Of a stretch of DNA of 64,000 bases, positions 1 through 64,000 are shown piece by piece (positions within the stretch are counted from its first letter, which is position 1; each line of letters opens with the position of its first letter). The stretch spans positions 34,299-98,298 of the forward strand of contig JBDRRF010000005.1 in the NCBI GenBank assembly GCA_043825875.1. The letters run 5' to 3'. The position numbers were made by a program, and so were the translations under genes. The notes beneath the pieces are model-generated. The model saw only the letters and a program-made list of their open reading frames with translations, made no database searches and was not told the origin of the DNA. This DNA comes from Pseudomonadota bacterium. GTDB lineage: Bacteria > Desulfobacterota > Desulfobacteria > Desulfobacterales > RPRI01.

Positions 1-2
1 TG

Positions 3-287
3 GAAAACGGCGTTACAATTGTAATGGCCACACACAGTGTGGATCTGGTCCCGATATTTTTATCCAAACTTTATATATTAAGCTGTGGCCGGATTGTAAG
101 AAGCGGGGTACCCGAAGAGGTGTTTACAGCTCCAATGGAAATGTCGGAAGTAAAGCTCAGATTGCCCATGATTGCTGAGCTTGTTTATAAATTAAAGAAT
201 GAAGACGGCTTGCAGTTTGAGCGTATTCCGCTGACAATCGGCGAAGCCAGAAGAGATATAATAAAAGCAATGGAAAGCAAATCATGA
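3..287 (+). CDS. cbiO: Cobalt ECF/ABC transporter ATP-binding subunit, C-terminal part (5' truncated by window edge)
   Basis: Frame open from base 3 (ENGVTIVMATHSVDLVP, ABC H-loop motif); C-terminal LRLP...PLTI typical of CbiO; directly precedes cbi operon. Confidence 0.8.
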   Translation, partial: ENGVTIVMATHSVDLVPIFLSKLYILSCGRIVRSGVPEEVFTAPMEMSEVKLRLPMIAELVYKLKNEDGLQFERIPLTIGEARRDIIKAMESKS

Positions 288-313
288 AATCAATTAAGTA
301 AGGATAGAAGCTA

Positions 314-961
314 ATGGATTTAATGACAGGTCACAAAATCGAACAGCGCAGTCTGGCTATAATAGAAGATACAGTGGGAGAGCATGGCTTTAAGCTAAGG
401 CAGTGGGCAATTGTACGCAGAATGATACATGCCTCGGCTGATTTTACAATTTTGCCTTTAATAAAATTTAATGCAGATCCAATATCAAAAGGAATTGAAG
501 CATTCAAACGGGGCGCAGCAATTATAACCGACAGCACCATGCTAAAAAGCGGTATTTCCAGAGAGCGTCTTTCCCAAATTAATCCTGTTTATGAAAAAGA
601 TAATATATTTTGCAATATTGCAGATAATGAAGTTGCCAGGCTGTCAAAGACACATAATTTGCCCCGCTCTATTTTTAATATACGATCACTTAAGGATAAA
701 ATCCATAGAGGCATTGTTTGTATAGGCAATGCTCCGACTGCACTTTGGGAAATTGTAAGGCTTATAAAAGAGGAGGGCATTGTACCTGACTTGATATTTG
801 CAATGCCGGTAGGTTTTGTTAATGTTGTTGAAACAAAAGATATGATTAAACAAACGGATCTTTCTTATATATTAATGGAAGGCCCGCGCGGCGGCACAAC
901 TTTTGTTGTAGCGGCTGTTAATGCAATTGCCATATTGGCATTGGAGGAAATTAATGAATGA
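314..961 (+). CDS. cbiC: Cobalt-precorrin-8X methylmutase
   Basis: RRMIHASADF, IGNAPTAL, PVGFVNV, GPRGG motifs of CobH/CbiC. Confidence 0.95.
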   Translation: MDLMTGHKIEQRSLAIIEDTVGEHGFKLRQWAIVRRMIHASADFTILPLIKFNADPISKGIEAFKRGAAIITDSTMLKSGISRERLSQINPVYEKDNIFCNIADNEVARLSKTHNLPRSIFNIRSLKDKIHRGIVCIGNAPTALWEIVRLIKEEGIVPDLIFAMPVGFVNVVETKDMIKQTDLSYILMEGPRGGTTFVVAAVNAIAILALEEINE

Positions 962-1470
962 AAGCATTTATCTTGCTTGGACACGGCAGCCGGGTACCCG
1001 GTGCAGGAAAGGATATGGAGACGGCTGCACTGATGCTGGAAGAAAAATATCAACTGGATATTGTTGAATGCTGTAATATGTCACGGCTCGGACCGCATTT
1101 TCCGGAAACACTTAAGACATGTGTTTTAAAAGGAGCAACGGAAGTAATTGTAATTCCCTATTTTTTGAACATGGGACTTCATATCCGGCTTGATATTCCT
1201 GAAATGATGAAAAAAGAAGCTGAAAAATATCCCGGTATCCGGTTGGTTTATGGGAAACACTTAGGCTTTGATGAAGCTTTTGTTGATATATTGCATAAAC
1301 GTATTGAGCAATCTGCCGCACTCCCGGATGTAAGAGAAATAGAACTTTTGCCGCGGGAAAAATATCCGGTTCCGGAAGGTCAGGGGGAATTTGTGGAAAT
1401 GTCACCTGAAGAGGCAAAGAAATTTGCAAGCGGTCATAGCCATTTGCACCAACATTCGCATGAACACTGA
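958..1470 (+). CDS. cbiX: Sirohydrochlorin cobaltochelatase, short CbiX type with His-rich tail
   Basis: LLGHGSR, PYFLxxGxHIxxDIP motifs; ATGA overlap with cbiC; C-terminal HSHLHQHSHEH. Confidence 0.88.
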   Translation: MKAFILLGHGSRVPGAGKDMETAALMLEEKYQLDIVECCNMSRLGPHFPETLKTCVLKGATEVIVIPYFLNMGLHIRLDIPEMMKKEAEKYPGIRLVYGKHLGFDEAFVDILHKRIEQSAALPDVREIELLPREKYPVPEGQGEFVEMSPEEAKKFASGHSHLHQHSHEH

Positions 1471-2569
1471 AAAAAAGAAAAAACTGCGAGAAGGTTTTAC
1501 TACCGGAACATGTGCTGCTGCCGCTGCAGGTGCAGCTGTTGAAGCATATTTCGGGAATCCGCCAAATGCCGTTTTAGTGGATTTGCCGGATAATAATGCA
1601 AGTATATCCGTTAATATCAAAGCAATAAAATCCCTGCAAATCAAAGAAGGGATAAATATAGAAGCTATTGTTATAAAAGATGCCGGAGATGATCCTGATA
1701 TAACAAATGGCGCGCAAATCGGCGCGCAAGTTACTATTGTTGAAAGTAAAGTCAATCGGATTACGATAAAAGGCGGGGCAGGGGTGGGAAAAGTAACACG
1801 GCCCGGACTGCCTGTAAATATAGGTGAATCTGCTATTAATCCGGTTCCTTTAGAAATGATAGAACATGAAATTAAAAAGCGCCTGCCACAAGATAAAGCT
1901 TTTGCTGTGGATGTTGTTATTTTTGTTAAAAACGGTGAGATGCTGGCAGGAAAAACCCTTAATCCGAGATTAGGAATTGTGGGGGGGCTTTCTATTTTAG
2001 GAACACACGGCATTGTTAAGCCTTTTTCTGCCAAAAGCTATCAGGACACAATCGATATATGCTTAAGATCCGCCCGTTATGATAATCAAAAGACTTGTAT
2101 CTTATCTACTGGCCGAAAAAGTGAAAAATTGGCGCAGAAGATGTATGTGAATTTTAGTGAAAGATGTTTTGTGCAAACAGCCGATTTTTTCTCATATGCA
2201 TTACAAAAAGCGTCTGATCTGGGATTTGAACATATTATTCTTTCTTGTTTTTTTGGTAAATTATGCAAATGGGCTATGAATATGGCATACACTCATGCAA
2301 AATCCGGCTTGATAGATTTTAAATATTTATCCAAAGCAGCATTTGAAGCCGGACTTTCAGATGAATTTTGCCGGTTTGTAGAGGGTGCTAATAATTCCAG
2401 GCAAATTTTTGAATCAGCACATAAAGAAGTGCCGCTTTTTGTGGATATAATCGGTGAGATGGCGATTGGAAATGCCTGGGCCACTGTAAACCAAAAACCT
2501 ATGGTCACAATTTGTCTATGGGACTATCAGGAGAAGTTTTATAAAAAATGGGAAATAAAGGTAGTATAA
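1460..2569 (+). CDS. cbiD: Cobalt-precorrin-5B C1-methyltransferase
   Basis: LREGFTTGTCAAAAA, KDAGDDPDIT, TLNPRLGIVGGLSILGT motifs; start moved to ATG 1460 (MNTEKKKKLREG). Confidence 0.95.
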   Translation: MNTEKKKKLREGFTTGTCAAAAAGAAVEAYFGNPPNAVLVDLPDNNASISVNIKAIKSLQIKEGINIEAIVIKDAGDDPDITNGAQIGAQVTIVESKVNRITIKGGAGVGKVTRPGLPVNIGESAINPVPLEMIEHEIKKRLPQDKAFAVDVVIFVKNGEMLAGKTLNPRLGIVGGLSILGTHGIVKPFSAKSYQDTIDICLRSARYDNQKTCILSTGRKSEKLAQKMYVNFSERCFVQTADFFSYALQKASDLGFEHIILSCFFGKLCKWAMNMAYTHAKSGLIDFKYLSKAAFEAGLSDEFCRFVEGANNSRQIFESAHKEVPLFVDIIGEMAIGNAWATVNQKPMVTICLWDYQEKFYKKWEIKVV

Positions 2570-3795
2570 CAAATAAAGAGAAGATACGTGTTATTGGTTT
2601 GAATATAACAGGTGAACCATTGTCTTTAAAGAAACGTCAATATATAAAAAATGCCGATGTGCTGATCGGCGGTAAAAGACAAATTGAACAGGCATTGTTT
2701 TTTAATGGAAAAACCATTTTAATTACCAAAGATATTGACTCTTTAATAGATGAGATTAAACAGTGTATTAAGAAAAATTTAAATATTGTAGTACTTGCAA
2801 CCGGAGATCCTTTGCTTTTTGGAATAGGAAATACTTTGATTCAACACTTCGGGATAGATTCTGTAGAAATTTATCCGGGTATATCCGCAGCCCAGGTAGC
2901 GCTTTCAAGGCTTGGCTTAAAAACCGATGAAGCGGTAATCATAAGCAGGCACGGTACGCACACGGATGATTTGCTAAGATTATTGAATCATAACACAGGG
3001 GTTATTTTAACTTCAAATACGTACAGTCCTTATGAGATAATACAAGAGCTTATAACAAGTTCTCCGCAAACAAAGAAATGGACCGGGCATGTGTGTCAAT
3101 GTCTGGGAACAAAAGATGAAATTATACAAAGCGGACAACTGCAACAACTATGTTCATTTAATACATTCCGGGTTCCAAATATTCTTGTTGTACAAAACCC
3201 TGATCCGGCTGCTTCAATTCGGATATCTGCAGAATTTGGCCTTCCCGATGATGCTTATGAACATGATGCAAATATGATCACACACTCTGAGATTCGTGCC
3301 ATAACTCTCTCAAAGCTTAAACTTGGTAATGCCGAAATATTATGGGATGTAGGAGCAGGATCAGGCTCTGTAGGAATTGAATCAGCACTTCTTAACCCGT
3401 ATGCCAGGGTGTTTTGTATTGAAAAAAATACCGAAAGAATAGAAAACATTACAGCCAATGCGAAAAAGCATAAAGTAAATAATATCTTCGTTATTGAGGG
3501 GCAAGCTCTGGAGGAGTGTTTAACTTTGCCCGCACCGGACAGAGTATTTATAGGCGGTGGAGGTGAAGACCTGCCCGATCTGCTGTCTCTTTGTTATCAG
3601 CGCCTTTCAAATGAAGGTATCATGGTTGTTAATACCGTAACCATAGAATCATTTGAAGTTGTCCGTACCTTTTTTAAGCAAATTAATAAAGAGATTGAAT
3701 GTATAAGTATTCAGATTTCCCGCTTACATACAATAGCCAAATATCATACACTTAAACCTGAAAATCCGATAACCCTGTTTGGAATAAAAAAATGA
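2548..3795 (+). CDS. cbiET: Bifunctional cobalt-precorrin-7 C5-methyltransferase / precorrin-6B C15-methyltransferase (CbiE-CbiT fusion)
   Basis: N-terminal LATGDPLLFGIG and PGISA; C-terminal ITHSEIRAITLSKL and WDVGAGSGSVGIE. Confidence 0.93.
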   Translation: MGNKGSITNKEKIRVIGLNITGEPLSLKKRQYIKNADVLIGGKRQIEQALFFNGKTILITKDIDSLIDEIKQCIKKNLNIVVLATGDPLLFGIGNTLIQHFGIDSVEIYPGISAAQVALSRLGLKTDEAVIISRHGTHTDDLLRLLNHNTGVILTSNTYSPYEIIQELITSSPQTKKWTGHVCQCLGTKDEIIQSGQLQQLCSFNTFRVPNILVVQNPDPAASIRISAEFGLPDDAYEHDANMITHSEIRAITLSKLKLGNAEILWDVGAGSGSVGIESALLNPYARVFCIEKNTERIENITANAKKHKVNNIFVIEGQALEECLTLPAPDRVFIGGGGEDLPDLLSLCYQRLSNEGIMVVNTVTIESFEVVRTFFKQINKEIECISIQISRLHTIAKYHTLKPENPITLFGIKK

Positions 3796-4511
3796 AAAAT
3801 GAGAAGCAAAGAAATTTATATTTTGTCGGTTTAGGCCCTGGTGATCCGGAGCTTTTAACAGTAAAATCCATCCGCTTGATTAAAGAATGTGATGTTTTGT
3901 TTGTTCCGGTTCGCAAAATAAATTCAACCGAATCCATGGCATTAAATATTATCTCAGATAGCATTGATTTGAAAAACAAACGGATAGTTTTTCTTCATTT
4001 TCCAATGGTAAAAGGAGCGCAAAATATACTTGATGCAATGGAGCCGGCCGCACAATCCGTTCAGGAGCAGTTGAAGGAAAACGAATCCGGTGTATTTATC
4101 ACACTGGGATGTTCAACCATATATTCAACAGCCGGAAATCTTTTTTTGGTACTTTGTGACAAAGATATTTCAATGCATTTTGTTCCGGGTGTGAGTTCCA
4201 TAAGCGGTAGTGCGGCTTCATCCGGGATTCCGCTTGTATATTCGGAAGAAAAACTGGCCATATTGCCGGCAACGTATTCAATGGATCAGATTGAATCATG
4301 CCTGGATGTTTTTGAAACGGTAGTACTTATGAAAGCGCATTCCAGCATGGATATGATTTTGGAATTGGTAGCAAAAAAAGGTTTGCTTAAATCATCGTTT
4401 GTTGTGGAAAAAGCCACCAGCAATGAAGAAAAAGTACGTTTTATGTCCGATATCTGTGCAGGATATCGACCTCATTATATGAGCACAGTAATTATTAAGA
4501 AAAATATATAA
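3792..4511 (+). CDS. cbiL: Cobalt-precorrin-2 C20-methyltransferase
   Basis: GLGPGDPELLTVK, FPM, VPGVSS, VVLMK, HYMSTVII motifs. Confidence 0.92.
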   Translation: MKNEKQRNLYFVGLGPGDPELLTVKSIRLIKECDVLFVPVRKINSTESMALNIISDSIDLKNKRIVFLHFPMVKGAQNILDAMEPAAQSVQEQLKENESGVFITLGCSTIYSTAGNLFLVLCDKDISMHFVPGVSSISGSAASSGIPLVYSEEKLAILPATYSMDQIESCLDVFETVVLMKAHSSMDMILELVAKKGLLKSSFVVEKATSNEEKVRFMSDICAGYRPHYMSTVIIKKNI

Positions 4512-4526
4512 GGAGAAAAATGTTTT

Positions 4527-5279
4527 ATGGCTATTGTTAGCTTTATCGGCGCAGGACCTGGAGATCCTGAACTCATTACTTTAAAGGCGGTTAAGCGGAT
4601 CAAATCGGCAGGTATAATAATATATGCCGGGTCTCTGGTTCCAAAAAGCGTATTTCTCCCTCATACGAATTTGCCGGAAAAAAATATTATCAGCTCTGCC
4701 GATCTGACTCTTGAAGAAACTCATCAACTTATGGTTCAAGCGATTGAAAAAGGCGAAAACGTGGCAAGGATTCATACCGGTGATTCTTCTATTTATGGCG
4801 CAATTTATGAGCAGATGGCGCTTTTAGATACACAAGGAATTGATTATGAAGTAATTCCCGGAATATCTTCGGCTATGGCGGCTGCAGCAGCTCTTAAAAC
4901 GGAATTTATGATTCCCGACGGCACACAAACGGTCATGTTTACACGAAGCCAGGGAAAAACACCGGTGCCGGAGCTTGAAGATCTGGAACTGCTTGCCACA
5001 CACCAGTCAACCATGGTTATTTTTTTAAGCGCTCATAAAGCGGATGCGGTTGTTGAAAAATTGAGTAAGCATTATCCTGTAAAGACCCCGGCTGTTATTG
5101 CTTACCGTATTGGCTGGCCTGATGAAATGATCATCAGAACCACAATCAAAGATATTGCATCATGCATAAGCGAAAACCGGATTCATAAACAGGCTCTTAT
5201 TATGGTGGGAGAAGTGTTTGCTGAAAAGAAGAGATTAAATACAAGATCGGTTTTATATGGCAAGGATAAGAATGGATGA
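4527..5279 (+). CDS. cbiF: Cobalt-precorrin-4 C11-methyltransferase
   Basis: GAGPGDPELIT, YAGSLV, RIHTGDSSIYGAIYEQ, GWPDE motifs. Confidence 0.95.
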   Translation: MAIVSFIGAGPGDPELITLKAVKRIKSAGIIIYAGSLVPKSVFLPHTNLPEKNIISSADLTLEETHQLMVQAIEKGENVARIHTGDSSIYGAIYEQMALLDTQGIDYEVIPGISSAMAAAAALKTEFMIPDGTQTVMFTRSQGKTPVPELEDLELLATHQSTMVIFLSAHKADAVVEKLSKHYPVKTPAVIAYRIGWPDEMIIRTTIKDIASCISENRIHKQALIMVGEVFAEKKRLNTRSVLYGKDKNG

Positions 5280-7131
5280 TCGACTAGATAATCAAATAGA
5301 TAAGAAAAAAAATGCCGTTTGGACTCTTAATGAAAACGCACTTCGCCTGGCGTTTAAATGTGCTGATATTATAAACGCAAAAGCCCTGTTTACACCATCT
5401 GCCAAAGCAAACGGTTGTCAGGACGTTAGGCTTATCGTATATGATCGTTTTACGCAAAGCATTTTAGAAAATTTTTACGAATATGATGCACATATCTTTA
5501 TTATGGCATCAGGAATTGTGGTACGCGCTATTGCTCCTCTTATAATAGACAAGGCAAGTGATCCGGCAGTATTGGTGATTGATGAAAAAGGCAAACATGT
5601 TATCAGTCTGGTATCTGGCCATCTTGGCGGAGCCAATGATTTGTCTGTCAGGGTTGCTATTGCTTTGGGTGCAGAGCCGGTCATCACAACAGCAACTGAT
5701 ATAAGCGGTATTGTAGCGGTTGACGAAATTGCCCAGAGGATAGGCGCAAAAGTAGAAAATAAGGAAATGATCAAAAAAGTGTCTGGTTCTATGCTAAATA
5801 ACGCTCCGGTTGCGTTAATTTGTGATTATGCTTTGTATGAAACATATTACGGGAAAGCAGACTATAAACCTGATCATTTCAAAAACCCCGATGTTGATGA
5901 TCTTGCCGGTTATGCGGCTTTATGCTTTATAACTGAAAAAATTTTTGAAATGGATAAAGAACTTTCGGTAAAATCACTTTTTATTCGACCGCCTAATCTA
6001 TTTGTAGGTATTGGGTGCAACAAAAATACATCAAAAAAAGAAATATCAGGTGCAGTATGCGAAGTGTTTGAGCAGCACAGGCTTTCTCCGATTTCTATAG
6101 CCGGTGTTTTTACTATTGATAAGAAAAAAGATGAAGCAGGTTTACTGGAATACGTTCAAGCCATTGGTTTAAAACTGCAATATTATAATGCCGAAACACT
6201 GGATGATATAGATGTAGATGGCATGTCGGCTCCTTCCTTGTACGCACAAAAATATGTTAAAGCAAAAGGTGTGGCTGAACCTGCGGCGCTTCTTGGTGCA
6301 GGTCCGGGATCTCAATTGATTGTGGCAAAGCAGAAAAAAGGAAATGTTACAGTGGCAGTTGCAAGAAAAAAAAGCGGTTATTTGCCAAAAACTAAAGGAA
6401 AGCTTTTTGTTTTGGGTATAGGCCCCGGTGATCTGGATTATATGACGGAGCATGTAAGGCGTGTTCTTAAAAGCAGTGATGTAATAGCCGGGTATGGTAA
6501 ATATATCGAGTTGGTAGAGTCTGTTATAAATGGAAAAGAGATTATATCAACAGGCATGACAAAAGAAACCGAACGGGTGGATAAAGCAATACAGGCAGCC
6601 GCCGAAGGAAAAACCGTTTCGCTGATATGCTCAGGAGATGCCGGTATATACGGAATGGCCGGTCTGGTATATGAACGAATGCTTAATGCCGGTTTAGAGG
6701 TTGATATAGAAGTATCGCCCGGTGTAACAGCTGCCGCAGCAGCAGCATCTCTTTTAGGTGCGCCTTTAACAAATGATTTTATCACAATCAGTCTTTCGGA
6801 TTTATTGACACCAACAGAAACTGTTATAAAACGGATAGAAATAGCCGCTGAATCGGATATGGTAACGGCCGTCTATAACCCTGTAAGCAAAAGGCGAAAA
6901 GAACTTATCAGCAAGTTGCAGTCCGAATTTATTAAATACAGAGATAAAAAAACTCCGGTTGGAGTTGTTACCCATGCATTGAGAAATGGCCAGAAAAAAG
7001 AAATACGTACTCTTAATGATTTTCTTGATTGTGATATGAATATGAATTCTGTTATTATTATCGGAAACAGCGATACGGTAGTTATTAACGGCCATATGGT
7101 CACGAAGCGTGGTTATGAGCGAAAGACATAA
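5272..7131 (+). CDS. cbiGH: CbiG-CbiH fusion (cobalt-precorrin-5A hydrolase / precorrin-3B C17-methyltransferase)
   Basis: CbiG motifs MASGIVVR, DPAVLVIDE, SGHLGGAN, GIGC, GVAEPAAL, then CbiH motifs GIGPG, SGDAGIYGMA, ISLSDLLTP, YNP, TKRGY; start 5272 has AAGGA RBS. Confidence 0.93.
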   Translation: MDDRLDNQIDKKKNAVWTLNENALRLAFKCADIINAKALFTPSAKANGCQDVRLIVYDRFTQSILENFYEYDAHIFIMASGIVVRAIAPLIIDKASDPAVLVIDEKGKHVISLVSGHLGGANDLSVRVAIALGAEPVITTATDISGIVAVDEIAQRIGAKVENKEMIKKVSGSMLNNAPVALICDYALYETYYGKADYKPDHFKNPDVDDLAGYAALCFITEKIFEMDKELSVKSLFIRPPNLFVGIGCNKNTSKKEISGAVCEVFEQHRLSPISIAGVFTIDKKKDEAGLLEYVQAIGLKLQYYNAETLDDIDVDGMSAPSLYAQKYVKAKGVAEPAALLGAGPGSQLIVAKQKKGNVTVAVARKKSGYLPKTKGKLFVLGIGPGDLDYMTEHVRRVLKSSDVIAGYGKYIELVESVINGKEIISTGMTKETERVDKAIQAAAEGKTVSLICSGDAGIYGMAGLVYERMLNAGLEVDIEVSPGVTAAAAAASLLGAPLTNDFITISLSDLLTPTETVIKRIEIAAESDMVTAVYNPVSKRRKELISKLQSEFIKYRDKKTPVGVVTHALRNGQKKEIRTLNDFLDCDMNMNSVIIIGNSDTVVINGHMVTKRGYERKT

Positions 7132-7136
7132 ATATA

Positions 7137-8471
7137 ATGAAAACAAAAGCAGTGCTTATAGCAGGTGCTTCCAGCGGATCGGGTAAAACCACGCTCACTT
7201 TGGGCCTGATGGCTGCACTTAAGAAAATGGGGCTTGATGTTTGTGGATTTAAGAGCGGGCCTGATTATATTGATTCCAGCCTTCATAAAATAGTTACAGG
7301 CAAGCCTTCTATCAATCTTGATACATGGATGATGCCTAAAGATTATTTAGAGCGTTCCTTCCAATCCCGTGCAGCAAAAGCGGACATTTCCGTAATTGAA
7401 GGAGTTATGGGTATCCATGACGGAAGGCTTCCGGATTCATCCCAGGGTTCTACAGCTGAACTGGCAGCATGGCTTAAAGTTCCGGTAGTGCTTGTTGTTA
7501 ATGCAAACTCAATAGCCCGGACTGTGGCAGCCATAGTAAACGGTCTTGTTGATTTCGATCCAAAAGTCAATATTATTGGTGTTGTGTTTAACAATGTGGG
7601 CAGTTTAAAGCATTATGAAATATTGGGAAAAGCTGTAAGTACATATTGCAGTGTTCCGGCACTTGGTTGTATTCCCAAAAATAATGATATTGATATTCCC
7701 TCAAGGCATTTAGGCCTTTACATGGGAGAAGACGGAATTCTTGATAATTCTAAAATAAAAATCCTTGCAGATACTGTTTCAAAAAATGTGGATATTGAAA
7801 AAATACTTTTACTTTCCGAAATGGATATAAAACATACGGATTTGTTTTTATCCTCATCTGATCAATTATCCGAAGATAAACCCAAGCGCATAGCCATTGC
7901 CAGAGACAAAGCCTTTTGCTTCTATTATGAAGATAATTTTGAGATCCTCAAACATCTTGGTTATGAAATCGTTTTTTTCAGCCCAATAGATGATAATAGC
8001 TTGCCAGAGGATGTGGATGCCTATTATTTCGGTGGTGGATATCCTGAACTCTATGCGGAGGCTTTGTCAAAAAATGAGAGCATGCGAGAGGCTGTGGCTG
8101 AACAAAGCCAAAAAGGCGCTTTCATATATGGAGAATGTGGCGGCCTTATGTATCTGGGTGATTATTTAACTACAGTTGAAGGCCAATCATATCCCATGTG
8201 CGGATGCCTTCCATATAGTACGATCATGAAATCAGGCCTTCAGTCGCTTGGATATACCGAAGTATTGCCTTTAAAGGATTTTCTTTTTTTAAAACAAAAT
8301 ACTCCGGTACGCGGTCACTGTTTTCACTATTCACAAATGATAAGAGACGATAAAAACCGGATGGAAAAGTTTTATTCAGGGCATCCGGCAGATAAAGCAC
8401 AAGGATTTCGCATAAGAAATACTTTGGCATCATATGTACATTTACATTTTTCTTCTTTAATCAAGAAATAA
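7137..8471 (+). CDS. cbiA: Cobyrinate a,c-diamide synthase
   Basis: SGSGKTT, FKSGPDYID, IEGVMG, SRHLGL, GGGYPEL, GECGGLMYL, SYVHLHF. Confidence 0.96.
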   Translation: MKTKAVLIAGASSGSGKTTLTLGLMAALKKMGLDVCGFKSGPDYIDSSLHKIVTGKPSINLDTWMMPKDYLERSFQSRAAKADISVIEGVMGIHDGRLPDSSQGSTAELAAWLKVPVVLVVNANSIARTVAAIVNGLVDFDPKVNIIGVVFNNVGSLKHYEILGKAVSTYCSVPALGCIPKNNDIDIPSRHLGLYMGEDGILDNSKIKILADTVSKNVDIEKILLLSEMDIKHTDLFLSSSDQLSEDKPKRIAIARDKAFCFYYEDNFEILKHLGYEIVFFSPIDDNSLPEDVDAYYFGGGYPELYAEALSKNESMREAVAEQSQKGAFIYGECGGLMYLGDYLTTVEGQSYPMCGCLPYSTIMKSGLQSLGYTEVLPLKDFLFLKQNTPVRGHCFHYSQMIRDDKNRMEKFYSGHPADKAQGFRIRNTLASYVHLHFSSLIKK

Positions 8472-8476
8472 AAGTG

Positions 8477-8531
8477 TCATACTGGATTGAATGAAACCAG
8501 CTTATTTGCCTGCATAAAAAAATCCCACAGA
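8477..8531 (+). pseudogene. Remnant of the 3' end of a GNAT acetyltransferase gene (copy of 37558-37612)
   Basis: Shares CTTATTTGCCTGCATAAAAAA and flanking similarity with the last codons of the GNAT gene at 37148-37615. Confidence 0.7.
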
Positions 8532-8691
8532 AATTTAAAGGTATGCCGAAGTTTGGATTCCTATTTTACACATAACGCACCTTCATCTGTTTTTTCCTTT
8601 GTTAATTCTCGTTTTTTTGCTATAGTCATATACATTCTATTTTTCGAAATGGTTGCTTGAATGAATCTAACTTGAAATACATTGATATGCT

Positions 8692-9030
8692 ATGAAAAGG
8701 GTTCTGCCTAATTGTAAGAAGGCTTATGTTCCAGAAGAGAAACTGAGCAATTATCTATTGTCTGAAACACATGCTATTGGAAAGGCAAAAGCGAGATATT
8801 TTCAATCGATAGGCTATACATTAAAAAATTCTGCTAAATTGGTAGATGCATTAATAATGATTGCAAATTCCGAAAGCGTGAGCCAAGAAATAACCACTGT
8901 TTTTGGAACAAAGTATATTATTGATGGAAAACTTGATACGCCTATTGGAACAACGGTACAGTTACGCACTGTTTGGGTAATAGATGCAAAAGATGACCGG
9001 CCTCGATTTATTACGGCATATCCAGCGTGA
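8692..9030 (+). CDS. DUF6883-like small protein (putative toxin-like component)
   Basis: LPNxxKAYVPxxKLxxYLL, GKxKARYF, FGTKY, RTVWVID, PRFITAYP pattern; paired with downstream DUF4926-like gene. Confidence 0.75.
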   Translation: MKRVLPNCKKAYVPEEKLSNYLLSETHAIGKAKARYFQSIGYTLKNSAKLVDALIMIANSESVSQEITTVFGTKYIIDGKLDTPIGTTVQLRTVWVIDAKDDRPRFITAYPA

Positions 9031-9057
9031 AAAGTCGATCTATAAAAGGAGCAAGAA

Positions 9058-9288
9058 ATGATAAAAGAACTGGACACAGTCGTTTTGACTCAGGATCTTC
9101 CTGAGCACAGCCTCAAAAAGGGAGACATTGGTGCTGTTGTACATTCTTACGAAGACAGCAAAGCCTTTGAAGTGGAATTTATAACTGGACAAGGGAATAC
9201 TGTAGCTGTGCTTACTCTTAAAGCTGAAAATGTTCGTTTGATGCAAGGTAAAGAAATACTGCATGTTCGGAAGCTACAGGCTGCTTAA
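9058..9288 (+). CDS. DUF4926-like small protein
   Basis: MIKELDTVVLTxDLPEHxLKKGDIGAVVH...AFEVEF...G.TVAVLTL; AAGGAG RBS. Confidence 0.85.
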   Translation: MIKELDTVVLTQDLPEHSLKKGDIGAVVHSYEDSKAFEVEFITGQGNTVAVLTLKAENVRLMQGKEILHVRKLQAA

Positions 9289-9461
9289 TCTCGAAAGATT
9301 GAAGCAATCATAAGAGGTCATACTCGCTTTTTGTCATTTGCCACACCTTTCACTTCGTCCTTTCAAAAAGATAAAGAAAACTGCCTGTTGCAAATTATTC
9401 TTCTTTGCTAATATATAATTTTGTGTTATAGAAAAATAAATTCTGTACTTTTGAACCGCAC

Positions 9462-9570
9462 AGCGAACGCAATCCCCGTTGCTAACAGCGGGATTAGCGA
9501 GCGAATCTGAAATTGAGTTAAAATCCTTACGGATGAAGATTCCCTGTTACTTATAGCGGGGAGCTTCAAA
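9462..9570. repeat. Degenerate REP-like doublet (two related GC-rich hairpins)
   Basis: ATCCCCGTTGCTAACAGCGGGAT (9472-9494) and ATTCCCTGTTACTTATAGCGGGGAG (9539-9563) are similar to each other and self-complementary. Confidence 0.55.
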
Positions 9571-9624
9571 TAAGTCATTTGTAAAAATGTTGGGCATCAA
9601 TATTATGAATAGACAATAAGGCAT

Positions 9625-10950
9625 ATGGCTTCAATTAATATTGAAACAGTTCGTGAACAGTACCCCGGCATGACAGACGCCCAAGCAGCTTCACATATTG
9701 CTGAAGATGGCGATTTCGTCATCGTGGTTCGTTACAAGACAGAGTCCGAAGGCCCGTATACAAATTTAGGGCTCTGCTCGACCTACGCTGAGGCAGACAA
9801 TTATCTATTCAATGAAAAATTACATGATGTGGATGTAATTTGCGACCGGCGAAACACCTCAATACCAATTCCTAAGATACTTCATAATGCTCATGCCATT
9901 GCAAGAAATATCAAATTTGATAACAATGGCCGTGCTAACGAACCATGCTGTTGGAACTGCCGACACTTTAACATTCCTCTTTCCGGCAATTATTTATGCT
10001 GCATGGACCAAGCAGGCAAGGGCGTTGTGGAAATACAGCGTGGAGATTTGTGCGATTATTGGGTTGCCCGGGATTCCTCTTCACTCTTGAATAACGACGC
10101 TTCAATTCAGAACATTAAACCGGCACCCGAGGAGAGTTCAAACGTTTTTCTTTACGGCGTAATCGGTACGTCGATTATCGGTCTGACTATTTTCGTTATC
10201 GTACGTTATGGAGAGGGATGGGCAAAATCTTTGGAGAGAGTATTTGGTATCGCCGATGGCTTCTGGATCGGGCTTTTCATCTTCTTGGGTATTATATTCG
10301 TGAGCGTTGCACTTCTTTGTATTGCTATCATCGCTTCAAAATTTGAACACGATAGCCGGAAACATCATCAGTACTCCGATGGCGACAGCGGTACTCAGAA
10401 TCTGAAGAATACCTTTAAAAGCAGCAAGATCCAGCGCATGCTGGATTTATTGCAATCAGCAGATGGCAACGCAAGTCTGGCCATTGACAACAGAGCACTA
10501 TTTGGAGAATGCGAAACATGGGAGTCACTTGCCATGCTTTCTCTGGTCTATGAAAAGGTAGCGACATTGCTACATGAGGCAATGGAGTGGGATGCAAGCA
10601 CGGAAACAGCTGCACATAGTTTATGGCGCGCTGCAAATATCGTAGACGGTGTACCGGATCATGAAGAAACTATTTCGATGTGGAGAAAAGTGCCTAAGAA
10701 GTTTGACTCAGTAACAGTAGCAAAAATGATCGCAAAACGCTGGGCGGAGGATGCAAAAGAATTTCTGTCTACCGCAAAGAATTTGCAGGTAACTCCAAAT
10801 GACACAACAGCTGTAGGTGAAGCTCCCAAAAGCAGGGATTTTACAGGCAAGATTCGCAAGTGCGTCAGTTGTGGCGTGGAGATTCCGGAGGGTAGGTTGG
10901 AGTGTCCTTCCTGTGGCTCTAGTTATATTATCTGGGAATCTATAGAATAG
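9625..10950 (+). CDS. Hypothetical membrane protein with Cys-rich region, two TM helices and C-terminal zinc ribbon
   Basis: 441-aa ORF; CCWNCRHF...CCMD...CDYW cluster; two hydrophobic segments; CVSC...CPSC at C-terminus. Confidence 0.75.
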   Translation: MASINIETVREQYPGMTDAQAASHIAEDGDFVIVVRYKTESEGPYTNLGLCSTYAEADNYLFNEKLHDVDVICDRRNTSIPIPKILHNAHAIARNIKFDNNGRANEPCCWNCRHFNIPLSGNYLCCMDQAGKGVVEIQRGDLCDYWVARDSSSLLNNDASIQNIKPAPEESSNVFLYGVIGTSIIGLTIFVIVRYGEGWAKSLERVFGIADGFWIGLFIFLGIIFVSVALLCIAIIASKFEHDSRKHHQYSDGDSGTQNLKNTFKSSKIQRMLDLLQSADGNASLAIDNRALFGECETWESLAMLSLVYEKVATLLHEAMEWDASTETAAHSLWRAANIVDGVPDHEETISMWRKVPKKFDSVTVAKMIAKRWAEDAKEFLSTAKNLQVTPNDTTAVGEAPKSRDFTGKIRKCVSCGVEIPEGRLECPSCGSSYIIWESIE

Positions 10951-11026
10951 CGGATCAATGGATACGCTGTAAGGTGACCCCCATTTTCTCCCAGATATAC
11001 TATTTTGTCTTTATCCAGAAAATATT

Positions 11027-13063
11027 CTACTTATCTTTATTTTCATCTTCTTTCATTTGTTTATACCAGGATTCTTTGCCATAGAGTATGTCCATACATT
11101 CCGGACAGAGGCCATGGCTGAACAATGCATCAGAATGATGCTCAATATAAGTTTCTATCTGGTTCCAATAACCTTTATCATCACGTATTTTTTTGCATTG
11201 GGCACAGATCGGCAGAAGCCCATTAAGAGTTTTGATGTTTTCAAGAGCTTCCTGGAGTTCATTGATTAGTTTTTTACGATCGTTTTCCATTTTTTTCTTT
11301 TTTGTTATATTTGACATTAATGTAGCAAATTGTCCCTCTTGAGGGCTGTATGCCACCACATCATAATATCTGTCTATTTCTTTAACATGAGTTTCAAAAT
11401 GAACAGGTTCCCCGGTAAGGGCAACTTTCCCGTAAGTATCAAACCAGTATGATTCTGTTTGAGGGAATGCTTCAAGCACTGTATTACCTATAAGTTTATT
11501 AGCCTCAATTCCTATGATCTTTTCAAAAGCTTTATTGACTTCCAGAAATCTACAGTTGTATGGCTTACCGTCTTCATCATATATTATTTCATGCAAAGCA
11601 AATCCAACTGTCATCTTTTCTATCAATGTGCGGTAGCGCTTTTCACTATCTGTTAATGCTTTTTCAACTTGCTTTCGCTCTGTGATGTCTTCGGAAATAC
11701 CTTCGATGAATTGAATAGCACCATTGCTGTCCCTGATTATATGAGGAGTATCCAATATTGTGTGTTGTGTGCCATCAGGATGAAGAAAAGACAATTCAAT
11801 ACCCTTAACTTCATGTCCGGAAAGCAAATCAGCAAACTTCTTCCTGCCAAGCTCATACTCTTCCGGATTCCAGTTAATTATATTGTCAAAAATATTTTTT
11901 CCAATAGCTTTTTCAGGAGAAATTCCGAATATCGATTTTATTCCGGGACTCGCATACATCAAAGTTCCGTCCAGCGTAAAACTATAAATCATAAATTGGC
12001 TGCTTAACTCTTCTACCAGTCTCTGATATTTATCCTTAGAGCTTTGCAGAGCCTCTTCCGCCAGTTTGCGTTTATTGATTTCTTCTTCCGCTTCTTTAAT
12101 CTTTTGTTCAAGTTGTTCATTAAGCTGTTTTAAATCTTTGGTTCGTTGTTCTACAAGGTTCTCCAGATGATCGCGATCCTTGCGTAATTTCGAAGACATT
12201 TCGTTAAATGAACTAACAAGTTCAAAAAACTCTTTACCTTCAGGGTATTCAATATGCTCTCCCAAATGTTCGGGATTGCTGACTATTTTAACAGACTTTT
12301 CCCTTATATAATTAAGGGGTGCAAATATGAAACTTTTGGTCAGATAGGTTATTGAGCCGAAAAGAGCTGCCAATATTAAGAGCAGTATTGCTGAAAGATG
12401 AAATGAAAGTTTGTTGATCTGGGCAAATACATCTTCAACAGGTATTCGAATGGAGATGGCGGAAACAACTTCATCAACAGAACGGTTAAAACTTCTGGAA
12501 GCCCCGTATTGTTTCACCATATCGATTGGCGCTGTATCAGGATTGCTGTGGCATCTCAAGCAGCTTTCTTCCATTACCTCACCACGCTTAAGTACAACCA
12601 GAAATCTTTTACTCTCAAATTCCCGTATTGTCTTTGATTCCTTGATGTCCGGATTATTATTGAGTTTTTTTATGAAAGATTTTTCAAATGCATCTGCTTC
12701 ATTTTCAGGGCTTCTTGCATTAATAGCACATTCTTTGTAGTAATATTTTCTATCGGTTATTGATTTGAAATATTTATCTATTTCGCGGACTGCATATGTT
12801 GATGACATCCAGATCGGATCAAAATAATCCGTCATTTTCATTGGACCAAGTTTTTTAAAAAGGACCGGTTTTAGTTGGTGTGAAAAGTAAGTGTGGATTG
12901 AAAGGTTCCGGTTAAGTGTTATCATTGCTTCTTCTTTGGCACTATTAACAGCATATATTTTCATTTGCCAGTTTATAATGGCAATCAATGCAAAAGCAGA
13001 ACAAAAAACCAGAAAAGCAATTGATAAAAACAAACGAGTGTTGATTTTATAAGGAGTTTTCAT
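11027..13063 (-). CDS. Membrane sensor: periplasmic c-heme (DUF3365/Tll0287-like) domain, HAMP, two PAS domains, C-terminal Cys-rich domain
   Basis: INARSPENEADAFE and CLRCH heme motif; two TM segments; PAS ends DITERK; C-terminal LLPICAQCKKIRDDKGYW...FSHGLCPEC. Confidence 0.88.
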   Translation of the reverse strand: MKTPYKINTRLFLSIAFLVFCSAFALIAIINWQMKIYAVNSAKEEAMITLNRNLSIHTYFSHQLKPVLFKKLGPMKMTDYFDPIWMSSTYAVREIDKYFKSITDRKYYYKECAINARSPENEADAFEKSFIKKLNNNPDIKESKTIREFESKRFLVVLKRGEVMEESCLRCHSNPDTAPIDMVKQYGASRSFNRSVDEVVSAISIRIPVEDVFAQINKLSFHLSAILLLILAALFGSITYLTKSFIFAPLNYIREKSVKIVSNPEHLGEHIEYPEGKEFFELVSSFNEMSSKLRKDRDHLENLVEQRTKDLKQLNEQLEQKIKEAEEEINKRKLAEEALQSSKDKYQRLVEELSSQFMIYSFTLDGTLMYASPGIKSIFGISPEKAIGKNIFDNIINWNPEEYELGRKKFADLLSGHEVKGIELSFLHPDGTQHTILDTPHIIRDSNGAIQFIEGISEDITERKQVEKALTDSEKRYRTLIEKMTVGFALHEIIYDEDGKPYNCRFLEVNKAFEKIIGIEANKLIGNTVLEAFPQTESYWFDTYGKVALTGEPVHFETHVKEIDRYYDVVAYSPQEGQFATLMSNITKKKKMENDRKKLINELQEALENIKTLNGLLPICAQCKKIRDDKGYWNQIETYIEHHSDALFSHGLCPECMDILYGKESWYKQMKEDENKDK

Positions 13064-13352
13064 GTTTGTTCCCCTTGTTTTCTAATTACTATATTGATTG
13101 AAATAGCTTTTAAAAGTGGCCTCCGGAAGTGATTATTTGAGAATCAAGTTTTTACTTTTTACCTGATGATATGTAACTCATATTTTATAGTGGATTTATT
13201 ATAAACAGAAAGCCGGCAGGATGCAAGCAATTGACTTATACCATTGTGTTTTTGATTATCCAAAAAACATTTGAAATGATCAATGCCTGTTCAAAATTCT
13301 ATAATACGATTCAAAATACCCATTAAATTAATCAGCAAATTATGCTCTTAGA

Positions 13353-13556
13353 CAAATTGAGAGAACAGTTCTATTGCTGCACTTTGGGGTAATGTGCATT
13401 TTGCTTTCGGCGGTTCTCTCATGCGGCGAATTCTTCATCTGATTGTTACGTTTATCCGGCATCCCAGCTATTAGCGGACCGCCACATCATTACTTATCCG
13501 GATAAAAAAAATCAGAGAAAAGTCCTTTAATTGTTCCCCCGGAGTTGTTTAACTTC
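13353..13556. repeat. Direct repeat copy 1 flanking the TA module (copy 2 at 14372-14520)
   Basis: Shared blocks CAAATTGAG, GGCGGTTCTCTCATGCGGCGAA, CCCGGAGTTGTTTA; copy 1 has ~55 extra bp in the middle. Confidence 0.85.
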
Positions 13557-13575
13557 TGCATAAAAACGATAATCC

Positions 13576-13609
13576 TTGACCGTGATTCAATGGTATGATA
13601 TATAATACC
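13576..13609 (+). promoter_or_regulatory. Sigma70-type promoter with overlapping palindromic operator; likely leaderless transcript
   Basis: TTGACC at 13576, TATAAT at 13601-13606 ending 5 nt before the ATG, no SD; near-palindrome GGTATGATATATAATACC (13592-13609). Confidence 0.55.
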
Positions 13610-13611
13610 GT

Positions 13612-14031
13612 ATGAAAATCGTTATAGATACAAATGTACTATTTACAGCTTTAAAATCCCAGCTTGGTGCTTCGTATAAATTAGTTTCTCTTATACCAAG
13701 CAAGAAATATTCAATTGTAATATCAGTGCCTTTGATTATTGAATATGAAGATGTTCTGAGGCGGGGAAAGCTCCCAAATTCTATTACTGAAAAAGACATC
13801 ACAGATTTTATCGATTTTTTATGTTATGTCGGAGAACATCAAGAAATTTTCTTCCTCTGGCGACCTTTCTTGCCTGATTCCTCCGATGACCTTGTTCTAG
13901 AAGTTGCAGTTGCAAGCAGTTGCGATGCGATTATAACATACAATAAACGTCATTTTAAAAACGTAGAAAAATTTGGTTTAAGAATTCTTGATCCAAGAGA
14001 ATTTCTTACCGAGATAGGAGTGATATCATGA
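13612..14031 (+). CDS. PIN-domain toxin (putative TA system toxin component)
   Basis: IVIDTNV, EYEDVL, WRPFLPDxxDDLVLEVAV, IITYNKRHF. Confidence 0.92.
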   Translation: MKIVIDTNVLFTALKSQLGASYKLVSLIPSKKYSIVISVPLIIEYEDVLRRGKLPNSITEKDITDFIDFLCYVGEHQEIFFLWRPFLPDSSDDLVLEVAVASSCDAIITYNKRHFKNVEKFGLRILDPREFLTEIGVIS

Positions 14032-14264
14032 GTACCTTAAGTTTGCGTATTCCAAATTCTCTGCATGAACAGATAAGGCAATTAGCTAAGCAAGAAGGAA
14101 TTTCAATTAATCAATTTTTAGCGTCTGCTGCCGCTGAAAAAATGTCCGCACTATTGACTGAAGAATATATCCAAGCAAGGGCAAAAAAAGCGAGTTTGAA
14201 AAAATTCCAAAATGTACTCAAAAAGGTACCTAATTCGAAACCAGAAAATTATGACCTGATATAG
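14028..14264 (+). CDS. Ribbon-helix-helix antitoxin (HicB-like/YlcI-YnfO type)
   Basis: LSLRIPNSLHEQIRQLAKQEGISINQF; ATGA overlap with the PIN toxin gene. Confidence 0.88.
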   Translation: MSTLSLRIPNSLHEQIRQLAKQEGISINQFLASAAAEKMSALLTEEYIQARAKKASLKKFQNVLKKVPNSKPENYDLI

Positions 14265-14371
14265 GCAGTAAATGATACAGGGGAATGTTCTCGGGACATG
14301 CTATACTCCTTATATCAATCAAAAACATGAAAGATTTAAATATAATGTAATAAGATGATTACATTATATAC

Positions 14372-14520
14372 CAAATTGAGGGTGCATTTCCAGTACTACA
14401 CACCTGCGGTAATATGCATTATACTTCCGGCGGTTCTCTCATGCGGCGAACTCTTCATCATCCAGATTAAAAAATTCAGAGAGAAGCCCTTAAATTGTCA
14501 CTCCCGGAGTTGTTTAGCTC
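14372..14520. repeat. Direct repeat copy 2 flanking the TA module
   Basis: Aligns to 13353-13556. Confidence 0.85.
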
Positions 14521-14901
14521 CAACAAGCATGTCAAGAATTTTTACACCTTTGGAATTGTACTATAATGCTGTTTATACAAGAGATTCGGCATAATCAATC
14601 CCTTTGTGCCGGAATAAGTGTCGGGATTTTTTGCAATCATAAATTATTTTAAAGATCCTTGCCCTGTAATGCGGTGATGTATGATGAGGGTTACCTCTAA
14701 ATATTATGAGTATTATAAATATGTTGTTAACGTTCCTTAAAAGGAGTGCGCATGAAATGCAATATTGCATGGTTATTGCTTTATATTTTTAATTAATTTA
14801 ATTAAGGTAGCAAACCTGTAGAAAATATGGTTACTGGGTAATAAAAACATTTGATAACGCGGACGCTTCGCGTAGCGCGATAGATATAAAGAGGTATCAA
14901 A

Positions 14902-15918
14902 TTGGAAAAAAACGCTAAAATGTTCTGGACAGGATTATCACCCGATGAAGCAAGGGAAGCTCTTGTCAATAAAGACAAATCTATGAAGGACAAACGGATG
15001 ACGCTGAAAGAGGCGGTGTCCATGTTTGTAAAGGCCGGGGATAATGTTGGTATCGGCGGTTTCGTTAATGTCCGTCAGCCAATTGCTATAATCCATGAAA
15101 TTATTCGTCAGGGATTCAAAGACCTTATTCTTTCTTTCCATTCAGCAGGTATGGCTCCGGAGCTTCTTGCCGGCGCAATGATAGTAAGGCCTGATCATTG
15201 TTCTATCAAACGAATTGAACTGGCGTATTGGGGCCATGAAGGCTACGGTCTGTCACCTGCCTGGCGTTATGTAGCCGAGCGTGGCTTGGTAGAATTCGAA
15301 GACTGGAGCAACTACAATATGTCAGCCCGATTCAAGGCCGGTGCTATGGGCCTGCCTTTTATTCCGACCCGCGGTCCGCTTGGTGGCAATGTCCGCAACA
15401 CCAGTCGCACCAAGGTCATTGATTGTCCTTTTACCGGACGTCCTATTGCTTTGCTGCCGGCCAGCAATCCTAATGTGGGCCTTATTCATGTTCAGGCAGC
15501 CGACATGTATGGCAACTGCATTATCCGTGGAACAGACGCCACATGTGCAGAAATCGCTATGGCTTCGGCTCACACCATCGTTACCTGCGAACAGCTCGTT
15601 TCCCATGAACTACTCGTTACCAACCCGAAGGACATCATGATTCCTTTCCCAGCTGTTGATGCGGTTGTCAAAGTGCCTTTTGGCGCTTACCCGGGAGCAT
15701 GCCGTCGTCACTATTATTTCAATGGTGACCACATCCTTGAATTCTTAGGTCTTATTGCCCCGATATGCAAGGGTGGAACAACTGACGATTTGAAGGCCTG
15801 GTATGATGAGTATATCTTTGGCGTTGAAAATTTTGAGGACTATATTGATAAATTCCAGACCAAGAAGCTGTTTGCTGATCAGGCAGCAGAGTCTTACAAC
15901 TGCGAGCGATTGGCCTGA
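14902..15918 (+). CDS. Family I CoA-transferase subunit A (glutaconate CoA-transferase GctA-like)
   Basis: DKRMTLKEAV, IIHEIIRQG, RFKAGAMGLPF, CPFTG, IHVQAADMYGN, VPFGAYP; TTG start. Confidence 0.88.
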   Translation: MEKNAKMFWTGLSPDEAREALVNKDKSMKDKRMTLKEAVSMFVKAGDNVGIGGFVNVRQPIAIIHEIIRQGFKDLILSFHSAGMAPELLAGAMIVRPDHCSIKRIELAYWGHEGYGLSPAWRYVAERGLVEFEDWSNYNMSARFKAGAMGLPFIPTRGPLGGNVRNTSRTKVIDCPFTGRPIALLPASNPNVGLIHVQAADMYGNCIIRGTDATCAEIAMASAHTIVTCEQLVSHELLVTNPKDIMIPFPAVDAVVKVPFGAYPGACRRHYYFNGDHILEFLGLIAPICKGGTTDDLKAWYDEYIFGVENFEDYIDKFQTKKLFADQAAESYNCERLA

Positions 15919-15956
15919 TTATCAGATACAGTAATTTCTATTGAAAAGGAGTTATC

Positions 15957-16754
15957 ATGACAATATCAACAGATTATACCGCCCAGGAAATTATTGTTGT
16001 GGCGGGAGCAAAAGTTCTGGAAAATAATAGAATAGTATTTGTGGGGACCGGCCTGCCCATGGTTGCCACTCTTTTGGCAATCCACACCCACGCCCCCGGC
16101 CTGATCCCGGTCTTTGAGGCCGGCGCCGTTGGTCCTCCTCTCCGGCACGGTCTGCCTATATCTGTCGGCGATTCAAAGACCTTCACCGGAGCATCTTACG
16201 TGAAAGGATTAAACGGCGCTTTTGAGCTGACCCAGCGCGGCTTTGCCGATTTCGGCTTTATCGGTGGCGCTGAGGTTGATATGTACGGCAATCTTAATTC
16301 TACCATGATTGGTGATTATCCTGACGGGTATCAGAAACCGAAAGTCCGGCTTCCGGGCAGCGGCGGTGCCAGTGATATGGCCGCTTCCTGTGATCGAACC
16401 ATTCTCATTGTTCCTCATGATAAGAAGAAATTCAATGAGAAGCTGTCGTACATTACCAGCCCCGGCCATTTAGATGGCAGCCCCAATGCACGCTATAACG
16501 CAGGTATGCAGGGCAAGGGCCCATATCGTCTCATCAGCACCAAAGGTATTTTCGATTTTGAAGAAAAAACCAAAAGAATGCGTCTTATACAGATATTTCC
16601 CGGTGAAACGGTAGAAAGTATTCAGGCGGCAACCGGTTTTGAACTGCTGGTTGCAGATAATGTCACCCAGTTTCCTGCACCGACAAAAGAAGAAGTACGA
16701 ATGATCCGTGAACAAGTCGATCCACTCGGAATTTTCGTCAAACACGCTGCTTAA
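15957..16754 (+). CDS. Family I CoA-transferase subunit B (GctB-like)
   Basis: FVGTGLP, catalytic-type Glu in VFEAG, GFIGGAEVDMYGNLNST, RLPGSGGA, TSPG. Confidence 0.9.
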   Translation: MTISTDYTAQEIIVVAGAKVLENNRIVFVGTGLPMVATLLAIHTHAPGLIPVFEAGAVGPPLRHGLPISVGDSKTFTGASYVKGLNGAFELTQRGFADFGFIGGAEVDMYGNLNSTMIGDYPDGYQKPKVRLPGSGGASDMAASCDRTILIVPHDKKKFNEKLSYITSPGHLDGSPNARYNAGMQGKGPYRLISTKGIFDFEEKTKRMRLIQIFPGETVESIQAATGFELLVADNVTQFPAPTKEEVRMIREQVDPLGIFVKHAA

Positions 16755-16792
16755 AACATTTATTAAAACCATATAACACATGGAGATACGGC

Positions 16793-18352
16793 TTGCGCGC
16801 AAAACCCGGATTTTGCTCTGTGCTTTTGATCAATCCTCCTGTCGTAAGACCCTGCGAACCACCTGCAGGGATTGCGAAGCTTTTGGGGATGCTGGAAAAG
16901 CATAATGTTCGTTGCCGGGTATTGGATGCCAATCTCGAAGGCCTGATGAATCTTCTGCAAAGTCCCGTCAAGGCCAACGACACTTGGACCAGGCGGGCAT
17001 CGCGACATCTGGATTCAAATATTTCCGCGTTTCTTCATACTGATCTCTACAAAGATATTGACCGCTACACACGGGCAGTAAACGATATAGACCGCATTCT
17101 CGACCAGGTTGCACTTTCTCATGGCGTCCATTTGGGGCTTGCAAATTATCAGGATATCACCCTTTCACCTCTTAGAAGTTTCGATCTCGTACGGGCATCG
17201 GAGCAACCGGAAACGAGTCCCTTTTACTCTTATTTTATAACGCGACTGTCGAATATCTTCGAAGATGAAGAGCCTTCCATTGTTGGAATCTCATTGAACT
17301 ATCTAAGTCAGGCCATACCGACCTTTTCCATGATTGGTCTCATAAGAAAACTTTGCCCTGACGCAAGACTGGTTCTTGGCGGAGGCCTTGTAACATCATG
17401 GCTCAGCAACCCAGGCTGGAACAATCCATTTGATGGTCTTGTTGATGATATGGTGGCAGGGCCGGGCGAAAAGCCCCTCCTTGACATTCTCAAATTGTCT
17501 CCTTTGGATGATCATGCATCACCGGATTACAGTCCTTTTTATGAAAAGCCTTACCTGTCTCCGGGTTTTGTTCTCCCTTACAGCGCGTCAAGTGGCTGCT
17601 ACTGGAGCCGATGCACATTCTGCCCGGAAAAGGCCGAGGGTGGTTCCTATTCTCCCCTTCCGGTGAATGAATCGATCTTAGACATAAAAGGGCTTATCAA
17701 AGACAAAAAACCCCGTCTCATACATTTTCTCGATAACGCGATAAGTCCGGCGTTCCTTACCGCAATAGCCGACAAACCCTTCGGTATCCCCTGGTACGGA
17801 TTTGTTCGCATAACCCGTCAACTGACAGATCTTGACTTCTGTAGAAGCCTGAAACGTTCCGGATGCGTTATGCTTAAGATAGGCCTTGAATCGGGGGACC
17901 AGGGTGTTCTTGATGCACTTGATAAGGGGATTAATCTGAAAGAGGCATCCATGGCATTGAAAAATCTTAGAGATGCCGGTATAGGCACTTACATATATCT
18001 GCTCTTCGGGACACCGTCCGAAACGTACAGAGAGGCAAAAAGCACCCTCGATTATGTTATTAAACATCAAGAGTATATCGACTATCTTAACCTTGCAATA
18101 TTCAACATGCCTGCCTATGGTCCGGATGCGGCAGGTATGGATACTAAGGATTTTTATTCGGGTGATTTGACCCTCTACAGTCAATTCAGGCACCCCGGAG
18201 GTTGGGAAAGAAAGGATGTCAGAAAGTTTCTGGATCGCGAGTTTAAAAGAAATCACAAGATCCAGGCAATCTTGCGAAGAGATCCTCCTGTGTTCACATC
18301 GAACCATGCCCCGTTCTTTGTCATGTCTAAAGGGGAAAAAAGGGGATTGTAA
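16793..18352 (+). CDS. B12-binding radical SAM protein
   Basis: LLINPP N-terminus, VLGGG, CYWSRCTFC (CxxxCxxC), IGLESG, LLFGTPSET; start codon uncertain. Confidence 0.88.
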   Translation: MRAKPGFCSVLLINPPVVRPCEPPAGIAKLLGMLEKHNVRCRVLDANLEGLMNLLQSPVKANDTWTRRASRHLDSNISAFLHTDLYKDIDRYTRAVNDIDRILDQVALSHGVHLGLANYQDITLSPLRSFDLVRASEQPETSPFYSYFITRLSNIFEDEEPSIVGISLNYLSQAIPTFSMIGLIRKLCPDARLVLGGGLVTSWLSNPGWNNPFDGLVDDMVAGPGEKPLLDILKLSPLDDHASPDYSPFYEKPYLSPGFVLPYSASSGCYWSRCTFCPEKAEGGSYSPLPVNESILDIKGLIKDKKPRLIHFLDNAISPAFLTAIADKPFGIPWYGFVRITRQLTDLDFCRSLKRSGCVMLKIGLESGDQGVLDALDKGINLKEASMALKNLRDAGIGTYIYLLFGTPSETYREAKSTLDYVIKHQEYIDYLNLAIFNMPAYGPDAAGMDTKDFYSGDLTLYSQFRHPGGWERKDVRKFLDREFKRNHKIQAILRRDPPVFTSNHAPFFVMSKGEKRGL

Positions 18353-18762
18353 GGTTTTGGCTTATTGAATGATAATCTTGATAGAGTTGAAAGAAACTTA
18401 AAAACCTTACAGTGTTCCTATTGTCTCTTGGCTAGTAATGGTTAGGCGTAGTAATATTTTAGACATAATTGACAAATTGCATAAAACTTAATAAACGGTT
18501 GAGATCTTATTGGTATATAAAATACAATTGACTATTTTCAACTTTATGGCTTTTGTATTCAAAGCTTAAAAAGCATATCTTATATCTTTATGCATTTAGT
18601 TTCTTACCAATATTATTAAAGGATATTTAGGATATGAAATGAGTAAAGATAATTAATAAAGGGCCCCCTTTTTATAATGCTATGACAAAGCCGTGTAACG
18701 GATAGCTACTTGCAGAGTCGGGAATTACACCAAAAATCAGAAAGAAATGGAGAACAAGGAAA

Positions 18763-19113
18763 ATGTTGAAGCCATGTTGTTTTATAATACTACTGATGGG
18801 ATTTATTATAGGATGTGGACACACTCAGTCCCATAATGTTGGGCTAATTTCGTTTGGTGATTTGGAAGGTAAAATAATCCCTGAGGATATTGATGGAGAA
18901 ATTCTTGAAGGAAAAGATTGTGCCAGAATAGGTTATAGGCCCTCATGTTATTTATCTAATGCGGTACGCGATGCTTTAAAGCAACGAAATTATGATACGT
19001 TAATCGATGTTGAAGTTACCAACAGAACCGGATTCTTCGTTCCCTCTAATTGTATACAAGTAAAAGGTAAAGCAATAAATAGCCAATTACTACCAACCTC
19101 AGGAGTTAATTAA
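18763..19113 (+). CDS. Hypothetical lipoprotein
   Basis: Signal peptide with lipobox-like IIGC; LEGKDC...AVRDAL...DTLIDVEV...CIQVKGKA. Confidence 0.7.
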   Translation: MLKPCCFIILLMGFIIGCGHTQSHNVGLISFGDLEGKIIPEDIDGEILEGKDCARIGYRPSCYLSNAVRDALKQRNYDTLIDVEVTNRTGFFVPSNCIQVKGKAINSQLLPTSGVN

Positions 19114-19466
19114 TGAAAAAAAATATAAAAAACTTAACTTGTATATTTTTTGTGTTATTTATTTGTAGTTGCACAACACCACATCCTCCTAAGCTCACTT
19201 ATCTGGCGTTAGAAAAACCTAAAGAAATTATAAAAACCGAACAGATGAAGAACTTGAATAAAGAGTTCTCGCGAGGCGGCTTTTATTTCGCTAATTATAA
19301 CTTTCGCCCCGCTGCGGACATAAAAAAATTTATAGAACAAGCTGAAAAAGAATCAAATACCAACATATTAAGAAATGCTGATATTCAGCTTAATATCCCA
19401 TTTTATTTTGATCTTTTGATCTTCGGTTATAATTATGGAACTGATTATTTGATAACTACGGAATAA
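19113..19466 (+). CDS. Hypothetical lipoprotein
   Basis: MKK signal peptide with ICSC lipobox; TAATG overlap with upstream gene. Confidence 0.7.
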   Translation: MKKNIKNLTCIFFVLFICSCTTPHPPKLTYLALEKPKEIIKTEQMKNLNKEFSRGGFYFANYNFRPAADIKKFIEQAEKESNTNILRNADIQLNIPFYFDLLIFGYNYGTDYLITTE

Positions 19467-19622
19467 ATAGCTAAAGAAAAAAGACAGCCATGTTTTATAA
19501 AGACCGGGGCCCTTTATAATTTACTGCTAAGAACCAGCAACGTTTCCATCTCTACGACCATGAGACGGGTTTTGACCGGATAAGTGCTTTGTTCCGCAAG
19601 CATTGATAGGCGGACCTCCCTG

Positions 19623-19720
19623 CGATTTATTAATAAAGGAATTGACCAGGGAAAACTAACGGACCTTACAGGTGGTGGTCTTATCCGCAGCAAGGGGGAT
19701 GGGCTGCGGTAAAGTCGCTA
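19623..19720 (+). pseudogene. Fragment of an IS200-like/REP-associated tyrosine transposase
   Basis: Translates RFINKGIDQGKLTDLTGGGLIRSKG(frameshift)WAAVKSL, matching the KGIxQGxRxELxGGGLIRSxGGW motif I recall from deltaproteobacterial Y1 transposases. Confidence 0.6.
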
Positions 19721-19816
19721 TTTTTAGGGGCTGGAAAGTTATCCTAAACGTTGGGGAAGTATTTGGGACCCGATAGGTATATACAGCGCCGGTCCTGATG
19801 ATGAGTGTGGTTTTTA

Positions 19817-21418
19817 TTACTTATCCAACAAACCTGCTGATTTTAAAAAATCATTTGCCACCTTAGCCGGACTTTGTCCTTTCCCGTCTGCCGCATAATT
19901 AAGCCGCTGCATGGTAGTGTCATCAATCTTGTTATATAAAAGTAAAAGAGTCTCTTTAAGTTCGGGATATTTTTTTAATGTTTCCATTCTTACTACAGGG
20001 ACAGCATTGTATGGAGGAAAGAAGATTTTATCATCCTGTAAAGGTTTGAGTTTATATGCTTCGATTCGACCGTCTGTGGTGAATGCGCAAATTATATCAA
20101 CTTTCTTGTTATGTATGGCCTCATACATTAAAGACGGATCAAGATCACGTATGGTTTTAAATGATAGTTTGTAGGTTCTTTTTATTCCCGGATACCCGTC
20201 CGGTCTTTCTGCAAACTCGGATGTAAAGCCTGCATCAAGATTTTGCGCAACTCCTGTAAGATCCGATATCTTTTGCCAATCGTTTTTCTTTGCATCATCC
20301 GATCGGACGGTAATAGCATATGTATTGTTAAAGCCGAAAGGTTTAAGCCACATCAGATCATACTGTTTCAGATACTTATCAGATACAAACTGTAATGCAT
20401 CATCGGGATTTGATATTACCGGGGCATTGAGTACCGCAGTTAATGCCGTTCCCGTGTATTCGGCATAAAGATCTATTCCTCCGCTTACAAGCGCTCCATG
20501 ACAAATCATGGAGCCGCCTAAGTTAAAGCGACGATCTACAATAATATCCGTTTTTGCTTCAATAAGCTGTGTCATTATCTCACCTAAGATAATCTGTTCG
20601 GTATAATTTTTTGTTCCGATACGAATTATTTTATCTGCACCCGGATGAGACGATTCATTATATATGGCCGAAAAAGAAGATATGAATGTGGGCAAAACGC
20701 CTGCAAGAACAATTAAAAAAGGAATTGCAAAAACTGCTGGCCTGATAATTGCCTTAAAAGACCGTTCTTTATCTCTTTTTCTTTCAGGCTTTAATGCCCA
20801 TTCCAAACCCCCTATTGAAAAATCCACAATCAATGCCAGGATTGCAGCAGGAACAGCGCCAAGAAGAATTAGTTTTGTGTCGGAAAGCGCAAGGCCGCGG
20901 TTTATAAATTGGCCAAGACCTCCAGCTCCTATAAAAGCGGAAAGAGTGGCAATGCCTACACCAACAACCGCAGCTGTCCTGATCCCGGCTACAATAACAG
21001 GAACTGCAAGTGGAAATCGAACCAGTTTTAACTCCTGGTATGCGGTCATACCTATTCCTTTTGCAGCTTCTATCAGGTTTGGTGGTACACCATCAAGCCC
21101 TGTAAGCGTATTTCTTACAATCGGCAAAAGTGCATAAAGCGTTAAAGCAATAAGTGCAGGCGCAGCTCCTATTTTATTTAATATGGCAAGAAGAAAAACA
21201 AGCATGGCAAGACTTGGTATAGTTTGAAGTATACCTATAATGCCCATAACAGGAGTGCGAAGAAATCCATAGCGGAAAATATATGTTCCTAAAGGCACGC
21301 CGATTAAGATCGCAAAAAAAGTAGATAAGCCAGTAAGCATAAGGTGTTCGCCGGTACGTAACAACAGCTCAGGCATTCTGCCGGACAGATAAGAGTATAT
21401 AAGCCCAAGTTCTGTCAT
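19817..21418 (-). CDS. Osmoprotectant (glycine betaine/choline) ABC transporter, fused permease + substrate-binding protein
   Basis: QTIPSLA, EAAKGIGM (EAA loop), IGAGGLG; OpuAC-like GTKNYTEQ, YAEYTGT, GFNNTYA, TTDGRI, FFPPY. Confidence 0.93.
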   Translation of the reverse strand: MTELGLIYSYLSGRMPELLLRTGEHLMLTGLSTFFAILIGVPLGTYIFRYGFLRTPVMGIIGILQTIPSLAMLVFLLAILNKIGAAPALIALTLYALLPIVRNTLTGLDGVPPNLIEAAKGIGMTAYQELKLVRFPLAVPVIVAGIRTAAVVGVGIATLSAFIGAGGLGQFINRGLALSDTKLILLGAVPAAILALIVDFSIGGLEWALKPERKRDKERSFKAIIRPAVFAIPFLIVLAGVLPTFISSFSAIYNESSHPGADKIIRIGTKNYTEQIILGEIMTQLIEAKTDIIVDRRFNLGGSMICHGALVSGGIDLYAEYTGTALTAVLNAPVISNPDDALQFVSDKYLKQYDLMWLKPFGFNNTYAITVRSDDAKKNDWQKISDLTGVAQNLDAGFTSEFAERPDGYPGIKRTYKLSFKTIRDLDPSLMYEAIHNKKVDIICAFTTDGRIEAYKLKPLQDDKIFFPPYNAVPVVRMETLKKYPELKETLLLLYNKIDDTTMQRLNYAADGKGQSPAKVANDFLKSAGLLDK

Positions 21419-22173
21419 GATAAATCCTTTATATCGGCAAGCTGTCTGGCAGGCTTTGAGAAAAGATCATGAACAAATTGGGTTGCAGGAGAACCAAGTA
21501 TTTCTTTCTTTGCGCCGATCTGTTCGAGGTTTCCCTTATGAAGAACTGCTATGCGGTCTCCAAGCAATAATGCTTCAAAGATATCGTGCGTAACAAAAAC
21601 AATAGTTTTTTTAAGATGATTTTTTAAATTCAATAACTCTTGTTGCAGTGATTCACGGGTAATAGCATCAAGCGCACCAAAGGGTTCGTCCATTAGCAGA
21701 TAATCAGGATTTGCAGCTAAAGCGCGGGCAACTCCTACCCTTTGTTGTTGTCCTCCGCTAAGTTCTTCAGGAAACCTTTGTGCATATTCTTTTGCAGGTA
21801 AACCTACAAGTGTAAGAAGCTCAATTGTCCGATTTTGTCTTTTTTCGGAAGACCAGCCAAGAAAGCGGGGCACAAGTTCAATATTCTGCTCTATAGTCAT
21901 ATGAGGAAAAAGCCCGACACCCTGAAATACATATCCTATACTGCGACGCAGACTTACAGGGTTCATGCCTTTGATATCCTGACCGTTTACCTTAATTATA
22001 CCGGAAGATGATTCGATCAAACGATTTATCATTTTAAGAGTTGTGGTTTTGCCACAACCTGAAGAGCCTAAAAGAACAAGAGTTTCGCTTTCACTAATAG
22101 ACAAGCTCAGGTCATTGACTGCATAAGTAAGGCCGCCGTCAAATGTTTTTGATACATTTAAAAGTTCAATCAT
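21415..22173 (-). CDS. Osmoprotectant ABC transporter ATP-binding protein
   Basis: GSSGCGKTT, LKMINRLIE, LSGGQQQRVGVARALA, LLMDEPFGALD, FVTHD. Confidence 0.95.
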   Translation of the reverse strand: MIELLNVSKTFDGGLTYAVNDLSLSISESETLVLLGSSGCGKTTTLKMINRLIESSSGIIKVNGQDIKGMNPVSLRRSIGYVFQGVGLFPHMTIEQNIELVPRFLGWSSEKRQNRTIELLTLVGLPAKEYAQRFPEELSGGQQQRVGVARALAANPDYLLMDEPFGALDAITRESLQQELLNLKNHLKKTIVFVTHDIFEALLLGDRIAVLHKGNLEQIGAKKEILGSPATQFVHDLFSKPARQLADIKDLS

Positions 22174-22417
22174 ATGAAATAATTTAACCGATTATTATTC
22201 GTTTGGATACTGTGGAGTAATAATATCTGAATTTAAAAACAAGACTTTCTTAACACAATAACCCGAATTCGGCAAGAAAGGGGGGATGTATGTTCTAATT
22301 TGACCATTTTCTCTTTCAAAATATTAAAAGATTGTTTACTTGGGTTTACATACTCTGTATTAACAATACCGGTACTCTGGAAAATTACAAAATTGATTTT
22401 TTGCAAAGGAAATATAA

Positions 22418-25400
22418 ATGACCGAGTTTGATACACTGCCTGATGAGATGATCCTTAATATTCATTCAATAGATAAGACGGTTCCCGAAAACCTGACAGT
22501 TACTTTAGGCGGTCGTGAAATTTTAGAACCGGCTTTTGTGTTTAAAAACGAAAAATTTATACAGAAGCTTGAGCAATTGGAAGAAATGATACGGCTGCCT
22601 TTGCCCTGCGATGCCAAGGGAGTCATGGGGTCTAAAGAAAATGATTTGGAGTCGGCTATCTATGAACAATCAGTTACCATCGGAACCGGTCTGGCCGACA
22701 TACTAGATGATATGGGGCGACAAACCCTTACAGAGATGATGAATAGCACCAAGATACCATTGCTGCGCATCGTTGTTGACGGCGATTGGGCAGACCGTGT
22801 TCTGGCTTTGCCATGGGAACTTCTTTATATAGATGGCCGCTTTCCGGTAAAAGAAGCTCGCCTGGATGTGGTTCGTGAAGTCAGCGTGGCTAATGCGCCC
22901 GGTCTTGAGCCACAGACTACGCCTTTCAGGGTGCTTGTGCATATCGCCGCCCCGGAGGCTGACGATGGGCAAAGTTCGTTAATGTATGAAGAAGAAGCTT
23001 ATCGCCTTGTTCTTTCCATGCAGCAAGTCGCAAAAGACGCCGTTGCTTTTTCCGATTTGGGCACTGCAAGGGATCTGGTTCGGGCCGTTCGGAATATCAA
23101 CCCCACCGTGGTTCATTTTACCGGACACGGTAGCCCCGGCACATTATTGTTTGAAAATGAAATCGGTGAAAACGCCGAGATCCCTATTTCATATCTTTTG
23201 ACACAGATGCGGGCTTCGGCGGTTGGAGAACAGCCTGTTTTGCCCCAGGTTTTTTATCTGGCGTCTTGTTATGGCGCCTCCGGCACAGCCAACTTCACGC
23301 CGGCAGCTAAGTGCGGATATAGGCAGCTTAGCGAATTGGGCGCGGTTAAAGGGGAGGGGCCTTCCACCGCAACTACCATACAAAGACAAGGGTGCCCGGC
23401 CGTTGTGGCCTATTTTGGTCCGGTAGGGGATCAATTGTCCACCCGCGCGGAAACTATATTCTATAGTGGGTTGGCTGCGGGCAAAAAGCTTACCGAATCA
23501 GTGCGCAGCGCCCGTATAGATATGGCCGGAGTGCTTGGAGAAAAAGATAAGTATTATCGCTATCCGCTGGGCTGGGCGCAACTTGCGCTGTATCTGCGGG
23601 GTAACGATATTTCCATAAGCAAAGCAAAAACCGGGGGGAAAGCCGCCGATGATATTTACGTTCTGGAACAACAGCTTTACCGTCCTGATTCACCGGTTCA
23701 TTCTCTGGATATGCTGCATTCCGGCATAGACGGGTTTATAGGCAGGCGCAAGGATCTTGCAATGCTCGGGCAACGCCATATCAAGGGCCAGCGCTTGTTT
23801 GTGCTTTACGGTCTTGGCGGTATCGGCAAAACCGCTCTTGCTGTTAACCTGATTCCAAAACTGGGAATAGATCAAGACAAAATAGTAATACTTGATGCGG
23901 CCCGTGCGGATAAAGCTGCAAATCCTTTTCAAGACCTCTGGGAGCAAATGACGGATCAGCTTCAGGATGCTTTTCCTGATATCCTGGCAAGCATACTGGA
24001 AACTTATAAACAAAAACAAGATCCTGAAATATTGCTTGGCGCAATGATTGCCGCAGTTAAAGACCCCTGGCTCGTTTATCTGGACAATGCCGAATCGTTG
24101 CAGGTAAAAGTAAATTCCGAAAACGGCGATCTTGGCGCATGGGCATCCCAGGGTATTTCTCAATGGTGGCAAATAGTCGCTGCCGGTGCGTTTCATGGCG
24201 GTTCGCTCACGCTAATGGCCACAACCCGCTACTTGTGGGAAGGGATTGAAAGAAAAGACAGTTGGCAGCCAGGCGTATTGCGACCATCGGATATCGCACG
24301 TATGATGCGCTGGTTTCCATATCTGCGGCAAATTTCCCATGAGAACAAAATGAAAATCATCGAATGGCTAAACGGCCATGCACGGGCATTGATCTATCTT
24401 GAAGGCTTGTTTAAAGAAATTCTCGATTCGCAAACACCGGAAGATGATATTTCAGCAGAAAGATGGCAGGCGGCAATTGAACAAGCCCTGCCCCAAACGG
24501 ATGAAAAACTGGAAAACGAAGACCTTATGCTTTCTCACATTTTGAAAAGACTCGACACTCCGGCCAAAGATCAGTTGCGAGTCCTCACCGCCTTAAGATC
24601 TCCCGCTCCTTTGGATGCGCTAAATAGTCTCGGAGACCAAACCGGCAGGCTTGAAAGTTTGGGCCTTATCACAAAGTTTTCCGGAAAATTTTACGGAATG
24701 CATGCTAGCGTGAGCCGCTTTGTTGAATTGCTTTGCGGCCCGGCAGGCCCCGAAGATCATTTGCGCATCGGGCTGTGGTACGATGATGCTTACAAAGCTG
24801 AAAAACGTCTGGTTTTTGTTGAAGAAGCTGTTTATCATCTGGTAACGGCAGAAAAGGCTGATTTGGCAGCCACCCCGGCTGCCGATTTGGCAAGCCATTA
24901 CCTCGCAACTCTTCGTTATGCCGAATCCGGGCAGGTGATAGATTCCGTAATAGCCCTTTCCCCGTCCGCCGATTTAACGGAAAATCTTCTTGCAATAAGA
25001 GGCTATCTCCATAACGCTCTTGGACGATACGAATTTGCCGCCGCCGATTTTCAGGAAATGATTGAATCCGCCCGTAAACGTGAGACAGAAGGCATTGCTG
25101 AGGCTCAAGGGCTTCACGGACTTGCCAATGCCCTTGTTGAATTGGGCCGATATGACGAGGCCGTTGAGGCTTTTAATAAATCACTTGGTATCACAAAGCA
25201 GATTTATGGAACAGAGGCACATCCTGATTATGCCACATCTATTCATGGTCTTGCCAATGCTCTTGTTCGTTTAGGCCGATATGAAGAGGCTGTCGAGGCT
25301 TTTAATCAATCATTGAGTATCAAAAAGAGGATCTATGGATCAGTGACGCACCCTGATTATGCCGCTTCGCTTTCAGGTCTTGCCAACGCTCTTAGTAGCT

Positions 25401-26437
25401 TAGGCCGATATGAAGAAGCCGTTGAGGCCTATAATAAATCACTCAATATCAAAAAGGAGGCCTTCGGCAGTGACGAACACCCCGAATCTCTTCCCACCCG
25501 GACAAATCTGGGAATGGCATTGGCAAAGATGGGACGAATTGATCAGGCGAGCAGAGAAATGGACCGAGCCTTATCTATTGCCAGAACTATGGGGCATCCT
25601 TTTCATACCGGCAACATCCTGGTTTTGTATGCACAGGTTGAAGCAGCCCGCAACACCCAAAAAGCCATAGATATGGCAGTAGAAGCTGAAGCTTTGTTAA
25701 TGCAGCTATTCGAAACTTCGCACCCCACGCTGCAAGAAGTGAGGGCATTGATCGCCGGGTTGAAGGGCGGGCCTGAGCCTGAATCTGATCCTGCCACAGG
25801 GCAAAAAAAACAAAGGGCAAAAGTTACTCCGGATATGCTCAAAGACTGGGCTCATGAGCTGCTACATGGTGTTCCATCTGTTTCCAGGGTTGTGTTTGTC
25901 CATCTGGCTCAGCGTATTGCATTGTTGATTTCCACTCAGGGCATCCTCACTCAATTGGCTGTGCGGATGGGTAAACCCGGATTAGAACTGGAAGATCCCA
26001 CTGCGCTTGAGATGCCGGAAGATATGCCACCCGAACAGATCCAGGAATTAAAGTCCAGGCTTGCCTACATTAAGGCATTGATGAAAACGATGGTTGAGGA
26101 CATTAATGACAGGCTACGAGATTACCCCGAACAAAACGGGCGGATTGTATTAAATGAAGACCTGTCATGTACTGTTCCCGATGGGCTTTCAACCGTGCTG
26201 TTAGACGAAGCCGCAGCGATTATTTTAGTCGGTTCAGACGAATTGCTGCGGGCGGAACTTGACCTTGTTTTGAAGGGATTATCCATCCTGTTAAAAGATG
26301 AAGATGATCCGGCCGCAATTGGACTGCCGACCACTTTGCTCCGGAGATTGCCGGATCAGCGGGAAAAAATCGTTAACACGCTGAAGCCATTTTGCTCTGA
26401 AAGACAGAAGAAGCTCTTATTGGAAACGAAAGGATAA
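22418..26437 (+). CDS. CHAT (caspase-like) protease - STAND/NB-ARC NTPase - TPR protein with unknown C-terminal domain
   Basis: LPWELL, HFTGHG (His) and LASC (Cys) dyad; FIGR, GLGGIGKT, LVYLDNAE, LNGHARAL; tandem TPR units. Confidence 0.9.
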   Translation: MTEFDTLPDEMILNIHSIDKTVPENLTVTLGGREILEPAFVFKNEKFIQKLEQLEEMIRLPLPCDAKGVMGSKENDLESAIYEQSVTIGTGLADILDDMGRQTLTEMMNSTKIPLLRIVVDGDWADRVLALPWELLYIDGRFPVKEARLDVVREVSVANAPGLEPQTTPFRVLVHIAAPEADDGQSSLMYEEEAYRLVLSMQQVAKDAVAFSDLGTARDLVRAVRNINPTVVHFTGHGSPGTLLFENEIGENAEIPISYLLTQMRASAVGEQPVLPQVFYLASCYGASGTANFTPAAKCGYRQLSELGAVKGEGPSTATTIQRQGCPAVVAYFGPVGDQLSTRAETIFYSGLAAGKKLTESVRSARIDMAGVLGEKDKYYRYPLGWAQLALYLRGNDISISKAKTGGKAADDIYVLEQQLYRPDSPVHSLDMLHSGIDGFIGRRKDLAMLGQRHIKGQRLFVLYGLGGIGKTALAVNLIPKLGIDQDKIVILDAARADKAANPFQDLWEQMTDQLQDAFPDILASILETYKQKQDPEILLGAMIAAVKDPWLVYLDNAESLQVKVNSENGDLGAWASQGISQWWQIVAAGAFHGGSLTLMATTRYLWEGIERKDSWQPGVLRPSDIARMMRWFPYLRQISHENKMKIIEWLNGHARALIYLEGLFKEILDSQTPEDDISAERWQAAIEQALPQTDEKLENEDLMLSHILKRLDTPAKDQLRVLTALRSPAPLDALNSLGDQTGRLESLGLITKFSGKFYGMHASVSRFVELLCGPAGPEDHLRIGLWYDDAYKAEKRLVFVEEAVYHLVTAEKADLAATPAADLASHYLATLRYAESGQVIDSVIALSPSADLTENLLAIRGYLHNALGRYEFAAADFQEMIESARKRETEGIAEAQGLHGLANALVELGRYDEAVEAFNKSLGITKQIYGTEAHPDYATSIHGLANALVRLGRYEEAVEAFNQSLSIKKRIYGSVTHPDYAASLSGLANALSSLGRYEEAVEAYNKSLNIKKEAFGSDEHPESLPTRTNLGMALAKMGRIDQASREMDRALSIARTMGHPFHTGNILVLYAQVEAARNTQKAIDMAVEAEALLMQLFETSHPTLQEVRALIAGLKGGPEPESDPATGQKKQRAKVTPDMLKDWAHELLHGVPSVSRVVFVHLAQRIALLISTQGILTQLAVRMGKPGLELEDPTALEMPEDMPPEQIQELKSRLAYIKALMKTMVEDINDRLRDYPEQNGRIVLNEDLSCTVPDGLSTVLLDEAAAIILVGSDELLRAELDLVLKGLSILLKDEDDPAAIGLPTTLLRRLPDQREKIVNTLKPFCSERQKKLLLETKG
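25115..25501 (+). repeat. Three tandem 129-bp (43-aa) TPR-coding repeats
   Basis: Units start at 25115, 25244, 25373 (xGLANALxxLGRYxEAVEAxNxSL...HP). Confidence 0.9.
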
Positions 26438-26696
26438 AGGGTAGTAATAGATACATAACAGTTTAGTCTATAATTTAACCTAACTGGCTCAGTGGATTTA
26501 TTTATCCTCCCGCTCAGTTCTGCCTTCAGATAAACCTCATTTCTGTATTTGACAATAGGTAAGACCTAAAGAAAATGCCCTAAACAAATTGCCGATAAAC
26601 TCTATGCAAGTTCACTGTCGGCCGATTATTCATATTTGAAGATAAAAAATCTGACAATATAAAACTTCATATCTTTTTCCAGGTCTATAAGGTCTG

Positions 26697-26765
26697 AAAA
26701 AGGTAGCGGCCAGCCGGAATTAATCCGGTTGGCCGCTAAGGAAAAGAAAAGATTTTTGGGGTTGT
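26697..26765 (-). ncRNA. Candidate sigma54-dependent small RNA, copy 1 (divergent from nifH)
   Basis: Sigma54 promoter immediately upstream; CU-rich segment; 15-bp hairpin followed by CCUUUUU; homologous copy at 45892-45965. Confidence 0.65.
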
Positions 26766-26774
26766 TTATAATTA

Positions 26775-26792
26775 TTGCAAATAACTTGCCAA
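26775..26792 (-). promoter_or_regulatory. Sigma54 (-24/-12) promoter
   Basis: Minus strand TTGGCAAGTTATTTGCAA, GG-N10-GC. Confidence 0.8.
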
Positions 26793-26919
26793 TCCGGAAT
26801 TTTATTTAATATTAATAGTAGATAATATATAAAACAATAAAACAAGATAGTTATAGCCAGCTATTTTTTTGTTTCTCATTAATAAATATTTTACAGATTT
26901 CATGCCATTTGCATTAAAC

Positions 26920-26951
26920 TCAAAATAATGACACCAGTGTCATTATTTTGA
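26920..26951. promoter_or_regulatory. Perfect 15-bp-arm palindrome, candidate enhancer-binding-protein site
   Basis: TCAAAATAATGACAC-CA-GTGTCATTATTTTGA between two divergent sigma54 promoters. Confidence 0.6.
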
Positions 26952-27195
26952 TACTTTATTTATACTTCTTGGGTCTTCTCCTGCTTCTTTTCCCTGATTT
27001 TCTTCCGCCCTTAAATTTAAGTGGGCAAAAAGTTTTAAACAATAACAAAATTACATAATTGTAGTAGTAAAGCTTATATATTGCAATTATGTATCATAAA
27101 TATATCTTCATAAGTAACTGTACTTATCAGCAACAAGCCAATAATATATATTAATATAAAGCATTTAAAACCATTTAATCGGATTTAATATCTTG

Positions 27196-27211
27196 TGGCA
27201 TAACTCTTGTA
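27196..27211 (+). promoter_or_regulatory. Probable sigma54 promoter of the nif operon (variant -12)
   Basis: TGGCATAACTCTTGTA: GG-N10-GT, ~55 bp upstream of the nifH ATG. Confidence 0.6.
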
Positions 27212-27225
27212 ATAAGTAATATTAA

Positions 27226-28089
<864 letters not shown>

Positions 28090-28107
28090 AGAAGAAAGGA
28101 ATTAATC

Positions 28108-28464
28108 ATGATTATGATCAGATCAATTGTCAGGCCGGAAAAAGTTGACGCAGTACTAGCTGCATTGATGGAAGCAGGCTTTCCCGGTGTAACAAAATTA
28201 TCGGTTGTCGGACGCGGGAAGCAACGTGGGATTAAAATCGGCGAAATTACCTACGATGAGATCCCTAAAGAAATGCTGCTAACAATCGTCAAGGACAAGG
28301 AGAAGGATTTTGTCATTAAAACAATTTTAAAAGCGGCACGCACCGGAGATAAGGGTGCTTATGGCGATGGAAAGATATTCATTGTGCCTGTAGAGGAAGT
28401 TTATACCATCAGTTCAGGTATAAAAGAGGATGCCGGAGGTAATATTGAAGAGGTGAAAATATGA
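28108..28464 (+). CDS. nifI1: P-II family nitrogenase regulator NifI1
   Basis: IVRPEK, GRGKQRG, YDEIPKE, ARTGxxGAYGDGKIF; between nifH and nifD. Confidence 0.92.
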   Translation: MIMIRSIVRPEKVDAVLAALMEAGFPGVTKLSVVGRGKQRGIKIGEITYDEIPKEMLLTIVKDKEKDFVIKTILKAARTGDKGAYGDGKIFIVPVEEVYTISSGIKEDAGGNIEEVKI

Positions 28465-28841
28465 AGGAAATATTGGCCATTATCCGAATGAACATGATGA
28501 ACCGGACAAAAACCGCCCTTTCCGAAGCGGGTATTTCCTCCATAACTGCGGGAAGTGTCCTTGGGCGGGGTAAAGGCCTTATAGATCTTCAACTGCTCAA
28601 AGGTGCCGAAAAAGGTTATGAAGAGGCCGTTTCACTTTTAGGGCAGAGCAACAGGCTTATACCAAAACGTATCTTAATTATCACTATTCCTAATAAACTT
28701 GTGAAAAAAACCGTAAAAACAATAATGAAAGTAAACAAAACCGGAAAATCCGGAGATGGTATTATTTGTGTAATGCCATGCCATGATGCTGTTAGAGTAC
28801 GCACGGGTGAAAGTGGTGATGATGTTTTAGATGATGTTTGA
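28461..28841 (+). CDS. nifI2: P-II family nitrogenase regulator NifI2
   Basis: MKEILAIIRMN, GRGKG, LIPKR, NKTGKSGDG, VRVRTGESG. Confidence 0.92.
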   Translation: MKEILAIIRMNMMNRTKTALSEAGISSITAGSVLGRGKGLIDLQLLKGAEKGYEEAVSLLGQSNRLIPKRILIITIPNKLVKKTVKTIMKVNKTGKSGDGIICVMPCHDAVRVRTGESGDDVLDDV

Positions 28842-28897
28842 GATGACGTTTGATTTGAAGCGCCAACAATAATTGTTCAAAAGAGGAGATGCTTAAA

Positions 28898-30553
28898 ATG
28901 GCGTTACCTGAAGAAAATATTAAAATTGATATTGATGGATATACTCCTGAAGAAATCAAAGAAGAAATGTTGCTGCAGTATCCACCTAAAGTTGCCCGTA
29001 AGAGGGCAAAGCAGATCATAGTCAATAAGTTTGGAGAAGACGGTGAAGTGGGCGATATCAGTCCAAACGTTCGGACAGTTCCGGGATTGATTGGTCAGCG
29101 GGGATGTTGTTATGCCGGTTGCAAGGGTGTTGTTTTAGGTCCGACAAGAGATATTATAAACATTACCCATGGGCCGATAGGATGCGGGTTCTATAGTTGG
29201 TTAACCCGCAGGAACCAGACTGATGCCAGTACTACTCCGGATAATCATAATTTTATGACTTACTGTTTTTCTACCGATATGCAGGATGAACAGATCATAT
29301 TCGGGGGAGAAAAAAAACTCAGGCAGGCCATACAGGAAGCATATGACAATTTCCATCCAAAAGCGATTGCTGTTTTTGCTACCTGTCCCGTGGGTTTGAT
29401 TGGAGACGATATTCATACTGTTTGTCGTGAAATGAAGGAAAAACTTGGAATAAATGTCTTTGGTTTCAGTTGTGAGGGATACAAGGGAGTGAGCCAGTCA
29501 GCAGGCCATCACATTGCAAATAACGGTATCTTTACCCATGTGGTAGGTACTGATGATACTGAGCGGGATGGCAAATATAAAATTAATCTACTGGGAGAAT
29601 ATAATATCGGTGGAGATGCATTTGAAATAGAGCGGATCTTTGAAAAATGCGGCATTACTTTAATTTCTACTTTCAGCGGAAATTCCAGCATAGATAAATT
29701 CGCCAATGCTCATGTTGCTGATCTGAACCTTATAATGTGTCACAGATCCATAAATTATGTTGCTGAAATGATGGAAACAAAATTTGGGCTGCCCTGGATA
29801 AAGATCAACTTTATCGGAGCAAATGCCACGGCAAAATCATTAAGAAAAATTGCTCAGTACTTTGGCGATGAAGAACTGATTGCAAAGGTTGAAGAAGTTA
29901 TTGCCGAAGAAATGCCCGCGGTAAAAAAGGCAATAGAAGAAGTCAGACCCCGAACTGAAGGCAAGAGGGCGATGCTTTTTGTAGGAGGTTCCAGGGCTCA
30001 TCACTACCAGGAGCTTTTTGGGGAACTTGGCATGAAAACTCTATCGGCAGGTTATGAATTTGGCCATAGAGATGATTATGAAGGCCGGAGAGTACTTCCC
30101 GACATTAAAGTTGATGCCGACAGCAGAAACATTGAAGAACTTGATGTCAAGCCTGATCCTGATAAATTTAATCCCAGAAAAAGTGAATCCGAGATTGCAA
30201 AGCTTGAAGAGTCCGGTTTGAAAATGTCTGACTACGATGGCATGATGCCGGATATGGATAGTGGAGCTATGATTATAGACGATATAAGTCAGCGCGAATC
30301 AGACCTGCTTATAGAGTCTTTCAAACCTGATATTTACTGTGCCGGGATTAAGGAGAAGTATACGGTACAGAAAAATGGAATTCCAATGAAACAGCTCCAC
30401 AGTTATGACTACGGAGGACCATACGCCGGATTTAGTGGTTCTATAAACTTTTACAGAGAAATTGACCGTATGGTTAACAGTAAAATCTGGAAGTATCTGA
30501 AGGCTCCCTGGCAGGTTAACCCGGAACTGGCAGCGGCCTATGCATCCGATTAA
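28898..30553 (+). CDS. nifD: Nitrogenase MoFe protein alpha chain (group II, with internal insertion)
   Basis: RGCCYAG, HGPIGC, TCP, MCHRS (FeMoco Cys), GYEFGH, LHSY (FeMoco His); ATG 28898 is well spaced from GAGGAG. Confidence 0.98.
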   Translation: MALPEENIKIDIDGYTPEEIKEEMLLQYPPKVARKRAKQIIVNKFGEDGEVGDISPNVRTVPGLIGQRGCCYAGCKGVVLGPTRDIINITHGPIGCGFYSWLTRRNQTDASTTPDNHNFMTYCFSTDMQDEQIIFGGEKKLRQAIQEAYDNFHPKAIAVFATCPVGLIGDDIHTVCREMKEKLGINVFGFSCEGYKGVSQSAGHHIANNGIFTHVVGTDDTERDGKYKINLLGEYNIGGDAFEIERIFEKCGITLISTFSGNSSIDKFANAHVADLNLIMCHRSINYVAEMMETKFGLPWIKINFIGANATAKSLRKIAQYFGDEELIAKVEEVIAEEMPAVKKAIEEVRPRTEGKRAMLFVGGSRAHHYQELFGELGMKTLSAGYEFGHRDDYEGRRVLPDIKVDADSRNIEELDVKPDPDKFNPRKSESEIAKLEESGLKMSDYDGMMPDMDSGAMIIDDISQRESDLLIESFKPDIYCAGIKEKYTVQKNGIPMKQLHSYDYGGPYAGFSGSINFYREIDRMVNSKIWKYLKAPWQVNPELAAAYASD

Positions 30554-30692
30554 GTAACTATTCGGGTTCACAGTTCAAAGTTAAAGTGCGATCAAAATCG
30601 GATGTTTTGAAAGTGGCTCGCTTGTTTTGATTATGCTCAACAATTGGCCTGAAACCATTTTTAGAATTAAATATAATATGAGGACATAAGAT

Positions 30693-32072
30693 ATGCTTCT
30701 AAGACATACAACTGATGAAATAAAAGAACGAAAGGCGCTGTCAGTGAATCCGGCAAAGACATGTCAGCCTATAGGAGCCATGTATGCTTCTCTCGGGATT
30801 CACGGATGTTTACCACACAGTCATGGTTCTCAGGGATGCTATGCTTATCACCGCAGTACGCTTACGCGTCATTACAAGGAACCGGTTATAGCCGCAACCA
30901 GCGCATTTACAGAGGGAGCATCCGTTTTCGGTGGTCAGGCAAACCTGCTCCAGTCCATTGATAACATTTTTACGGTTTATAATCCTGCTGTGATTGCCGT
31001 TCATACAACATGTCTTTCCGAAACTATTGGAGATGACTTGCCCCAGATAATTAATAAGGCAAGATCCGATGGTAAAATTCCTGAGGGAAAATATGTTATT
31101 CACACAAACACCCCGAGTTATGTTGGATCGCATGTTACAGGATTTTCGAATATGACCCGTGCAATGGTAGATTATTTTGCCGAATACACAGGATCAAAAA
31201 ATAAAATTATTAATCTTATACCCGGATTTGTAGAACCGGCAGATATGGAAGAGATGAAAAGACTTGCAGCCGAAATGGGGATAAAGACAATAATGTTTCC
31301 CGACACTTCCAGGGTGTTAAACGGCCCCATGACAGGAAAGTATAAGATGTTTCCTGATGGGGGGGTAACAATTGAAGAGCTGAAGATGACAGGAAGCAGC
31401 ATAGGAACTATAGCACTGGGGCCACATGCCTCAGGAGCGGCGGCAAAAGCTTTGGATGTTAAATGTAAAGTCAGGTGTGAAATCCTTGATTTGCCGATCG
31501 GCTTACATGCAACTGATGCATTCATAGATCAGCTCAGATGCATGGCTAATGTCAATGTGCCGGATTCCATTAACTTTGAAAGAGGTCAGATGTTAGATAT
31601 TGTTGCTGATATGCATCAGTATTTTTACGGCAAAAGAGTTGGCCTTGTGGGAGATCCCGACCAGATTCTGGCGCTTGCAAAATTTCTGGTATCCATTGAT
31701 ATGCATCCTGTTTACATGGTTACAGGCAGTCCGGCAGGAAAAAAGTTTGAAAAACAATTAAGGGAGATAACAGCAGAAGTTCCGGGTGAAGTAAAAATTA
31801 AAGTGCCTGGAGATATGTTTCTCTTTCACCAGTGGATTAAAAATGAGCCGGTAGATCTGCTCATTGGAAACACTTACGTAAAGTATATTGCACGGGATGA
31901 AGACATACCTTTTATAAGACATGGTTTCCCAATCCTGGATCGGATAGGGCATAGTTACTTTCCTACAGTGGGTTACAAAGGAGGCATCCGACTGCTGGAA
32001 AAAATATTAAACGCACTATTGGATAGAAAAGATAGAGATGCTACCGATATCGATTTTGAACTTGTAATGTAA
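30693..32072 (+). CDS. nifK: Nitrogenase MoFe protein beta chain
   Basis: NPAKTCQP, HGSQGC, HTTCLSETIGDD, TPSYVGSH, GFPILDR. Confidence 0.98.
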   Translation: MLLRHTTDEIKERKALSVNPAKTCQPIGAMYASLGIHGCLPHSHGSQGCYAYHRSTLTRHYKEPVIAATSAFTEGASVFGGQANLLQSIDNIFTVYNPAVIAVHTTCLSETIGDDLPQIINKARSDGKIPEGKYVIHTNTPSYVGSHVTGFSNMTRAMVDYFAEYTGSKNKIINLIPGFVEPADMEEMKRLAAEMGIKTIMFPDTSRVLNGPMTGKYKMFPDGGVTIEELKMTGSSIGTIALGPHASGAAAKALDVKCKVRCEILDLPIGLHATDAFIDQLRCMANVNVPDSINFERGQMLDIVADMHQYFYGKRVGLVGDPDQILALAKFLVSIDMHPVYMVTGSPAGKKFEKQLREITAEVPGEVKIKVPGDMFLFHQWIKNEPVDLLIGNTYVKYIARDEDIPFIRHGFPILDRIGHSYFPTVGYKGGIRLLEKILNALLDRKDRDATDIDFELVM

Positions 32073-32109
32073 AATCTGAATCTGAAAGTCTATATAAGGA
32101 GTTATTGAA

Positions 32110-32412
32110 ATGGAAAAGCCGGATTATCATATATTTGTGTGTTGCAGTTTTAGAGGTATTGAAGCCAAAGGCAAATGCCTGCGTAAAGAGTCTCCCAATC
32201 TTATTCCCTATCTACAGGAGGAATTGGTGGACCGGGGTTTAAATGCGATGGTATCCAGTTCGGGTTGTCTGAACCGATGTGATGAAGGTCCGGCTATGGT
32301 CATATATCCTCAAGGAATATGGTACGGAAATATTAACGGGGAAGCTGAAGTTGATGAAATACTGGATGCCCTTGAAGAGGGAGTAGCAGCGGAAAAATAC
32401 CTGATTACATAA
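32110..32412 (+). CDS. Thioredoxin-like [2Fe-2S] ferredoxin (nif-associated)
   Basis: HIFVC, GKC, SGCLNRCDEGPAMVIYPQGIWYG. Confidence 0.9.
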   Translation: MEKPDYHIFVCCSFRGIEAKGKCLRKESPNLIPYLQEELVDRGLNAMVSSSGCLNRCDEGPAMVIYPQGIWYGNINGEAEVDEILDALEEGVAAEKYLIT

Positions 32413-32440
32413 TGGTATTATGATGTCATGAGGTGAAAAA

Positions 32441-33811
32441 ATGGAAACATCGACAGCTGTAATTTTTGAAGAAAGAGAAAATCAGATCCACCGGAAAGGT
32501 GAATCGCCATTTAATATCGATTGTAACCGCGATAGCCTGGCCGGAGCGATAAGCCAGAGAGCATGTGTTTTTTGCGGTTCCAGAGTGGTATTGTACCCGA
32601 TTGCAGATGCTCTGCATCTGGTGCATGGCCCTATAGGTTGCGCAGTCTATACCTGGGATATCAGGGGTGCGCTGTCATCAGGCCCCGAACTCCACCGGCT
32701 TAGTTTTAGTACTGACCTGCAGGAAAAAGATGTTATTTTCGGTGGTGAAAAAAAACTTTACAAAGCATTAAGTGAGCTTATCGATCTTCATAGCCCTAAG
32801 GCAGCATTTGTTTATTCCACTTGTATAGTCGGAATTATCGGAGATGATCTGGAAGCCGTCTGCCGCAAAGTCAGCGCAGAAAAGAATATTCCGGTTATTC
32901 CGGTTCAGTCTGAAGGGCTTAAAGGCAATAAGCGTGAAGGATATAACGCCGCGTGCAGGGCTCTTTTCAGGCTGGTGGGAACAGGCGAAACTGATAATAT
33001 GTCTCCATACAGCCTTAATATTCTTGGCGACTTTAATCTTGCCGGCGAAATATGGTTAATCAGAGATTATTTCAAACGTATGGGAGTTGAGGTTGTCGCA
33101 AATATCACCGGAGACGGGCGGATAGCAGATATAAAAAGAGCACATGTAGCAAAACTAAATGTTGTTCAGTGTTCCGGCTCTACCATGGATCTGGCAAATA
33201 TGATGGATGAAACTTACGGTATCCCCCATATTAGAGTCTCCTATTTCGGTGTGGAGGATATGGCCCAGGCTCTTTATGATGTTGCAAATTTTTTCGGTGA
33301 TAAAGAAATGATAGAAAAAACCAAAGAACTGGTTAAAGACGAACTGAAAGTTCTTTATCCTGAATTGAAAAAATATAAAAAAGCCCTAGATGGAAAAAAA
33401 GCAGCCATATACGTCGGCGGGTCATTCAAGGCATTTTCTCTGGTGAAAGCCTTAAGGCATCTTGGAATGAAAGTAGTAATGGTAGGATCTCAGACCGGTA
33501 CCAAAGAAGACTACGCCGAGCTTGAACAGATAACAGATCCCGGAACCATAATAGTCGATGATACCAATCCTTTAGAGCTTTCGCAGTTTATCAAGGAAAA
33601 AGGAGTGGATCTGTTTATCGGAGGAGTAAAGGAGCGCCCGATTGCCTATAAGCTTGGTGTGGGATTTTGTGATCATAACCATGAAAGAAAAATCGGGCTA
33701 GAAGGTTTTGACGGCATGCTCAATTTTGCCAAAGAAGTTTATAACACTGTAATGAGCCCGGTATGGCGTTTTGTCCCCCGCAATACTACAGGAGATGTGA
33801 AAAATGTCTGA
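32441..33811 (+). CDS. nifE: FeMo-cofactor scaffold protein NifE
   Basis: QRACVFCG, HGPIGC, YSTC, VQCSGS, DHNHER. Confidence 0.96.
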   Translation: METSTAVIFEERENQIHRKGESPFNIDCNRDSLAGAISQRACVFCGSRVVLYPIADALHLVHGPIGCAVYTWDIRGALSSGPELHRLSFSTDLQEKDVIFGGEKKLYKALSELIDLHSPKAAFVYSTCIVGIIGDDLEAVCRKVSAEKNIPVIPVQSEGLKGNKREGYNAACRALFRLVGTGETDNMSPYSLNILGDFNLAGEIWLIRDYFKRMGVEVVANITGDGRIADIKRAHVAKLNVVQCSGSTMDLANMMDETYGIPHIRVSYFGVEDMAQALYDVANFFGDKEMIEKTKELVKDELKVLYPELKKYKKALDGKKAAIYVGGSFKAFSLVKALRHLGMKVVMVGSQTGTKEDYAELEQITDPGTIIVDDTNPLELSQFIKEKGVDLFIGGVKERPIAYKLGVGFCDHNHERKIGLEGFDGMLNFAKEVYNTVMSPVWRFVPRNTTGDVKNV

Positions 33812-35162
33812 TAATTATACATCAACAACAAACGCATGCAAACTATGCAAACCCATCGGGGCGTGTCTTGCTTTCAAGGGTGTTGAAGGGGCTGTGCCGT
33901 TTCTGCATGGATCACAGGGATGCGCAACATATATGCGCCGCTATATTATAAGCCATTTCAGGGAACCGATGGATATAGCATCTTCTTCGCTGGGAGAAAA
34001 AAATGCTATATTCGGAGGAGGCGCAAATCTGAAGCAGGGGATCAAAAATGTAACTACAAAGTATGGGGCAAAGATGATCGGTATCGCCACGACCTGCTTA
34101 ACCGAAACAATCGGTGATGATGTTCCATCCATTATTAAACAGTTTCGCGAAGAAGAAAAGGCTCTTTTTGAATCCGATAATTCTCCACTTCTGGTAAATG
34201 TTTCCACACCCAGCTATGGCGGCACGCATATGGAAGGATTCCATGATGCCGTAAAAGCGCTTGTTGATCAGATCGCAACAGAATATGGGAAAGATGAATC
34301 CATAAACCTGCTGCCGGGTTTTGTTTCTCCTGCCGACATACGTTATTTAAAAGAAGTCTTATCTGATTTTAATATAAACGGAGTAGTACTGCCTGATATC
34401 TCGGAATCTTTGGATGGCCCGGCTCTGCTTGATTATCAGAAGATATCCGAAGGCGGGACTCCGCTATCCAAAATAAGAGATATGGGAAAGGCCCGCGCAA
34501 CTATTGAATTCGGGCGTACAATTTTTGGAAATTTAACCGCCGGAAAACTCCTGGATTCACGTTTCGGCGTTAAAAACTATTCTCTCGGGATGCCGATCGG
34601 GCTTAGGGAAAGTGATGAATTCTTTTCGGTTCTGGAAGAAATTTCAGGATGCAAATCACCTGAAAAGCATGTTCTTGAACGCGGCAGACTAATCGATTCT
34701 TTTGTGGATGCTCATAAATATATCTTTGGCTGCAAGGCTGTTGTCTATGGGGAAGAAGATCTGGTAGTTGGTCTTACCTCATTTCTTGCAGAGATGGGAG
34801 TGCAGCCGGTTCTGTGCGCCTCGGGTGGAAAAAGCAAAAAACTGGAAAAAGAAATTACGGCGGTCACAAAAGGGCTTGTTGATCTGCCGATAGTTCGTGA
34901 CGGCGTTGATTTTTATGATATCGGAGAAGAGATTGAAGCATTGAAACCCGATCTTCTTATCGGACACAGCAAGGGATACAGTCTGTCTAAAAAGCATGGG
35001 ATTCCCTTGATGCGGGTAGGATTTCCTATTCATGATCGTATAGGCGGTCAGCGTGTCCTTCACCTGGGTTATCGCGGGGCGCAGACCCTGCTTGATGAAC
35101 TTGTTAATTTAGTAATCGAAAAGAAGCAGAACGATTCACCTGTTGGATACTCTTATATGTGA
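33804..35162 (+). CDS. nifN: FeMo-cofactor scaffold protein NifN
   Basis: NACKLCKPIGA, HGSQGCATYMRR, TTCLTETIGDD, GFPIHDR. Confidence 0.95.
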   Translation: MSDNYTSTTNACKLCKPIGACLAFKGVEGAVPFLHGSQGCATYMRRYIISHFREPMDIASSSLGEKNAIFGGGANLKQGIKNVTTKYGAKMIGIATTCLTETIGDDVPSIIKQFREEEKALFESDNSPLLVNVSTPSYGGTHMEGFHDAVKALVDQIATEYGKDESINLLPGFVSPADIRYLKEVLSDFNINGVVLPDISESLDGPALLDYQKISEGGTPLSKIRDMGKARATIEFGRTIFGNLTAGKLLDSRFGVKNYSLGMPIGLRESDEFFSVLEEISGCKSPEKHVLERGRLIDSFVDAHKYIFGCKAVVYGEEDLVVGLTSFLAEMGVQPVLCASGGKSKKLEKEITAVTKGLVDLPIVRDGVDFYDIGEEIEALKPDLLIGHSKGYSLSKKHGIPLMRVGFPIHDRIGGQRVLHLGYRGAQTLLDELVNLVIEKKQNDSPVGYSYM

Positions 35163-35187
35163 GTGATTTACGATAAAGGAGCAGCTC

Positions 35188-36441
35188 ATGAACCTGGACG
35201 CACACCCCTGTTTTAATAAAGAAGTAAAACATAAATTCGGACGGGTCCACCTTCCGGTGGCTCCAAAGTGTAATATCAAGTGCAATTACTGCAACCGGAA
35301 ATACGATTGTCTGAACGAAAGCAGGCCCGGAGTTACCAGTGCTGTTCTTTCACCAATACAGGCTGTTGATTATCTGACAAAGGTTCTTGCAAAAGAACCT
35401 CGTATAACAGTGGCCGGTATAGCAGGACCGGGCGATCCTTTCGCCAATCCGGATGAAACAATGGAAACATTGCGTCTTATTAACAAACAGTTTCCGAATA
35501 TTATACTTTGTCTTGCCACAAATGGTATGGGTCTTTTACCATATATTGATGAGCTCAGCGGGCTCAACCTGACACATATCACTATTACGGTCAATGCCCT
35601 TGATCCGGCTATAGGCGGAAAAATTTATTCCTGGGCAAGGGATGGAAAAGTACTGTATAGAAAAGAAAATGCGGCAGCAAATCTTATTGAACGCCAGCTT
35701 GAGTCAATTAAGAAGTTAAATGAAAAAAATATAACAGTTAAGATTAACTCAATAATAGTTCCGGGCATAAATGATGAACACATCATAGAAATTGCAAAGG
35801 AAATGGCGCATTTAAAAGTTGATATTATGAATGCTATTGCCATGTTTCCAAGCCCTGGTTCTGAATTTGAAAAAATGGAAGAACCAAGTAACGAAATTGT
35901 TGCAAGGATCAGAGATGATGCCGGGAAATACGTTTCACAGATGAAGCATTGTTCCCGCTGCCGTGCTGATGCTGTAGGGCTTTTGGGTGAAGATCGTATT
36001 AATGAGTTTCAGGGGTGCCTTTCCGAATGCAGCTCAATTAAAGAAAAGGGTAATGAAAACAAACCTTATGTAGCTGTGGCTTCTATGGAAGGGACTCTTG
36101 TCAACATGCACCTGGGAGAAGCAGATCGTTTTATGATTTACGGGAAAAGTATCGATGGTTACAAGCTTGTGGATATTAGGTATGCGCCGAAACCTGGAGG
36201 AGGAGACGACAGATGGAATCAATTGAAGGATACTATAAAGGACTGTCGCGCCATCCTGACCAGTGCTCTTGGAGACAGGCCAAAACAGATTCTTGAATTT
36301 GCCGGAATACTGCCTGTTGAAATGGAGGGCTTCGTCGACGAAGGGCTGGAGGCCGTTTTTGAAGGCGGTGATCTTGGCAGGTTTAAAAGCCGTAAATTCA
36401 ACCCTTCCGGTTGCAGTGGGACCGGGCTTGGATGCGGATAA
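35188..36441 (+). CDS. nifB: FeMo-cofactor biosynthesis radical SAM protein NifB with C-terminal NifX-like domain
   Basis: HPCF, CNIKCNYC, NESRPG, AGPGDP, HCSRCRADA, VAVAS...VNMHLGEA. Confidence 0.97.
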   Translation: MNLDAHPCFNKEVKHKFGRVHLPVAPKCNIKCNYCNRKYDCLNESRPGVTSAVLSPIQAVDYLTKVLAKEPRITVAGIAGPGDPFANPDETMETLRLINKQFPNIILCLATNGMGLLPYIDELSGLNLTHITITVNALDPAIGGKIYSWARDGKVLYRKENAAANLIERQLESIKKLNEKNITVKINSIIVPGINDEHIIEIAKEMAHLKVDIMNAIAMFPSPGSEFEKMEEPSNEIVARIRDDAGKYVSQMKHCSRCRADAVGLLGEDRINEFQGCLSECSSIKEKGNENKPYVAVASMEGTLVNMHLGEADRFMIYGKSIDGYKLVDIRYAPKPGGGDDRWNQLKDTIKDCRAILTSALGDRPKQILEFAGILPVEMEGFVDEGLEAVFEGGDLGRFKSRKFNPSGCSGTGLGCG

Positions 36442-36576
36442 TCTATATATTGTATAGCTGATTGCAACAAGATCTATATGACAAGAATTGGAGAAGTACC
36501 CGCAGCAAAATTGAGGGAACAGGGAATCGAACCTGTTATCTTCGATGGAGAAATTAAAGAAATCCCCCACCAATAA
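36442..36576 (+). pseudogene. C-terminal half of a NifB/NifX-family small protein, in frame after the nifB stop
   Basis: SIYCIADCNKIYMTRIGEVPAAKLREQGIEPVIFDGEIKEIPHQ*, matches the DCxx...xIGxxPxxxLxxxGI pattern of NifX-like domains. Confidence 0.65.
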
Positions 36577-36608
36577 CAATTTTCTCCTCTTTGTGTTATT
36601 GGCTTAAC

Positions 36609-36644
36609 TCGTATGGATCACCAAAGATTTTGTGATCCATACGA
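36609..36644. terminator. Strong hairpin at the end of the nif operon (candidate terminator or processing site)
   Basis: TCGTATGGATCAC-N10-GTGATCCATACGA, perfect 13-bp arms; no clear U-tract. Confidence 0.45.
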
Positions 36645-36665
36645 AGATTCAAGGATTTTAGCTAA

Positions 36666-37022
36666 ATGCCAAGAAATTATAAAGAATTAAAAGTTTGGCA
36701 AAATTCTTATCAATTATCTCAGGATATCGATAGGGCAACAGACACATTCCCCGAACATGAAGGGTTTATCTTAGCAACTCAAATGAAAAAGGCCGCCGTA
36801 TCCATTCCGAAATATATTGCAAGAGGATACCGGAAAAAAACAACACCTGAATATATAAAATTATTATATGTTGCTTATCGTTCAACATATGAATTGGAAA
36901 TGCATATAATACTGTCTGGGGATCTTGGTTATATTAACAAGGAGCAGTTATCAGTGCTTCATGGTAATATCTCTGAGCTTGAAAAAATGTTAAGATTCAT
37001 GATAAAAACATTAGAAAAATAA
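36666..37022 (+). CDS. Four-helix bundle protein (23S rRNA-IVP family), diverged
   Basis: YKELKVWQxSYQL...FPxxExFxLxxQMKKAAVSIP...DLGYI. Confidence 0.85.
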   Translation: MPRNYKELKVWQNSYQLSQDIDRATDTFPEHEGFILATQMKKAAVSIPKYIARGYRKKTTPEYIKLLYVAYRSTYELEMHIILSGDLGYINKEQLSVLHGNISELEKMLRFMIKTLEK

Positions 37023-37093
37023 CAGTGAATTCATGAGAAATACAATTAAATTCCCCTTTCTCACGAATAATTGAAAGAAGGAAAAAAAGCATT

Positions 37094-37134
37094 ACGCAGA
37101 GATCGTCCAAAATGGGGCGTTTTGAAACTGGCTC
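37094..37134. repeat. Right-end fragment of the MITE-like repeat at 47701-47881
   Basis: AGATCGTCCAAAATGGGGCGTTTTGAAACTGGCTC vs AGATCGGCTAAAATGGAGCGTTTTGAAACTGGCTC. Confidence 0.8.
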
Positions 37135-37147
37135 GGAGGATTTATTA

Positions 37148-37615
37148 TTGGGTTTATCATCCCTTATTATTCGTGATGCAAAGCAGGAAGATATCAATAA
37201 GCTCTTGGAGCTTTTAGAACTTTTGTTTTCAATCGAAAAAGATTTTAAATTTGATATTAAACGCCAAAGCCGCGGTCTTGAGATGATGCTTGATGGCTGT
37301 GGCAAACACCGCTGCGTCAAAGTAGCTGATATAGATGGCTATGTTGTTGGGATGGCGACTGCCCAGGCTCTTATCTCCACAGCAGAAGGTGGTGTATCTG
37401 TTGTAGTGGAAGACATGGTTGTGAGTCCGGACTGGCAGGGCAGGGGGGTTGGAAAAAAATTGCTTGAAGATATCACAAAATGGGCAAAAAGCCGAAATGC
37501 GGTCAGACTTTCGCTTCTTGCCGATAAAGACAACATTAGCGCCATAAATTTTTATAATCATATCGGATGGAATAAAACCAATCTTATTTGCCTGCATAAA
37601 AAATCCAGCAGATAG
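37148..37615 (+). CDS. GNAT family N-acetyltransferase (nif-adjacent)
   Basis: LFSIEKDF, ISTAEGG, VEDMVV, QGRGVG acetyl-CoA motif, LLADKDN..A..FY; TTG start after GGAGGA. Confidence 0.9.
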   Translation: MGLSSLIIRDAKQEDINKLLELLELLFSIEKDFKFDIKRQSRGLEMMLDGCGKHRCVKVADIDGYVVGMATAQALISTAEGGVSVVVEDMVVSPDWQGRGVGKKLLEDITKWAKSRNAVRLSLLADKDNISAINFYNHIGWNKTNLICLHKKSSR

Positions 37616-37877
37616 TTATAATCGAACGGTAAATATAGCATTAAACGGGGAGTGATTTTCACTATCGGTTATATTGTCAATCGAGTCAAGAAAATGACGC
37701 TTTATAATATTTACCTTTCCCCCCCTTGTTAGATGAGCTTTTGTCAATTCACAAGCCGGTTGCCAAGGCTCAATACCTTAAAAATATTCGATTCTCATCA
37801 TTCTCTAACCTTTGAATCGTTAACCATTGATCTGTGACCCTGAGTAGCTACAATTTATTTTACCGCCCTATATAGAA

Positions 37878-37893
37878 TTGGCACGATTTCTGC
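37878..37893 (+). promoter_or_regulatory. Sigma54 promoter of the diguanylate cyclase gene
   Basis: TTGGCACGATTTCTGC, GG-N10-GC; upstream GTCA-N6-TGAC box at 37685-37698. Confidence 0.75.
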
Positions 37894-38014
37894 CTAATAG
37901 TATGTTGATCCTTTTATGCAGATCATCTCAATATTGTTTTAAATGGTATTTTGGGTTTCAATTTTAAAAAAATAAATTTCTGACAACTGAAATTATGGGA
38001 GGGAAAATATATAA

Positions 38015-39370
38015 ATGGGAGAAGAAATCCAGGCTAAATTCGATAGCCTGAAAAAAGAATATTTATCCCTTGAAACAGTTTATCAAAATGAAAAAGAGTG
38101 TCTTCTGAAACTTATAAGCACCTTGGGACTTATTGTTGATATTATTCCGAAATATAGTGATAAATATCGGGAAATCAAACAACTGCTAAAGGATGATGAT
38201 ACTATCTTGTCTATAGATAGTATTTCCAAGAAGACAAGCATTTTAAGAAGAAGCATATTTGAAGAAGAAACCAAGGCAGCCGATGAATCCATTGCAGGTA
38301 AGAAGGGAAGCCATGATAAGCAATTATTAGAACCATACAAAGTCTTAGACAGGGTTGCCTATATCCTTACGGATAATTTTTATCCTTTAAACGATGAAAT
38401 GAAACAACTATCAGAGACCGTCCGTATTAACTACAAAAATGGTGTGTTACCAAAGGAGTTTAATAAAGATAAAGAACGCTTGCTGGACTATATTTATAAG
38501 CTGAAAGGAAAAATTTCAGAAGACTTCAAACATAACAGCAAAACATTTTTAAACTTTTTTACGCAAGTCACAGAATTGGAAAAAATATTAACATCAGAGC
38601 TTGATGAAGGTGGAAAAGTCGAAGGTTTTGAGGAATTCGAGAAAAAAATTAATAATGAGGTAGGTTCGATTGTAAGTTCCTTTAGCATATATTCCACAAT
38701 CAATGATGTCAAAAATGAAGTCCTGAACAGGCTTTCAAATATTAAACAGATGTTAGCCAAAAAAAAGAAGGAAGAAGAAGATAAATCTCAAAAGGCTCAG
38801 AAAAAGATTCACTGGCTTCGGAAAAAAATTTCCCTGGCTGAAGTTGAGGTTCAGACTCTGTCAAAAAAAGCCAATCAGTTCAAGGAGGAGGCAAACAAAG
38901 ACGGTCTTACGGGTTTGTATAACCGGAAAGCCTTTGATATGAAAATTATAGAATTGCTTGAATCTCTAAATCAGGGCGGAGCCGTATTTTTGATGGTAAT
39001 GTTTGATGTGGATAATTTTAAATGGATTAATGATACTTATGGCCATGTGGCAGGAGACAGAGTCCTGCAAAAAGTAGCAGCAACACTCACTAAAACCTTT
39101 CGTAAAGATGAATTCATTGCCCGATACGGAGGTGATGAATTTGCAGTCATAATTGAAAACATGCCGGAAGCCATGGCTCAGGAAAGAATTTTGTCTTTTA
39201 ATGAAAGCTTCAGCAAGACGCGGTTCTTTTCCAACAAAGAAGATATTGTGCAGATCAGTGTTTCTGCAGGAATTTCATCGGCCGCCATTGGAGACAATCC
39301 GGATGAACTTATCCACAATGCCGATATCGCAATGTATGAGGTTAAAAAGAACCGCAGCAATAAATTATAA
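38015..39370 (+). CDS. Diguanylate cyclase with N-terminal coiled-coil region
   Basis: DGLTGLYNR, DVDNFKWINDTYGHVAGD, ARYGGDEF, AD.AMY. Confidence 0.95.
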   Translation: MGEEIQAKFDSLKKEYLSLETVYQNEKECLLKLISTLGLIVDIIPKYSDKYREIKQLLKDDDTILSIDSISKKTSILRRSIFEEETKAADESIAGKKGSHDKQLLEPYKVLDRVAYILTDNFYPLNDEMKQLSETVRINYKNGVLPKEFNKDKERLLDYIYKLKGKISEDFKHNSKTFLNFFTQVTELEKILTSELDEGGKVEGFEEFEKKINNEVGSIVSSFSIYSTINDVKNEVLNRLSNIKQMLAKKKKEEEDKSQKAQKKIHWLRKKISLAEVEVQTLSKKANQFKEEANKDGLTGLYNRKAFDMKIIELLESLNQGGAVFLMVMFDVDNFKWINDTYGHVAGDRVLQKVAATLTKTFRKDEFIARYGGDEFAVIIENMPEAMAQERILSFNESFSKTRFFSNKEDIVQISVSAGISSAAIGDNPDELIHNADIAMYEVKKNRSNKL

Positions 39371-39481
39371 CTTCTTAATCCGTTTTTACTCACCTCCACA
39401 CAAGCAAAATAAGAAAGAAAACTGTCTGTTACATATAGTTTTTTCTTTGTTAATATATTGTTTTGTGTTATAAACTCAAAT

Positions 39482-39673
39482 ATGAACAGAACACATACAA
39501 GCATACACAGAATGTCAGACCATCGGAATGACGATTTTGTTCCAGGAACGCCGGCAGATCGCATTAAACTAGTCTGGATTTTAACCAGAGAAATTACATC
39601 CTTGAGTAAAAAATACGATGCTGAACGAAGATTACAAAGACATATTACTCGCCTTGTCCGACGAGAAGGTTAA
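39482..39673 (+). CDS. Small hypothetical protein of the type found upstream of nucleotidyltransferase genes
   Basis: 63 aa, TPADRIKLVWILTRE...AERRLQRHITRLVRR; overlaps the remnant below. Confidence 0.6.
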   Translation: MNRTHTSIHRMSDHRNDDFVPGTPADRIKLVWILTREITSLSKKYDAERRLQRHITRLVRREG

Positions 39674-39726
39674 ATATTTGCTTAGAAGCATTAGAACACC
39701 TGAAGAACTCCGAACAAAATGATTAA
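39618..39726 (+). pseudogene. Internally deleted nucleotidyltransferase-family gene
   Basis: N-terminus MLNEDYKDILLALSDEKVKYLL joined out of frame to C-terminus EALEHLKNSEQND*; catalytic core absent. Confidence 0.6.
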
Positions 39727-39911
39727 TCGATAATATTTTTCGAATCCAGGAAAACTTATCAAGTCATTGGTACTATTTCTTTCATGCAGATTTGCGAAAT
39801 TGGTATGAGTGTATTATTCCAAGTATCTATCTGGCAGCGTTGGTATTTATAAATGTTCCTTATGCTAACAAACGCTTAGGGTTTTGATTTAATTAAAAAG
39901 CTATCAAATCA

Positions 39912-39994
39912 CTCAAACAAAAATTGCAGCCGACTGAATGACCGCTACGACTTGTTCAAAGGCCGAGCTTGGCGGCTGATTTTGATGTGTAAAT
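39912..39994 (+). mobile_element. Degenerate integron attC-like site
   Basis: CTCAAAC...AAAATTGCAGCCG...CGGCTGATTTT...GTGTAAAT: R''/L''/L'/R' layout with bulge, core boxes degenerate. Confidence 0.5.
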
Positions 39995-40054
39995 ATTATG
40001 AAAAATGAAAACAAATAATTGCGCCATCCATGAGCCGAATCGCTATATCTATCC

Positions 40055-40492
40055 ATGAAAACAAATAAACGTCTTACTCTTTTGATTATTTTGTTAGGTA
40101 CGGCATTTGTGATTAGCCAAGAGCTATTCTATGAGCCATTTATTGTGCCGCGCCTTTCTGGATGGAAAGAAGTACCTGTTTTATGGTGGATTGGGGCATT
40201 TTCTGCGGAGATACTGGTGTGTATCATTGTAGCACTGGTGTCGCACAGCACAAAAGAGTGGCTGCTTTTTTGTTTGTATGGTGGCTTGTTCATAACCACC
40301 ATCCAATGGGTACAGGGATTCTTTCTCCAGCCCGGCCATCTCAAAGCTACTGAGGGTGGCATTGTACATTTTGGGACGCAATTCATAATTCTTTCAGCTT
40401 TGTTGGCATGTTTTGTGGGTTTAGTACGTCTTATTTGTTTTAGGTTTAAATGCAGACTTCTATCTAAGGGGAATTTATGGCAGAAGAAATAA
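40055..40492 (+). CDS. Hypothetical membrane protein (about 4 TM helices)
   Basis: Hydrophobic 145-aa ORF overlapping the next gene. Confidence 0.7.
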   Translation: MKTNKRLTLLIILLGTAFVISQELFYEPFIVPRLSGWKEVPVLWWIGAFSAEILVCIIVALVSHSTKEWLLFCLYGGLFITTIQWVQGFFLQPGHLKATEGGIVHFGTQFIILSALLACFVGLVRLICFRFKCRLLSKGNLWQKK

Positions 40493-42912
40493 ATACTAGT
40501 TCGGATGATATCAAAGATCGAAGACAGTTGAAGGGGACATGGCTATGGTTTGTTTTAAATGTTATTCTCTTTCCTGCACCGGCTCATTTTACTCTATTGA
40601 GAATTAAAGATTTTCGATTTGCAAAAAGTCTTAAGCATCTTGGCGTAACATTTTTATTGATTTTTATTCTTCTTATATCAGCATTATTTCAATTAATATT
40701 TCCGTACTTCGGCAGCCTGTGGATGCTTTTTCCCGCCTTATCCGGTTTTATTGTTCTTTGCGCCAATTATTCTTTAAAAGAAAATTTTAAACCTTTAGAT
40801 ATAAGTCCTGTTACCAAAACCCATTTATATTTCTTTTTGTTTCTTGTTCTGCTTTTTACAGTATTAAGCATTATTCCTGATCTTGATCTTATTGAATTAA
40901 ATCAAGAGTCAGCAAAGGACTATAAAATATGGATCGAAGAAATGCCCTTCTGGCAGGATTTACTGATCCTTGTGTCGGGGATCTTTTTGCTTATAGCCGG
41001 ATATATGATAAATTCCAATAAGTCTTTTTCCATCAACCGGGCTTTTATTCTTTATGCATGTTTTATCGTATTTGTTTTTCTACTTTCAGTTACATTAATT
41101 TTTCTTTTCGCCTGGTTAAAGATCAGAGGCGGCTTTTGGACACAGCTTGTGCTTATTTTGCTTTGTGCGATTCTGGCATTGGATTATTGGGATGCCAAGT
41201 CTTTCGGCCAGTATACAAGGCGCTTTTTCTTTTTGACATGCACAAAAGGCTTTTGTTTTATTTTTCTGTGGCTCTGCTTTTTGGGACTACCCCAAAAAAT
41301 TGCTTCTACTTTCTACCTTTATAATTTCAACAAATCAAAACCTGTAGTCTCGCAAAGAATTTATGAACACCTTATTTTTACAGACCGCGACCGTTTTAAT
41401 AGCGCACATAATGCAGCGTGCCGGATGAGATACCTTTATACCAGAGCGTTTAATTTAAATCCGGAAGAATTGAGTTTGGTTGGCAAACTTTTAAACGGTA
41501 ACAAAGGTACTATTCTTCCTGCTGATGCGGATATTTGCCGACTGGCTGATTCGATAGATAAAAGAAAAGTACAATCTTCTTCTATGTTATTTGACAAAGT
41601 GCCCATCTTCAGGCCAATTCATCAAGACTGGGATGTTATGCTTACTGCGCTTTTGATGCAAGGCACAATTTCAAAAGAGAATCTGAACAAGTTTATTGCC
41701 GACTTTAAAACAATGCTGCCAAAAAGCTCACATGGCCAGCTTCCATATATCGACATGCCATACAAGGCATCCCATCTATCACTAGCTACCAAAACAAAGG
41801 TTGATTTCATTCCACCCAGGCTTGAACTTCTTGAAAAGCTTCTTGAAAGAAAATTATGCCCCGTGCTTAGTCTTAAGCTGTCGGGCAAAGAATCTTGGGC
41901 AGCGCTTCTTCATATCGACCCTCAATCAGGTCTTGCCTGGTTTCGTATAGAAACACCGTCGGCTATGAATAAATCCATTAAAACGCTTTTTGATTCCGAT
42001 GAATCAAAGGTTCTCAAAGATGAAATTCTTTCTCGAACAATGGTTCCGATATCACTTGACTATTTAAAAGATGTTTTGCCACATTATTCCGGAGCAGTTA
42101 TTGTTTTTACCAAAAAAGGTCTTGATAAAGCCATGCCCGATCTGTTTGCAGAAAAAGATCTTGCAGAGCTTAAGCGCGCAATTAAATTTTCAGTAAACCC
42201 TGAATTTTCAAGCACTCCGGTTATTAATACCAAACAAACCGGCCTTTTCCCCAAATATTCTAACTATACGCGGGCCATTGCCTTAATTAAGGCAATGCTT
42301 GAGCCAACACCTTATGAACAGGATTTGTTTTTCCAGCCAAAGATATCATCATTTAAGAAAAAAGGATTTGACCGGATTAAGGAGATTGAAGCACTTCTTC
42401 AGCAGATAGGAACCTTGCGGGATTCTGACCGTATTGATATTGCCAGTCTTCTGGCTGAAAATAACCATGTAAATGGAGCGTCTGATCTATTTGTCCGCCT
42501 TGCAACCGGAAATATTATCTCAAGCGATCTTGTTGACTGCCATGATGCATTCATAATAGGCCGCGAGTTATTTCTGCTTGGGTATCATGAAAAAGCATAT
42601 AATTATCTGAAGCTTACTTTTTTGCGCCACCCGTTTATCTGTGAATACGAGATGTGGTATCATATTGCCGGAGTAAAACTCAAAAAGCCGCCAACACCTT
42701 TTTACTCACCACCTAACCATGAACCGCACTTGTATTTATACTATCAAACTATAGCTGATATAAGAGATGGCCAAAGTGAAACGGCCTTAAAACGGCTCGA
42801 AAATACGCTTAAAAAAGACAGCCATAACAGCCTTGCTGCACATTTACTAAGCAAATATTTTAACAAGCCGTTAGATGAGCGCTACTTCTTACCTGCGCAG
42901 GAGGGGCTATAA
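40477..42912 (+). CDS. Multi-TM membrane protein with soluble domain (possibly degenerate C39-like peptidase) and TPR-like helices
   Basis: About 8 N-terminal hydrophobic segments; LERKLCPVLSL...WAALLHID segment parallels the peptidase region of the next ORF. Confidence 0.75.
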   Translation: MAEEINTSSDDIKDRRQLKGTWLWFVLNVILFPAPAHFTLLRIKDFRFAKSLKHLGVTFLLIFILLISALFQLIFPYFGSLWMLFPALSGFIVLCANYSLKENFKPLDISPVTKTHLYFFLFLVLLFTVLSIIPDLDLIELNQESAKDYKIWIEEMPFWQDLLILVSGIFLLIAGYMINSNKSFSINRAFILYACFIVFVFLLSVTLIFLFAWLKIRGGFWTQLVLILLCAILALDYWDAKSFGQYTRRFFFLTCTKGFCFIFLWLCFLGLPQKIASTFYLYNFNKSKPVVSQRIYEHLIFTDRDRFNSAHNAACRMRYLYTRAFNLNPEELSLVGKLLNGNKGTILPADADICRLADSIDKRKVQSSSMLFDKVPIFRPIHQDWDVMLTALLMQGTISKENLNKFIADFKTMLPKSSHGQLPYIDMPYKASHLSLATKTKVDFIPPRLELLEKLLERKLCPVLSLKLSGKESWAALLHIDPQSGLAWFRIETPSAMNKSIKTLFDSDESKVLKDEILSRTMVPISLDYLKDVLPHYSGAVIVFTKKGLDKAMPDLFAEKDLAELKRAIKFSVNPEFSSTPVINTKQTGLFPKYSNYTRAIALIKAMLEPTPYEQDLFFQPKISSFKKKGFDRIKEIEALLQQIGTLRDSDRIDIASLLAENNHVNGASDLFVRLATGNIISSDLVDCHDAFIIGRELFLLGYHEKAYNYLKLTFLRHPFICEYEMWYHIAGVKLKKPPTPFYSPPNHEPHLYLYYQTIADIRDGQSETALKRLENTLKKDSHNSLAAHLLSKYFNKPLDERYFLPAQEGL

Positions 42913-45218
42913 TGAATGAAATGATTAATGATGCGACGCATGATAAAAAACGACTTAAAGGTTGGAAGATGCTGGCCTACGCTTTATTCTTAGGTCCGTT
43001 TTTTCTTGTATTATATTTCAGGGAGACACGCAATGCTTATCCGGCTGCAAGATATTTTGCATGGATTTCTCTTGTTGCAATGACCATTTGCGCTTATCTT
43101 ATGTTTACATTCACTTTTAGCCCGTTTCTTACTCGCTTCACCTACTTGATAATTTATCTTTCAATATTCGGTCTGGCATTTTTCTATTGCTGGAGCATTG
43201 ACTCTAAAAGCATAGCCCGAACCACTGGCTTTAAACAAAAATATTCCTTTACGCGTGCATGCGCCTGGATGATAGTTATGGGACTCATGTTTCCCGGTAT
43301 AAGCAACATCGTTCAGGCAATATATTATTGGATTCTTGGGGAGCAGGTCAGCGTATATTTTTCCTCTCAGGCAAATGTATTCAAGTATTGGAGCCTGATC
43401 GGAATGATATATGGGTTTTTTTACGGGATAAAAGAAGATAATGACTTTTTTAATAAAGATATTGGCGCAGTTGTCAAATCTGTTTTTTCCATATTTCTAT
43501 TTATCTTAGTGTACGGCGGTTTTGTATTGGCGCTTGTCATTTACCCAATACAGCGGCTTGCACCAATTTCATATCGTCCTCAATCGGCGGAATATCTTTT
43601 TTATGTATTGCTTTTCATTTCAATTTCACTTTCAGCTGCCTACTTTCTAAAAACAATCAGTTACCGTAGCAGCATAAAGTCGGTTGGCATATTATTAATA
43701 GGCATCCCTTTTATAGCACTTCATATTATTGTAGTATCGGCATATTCCGTTACAGTCAATCTTACCATTGCTTCTGTGCTGGAAGACAAGCACAAGATCT
43801 CTTCCGCTAAAACGTTATATGCTAAAGCCATACCCTATATACGCTACGACGATCTTCTTGCATCACTTCATCACAGGCAAGGTGTTTTACATGTATTGAA
43901 TAAGGATTATGATTCAGCTATTAATAGTTTCAAGAAAGTGCTCACAGATTATTCGGAAAACTACGAGGTCTTTAAGAAAGCACGCAGATATGTGGATGCC
44001 TTCGAAAAGAATAAAACCTTAAAAGATAATGGAAGAAAAATTCTTCTTGTTAAACATAAGACTTTTGAGCAGGCAGCATCATGCTTTCCCAATTCTCTTT
44101 CGGTAATACTGAAGTTTTACGAGAAGCAACCGATCAGCACCAGAAAGTTAAGCTATGCGATCAAGGAGAGTTTTTCTTCAGGCACTTTTATCTGGAAGGC
44201 CGAAACCTTTTTAGATAAAAACGGATATGAGCTGATTACTTCTTTTTGGCAGAACAAGGATACTTTGATTTCTCTTTTGAAAGCCGGTTATCCGGTGCTA
44301 GTATATATACCGGGCCATGTATACACGCTATATGGATATGATTCAAACATGGAAATGTTTTTTACTTATGACACGGCCAAATCAAATCGCTGGAATGATA
44401 AACCATTCTGGAATTTCCAACGAGACTGGATGGAGGGAAGTTTTTTAATGAGTGTAGTTGTGCCAAAACAGGAAAAAACAAAATTCGTTGCTCTCTTCCC
44501 GCAAATTGAGCGTTACAGCAAACCTTTCCAAGTGTGGCAAAAAGCCAATATCAGCGATTACTACGAAGCTAAGGGTAACTACTGGAAAGATTATGATCGC
44601 TACAGTCTTTCAAAAACCTTAGGCCTTGATCGTTTGAAAATGAATGAGCGCTATTTTCTGTTCGATGACTTTTTCCCCTTTCCCTGGGATGCCAAGGAAT
44701 GGAAAAACGAAGTTATGCCTGTAATGACCCAACCCTGGGCATTGGATTGGCCCATTACAGAAAAATACATACTTTATCTTCTCTACAATGGGCAGTATGA
44801 AAAGGCAGTAGAACTTATCGATTTATATAAATCCAATTTATCGGTGGAATCAAAATCTTCATTTTCTAAGCTTTTAGAATTAAAACTTGCCGCTTATCTG
44901 GATGCGAACAATAAAAAGGCAATATTATCCGTATCCGATAAACTGATTGGAATTACAGATAATATAAGGGCCGAGTCCTATTGGGGGCATTATTTTAAAG
45001 CAAGGCATCTAATGGCAGCAGGTGATCTTAATGGCGCAGCCAAACTCCTGCTTTCGGCTTTAAGCAATTTCAACATAAACTCATATCCAAATTCAAAATC
45101 CTTCAGATATATTATTGACGCTTTAAACGAGATATACCGGACCGATCCATCGTTAATAGACCCGGATAAAATGCCTCTTATCAAAGTAGCTATGATTGAG
45201 CTTGCTTCAGATCGATAG
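42912..45218 (+). CDS. Multi-TM membrane protein with TPR and C39-like (papain-fold) peptidase domain
   Basis: About 8 TM segments; TPR (HHRQGVLH...YDSAINSFKKV); EQAASCFPNSL (Gln/Cys) and GYPVLV...GHVYTLYGYD (His/Asp). Confidence 0.8.
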   Translation: MNEMINDATHDKKRLKGWKMLAYALFLGPFFLVLYFRETRNAYPAARYFAWISLVAMTICAYLMFTFTFSPFLTRFTYLIIYLSIFGLAFFYCWSIDSKSIARTTGFKQKYSFTRACAWMIVMGLMFPGISNIVQAIYYWILGEQVSVYFSSQANVFKYWSLIGMIYGFFYGIKEDNDFFNKDIGAVVKSVFSIFLFILVYGGFVLALVIYPIQRLAPISYRPQSAEYLFYVLLFISISLSAAYFLKTISYRSSIKSVGILLIGIPFIALHIIVVSAYSVTVNLTIASVLEDKHKISSAKTLYAKAIPYIRYDDLLASLHHRQGVLHVLNKDYDSAINSFKKVLTDYSENYEVFKKARRYVDAFEKNKTLKDNGRKILLVKHKTFEQAASCFPNSLSVILKFYEKQPISTRKLSYAIKESFSSGTFIWKAETFLDKNGYELITSFWQNKDTLISLLKAGYPVLVYIPGHVYTLYGYDSNMEMFFTYDTAKSNRWNDKPFWNFQRDWMEGSFLMSVVVPKQEKTKFVALFPQIERYSKPFQVWQKANISDYYEAKGNYWKDYDRYSLSKTLGLDRLKMNERYFLFDDFFPFPWDAKEWKNEVMPVMTQPWALDWPITEKYILYLLYNGQYEKAVELIDLYKSNLSVESKSSFSKLLELKLAAYLDANNKKAILSVSDKLIGITDNIRAESYWGHYFKARHLMAAGDLNGAAKLLLSALSNFNINSYPNSKSFRYIIDALNEIYRTDPSLIDPDKMPLIKVAMIELASDR

Positions 45219-45289
45219 GAAAGTATAATAAAAAAAGAGATATCTTCTTTCGGTCGATATAATCCGGAAATTATGAAATGAAGTACTTA

Positions 45290-45311
45290 GCCATCGGCTT
45301 ACGCCGATGGC
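45290..45311. terminator. Hairpin between convergent genes
   Basis: GCCATCGGC-TTAC-GCCGATGGC. Confidence 0.55.
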
Positions 45312-45336
45312 CGGCGATTATTATTTATAACATGAT

Positions 45337-45552
45337 TCAGGGTTGTAGACTCGGCATGGAATATGTTTCAACTTCTGAATAATCATTTGAGCATGATATA
45401 ACACTGGCCATATCTATCTGTAATTGTTTCAACAATTTGCAATCATCGAAACAATCAGGGAGATTGTTTTTAAACTCACAATCTCTGCAAGGACTTTTTT
45501 TAAGATATCCGGTGTAGCATTCAAGTTTTTTCGAGCGTGAGCAATCCATCAT
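45337..45552 (-). CDS. Small Cys-rich hypothetical protein (71 aa)
   Basis: GGAGGAAAGGA RBS before ATGATG; GYLKKSPCRDC...LPDCFDDCKLL motif. Confidence 0.75.
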   Translation of the reverse strand: MMDCSRSKKLECYTGYLKKSPCRDCEFKNNLPDCFDDCKLLKQLQIDMASVISCSNDYSEVETYSMPSLQP

Positions 45553-45698
45553 ATCCTTTCCTCCAGTTATTAAATTCTTGATAAATTCAGTAGCATTTGA
45601 AAAACAGGTCTTAGTCAACATTATGAAATCCGGATTCCATGGCCGGTATATTTTCCAGCATATATATAAAAAGAATGCATTCTTAATGCTGTAAGGTA

Positions 45699-45715
45699 TG
45701 CAATTATCTTGCCAA
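45699..45715 (-). promoter_or_regulatory. Sigma54 promoter of the small Cys-rich gene
   Basis: Minus strand TTGGCAAGATAATTGCA, GG-N10-GC. Confidence 0.75.
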
Positions 45716-45891
45716 GATATTGTGCATATATAAAATGGTTAGAATAATATCTGCCATTATTTTGACACATCCGAAATTTTGACACATGTGCAAATAAATA
45801 ATCAGGATATAGTTTGATTTCGGCCAAGAGTATATAATAATAAAAAAAAATATAACTGCATGGATTAATATAATATGCAAATAAATAAGAT

Positions 45892-45965
45892 AAAAAGGAT
45901 AGCGGCCAGCCGGAATTAATCCGGTTGGCCGCTAAGGAGAAAAGAAGAATTATTTTGGAGCTGAC
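45892..45965 (-). ncRNA. Candidate sigma54-dependent small RNA, copy 2
   Basis: 39 nt identical to copy 1 (45900-45938 vs 26704-26742); CU-rich segment with CUCCUU; hairpin then UCCUUUUU. Confidence 0.65.
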
Positions 45966-45973
45966 ATTAATAA

Positions 45974-45991
45974 TTGCAAATAATTTGCCAA
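45974..45991 (-). promoter_or_regulatory. Sigma54 (-24/-12) promoter
   Basis: Minus strand TTGGCAAATTATTTGCAA, GG-N10-GC. Confidence 0.8.
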
Positions 45992-46314
45992 TTTAGTCTT
46001 TTTTGCCGTAAATAATTAAAAAAGTTAATTAGGCCTATATATTAGATACTTATAATTAAATATTCCTTTAATTTATTGTTATTTATTTTAAATAAATTTT
46101 ATGGTGTCTGTGGTAAGTTCAATATTTTGAACCGGTATTTTTAAGTATTGATCTAATATTATGAATTTAAAATGATTATTTGAATTCGTTATTTTGAACA
46201 TGGGTATGAATATTATGCATAGTTCTTGGTTCTTTTCCCGGATTTTTCATGCAACTGTATTTAACTTTCCCTTTTTGACAAGAAAGACAGGGAGTGAGAC
46301 AGCCAGAATGAATC

Positions 46315-47367
46315 CTAATAATCGTCAGTCAGTGTCATCAGAAAGGTTACGATATCATTAATGTCTTCGTTACTCAGCCCCAGACTTCCGACCCGATCGT
46401 CAATATTTTGTTCCACTTCAGGCGTAAATCCGCTGCTGTTATTAATAAATGCGACCATTTCGGGCAAAGTAGGAAAATTGCCGTTATGTGTATAAGGCGG
46501 GGTTACAGCTATATTTCTGAGTGTAGGCACTTTGAACTTTCCATCCTGGGTTGTATCATCTACTATTGGACCAAGTCCCAGATCCGGAGGTACCGGAACC
46601 AGCGGATTAGCCGGGGCTCCGATATTGGCGTACTTGTAGTTAGTAAAAAGTGCGGCATTTGTGCTGAATTGAATGGTAGTCGAATGACATGCCGAGCATT
46701 TTGCTTCGAACAGCGCCAGCCCTCTTTCTTCCGCAGGAGTAAACTGATTCCTGGCTACATCGTATTTTGAAGTAAATTTTGTAACCTCGGTTGAGCGCTC
46801 ATAGGCCGCAACCGCCCGCCCAAAGTTATCATAAGCAAGATCCACGTCATCAAAAGCGTTCAGGCCGAATACGCGAAGGAAAAGATTAGCATAATTTGAA
46901 GTTTTGATAACTTCGATAATCGCATCCTTGCTTGGCATGGCCATCTCAACCGGATTTAATGGAGGTCCCTGTGCCTGTTCCGCCAACGGATCTCCTAACA
47001 TCGAACCTGTTGCCCGGCCATCCCAGAAAAGACCGCCCGCCCATTCACCGCCGGAAAAGGTTAAGAGTGGGCTAAAACCCGCATAGGCTGCTGTGGGAGC
47101 ATTTCGCCCTCCTTTGCTTATGCCGTCGGCGCCTGTTGATACTACATTATCGTAAGGATTTATGAGATTAGTGCGATCTGCAAATCCTGCAAAAGGGTGG
47201 TGGCAGTTCTGGCAGGATTGTGTTCCATTATAGGACAGATTTTTATCCTTGTATAAATGCCTTCCAAGTTTTTCTGTGTCTGAAAGGCCGGTAGGCGGCT
47301 GTGCTATTGCCGATGTCACAACGATAACCCCAATAAAAAGCAACGTTAATATAAGAAAGCGTTTCAT
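46315..47367 (-). CDS. Diheme cytochrome c peroxidase / MauG family protein
   Basis: Signal peptide, CQNCH and CSACH, RNAPT, FWDGRA, NPVEM, FKVPTLRNI, PYTHNG. Confidence 0.93.
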   Translation of the reverse strand: MKRFLILTLLFIGVIVVTSAIAQPPTGLSDTEKLGRHLYKDKNLSYNGTQSCQNCHHPFAGFADRTNLINPYDNVVSTGADGISKGGRNAPTAAYAGFSPLLTFSGGEWAGGLFWDGRATGSMLGDPLAEQAQGPPLNPVEMAMPSKDAIIEVIKTSNYANLFLRVFGLNAFDDVDLAYDNFGRAVAAYERSTEVTKFTSKYDVARNQFTPAEERGLALFEAKCSACHSTTIQFSTNAALFTNYKYANIGAPANPLVPVPPDLGLGPIVDDTTQDGKFKVPTLRNIAVTPPYTHNGNFPTLPEMVAFINNSSGFTPEVEQNIDDRVGSLGLSNEDINDIVTFLMTLTDDY

Positions 47368-47700
47368 GTAAAATCTCCTTTACTCATTTGTTAACTATTT
47401 ATTTTGTATCAACATGTTAATAACCGTTCCGACCTGGCATCACCTCCTCATTTCATAAATGGTTTTATTTATAAACTTATACAAAATAGTATACGATGTG
47501 AATGAATAAATGGTCACAAGGTTTTTTCTGATTTTGGGGAAGCCAATTCCTTAAAACCGCCTATTCGTTTGCTCAACGATTACAAAGCGGCCAATCTTAA
47601 GAGCGCAAAACTGGTATTGAAAAAATTTTTTGCATAATTTGAATAGGAAAATACGAGCTGTTTTAGCCTGGTTTATAAACAATTGATTTAGAAGTGCAAC

Positions 47701-47881
47701 TTTCAAAACTTTTCAGTTTGGTAAAGCTCAAGGCGGTCGAAAATTTCAACCACAGGAATACATCAAGTATCTCGAGGATAGCGTTAAAGGTTAGCGCTTA
47801 TGCTTCACTACGTGTCACTTCGTGTGAAATTTGAACCAACGGCTTAAGATCGGCTAAAATGGAGCGTTTTGAAACTGGCTC
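47701..47881. mobile_element. MITE-like dispersed repeat
   Basis: Terminal inverted repeats TTTCAAAAC (47701) / GTTTTGAAA (47866-47874), non-coding interior, partial second copy at 37094-37134. Confidence 0.65.
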
Positions 47882-48124
47882 AAACTGTGTAAGAGAGGAT
47901 ATTATTCCACTTGGTATTAATAAAACTCAATATACATTAAATCAGTCAAGTGTGGCAAAACAAAAAACTCTCCGGTTATTAATATGTGATATAAAAGTCT
48001 GTATTACTCATCTTCACACAAGTAAAACAAAAAGAAATTTACCTGTTACAATCAGTTGCGCTTATGATTCAAACCTTGCCTTATGTTAGTGTTTATGCTA
48101 ATGATATTAAATATTAACATAATT

Positions 48125-48173
48125 CACACGCAAGGGGGTTTACCACATAAATTCATGCCTATCCGTGGCGTAC
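48125..48173 (-). mobile_element. Degenerate 5' end of a group IIC-attC intron
   Basis: Minus strand TTGT|GTACGCCACGGATAGGCATGAA..., resembling GTRCGCCCGGCATGGGC intron starts inserted after TTGT in the attC bottom strand. Confidence 0.45.
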
Positions 48174-48229
48174 ACAAGACCAACGCAGCCGAGGCCTTAA
48201 ACATATGGCTGATTAGCAGATTTTAGAGC
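48174..48229 (+). mobile_element. Degenerate attC-like site
   Basis: ACAAG...GCAGCCGA...GGCTGATTAGC...TTTAGAGC (R' degenerate from GTTRRRY), just upstream of a gene. Confidence 0.5.
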
Positions 48230-48244
48230 AAAGGAAAATAAATT

Positions 48245-49183
48245 ATGAAAGATGTATCAAAAAAAGTTGGTTTTGAGAAAAGTAATTACTGTAAACTTAT
48301 TGCGAGATATTCGGTAAGTTTAGTTGGCTGCTTGATATTTATTTTATTATCTTTTGGGGCTTTAAGGGCGGAAGCGCAATGGCCTCATCTTGTTTCTTCC
48401 AGGGATGGCACTCCTATTTCTTATGAGATTTATGGCACTGGCGAACCGGTTCTTGTGTTCGTTCATGGCTGGAGTTGCGATGCCCGCTACTGGCGTGCAC
48501 AGTTGTCATATTTTTCTAAAAAATATCGTGTTGTCGTGCTTGATCTTGCCGGTCATGGTCAATCAGGTTTTACGCGTTCACAGTATAGCATGAAGGCTTT
48601 CGGAGAAGATGTTTGTGCGGTTGCGGAGACAACCGGAAGTAGTAGAATTATTCTGATAGGGCATTCCATGGGCGGTCCGGTTATTGCCGAAGTTGCCAGA
48701 CTAATGCCGAACCGTGTTATCGGATTAATTGGCATAGATACTTTTGAAAACATAGAATATCCGTTGACCCCAAAAGAGTTTGAGCAGATGATAGCGCCTC
48801 TTAAAAAAGATTTTTCAGCAGGATGCCGGGCATTTGTTACGAATATGATTTCTCCTAAAACTGATCCTGTGCTTCGCGAATGGATTCTTTCGGATATGTC
48901 AGCTGCCCCACCTGCGGTTGCTTTAAGTGCTATGAAGGAGATGATGTCACAATTTATTACAGGGGAAGCGGCTAAAATATTTGATGAGATCCGTATACCT
49001 GTTGTTACTGTAAAAGGAGATTTATGGCCCGTAAATTATGAAGCAAACCGGAGGCATATGTTTTCATTCGATACAATTGTTTTAAAAGAAGCGGATCATT
49101 TTTTAATGATGGATCGTGTAAAAGATTTTAACAATGCTTTGGAAAAGGCAATAGATAAGATTTTGCAAAAAAAGGTTAATTGA
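48245..49183 (+). CDS. Alpha/beta-fold hydrolase, exported
   Basis: VFVHGWSC, DLAGHG, GHSMGG nucleophile elbow, C-terminal HFLMM. Confidence 0.92.
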   Translation: MKDVSKKVGFEKSNYCKLIARYSVSLVGCLIFILLSFGALRAEAQWPHLVSSRDGTPISYEIYGTGEPVLVFVHGWSCDARYWRAQLSYFSKKYRVVVLDLAGHGQSGFTRSQYSMKAFGEDVCAVAETTGSSRIILIGHSMGGPVIAEVARLMPNRVIGLIGIDTFENIEYPLTPKEFEQMIAPLKKDFSAGCRAFVTNMISPKTDPVLREWILSDMSAAPPAVALSAMKEMMSQFITGEAAKIFDEIRIPVVTVKGDLWPVNYEANRRHMFSFDTIVLKEADHFLMMDRVKDFNNALEKAIDKILQKKVN

Positions 49184-49269
49184 TATTTTCAAGTTAACAA
49201 ATATCAGATAAACTGTTTGTTACTATCTCATATTCATAAAAGCAAACAACTTACCCGGAGGATAAAACT

Positions 49270-50634
49270 ATGAGCACAGAAAGATTTGTTGTCATCGGAG
49301 GCAATGCTGCCGGGATGACGGCAGCAGTAAAAGCCAGACGTTTAAATAAGAATCTTGAAATTATTGTGTTTGAAAAAAGTCCTCATATTTCATACGGCAC
49401 CTGAGGTATTCCTTATTTTATCGGCAGGTTGGTCGATAGTATTGAAAAGCTGAAAGGAAAAACCGTATCGGAGTTTAAGAAAAATAATGACGTAGATGTG
49501 AAATTATTTCACGAAGTAAAAGAAATCGATCTCAAACAGGGCAAATTACTAGTTCAGGAAAAAGATAATTTAAAAGACCGGTGGGAATCTTTTGATAAAC
49601 TGATGGTAGCAACAGGTGCTTTTCCAATAAAACCTCCTGTTGAAGGAATAGATGCAAAAGGAATATTCGGGGTAAACAACCTTGAAAGCGGATTGGCTTT
49701 AAAAGATTATATTGAAAAAATTAAGCCTAAAAAAGCTGTAGTTATAGGTGGCGGCTACATCGGGCTTGAAATGGCGGAAAACCTGCTTTTGCTGGGAATG
49801 GAAGTCAGTCTTATCGAAAGAGCTTCTGAAGTTATGCTGACTTTAGATACTGACATGGGAGCACTGGTTTCAGATGCTTTGATTGAAGCAGGTGTTAAGC
49901 TTTATAGAAACGAAAGTCTTACGGGTTTTGAAATCAACAAAGGTTATGTTCACTCGGTAGTAACCGACAAAAGGACATTTGAGGCCGACCTTGTTATACT
50001 TGGTATGGGCGTAAAACCGAATACTTTACTTGTTAAAGGTACGGGAATAAAAATTGGAATAACAGGAGCCATTGAGGTTGACACTACAATGCATACAACG
50101 GCTGACAATGTTTGGGCCGGAGGTGATTGCGCCGAATCTTTTCACCTGATCAGCAAACAGCCAGTAAATATTGCTTTAGGTACCGTGGCAAACAAGCATG
50201 GCAGGGTAGTCGGAACAAATGTAGGCGGAGGATACTCCACTTTCCTCGGGTTGGTCGGTACAGCCGTAACTAAAATTGGCAAGATCGAAGTTGCGCGTAC
50301 CGGTCTTCAGGAGAAAGAGATTAAGCAAACAGAGTTGGAATATTATATTACATCTGTTACGGAAAGCATGACCCGTGCAGGTTATTATCCGAATTCAGGT
50401 CCTATCTGGGTTAAAATACTGGCTGAAAAGAAAAGCGGTAAGCTTTTGGGCGCCCAGATTGTTGGAGAAGCCGGTTCCGCTAAACGTATTGATATACTTG
50501 CAACGGCACTGCACGCAGGTTTAACGGTTGAAGAAATAGCCGATCTTGACTTAAGCTATGCTCCGCCAATTTCTCCCCTGTGGGACCCTGTAGCTATTGC
50601 CGCACGCATTGCAATGAAAAAGTTGAGTGAATAA
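49270..50634 (+). CDS. Selenocysteine-containing CoA-disulfide reductase / NADH oxidase family flavoprotein (454 aa, Sec45)
   Basis: GGAGGA RBS, ATG 49270, VVIGGNAAGMTAA FAD motif, SYGT-TGA-GIPY at the redox Cys position, in frame with ORF 49429-50634 (GGGYIGLEMAE, DLSYAPP). Confidence 0.88.
49418..49439 (+). promoter_or_regulatory. Candidate bacterial SECIS hairpin
   Basis: TATCGGC-AGGTTG-GTCGATA stem-loop, G-containing loop ~22 nt downstream of the UGA at 49402-49404. Confidence 0.65.
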
Positions 50635-50744
50635 AAGTGTGCTGAAGGAGAAAAGCAATTATCCGCAGTTGTATTGTTAAACATACAGAAGAAAAAGATT
50701 AGTGAAAGTTGTGGATATTACGGCCAGAAGGATAATAATGCGTA

Positions 50745-51962
50745 TCAGAACCCCGGACCTGTAAATGTTCTTTTCCGGGATATAGCGGCGTCCAGTTTTT
50801 TTTTAAAATGCCGTTTAAGTTTCAGGCGATTCCAGTAAGTCATAGGAGTTTTGTATACTTTTGCTTTGCCTGCCAATGTGGCATCAGGTTCAAAGTAAAG
50901 GTCAATAATGTGATCTGTTTGCATGGATTGATTCAAATGATTAGCGCATCCGGCACAATAAGTGATAACCCGTTTTCCGTCATGTTCCTGTTTTCTGGTA
51001 CCTATCCATTTTTCGGATAGTTTGGGAGACAAAAAACGTACTGATCCGCCTTCACCGCAGCATAGTGTTTTTTCTTTTGAATGAGGCATTTCATAAATGG
51101 AAATCCCCAGTTTTTCTATGAGCTTTCTCACAGAGTTTTGTACCGGTTCCTTAAAACGCAGGGCACATGGGTCATGAACAGTCACAGTTTGCACCGGGCT
51201 TTTCACCTTGGGAATATCTGTTTTGGCAAGAAACTCATAGACACTCATGACGGAGATATTGCCGCCGTATTGATCAAAGATTTTGTAGCAATTGGGACAG
51301 GCCACCAATATTGTTCTGATTCCGTTTTGAATAAGATAATCTTTCATTTCTTTAAACATGGCACTAAAAAAAACATCCCTACCAAGGTCATGAGAAGGCT
51401 TCGTGCAGCAGTCAAAAACAATTCCAATTGAGGGGAATTTTTGTTGTATGAGTTCAAACAGCTTAAGAGTTTTATCGGGTCTTGTGCCGGGAAGTGAACA
51501 GCCGGGGAAAAAAATCGTATCACATCCTTTTGGCAAACCATACCATGAGAATAGTTTTGATGTGCCTTTTTTTTCATAGGCCAAAATCTTGCTATGTTCC
51601 CGGAACACTCCGGCCCCTTGTTTAACGGCATCCCTACGCATTTCAAGAAACATATCAGCCGGATTTACATCTACCGGACATACGGCAGCACATAACCCGC
51701 AGAGGTTGCATTCAAAGGCCATGTTCGTTAAGGTTTTATCTGCTATATCAAAAATATCTGCAATTTCTTTGGGCTTGCCGTATTGTCTTAGAAATGCACA
51801 TTCTTTCTGGCAGAGTGTGCAATTGGTGCATTTTTGAGAGATGGTCTGCAATACTTCATGTAAGGTGGAATGTGGGATTGCTGAAGATAATTCGGTTTTT
51901 CTTGAATAGGAACTATTATTCATATCAGCCATGCTCTGACTCATTAATATGATGTTCTCCAT
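50745..51962 (-). CDS. Fe-S oxidoreductase (GlpC/HdrD-like, 4Fe-4S plus CCG domains)
   Basis: CTNCTLCQKEC, CNLCGLCAAVCP, FFPGC, ACPNC, HDPC, CCGEGG, YCAGC; start uncertain. Confidence 0.88.
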   Translation of the reverse strand: MENIILMSQSMADMNNSSYSRKTELSSAIPHSTLHEVLQTISQKCTNCTLCQKECAFLRQYGKPKEIADIFDIADKTLTNMAFECNLCGLCAAVCPVDVNPADMFLEMRRDAVKQGAGVFREHSKILAYEKKGTSKLFSWYGLPKGCDTIFFPGCSLPGTRPDKTLKLFELIQQKFPSIGIVFDCCTKPSHDLGRDVFFSAMFKEMKDYLIQNGIRTILVACPNCYKIFDQYGGNISVMSVYEFLAKTDIPKVKSPVQTVTVHDPCALRFKEPVQNSVRKLIEKLGISIYEMPHSKEKTLCCGEGGSVRFLSPKLSEKWIGTRKQEHDGKRVITYCAGCANHLNQSMQTDHIIDLYFEPDATLAGKAKVYKTPMTYWNRLKLKRHFKKKLDAAISRKRTFTGPGF

Positions 51963-52597
51963 TATAAGTCAAAATAAAAGAAAATTAGATTATCGATTAT
52001 TGACGATTGAAATTAATTTCTTAAATTATTGATTAAAAGGTATATTGTCAAATTGATAATTTTTATACCTTCAGGGTTAATGTATTAACAATTTATATGC
52101 TGGATAACACCGGGGTATATTAAAATAAAAATTGTTAATTAATTGAAAATCTGTTAAGCGAAGATAATAGTAATAAGGAACAGTTTCTTCCGTATCAATA
52201 TATCAAATCATGGCAATGAAATTTAATAAGTTAACTTCAAGTATTATTTTGCTGAGCAAAATATAAGAATGATCAGCCATCAATAAATGTCCGTGTGTAA
52301 ATGCCTCCTGAAGGAATCGAAAAAGTTGTTTGCGAAATAATTACTACAAGCGCTATGGGGCGTATTGAGATATATCTTTTAGTCTGGCATTTCCTTAGTT
52401 CCGTGCGTTATATAAGTAAAAGAAGAGAAGAAAATACTTCCACACGTTCCACCGGCTTGCTGATATAACCATGTTGTGACAGGCATATGACCTGTGGGAT
52501 AGGCTTTTGGGGGTAATATATATATTTGCTTTAAAATTGACGGAAGAAGCCTGGATAATAATTATTATAATTAAATTACTGACGGGGGTGAAAAGGA

Positions 52598-55500
52598 ATG
52601 AAAAAAGTAATCTATGCAGTAGCGCTGTTAATTTTCTTATGTACATTTGATTATGCATGGGCCGCTGATCCAAGTTTCGACTGTGCCAAAGCATCCCAGA
52701 GAGTTGAGCATGTGATTTGTCAGTCAGACAAATTGTCCCGTCAGGATTTGAAATTATCCAAGCTTTACGAGAAGGTCATGGAGAAGCTGACCGATGATGC
52801 TAAAAAGGAAATTAAAACTGAGCAGTTGGCCTGGTTAAAAAATAGAAACCAGGTATGTGATCTTAGTGATAATGAAGCTAAAAAGTGTTTACTAGAACAA
52901 TATCGCAAGAGAAACACTGAACTGGCGGCTATGCTGGCGTTTGATTCCTCCGATAACCCTACCGATAACGAACTAAACATATTAAGAATTACACCTAAAG
53001 GCAATGATGTGCTTGCAGGGCAGCAAGTGGTATTTCAATTCGACAGGCCTGTGGTGCCGATTGGTAGGATGGAGCGTGATTCCAAAGATATCCCTGTCAG
53101 CATTTACCCGCAGTTAAATTGTGAGTGGCGTTGGTTAAATACAAGTGCTTTGGCATGCCGGCTTCGTGAAGAAGACAAGATGAAGCAGGCCACGCAATAT
53201 GAAGTAATTATGAAGCCGGGGATAAAAACTGAAAACGGAGGCGAGTTAAAAGCAAAAGTTTCTCATTCCTTTATAACTACTCGTCCAAAAGTAACTTATA
53301 CGCGGTTTATTAATTGGTTGTCACCGGGAACTCCTTTAATTCAAGTTACCTTTAATCAACCTGTTACCAAAACTTCGGTTGAAAAATCATTAACTATGAC
53401 TACAAGAAGAACAGATATTAATGACCCGGTTGCGATTGTTGCTTTTCCGGATGATATGCCAAGAACGCAACCGTGGTGGATGATCTTTGCTGATGAAGAT
53501 GAGAAATCTGATGCCCAAAATATGGTAAATGACCAGTTCGCTAAATTGGATGGGGATGAAGCACGTAAAGTGTGGATAGTTGAACCAAAGAAAGAATTAC
53601 CCCTTGACAGTACAATCTGGTTTGATGTCAGTCCTGGTTTGGTGTCGAGTGACGGTGCTGAGCTTGGAGTGGAAAATCGTACAATCGTCAGTTTTGAAAC
53701 ATATCCAGAATTTAAATTATATGGCTTGCGTTGTACCCCGAAAGGGGAACGTCATGGTACAGATATTTTTTTGGAGAACTTTATTCAATTTGAAGAAGAA
53801 CGACCGTTTTATAAACAGTGCGCACCGTTAAAGCCTGTTGCATTGGTGTTTAGCTCTCCGGTAAAAAATTCCATGGTAAAAAATCATGTGAGTTTTTTGC
53901 CAGGATTAGATGGCGACCGTAAAGATTATGATCCATGGGAAAACACTCATGACTGGACCCACCTGACTTATCCGCATAGGTCCGGACGAAATTATCAGGT
54001 ATGGTTGCCGGAACTATTACAGGCCAATCAAAAATACTCAGTTTCCATTGATGTAGATAATTTCGAAGATGAATTCGGGCGCAAACTTAAAAATAAAGCG
54101 GATTTTGATTTTTTTACAAGTCACCGTGAACCAAATTTAAAACTGAATCTTAATTATGCAGTTTTGGAAAAAGGTGTAGAAAGTGATGTTCCCTTATATG
54201 TAACAAATTTAAACAGAGTTATAGTTAGCTACGACAAATTGGGAGATACAAGTACAGGCAGAGGTCTTACGGAAGAAATTGCGGTTAAAAACGCCGAAGA
54301 TATTTCCTATGCCATTCCCATGGGTGTAAGAAAACTTATAGGTGATGATACCGGTATACTCTACGGTAGCGTACATCCTGACCCGACTCCTCCGGGTTGG
54401 TATTATGATCCCATAATACTTGCCCAGGTAACTCCTTATCAGGTGCATTTTAAAGCAGGTCATTTCAATTCGCTGGCATGGGTAAGCACATTTAATAATG
54501 GAGAACCGGTAAAAGGAGCCAAGGTAACTTTGCTTAAAGGTTTTTACAAAGATTTGCCGGGGCTTTACGATATGCAAATTTCAGCAACTACGAATGTAAA
54601 TGGTTTGGCTGAGTTGCCCGGCCTGTCTGAAATTGACCCTGAACTGGAAATTATCTATGGCGGATGGAGAGATGATAAACCATCTTTTTTTGCAAAAGTA
54701 GAACATAAGGGCGATATCGCTGTTCTTCCACTTAGAAACGAGTTTTCAGTAAGTGGAAGTGGTGCATACCCCAGATTGCAAAAAAAAGGAGGTCATACTC
54801 ATTCATGGGGAACCACGGCTCAAGGTATCTACAAACTGGGGGATACAATTCAGTTTAAAATTTATGTTCGTGAGCAAAGCAACAAAAAATGGATATCACC
54901 GGTAAAAGAAGGATATCTATTACAGGTTTTTGATCCACAAAGCAAAATTGTCTATGAACAAAAAGATGTAACCTTAAATGAATTTGGATCTTTTGACGGA
55001 GCTTTTAAAGTTCCGGAACAAGGCGCTGTCGGCTGGTATCAGTTTAAGCTCATACCTCTAAACAGTTGGGATGGGAATCGTTATCGCTTTATCTGGTATC
55101 CGATGTCTGTATTGGTAAGTGACTTTACACCGGCGCCATTTAAAGTAAAAACCGAGCTAAACGGGGAGCTGTTTAAAGCAAATGATAGGGTTGAAATAAC
55201 ATCTTTGGCTACATTGCATTCGGGCGGGCCGTTTACCGAAGCGGAAGTACGATTAACCGCAAGATTAAATCAAAAATTATTTACGACCGATAACCCTAAA
55301 GCAACCGGCTTTACTTTTGGAGGCAGCAGTGGAAAATATCTGAATGCAGAGCAAAGTAATTTACTCGATATCAGAGCAAAGCTAGACGATTTTGGGCAAT
55401 ATGAGAATGCGGTTATATTGCCTGAAACTGATATTTATTTTGGCTCTATTGTGGTTGAGTCTGCGGTAAAAGATGAGAGAGGAAAGTTTGTGGCTTCTTC

Positions 55501-58500
55501 ATCTAAAGCAGACTATGCCGGGAGAAACAGGTTTGTTGGATTACGTAATACAAGTTGGTTGTATAAAAAAGACAAGCCCGCAAAGATAGAAGCACTTGTG
55601 GTTAATCAATCGGGTGATTTAGTGCCGGGCGTTGATATTTCAATTACCATTAACCACCGTGAATACAAAGCAGCACGAGTAAAAGGTCCCGGCAATGCAT
55701 ATTTAACCCAAAATATAATGGAGTGGGTTGAGGAAAGCAATTTTAACTTGAAAAGTGAAAAAGGAGCTATTGTTTGTGAATTTGTGCCAAAACAGCCGGG
55801 CTATTATCAGTTTATTGCCACTATAAAAGATGAAAAGGATAGAGAGCATAAAACTATTATTTATGGTTGGGTTACAGGAACAGGCAGAGTTATTTGGGAT
55901 CAGACAAATGATGCGACTTTGCAGATAATCCCTGAACAAACTAAATACAAGATTGGAGATACAGCCAGATATTTAATTAAAAATCCTTTTCCTGGCGCAA
56001 AAGCTCTTGTTACCATTGAGCGTTATGGAATATTGGATAGCTGGATTGAAACATTGGAAACAAGCACGCCTGTTATAAAAGTGCCTATAAAGCCTGATTA
56101 CCTGCCGGGTTTCTATTTGTCAGTAGTAGCAATCTCTCCTCGTATTGATAAGCCTCTTGGCCCTGATAAGGTGGATCTCGGAAAGCCGAGCTATCGCATG
56201 GGCTATGTAAGCGCAAAAGTTACTGACCCTTATAAGGAAATTGATATCAATATCACTACCGATAAAAAAGTATACAAGCCAAGGGAAAAGGTTAAGGCTA
56301 AGATACAAATAAATAAGAAAAATTTTGATAGCAATAAGCATTATGAAATAGCTGTTGCAGTAGTTGATGAGTCGGTATTGGCATTGAACCGAAGCGGTGA
56401 CAATTATTATGATCCTTACGCAGGGTTCAACCGCCTGGATGCTTTGGATGTAAATAACTACAGCCTGATCAGTCGTTTGGTCGGCAGGCAGAAGTTTGAG
56501 AAAAAGGGTGCTAACCAGGGTGGTGGCGGAGGAGGATCTGCTTACACAGAACTTAGAAACATGTTTAAATTTGTAAGTTATTGGAACCCTTCAATTCAAC
56601 CTGATAGCAATGGAATAGTAACAATTGAATTTGAGGTTCCGGACAATCTAACCGGTTGGCGGATTTTTGCTCTTGCAGTTACCAAAGAAGATCGAATGGG
56701 ACTTGGCGATGCTAACTTTAAAGTCAATCGACCAACGGAAATTCGTCCTGTAATGCCAAACCAGGTAATCGAAGGCGATGAATTTAAGGCCGGTTTTAAT
56801 ATAATGAACCGGACTGATAAATTGCGAAGCCTTAAGGTAAATGTTTCTGTTGATGGGCCTTTGGCTAAAGGTTCTGATAAATCATTTGCATATGATATTA
56901 AAGTTGCTCCGTACAAAAGAAAAAATATCTGGCTTCAGCTGTTAACAAAAGGAAGTGGTAGTTTAAATTTTATTGCCAAAGCCGGTGACCAAATAGATGC
57001 CGATGCTGTAGAGCATAAATTGCCGGTAAATAAGAGACGTTCGCTGGAAACAGCTTCGACATATGGCACGATAATATCTGACGGTGTAAGTGAGTCAGTA
57101 AAAGTTCCCGAAGGCATACATACCGATGTGGGGTATATTGGCGCTGTTCTCTCACCATCTGTTATTGGAAATGTTGATGGCGCTTTTAGATATATGAAAG
57201 AATATCCCTACACGTGCTGGGAGCAAAGATTGACAAAGGCTGTTGTTGCCAATTCATATATTGAATTAAAAGAGTACCTGGATGAAAAAACAAAATGGCC
57301 GGAACCAAAAGCAGATATCGAGAAAGCTTTAAATTCTGCGGCCAATTATCAAGCACCAAATGGCGGGATGGTGTATTGGATTGCATCTAATGCATATGTA
57401 AGCCCGTATCTTTCAGCCTATACGGCAATTGCTTTTAACTGGTTGCGTAGAAGTGGTTATGAGATTCCTGAAAATGTAGAAGAAAGCTTGCATGACTATT
57501 TATTAAATCTTTTGCGCAGAGATGAATTCCCAACTTTTTATACCAAAGGCATGTCTTCTTCGGTTAGGGCCGTTGCCCTGGCGGCACTGTCTGAAAGCGG
57601 AAAAATATCTGCTGATGATGTGAAAAGATATGAAGCCCATGTTCCTGAAATGGATCTTTTCGGAAAATCACATTTCTTGCAGGCGGCAATAAAAACCAAA
57701 GGTGTTTCAGCAGAGGCAATCCGGGCGACTATTAACTCCATTTTAGGGCATGCAAGCCAAACAGGAGGAAAATTCCAGTTTAATGAACCCTGGGATGATA
57801 GTTACAAATATGTTTTAGCAACACCATTGAGATCTAATTGCTCTATTTTATCCAGTCTTTTAAGCGCACAGGCAGAATCCGACCAAGGTGCGGCTATCGG
57901 TGATATACCGTTTAAGCTGGTAAGAAGTATCACTCAAAGCAGAGGCAACAGGGATCATTGGGAAAATACCCAGGAAAACGTTTTTTGCTTAAATGCGCTT
58001 ATTGATTATTCTACCATGTATGAAAAAGGTGACCCTGCCATGAAGGTATCAGTCAGCTTTGATGGTAAGAAAATAGGGGATACTTCTTTTTCTTCAAAAT
58101 CAGATCCAATGGTAACAATAAGCAGGCCTATAAGAGAAGACGACCCCGGACGTTTAGCAAAAATTGATATTAAAAAAGAAGGAGAAGGACGACTGTATTA
58201 TTCTGCGAGAATTTCCTATGATTTGAAAGAAGATAATGCAGCCAGAATTAATTCAGGAATTGAAGTGCGCAGGGAATATTCTGTTGAGCGGGATGGTAAA
58301 TTTATTCTTTTAAACAGTCCGATGGATATTAAGAGAGGAGAGCTGGTTAAAGTTGATCTGTTTGTATCGGTACCCACTGCCAGACATTTTGTTGTGATCA
58401 ATGATCCTATACCGGGCGGCCTTGAGCCGCTAAATACTGATCTTGCTACGGCATCTTCGGTTGATGCCGATAAAGGCAGTTTTAAAGCAGCCGAAGGTTC

Positions 58501-58750
58501 ATGGTTTTATCAGTTTTCAAACTGGTCTTATTATGGACGGTATTTCTGGAGTTTTTATCATAAAGAGCTAAGACATGATTCGGCAAGATTTTATGCGGAT
58601 TACTTACCTGCCGGAAACTATCATGTGTCCTATACATCACAAGCAATAGCCGAAGGCAAATTTACCGTTATGCCGGTATATGTAGAAGAGATGTACGATC
58701 CTGATGTTTATGGCAAAGGTTTGCCTGCAACTTTAAATGTAGGTGAATAA
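52598..58750 (+). CDS. Bacterial alpha-2-macroglobulin with N-terminal LprI (DUF1311)-like domain
   Basis: Signal peptide, PSFDCAKA...IC...EQLAWLKNRN.C...CL...Y..R; MG domains, AVVDESVL, PDNLTGWR, thioester YPYTCWEQ, EEMYDP. Confidence 0.95.
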   Translation: MKKVIYAVALLIFLCTFDYAWAADPSFDCAKASQRVEHVICQSDKLSRQDLKLSKLYEKVMEKLTDDAKKEIKTEQLAWLKNRNQVCDLSDNEAKKCLLEQYRKRNTELAAMLAFDSSDNPTDNELNILRITPKGNDVLAGQQVVFQFDRPVVPIGRMERDSKDIPVSIYPQLNCEWRWLNTSALACRLREEDKMKQATQYEVIMKPGIKTENGGELKAKVSHSFITTRPKVTYTRFINWLSPGTPLIQVTFNQPVTKTSVEKSLTMTTRRTDINDPVAIVAFPDDMPRTQPWWMIFADEDEKSDAQNMVNDQFAKLDGDEARKVWIVEPKKELPLDSTIWFDVSPGLVSSDGAELGVENRTIVSFETYPEFKLYGLRCTPKGERHGTDIFLENFIQFEEERPFYKQCAPLKPVALVFSSPVKNSMVKNHVSFLPGLDGDRKDYDPWENTHDWTHLTYPHRSGRNYQVWLPELLQANQKYSVSIDVDNFEDEFGRKLKNKADFDFFTSHREPNLKLNLNYAVLEKGVESDVPLYVTNLNRVIVSYDKLGDTSTGRGLTEEIAVKNAEDISYAIPMGVRKLIGDDTGILYGSVHPDPTPPGWYYDPIILAQVTPYQVHFKAGHFNSLAWVSTFNNGEPVKGAKVTLLKGFYKDLPGLYDMQISATTNVNGLAELPGLSEIDPELEIIYGGWRDDKPSFFAKVEHKGDIAVLPLRNEFSVSGSGAYPRLQKKGGHTHSWGTTAQGIYKLGDTIQFKIYVREQSNKKWISPVKEGYLLQVFDPQSKIVYEQKDVTLNEFGSFDGAFKVPEQGAVGWYQFKLIPLNSWDGNRYRFIWYPMSVLVSDFTPAPFKVKTELNGELFKANDRVEITSLATLHSGGPFTEAEVRLTARLNQKLFTTDNPKATGFTFGGSSGKYLNAEQSNLLDIRAKLDDFGQYENAVILPETDIYFGSIVVESAVKDERGKFVASSSKADYAGRNRFVGLRNTSWLYKKDKPAKIEALVVNQSGDLVPGVDISITINHREYKAARVKGPGNAYLTQNIMEWVEESNFNLKSEKGAIVCEFVPKQPGYYQFIATIKDEKDREHKTIIYGWVTGTGRVIWDQTNDATLQIIPEQTKYKIGDTARYLIKNPFPGAKALVTIERYGILDSWIETLETSTPVIKVPIKPDYLPGFYLSVVAISPRIDKPLGPDKVDLGKPSYRMGYVSAKVTDPYKEIDINITTDKKVYKPREKVKAKIQINKKNFDSNKHYEIAVAVVDESVLALNRSGDNYYDPYAGFNRLDALDVNNYSLISRLVGRQKFEKKGANQGGGGGGSAYTELRNMFKFVSYWNPSIQPDSNGIVTIEFEVPDNLTGWRIFALAVTKEDRMGLGDANFKVNRPTEIRPVMPNQVIEGDEFKAGFNIMNRTDKLRSLKVNVSVDGPLAKGSDKSFAYDIKVAPYKRKNIWLQLLTKGSGSLNFIAKAGDQIDADAVEHKLPVNKRRSLETASTYGTIISDGVSESVKVPEGIHTDVGYIGAVLSPSVIGNVDGAFRYMKEYPYTCWEQRLTKAVVANSYIELKEYLDEKTKWPEPKADIEKALNSAANYQAPNGGMVYWIASNAYVSPYLSAYTAIAFNWLRRSGYEIPENVEESLHDYLLNLLRRDEFPTFYTKGMSSSVRAVALAALSESGKISADDVKRYEAHVPEMDLFGKSHFLQAAIKTKGVSAEAIRATINSILGHASQTGGKFQFNEPWDDSYKYVLATPLRSNCSILSSLLSAQAESDQGAAIGDIPFKLVRSITQSRGNRDHWENTQENVFCLNALIDYSTMYEKGDPAMKVSVSFDGKKIGDTSFSSKSDPMVTISRPIREDDPGRLAKIDIKKEGEGRLYYSARISYDLKEDNAARINSGIEVRREYSVERDGKFILLNSPMDIKRGELVKVDLFVSVPTARHFVVINDPIPGGLEPLNTDLATASSVDADKGSFKAAEGSWFYQFSNWSYYGRYFWSFYHKELRHDSARFYADYLPAGNYHVSYTSQAIAEGKFTVMPVYVEEMYDPDVYGKGLPATLNVGE

Positions 58751-60933
58751 TGCTTTTAGTAAACATTTCCGGTTTGTTTAATAGGAAAACAGTACTTGTG
58801 GTTTGTGCCTTGACTGTGGCGGCACTTGTTGTTGCCACAATCTTTTCTATTAAACCAATGCCTGATGATTTGTTAGCACATATTTCAGTTACCAATAAAA
58901 ATACCTATCTTGATCGTTTTGGCAAGCGTCTGAATGTAACGTATGACAATAAATGGAATAACTATGATTTTGTAAAAATTTACGAGATACCCGAATTTTT
59001 ACAAACAGCCTTTATCTTATCGGAAGATAAAAGGTTTTATACTCATGGCGGACTTGACTGGTTGGCCCGATTGAGTGCGGTTAAGCAGAATATTATAGCG
59101 GGTAAAATAGTCAGGGGGGCTAGTACAATCTCCGAACAGGTTGTCAGGATGCTTCACCCAAGGTCCAGAACATTTTGGTCAAGATGGGTTGAAGGCTTTG
59201 AAGCTTTGATTCTTGAAAAAAAATATTCAAAAATTGAGATACTTGAGTTTTATCTAAACCAGGTTCCATATAAAGCAAGACGTAGGGGAATTGTTCAGGC
59301 TGCAAGTTATTATTTTGATCGTGATATTTCAACATTAAACAAAAAAGAAATGCTTGCCTTAGCGGTTTTGGTGCGATCTCCTAAATGGCTTGATCCCAAG
59401 AGACAGGTTTTTCACCTTGATAGTGCTATAAACAATTTAATGAGTCGTTTAAATATAGATGATAGCGAATTATCAGAAATATCAAAACAAGAGTTGGCAT
59501 TGTGTCAGGCAGACATTGACTACGATTTATCGCACTTTATTAATTATGCTGATTCCCGCTTAAGCCCCCATATTCCTGACACTGGTCTTATTCACACAAC
59601 CATAGATCTGGAATTACAAATCAAAGCACAAAAGATTCTAGATAATAGACTTGATAGATTAAAAAAACATCAGGTAGCAAACGGTGCATTGCTGATTGTG
59701 GATCATGAAACGAATGAAATTATTTCATGGGTTGTAGGCTATGCGGGAAAACAAAATAAGCAGTTTAATAAAATCGATGCTGTTACAGCTAAGCGGCAGC
59801 CAGGCTCAGCCTTAAAACCATTGCTATATGCCAATGCGATACGTAAAGGATGGACAGCAGCAACGATGCTTGATGACTCTCCTTTAGAAGAAAGTGTTGG
59901 TTTGGGTATGCATACTTATCACAATTACAGCCGCGACCACTATGGTTTGATTTCGCTTCGCGAAGCTTTGGGCAATTCTCTTAATATTCCGGCAGTAAAA
60001 GCCATTCAATACATTGGCCCGAATGAATTTTTAAGTTTTTTGTATGATCTGGGGATTCATAGTTTGTCAGGCCACCCGAATGTTTATGGGGACGGTTTGG
60101 CTTTAGGAAATGGCGAGCTGACACTGTTTGAACTGGTTCAGGCATATACAGTGTTGGCCAGGATGGGAGATTTTAAGCCATTATCATTTATTGAGGGTGA
60201 ACATTTAAGAAGCGGAAGCTATAGAGTATTATCAGAAGATATCGCAAGTTTAATCGCAGATATCATGTCTGACCCAGGTGCCAGAGAAAAAGAATTCGGA
60301 TGGGATTCAATTTTGAATCTTCCATACCAAACAGCCGTAAAAACAGGCACATCAAGTGATTACAGAGATGCCTGGGCGCTTGGGTTTAATGACAGGTACA
60401 CAGTAGGAATATGGATCGGTAATCTGGATTACTCTGAGATGAATGAAGTAACCGGTTCCTCAGGCCCTGCCATTGCCCTTCGCTCAATATTTAATGAATT
60501 AAACAGAAACAGAGAAGTTAAGCCAATTTACTTTAGCAAAAACCTTATTAAGCAAAGAGTATGCATTGAAACAGGGTTGACTGCAAATGATGATTGTGAG
60601 CCAAGAGATGAATGGTTTGCCCCGGGAACCAGAGCTGATGGTACGGCAGCAAAGGCTAAAGAAGTGCGTATACGTAAACCAAGCAAAGGCTTGATGCTGG
60701 CAATGGACCCCAGAATTCCTGATGAATATGAATATTTTGAATTTGCTCTTACAGATGCAGATGACATAAAAAATGTTAAATGGTTTATCAACAAGCAATT
60801 GGTAGCAACAACTGATAGTATTAAATATAACTGGAAAGTTATGAAAGGTGAATTTACAACAAGAGCTGAGGTTTCTTTCAATGGTAGTATTCGACCGATT
60901 GTTACCGAGGAAATTGAGTACAAGGTCTATTAA
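58750..60933 (+). CDS. pbpC: Penicillin-binding protein 1C
   Basis: EDKRFYTHGG, GASTISEQ, RQPGSALKP (SxxK), SLNIP, KTGTS; coupled to the macroglobulin gene. Confidence 0.93.
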   Translation: MLLVNISGLFNRKTVLVVCALTVAALVVATIFSIKPMPDDLLAHISVTNKNTYLDRFGKRLNVTYDNKWNNYDFVKIYEIPEFLQTAFILSEDKRFYTHGGLDWLARLSAVKQNIIAGKIVRGASTISEQVVRMLHPRSRTFWSRWVEGFEALILEKKYSKIEILEFYLNQVPYKARRRGIVQAASYYFDRDISTLNKKEMLALAVLVRSPKWLDPKRQVFHLDSAINNLMSRLNIDDSELSEISKQELALCQADIDYDLSHFINYADSRLSPHIPDTGLIHTTIDLELQIKAQKILDNRLDRLKKHQVANGALLIVDHETNEIISWVVGYAGKQNKQFNKIDAVTAKRQPGSALKPLLYANAIRKGWTAATMLDDSPLEESVGLGMHTYHNYSRDHYGLISLREALGNSLNIPAVKAIQYIGPNEFLSFLYDLGIHSLSGHPNVYGDGLALGNGELTLFELVQAYTVLARMGDFKPLSFIEGEHLRSGSYRVLSEDIASLIADIMSDPGAREKEFGWDSILNLPYQTAVKTGTSSDYRDAWALGFNDRYTVGIWIGNLDYSEMNEVTGSSGPAIALRSIFNELNRNREVKPIYFSKNLIKQRVCIETGLTANDDCEPRDEWFAPGTRADGTAAKAKEVRIRKPSKGLMLAMDPRIPDEYEYFEFALTDADDIKNVKWFINKQLVATTDSIKYNWKVMKGEFTTRAEVSFNGSIRPIVTEEIEYKVY

Positions 60934-61003
60934 GCCTGAAACCGGGTATGTAAATAATTCCGGCCAAGGAAGTAAGTGAAAAAAGCGCTTTAACTCCCCT
61001 GAC

Positions 61004-61081
61004 ATCAAAGTGAACAGGAAAGGAATTATAGAATATGAAAAGTATATTTCAAAGTTCAAAATATGACTCCAATTTCACCCA
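61004..61081 (+). repeat. Direct repeat (RBS plus 5' end of NHL gene), second copy at 63135-63212
   Basis: ATCAAAGTGAACAGGAAAGGAATTATAGAATATGAAAAG vs ATCAAATTGAACAGGAAAGGAACAATAGAATTTGAAAAG. Confidence 0.8.
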
Positions 61082-63068
61082 GCTAACCTTTAAATCGAAT
61101 CTTATATTATTATGGCTATCACTGATCATATTCTTCCTTAGTTTCTTTGCTTGTACAAGTGGTCACACGGATGCAACCACCCCGACGGTCTCCGGATCGC
61201 TGAGTTTGATTGCCGGTAGTACCGGAGGCCCTGGGGAAGGTGACGGCGTTGGAAGCGAAGCGCGATTCAGGCTCAGCATGCCTAACGAGCCGAGAAGTTC
61301 AATGCTTATTGGCATAGCAACTGATGCAGCAGGCAATGTGTATTTAGCCGATAGTGGCAACCATACCATCCGTAAAATTACACCAGCAGGTGTTGTTACA
61401 ACCTTAGCCGGCGTTGTCGGTAAACCGGGCAGCGCTGATGGCGTTGGAACAACAGCGCAATTCAACTATCCATCCGGCATTACGATTGACAAGTCCGGGA
61501 ACCTGTTTGTTGCGGACAAGTTAAATTTCACCATTCGGAAGATCACTCCATCAGGGTTCGTAACTACTATAGCCGGAACCGCAGGGAAAACAGATCGTAT
61601 CAATGGCATCGGGTCTGCTGCACGATTTAGAGGGCCGCAAGGAATTGTCGCTGACAAAGATGATAACCTGTATGTTATTGATAACAGTCAGACAATACGA
61701 AAAATCACAACGGACGGAGTTGTCTCTACCGTAATTTATGATAAGAAACCCCATTTTTCCGGCATAGCGGTTGATGCTGCCGGTAATATTTATGCATCGT
61801 GGAAAAACGCTGTGAGAAAGATCAACCCGGCAGGTGTTGTCAGCATACTGGCCGGCAAAGTTGGTATAGTGGGCAGCAATGATGGCATTGGCAATGCGGC
61901 CCGGTTTGGAGTGCTCGAAGATTTAACTATTGATGCTGCCGGTAATTTGTATGTTTGTGATTGCTATAACTCAACTATTCGTAAAATCAGCCCGGCAGGT
62001 GCTGTTACCACCATAGCCGGTACAACAAGAAAACATGGAAGCAGTGACGGCATTGGCCCGTCCGCACAATTCAGGAGACCATGCGGAATAGCATTGGATA
62101 AGGAAGGAAATTTGTATATAGCTGATCAAGGCAACACCGCGATACGTAAAATAACACCGGAAGGTGTTGTCAGCACTCTGGCTGGGAGTAAGCCGGGGGA
62201 CGGACATTCGGATGGCGCAGGCGCTGCTGCGCAATTCAACAACCCAGGCGGTATTACATCCGATTCAGCGGGCAATATGTATGTTGCTGACTATGGTAAC
62301 AATGTTATCCGCAAAATCACACCGGACGGTTTGGTAAGCACTCTGGCCGGCAAGCCTGGCATTGAAGGAAGCGCCGATGGAAGGGGTGCTGATGCGTTGT
62401 TCTATGGGCCTGCCGATATTGCAGTTGATACGACCGGCAATCTCTATGTTGCTGACAAAAGAAACGCGACCATCCGCAAAATTACACCGGACGGTATGGT
62501 AAGCACTCTTGCCGGAAAAGCCGGCAAGAAAGACAGAGACGACGGTTTAGGAGAGCTTGCCCGATTCTATTCACCATCAGGAATCACAGTTGGTGGCGGA
62601 GGGAATATTTATGTTGCTGATGGTTCAAATGATGCCATCCGCAGGATAACCCATGATGGTATGGTTACCACTTTTGCAAAACTTAGCTACCCATCGAAGA
62701 TTACGTCCGATACAGCCGGAAACCTCTATGTTAGCAGAAGTAAATATATTGTTAAGATCACACCGGAAGGCAAGGTTAAAATGTTTGCTGGAGGCAATCC
62801 CTTCTCTGACGCTGATTTTAGCACCCTATATGGTCTTGTTACTGACGAAGCCGGATACGTTTATGTTGCAGATGGTAACAACCAAACCATTCACAGGATC
62901 ACACCGAGAGGTAATATAACTACAGTAGCCGGAATACCACGCAAACAAGGGATAGTAACAGGTGTTTTGCCGGGGGGGCTGGATTGTCCGGTTGACTTGG
63001 CTCGTATTGGCCCGAATACGTTTGCCATCACTACAGGAAATGCTGTTTTGAAGCTGGTTATCCGGTGA
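61035..63068 (+). CDS. NHL-repeat beta-propeller protein, probably exported/lipoprotein
   Basis: Many AxFxxPxGIAxDxxGNLYVADxxNxxIRKITPxGxVxTLAG units; hydrophobic segment ending FFAC. Confidence 0.92.
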   Translation: MKSIFQSSKYDSNFTQLTFKSNLILLWLSLIIFFLSFFACTSGHTDATTPTVSGSLSLIAGSTGGPGEGDGVGSEARFRLSMPNEPRSSMLIGIATDAAGNVYLADSGNHTIRKITPAGVVTTLAGVVGKPGSADGVGTTAQFNYPSGITIDKSGNLFVADKLNFTIRKITPSGFVTTIAGTAGKTDRINGIGSAARFRGPQGIVADKDDNLYVIDNSQTIRKITTDGVVSTVIYDKKPHFSGIAVDAAGNIYASWKNAVRKINPAGVVSILAGKVGIVGSNDGIGNAARFGVLEDLTIDAAGNLYVCDCYNSTIRKISPAGAVTTIAGTTRKHGSSDGIGPSAQFRRPCGIALDKEGNLYIADQGNTAIRKITPEGVVSTLAGSKPGDGHSDGAGAAAQFNNPGGITSDSAGNMYVADYGNNVIRKITPDGLVSTLAGKPGIEGSADGRGADALFYGPADIAVDTTGNLYVADKRNATIRKITPDGMVSTLAGKAGKKDRDDGLGELARFYSPSGITVGGGGNIYVADGSNDAIRRITHDGMVTTFAKLSYPSKITSDTAGNLYVSRSKYIVKITPEGKVKMFAGGNPFSDADFSTLYGLVTDEAGYVYVADGNNQTIHRITPRGNITTVAGIPRKQGIVTGVLPGGLDCPVDLARIGPNTFAITTGNAVLKLVIR

Positions 63069-63233
63069 ATAGTAATTTGACTGACTGATGGTAAAACAAC
63101 CATTGATTTAATATATTTCCAATATACCTCACAAATCAAATTGAACAGGAAAGGAACAATAGAATTTGAAAAGCATAATTCATAGTTTTACATGTAACCC
63201 AATTTCTACCCAAGAAAATATACGGAGGGCAGC

Positions 63234-64000
63234 ATGAAGAAAATAATATTTCTTATGATTTTATTTTTACTTTCTTTAGCAACATTGAGTTGGGCTTATG
63301 AGTATGTGCTGGAAAAAGGTAAAGGATGTGAAGTGTGCGAGGCGTATGAGAAGAATTTGAATTCACTTATACCTAATAATCCTATTTATCGCAGGATTAA
63401 TCCTGAGCTTAAAGACTTCAGCACGCCCAAATGGGAGTCTAAATGGACGGATAATTTGATTGCAACCCCAAATGGTATTGACATTCGTGAGAAGATAAGT
63501 GATTTCCTCTGGAAGCGCGATGCCAATCCAGCTACATATTTTTATGGCGATTTATCTAAATGGCAAGGCACTAAAAAACAACTTGCCGATGCCTACAAAC
63601 GATACATTTACTTTCGCCACGAGATAAGCCGAAACACAATCCCCAACGAGCACCTCGTAGCCGAAGTCGATATTGACAATGACGGTGTTGTTGAACCGGT
63701 TTATTTAGATCAGATGTACTCAACTCCCACATTACTGCTTGTTCTTAAACCCGACTACAGTAACATTGACTTTGAAAAAACAAAGCTTATTACGATGCAC
63801 CCAAGCCGTAAAAAGGCTGGTTGGAAGGACGTCAGGGTACTATCTTCGGAAGAAAAGAAATATTTAAAGTTTATGACAAAAACACACACAAGCGATGCGA
63901 TCCAAGCGCTTTATTATGGTGTATTTATTTACAAAAATAATACTTATTTTGACTTTTGGGGTCTTGGTAGTGCAGATAATTATGGAACTATCTATCTGGA
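63234..64000 (+). CDS. Exported hypothetical protein (3' truncated by window edge; absent from ORF track)
   Basis: GGAGG RBS, MKKIIFLMILFLLSLATLSWA signal peptide, KGKGCEVCEAYEKNLNS, VDIDNDG; frame open to end of window. Confidence 0.8.
   Translation, partial: MKKIIFLMILFLLSLATLSWAYEYVLEKGKGCEVCEAYEKNLNSLIPNNPIYRRINPELKDFSTPKWESKWTDNLIATPNGIDIREKISDFLWKRDANPATYFYGDLSKWQGTKKQLADAYKRYIYFRHEISRNTIPNEHLVAEVDIDNDGVVEPVYLDQMYSTPTLLLVLKPDYSNIDFEKTKLITMHPSRKKAGWKDVRVLSSEEKKYLKFMTKTHTSDAIQALYYGVFIYKNNTYFDFWGLGSADNYGTIYL

Follow-up and report, generated by a model that had tools for sequence, protein, structure and literature searches.

Introduction

The small RNAs (sRNAs) to which the locus described here can best be compared fall into several groups. 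The redundant Qrr1-5 RNAs of Vibrio are driven by LuxO together with sigma-54. GlmY/GlmZ (GlrR and sigma-54) and CrcZ/CrcY (CbrB and sigma-54) act by protein sequestration or mimicry, and NfiS of Pseudomonas stutzeri is an RpoN-dependent sRNA that pairs with nifK mRNA. In enterobacteria, porins are repressed by sRNAs that answer to sigma-E (MicA/RybB) or to EnvZ-OmpR (OmrA/OmrB, MicF/MicC). To our knowledge, the sulfate-reducing Desulfobacterota have hardly been explored for post-transcriptional control.

Dependence of the Qrr sRNAs on LuxO/RpoN has been reported (10.1101/2021.07.01.450815). In Desulfovibrio vulgaris Hildenborough, sigma-54-dependent ncRNAs have been predicted beside the response-regulator genes DVU0653, DVU0679, DVU1419 and DVU2359; the parts of these reports drawn on here give their function as unknown and propose no target (PMC3333781, PMC4641369).

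Here we describe a putative sRNA gene, copy 1, which lies divergent from nifH in a genome of the order Desulfobacterales (G000; a 4.77-Mb assembly of 39% G+C in 118 contigs). Unless a contig is named, coordinates refer to the window, that is, the whole stretch of 64,000 nt that was analysed (C5:34299-98298). We propose, with moderate confidence, that copy 1 encodes a stand-alone, trans-acting and sigma-54-driven sRNA of ~70 nt, that it belongs to an order-wide family repressing outer-membrane beta-barrel mRNAs, and that it has been rewired upstream.

Results

A predicted sRNA gene divergent from nifH

A first-pass annotation of this DNA had pointed to a minus-strand sigma-54 promoter followed by a CU tract, a hairpin and a U-run, without an ORF, and both sequence and fold bear out this layout. 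On the minus strand, TTGGCAAGTTATTTGCAA holds the promoter core TGGC-N7-TTGC (26776-26791), and the elements follow one another in the order box, gap of ~10 nt, AACAACCCCAAAAAUCUUUUCUUUUCCU, hairpin and CCUUUUUCA:

26776..26791, minus strand: sigma-54 (-24/-12) promoter core TGGCAAGTTATTTGCA of sRNA copy 1, from pattern search and reading
26695..26767, minus strand: predicted sRNA copy 1, ~70 nt, its 5' end placed by the promoter and its 3' end by the U-run
26739..26766, minus strand: unpaired CU-rich 5' region (presumed seed), 28 nt, unpaired in the MFE and centroid structures
26704..26738, minus strand: terminator hairpin, 15 pair positions with one A/C mismatch in copy 1, from the fold
26697..26701, minus strand: U-run after the copy 1 hairpin, from sequence and fold

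The 72-nt stretch 26695-26766, of which the 35-nt hairpin occupies U29-A63 (window 26704-26738), folds at -27.2 kcal/mol, compared with -10.4 +/- 2.4 for shuffled sequences (z = -7.0; 0 of 200 equally stable). Neither ATG nor GTG nor TTG occurs in it and it thus contains no ORF. A covariance model, R1 (76 positions, 15 pairs), built from an alignment (A2) of ten sequences from five genomes, matches copy 1 with 86 bits (E 6.7e-14; G000:C5:60993-61065), a score that is not independent, because copy 1 is among the ten. The layout by which the family is defined joins an unpaired, CU-rich 5' region to a GC-rich hairpin of 14-15 bp and a U-run, and copy 1 shows it. Taken alone, the loose sigma-54 box pattern is no rarity in the window (three seen versus 1.62 expected; 26 of 100 shuffles reach three), and what gives the box its significance is that it keeps a fixed place ahead of the conserved RNA in 99 of the 110 loci related to this one. 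No RNA dataset was found to cover 26400-36000. When metatranscriptome contigs (three runs of the same study) were compared with 26400-46300, they gave spurious scraps of 18-35 nt, none of them on the sRNA genes, which say nothing either way. Judged by its sequence, the flagged element is a real, stand-alone sRNA gene, from which an RNA of ~70 nt would be transcribed on the minus strand, starting at the sigma-54 promoter and ending at the intrinsic terminator.

Copy 1 is adjoined by the gene for a 1339-aa CHAT-domain/AAA_16/TPR protein (22418-26437, +). On its other side, across a divergent region of 474 nt, lies nifH, the first gene of a nif cluster (nifH-I1-I2-D-K-x-E-N-B, 27265-36438), and a gene of the 23S rRNA intervening-sequence protein family (36666-37019, +) stands right behind nifB. 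Farther off, the window holds a cobalamin (cbi) cluster at 314-8468 and, at 52598-60930 (+), genes for a bacterial alpha-2-macroglobulin (2050 aa) and then a PBP1c-type transglycosylase/transpeptidase.

Four promoter-linked copies in one genome

The same layout had been noted to recur 19 kb away with 39 identical nt, as part of a multicopy family, and it does so at 45891-45990, with a box of its own:

45975..45990, minus strand: sigma-54 promoter core of sRNA copy 2, from pattern search
45891..45966, minus strand: predicted sRNA copy 2 (R1 99.8 bits, G000:C5:80189-80264; repeat D7)
46117..46132, strand not assigned: enhancer site GTTCAATATTTTGAAC upstream of copy 2, starting at -142, from motif search

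Copies 1 and 2 form repeat D7 (59 nt, 90% identity, 19,196 nt apart), within which the identical run, counted on alignment A1, is 39 nt long. Searching the whole genome by BLAST yields three copies (E 1.6e-52, 1.3e-23 and 3.7e-18), the remaining matches being short with E > 0.1, except for a palindromic reverse match on copy 3 (E 0.003); R1 adds a fourth (C74:30517-30594, 77.3 bits). All four copies sit behind a sigma-54 box of the form TTGGCAA-N5-TTGCW, ~10 nt before the RNA. With only four copies of the hairpin, all of them promoter-linked, a REP-type repeat or plain terminator is ruled out.

The presumed seeds differ between copies. None of the four contains the CAUCUG block, which is retained in the small genomes of two congeners (G009, G010). 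Copy 1 has UUCCUU only, the weakest anti-Shine-Dalgarno (anti-SD) sequence of the four, and does not carry the core seed that joins CAU (anti-start codon) to CUCCUCCUUAA.

Several related sequences occur elsewhere in this genome. A third exact sigma-54 box, TGGCAAGATAATTGCA, lies at 45699-45714 (-), ~175 nt downstream of copy 2 and 78 nt before a 94-aa ORF (45337-45621, -) that has no Pfam or NCBIfam match; in the congener G016 (L033), a sigma-54 box likewise stands downstream of the sRNA. At 20010-20028, 19 nt are identical to the copy 3 seed, in the same sense on the minus strand and far beyond chance, within an OpuAC-domain transporter ORF (19820-21418, -) and with no promoter or hairpin beside them. 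Outside the window, C9:14089-39374 (-) carries ten sigma-54 boxes, mostly TGGCAGACTATTTGCT and all on one strand, each preceding a small gene; by eye, CsbD-like and lipoprotein-like genes are among these, and the array may be a sigma-54 stress island.

An order-wide family with a covarying hairpin

BLAST detected one to three copies in four of the 16 other genomes of the genus and no copy in 24 genomes that represent other families of the order. With R1, matches appear in 63 of 151 sampled Desulfobacterales genomes (G000 included), mostly as a single copy; the corresponding counts are 51 of 113 good-quality genomes and 44 of 109 genera. Outside the order (a phylum-wide sample of 151; 146 other genomes), the model returned two weak matches only, neither with a sigma-54 box. 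An exact scan of public genomes with a 22-nt core gave at least 120 stretches, and the carriers among the matches listed include Desulfosarcina (with D. widdelii, D. alkanivorans and D. cetonica), Desulfatitalea, Desulfonema, Desulfatibacillum, Desulfococcaceae and Desulfobacterales MAGs. Eighty of these at least 120 core loci were retrieved and comprise 70 sigma-54 copies, eight members of a second sRNA class and two antisense matches. The second class (L071, L095, L100, L104, L113, L114, L129 and L145, near position 1500) has the same 24-nt seed behind a TTGACA-type promoter, with a different 5' end and a different terminator; it co-occurs with a sigma-54 copy in the same MAGs, and in five loci an AcrB-type efflux gene stands immediately upstream of it.

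A strict TGGC-N7-TTGC box is found 5-24 nt (mostly 9-11) ahead of the model match in 29 of 30 order-level loci, the thirtieth having TTGA in the box, and in 99 of all 110 loci. In a 95-row alignment fitted to R1, which includes three reverse-strand palindrome matches and leans to the model by construction, all 15 stem pairs change on both sides (195 cells). Stem cells are paired in 92.6% of cases versus 11-44% when the partners are slid, and none of 500 shuffles reaches any of these measures. The alignment also settles a caveat of the first-pass annotation, namely that one position of the copy 1 stem is an A/C mismatch on the minus strand. The mismatch is indeed present, internal to the hairpin stem and common to copies 1 and 2. 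In most family members, however, the position is paired (A-U or G-C), and many of the stem pairs are of the G-U or U-G kind when read on the promoter strand, at positions where the opposite strand would have A/C mismatches.

The suggestion that no described family matches the element is in keeping with Rfam 15, which gave no match at the gathering threshold in the window; for ten loci searched at E <= 1, the single hit was AaHKsRNA41, at chance level (25 bits versus 97 required, E 0.058). Qrr (RF00378) matched neither the window at its gathering threshold nor the ten loci at E <= 1. A full-text literature search, with subscription journals outside its coverage, returned no description of a Desulfobacterales sigma-54 sRNA family. 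The family apparently is widespread and new, and of a known kind.

Enhancer sites and a candidate regulator

Upstream of the boxes, a palindromic motif, GTTCAA-N4-TTGAAC (<=2 mismatches, within 300 nt of the box), occurs at least once in 92 of 97 loci and at least twice in 70, compared with one control region, and the sites cluster at about -146, -224 and -298. Genome G000 contains four exact and two one-mismatch sites. Five of these six, including three of the four exact ones, precede sRNA copies 2, 3 and 4, and the regulon thus looks dedicated to sRNA genes.

Copy 4 lies directly behind genes for a histidine kinase (HisKA, HATPase_c) and a response regulator (REC/sigma-54 AAA+/HTH_8), with two GGTTCAAGAAATTGAAC sites between the response regulator gene and the sRNA. 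The regulator is AtoC/NtrC-like, with no NCBIfam equivalog threshold reached. In our reading, this NtrC-type regulator would bind two or three GTTCAA-N4-TTGAAC sites and activate sigma-54 RNA polymerase. The ancestral locus, represented here by copy 4, is a succession of histidine kinase, NtrC-type response regulator, enhancer sites, sigma-54 promoter and sRNA. Compared by architecture only, and as far as the cited parts of the reports on them go, the predicted ncRNAs of D. vulgaris, from the same phylum, show the same order of regulator gene, binding sites, sigma-54 promoter and ncRNA directly downstream (PMC3333781, PMC4641369). Adjacency to a regulator gene of this kind is seen at copy 4 and in 16 of 110 loci and is absent at copy 1; the other loci have varied neighbours.

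The upstream region of copy 1

Copies 2, 3 and 4 carry the enhancer motif, and copy 1 does not: neither copy 1 nor its ortholog in the congener G008 (L038) has an enhancer site within two mismatches in the 400 nt upstream. A different palindrome stands where the other copies have their proximal site:

26920..26951, strand not assigned: perfect 13+13 palindrome, candidate activator site, ~130-160 nt upstream of the copy 1 promoter

The core of this palindrome, TGACAC-N2-GTGTCA, occurs a single time in the genome, and all 32 nt are identical in L038. By eye, it retains seven of the 12 consensus positions of the enhancer motif. Since a unique palindrome now takes the place of the family enhancer, copy 1 is probably under the control of a different activator or of a modified one.

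Does this replacement tie copy 1 to nitrogen fixation? The first-pass annotation had proposed co-activation with nitrogenase from a shared enhancer region, and one might go further and regard copy 1 as a nitrogen-fixation-linked sRNA that is co-activated with nifH and acts, like NfiS, on nitrogen-related mRNAs. NfiS resembles copy 1 in its sigma-54-type promoter and in the proximity of copy 1 to nif genes. Copy 1 is divergent from nifH in both G000 and G008, it is the only copy in which a unique and conserved palindrome, located between the two genes, stands in for the family enhancer, and a degenerate sigma-54-like box, TGGCATAACTCTTGTA (27196-27211, +; GT replaces GC at -12), lies ~55 nt before the nifH start. 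Against this stands that nifH is present in five of 17 genomes of the genus and that the sRNA is divergent from it in only two of these five; in G011 and G013 the sRNA copies are on contigs other than that of nifH, although this is weak evidence given the fragmented assemblies. The family enhancer is missing upstream of exactly this copy. The palindrome, being single in the genome, is not a shared nif enhancer, and by eye it lacks the TGT-N10-ACA consensus. No enhancer-binding protein gene is found in the window, and the family, which extends through the order, has a dedicated regulator that is unrelated to nif. Finally, unlike for NfiS, there is no good complementarity to nif start regions: with start regions only considered, the 12 genes of the nif cluster are placed between ranks 240 and 3256 of 4117 for copy 1 (nifK is at 2833). 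From the limited adjacency, the lack of an enhancer-binding protein gene in the window and the poor ranks, we read the position beside nifH as recent and probably incidental, and we consider a nitrogen-linked function quite unlikely.

Alternatively, copy 1 may be a decaying or silent paralog whose activation ceased with the loss of its enhancer. It could indeed be decaying, given that it has no family enhancer, that its stem contains an A/C mismatch and that its anti-SD is weaker than those of the other three seeds, and its R1 score is the lowest of the three BLAST-found copies, yet above that of copy 4. On the other hand, the promoter core is intact, the hairpin is still very stable (z = -7), and the palindrome, with its partial match to the enhancer consensus, occupies the position of the proximal site. 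Moreover, the ortholog in G008 retains the promoter, the hairpin with compensating changes and the identical palindrome, which argues for selection on copy 1. Decay appears quite improbable. We instead favour the reading that copy 1 has kept promoter, seed and terminator and would have exchanged the family enhancer for a palindrome of its own.

Predicted pairing with outer-membrane protein mRNAs

How might the sRNA act? It had been suggested that the CU-rich tract could pair with AAGGA(G)-type ribosome-binding sites, and both duplex prediction and the ranking of start regions support complementarity to sites of the AAGGAGG type. Each of the two loci that match the 22-nt core in antisense, in the set of 80 retrieved from at least 120, falls on the start region of an outer-membrane protein (429 aa, Alginate_exp-type), whose homolog in G000 scores, below cut-off, as DESULF_POR1 (trimeric porin). 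In 16 genomes having both sRNA and porin, the best duplex begins at -12 to -20 and runs over the start codon to early codons in 15. Its z is <= -2.5 in 14 of the 16, and in 12 it beats all 60 shuffles; copy 4 of G000 shows no fit to the porin of that genome (z = -0.4), and in G129 the fit is poor (z = -1.2). The 5' motif of the sRNA varies together with the first codons of the porin, for example in G111, G029, G032 and G060. Cognate pairs average -34.2 kcal/mol versus -28.6 for non-cognate pairs, and none of 20,000 permutations is as low, a test that overstates the case because related genomes are not independent (two pairs of genomes in the set are congeners). The porin leaders contain 41 TAGGT motifs in 26 x 200 nt, as opposed to 0.08 per 200 nt elsewhere, and repeats of the UUAGGU type are complementary to the 5' motif AACCUAA of the sRNA. 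Tandem UUAGGU(U)/UCAGGU repeats, up to seven each, are seen in the leaders of L200-L226 (e.g., L201, L206, L212 and L217).

The porin cannot be a universal target, since homologs (E <= 1e-20, single query) are found in 21 of 63 sRNA-bearing genomes and in 24 of 88 genomes without the sRNA. Among the congeners, a 63-aa fragment in G008 is the only porin homolog found, with none in G009, G010, G011, G013 and G016. In G000, 4117 start regions, based on crude gene-start calls, were ranked by a combined score. Ranks 2-7 are held by three DUF1302 proteins, two TonB-dependent receptors and one Porin_5 protein, and a second Porin_5 is at rank 23; for copy 1, the DESULF_POR1/Alginate_exp-type porin is at rank 7, through three colinear helices. 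Seven of the top 25 start regions belong to four outer-membrane families (the porin's included) that total 21 genes (p ~1e-11), the families having been picked after viewing the target list. The 12-nt SD-like part alone enriches outer-membrane genes (p 4e-5), the remainder does so weakly (p 0.015), and part of the target signal is thus simply that of strong ribosome-binding sites: an anti-SD seed favours any strongly translated gene. Across the whole genome, runs of exact complement show no clear enrichment at gene starts, and target sites seeded with 9-mers are noisy. A search for Hfq (PF17209) found no match in this 99.8%-complete genome.

From these patterns of complementarity, the family probably switches off outer-membrane pore proteins. 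We envision a scenario whereby the unpaired, CU-rich 5' part of the sRNA pairs with the Shine-Dalgarno sequence, the start codon and the first codons of outer-membrane beta-barrel mRNAs, and whereby pairing at the start region would block translation. In many genera, the target would be the DESULF_POR1/Alginate_exp-type porin; in G000, the predicted targets comprise this porin together with Porin_5 and DUF1302 proteins and TonB-dependent receptors.

The RNA might instead mainly titrate a protein or the ribosome, as an anti-SD mimic or protein sponge, rather than pair with specific mRNAs. The conserved core CUCCUCCUUAA presumably resembles the 3' end of 16S rRNA, the SD part accounts for much of the target ranking, and the failure to find an Hfq gene would also fit. 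The complementarity to porin mRNA, however, reaches well past the SD, through codon 7-8, it changes along with the mRNA in the genomes named above, and cognate pairs are better than non-cognate ones. GlmY/GlmZ and CrcZ/CrcY, which act through protein, are alike in that a two-component NtrC-type regulator and sigma-54 are dedicated to sRNA genes; in contrast to them, the extended and covarying antisense pairing predicted here points to direct mRNA targeting. We regard titration as very unlikely.

A last reading, in which the element would be the leader or attenuator, driven by sigma-54, of some gene downstream, or a mere terminator or REP-like repeat, is highly improbable, for although 29 of 110 loci have an amidohydrolase gene behind the sRNA in the same orientation (median 138 nt) and, on the plus strand, the copy 1 hairpin lies 260 nt behind the 1339-aa gene, copy 1 has no same-strand downstream gene in the window, neighbours vary by lineage and are often convergent, the hairpin occurs only four times in the genome, each time behind a sigma-54 box, and its G-U pairs suit the promoter strand only, with no U-run behind it on the plus strand.

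Discussion

The analogy to Qrr that had been drawn for this locus holds for the wiring, in which a two-component NtrC-type regulator would act with sigma-54 to drive redundant sRNAs. Shared with Qrr are the NtrC-family regulator and sigma-54, the short and redundant RNAs, in which a terminator hairpin comes after an unpaired seed, and a regulon that, in G000, seems to consist almost only of sRNA genes. The differences are considerable, however: sequence and structure have no match in Rfam, the family belongs to a different phylum, no Hfq gene was found in G000, one copy (copy 1) has a different upstream site, and the predicted targets are mRNAs for outer-membrane proteins instead of quorum-sensing regulators.

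With regard to targets, the porin-repressing sRNAs of enterobacteria are a closer parallel. As with MicA/RybB, OmrA/OmrB and MicF/MicC, several mRNAs for outer-membrane beta-barrel proteins are predicted to be bound at their start regions by the 5' part of the RNA, the regulator signal would be of an envelope type, and paralogs have a common seed. The Desulfobacterales family departs from them in that sigma-54 and an enhancer-binding response regulator would take charge of transcription, in that the predicted pairing extends up to ~40 nt, from the SD through codon 7-8, in that tandem UUAGGU repeats, to which the 5' motif is complementary, occur in the porin leaders of many genera, and in its unrelated sequence, which matches no Rfam family.

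A bolder version of our proposal can be formulated. The family may constitute an undescribed, order-wide envelope circuit, in which a dedicated kinase and an NtrC-type regulator would act via sigma-54 on an sRNA that is nearly full-length antisense to the start region of the major porin and was maybe born from an inverted copy of it. Porin leaders would carry tandem decoy or binding repeats, and of the four copies in this genus, one would have been rewired beside nifH by a new palindrome and would tune outer-membrane permeability with nitrogen fixation. In its entirety, this scenario is unlikely. The more modest reading, an order-wide sRNA family repressing outer-membrane beta-barrel mRNAs, with a rewired copy 1, remains the one that we prefer.

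The family offers a defined promoter, an enhancer motif, a candidate two-component regulator and a covarying target site in porin mRNA, and each of these components is testable in cultured carrier strains. If our reading is true, these bacteria would control their outer membrane by sigma-54 instead of sigma-E or OmpR, and copy 1 would illustrate how, in nature, an sRNA gene can have its enhancer replaced after duplication.
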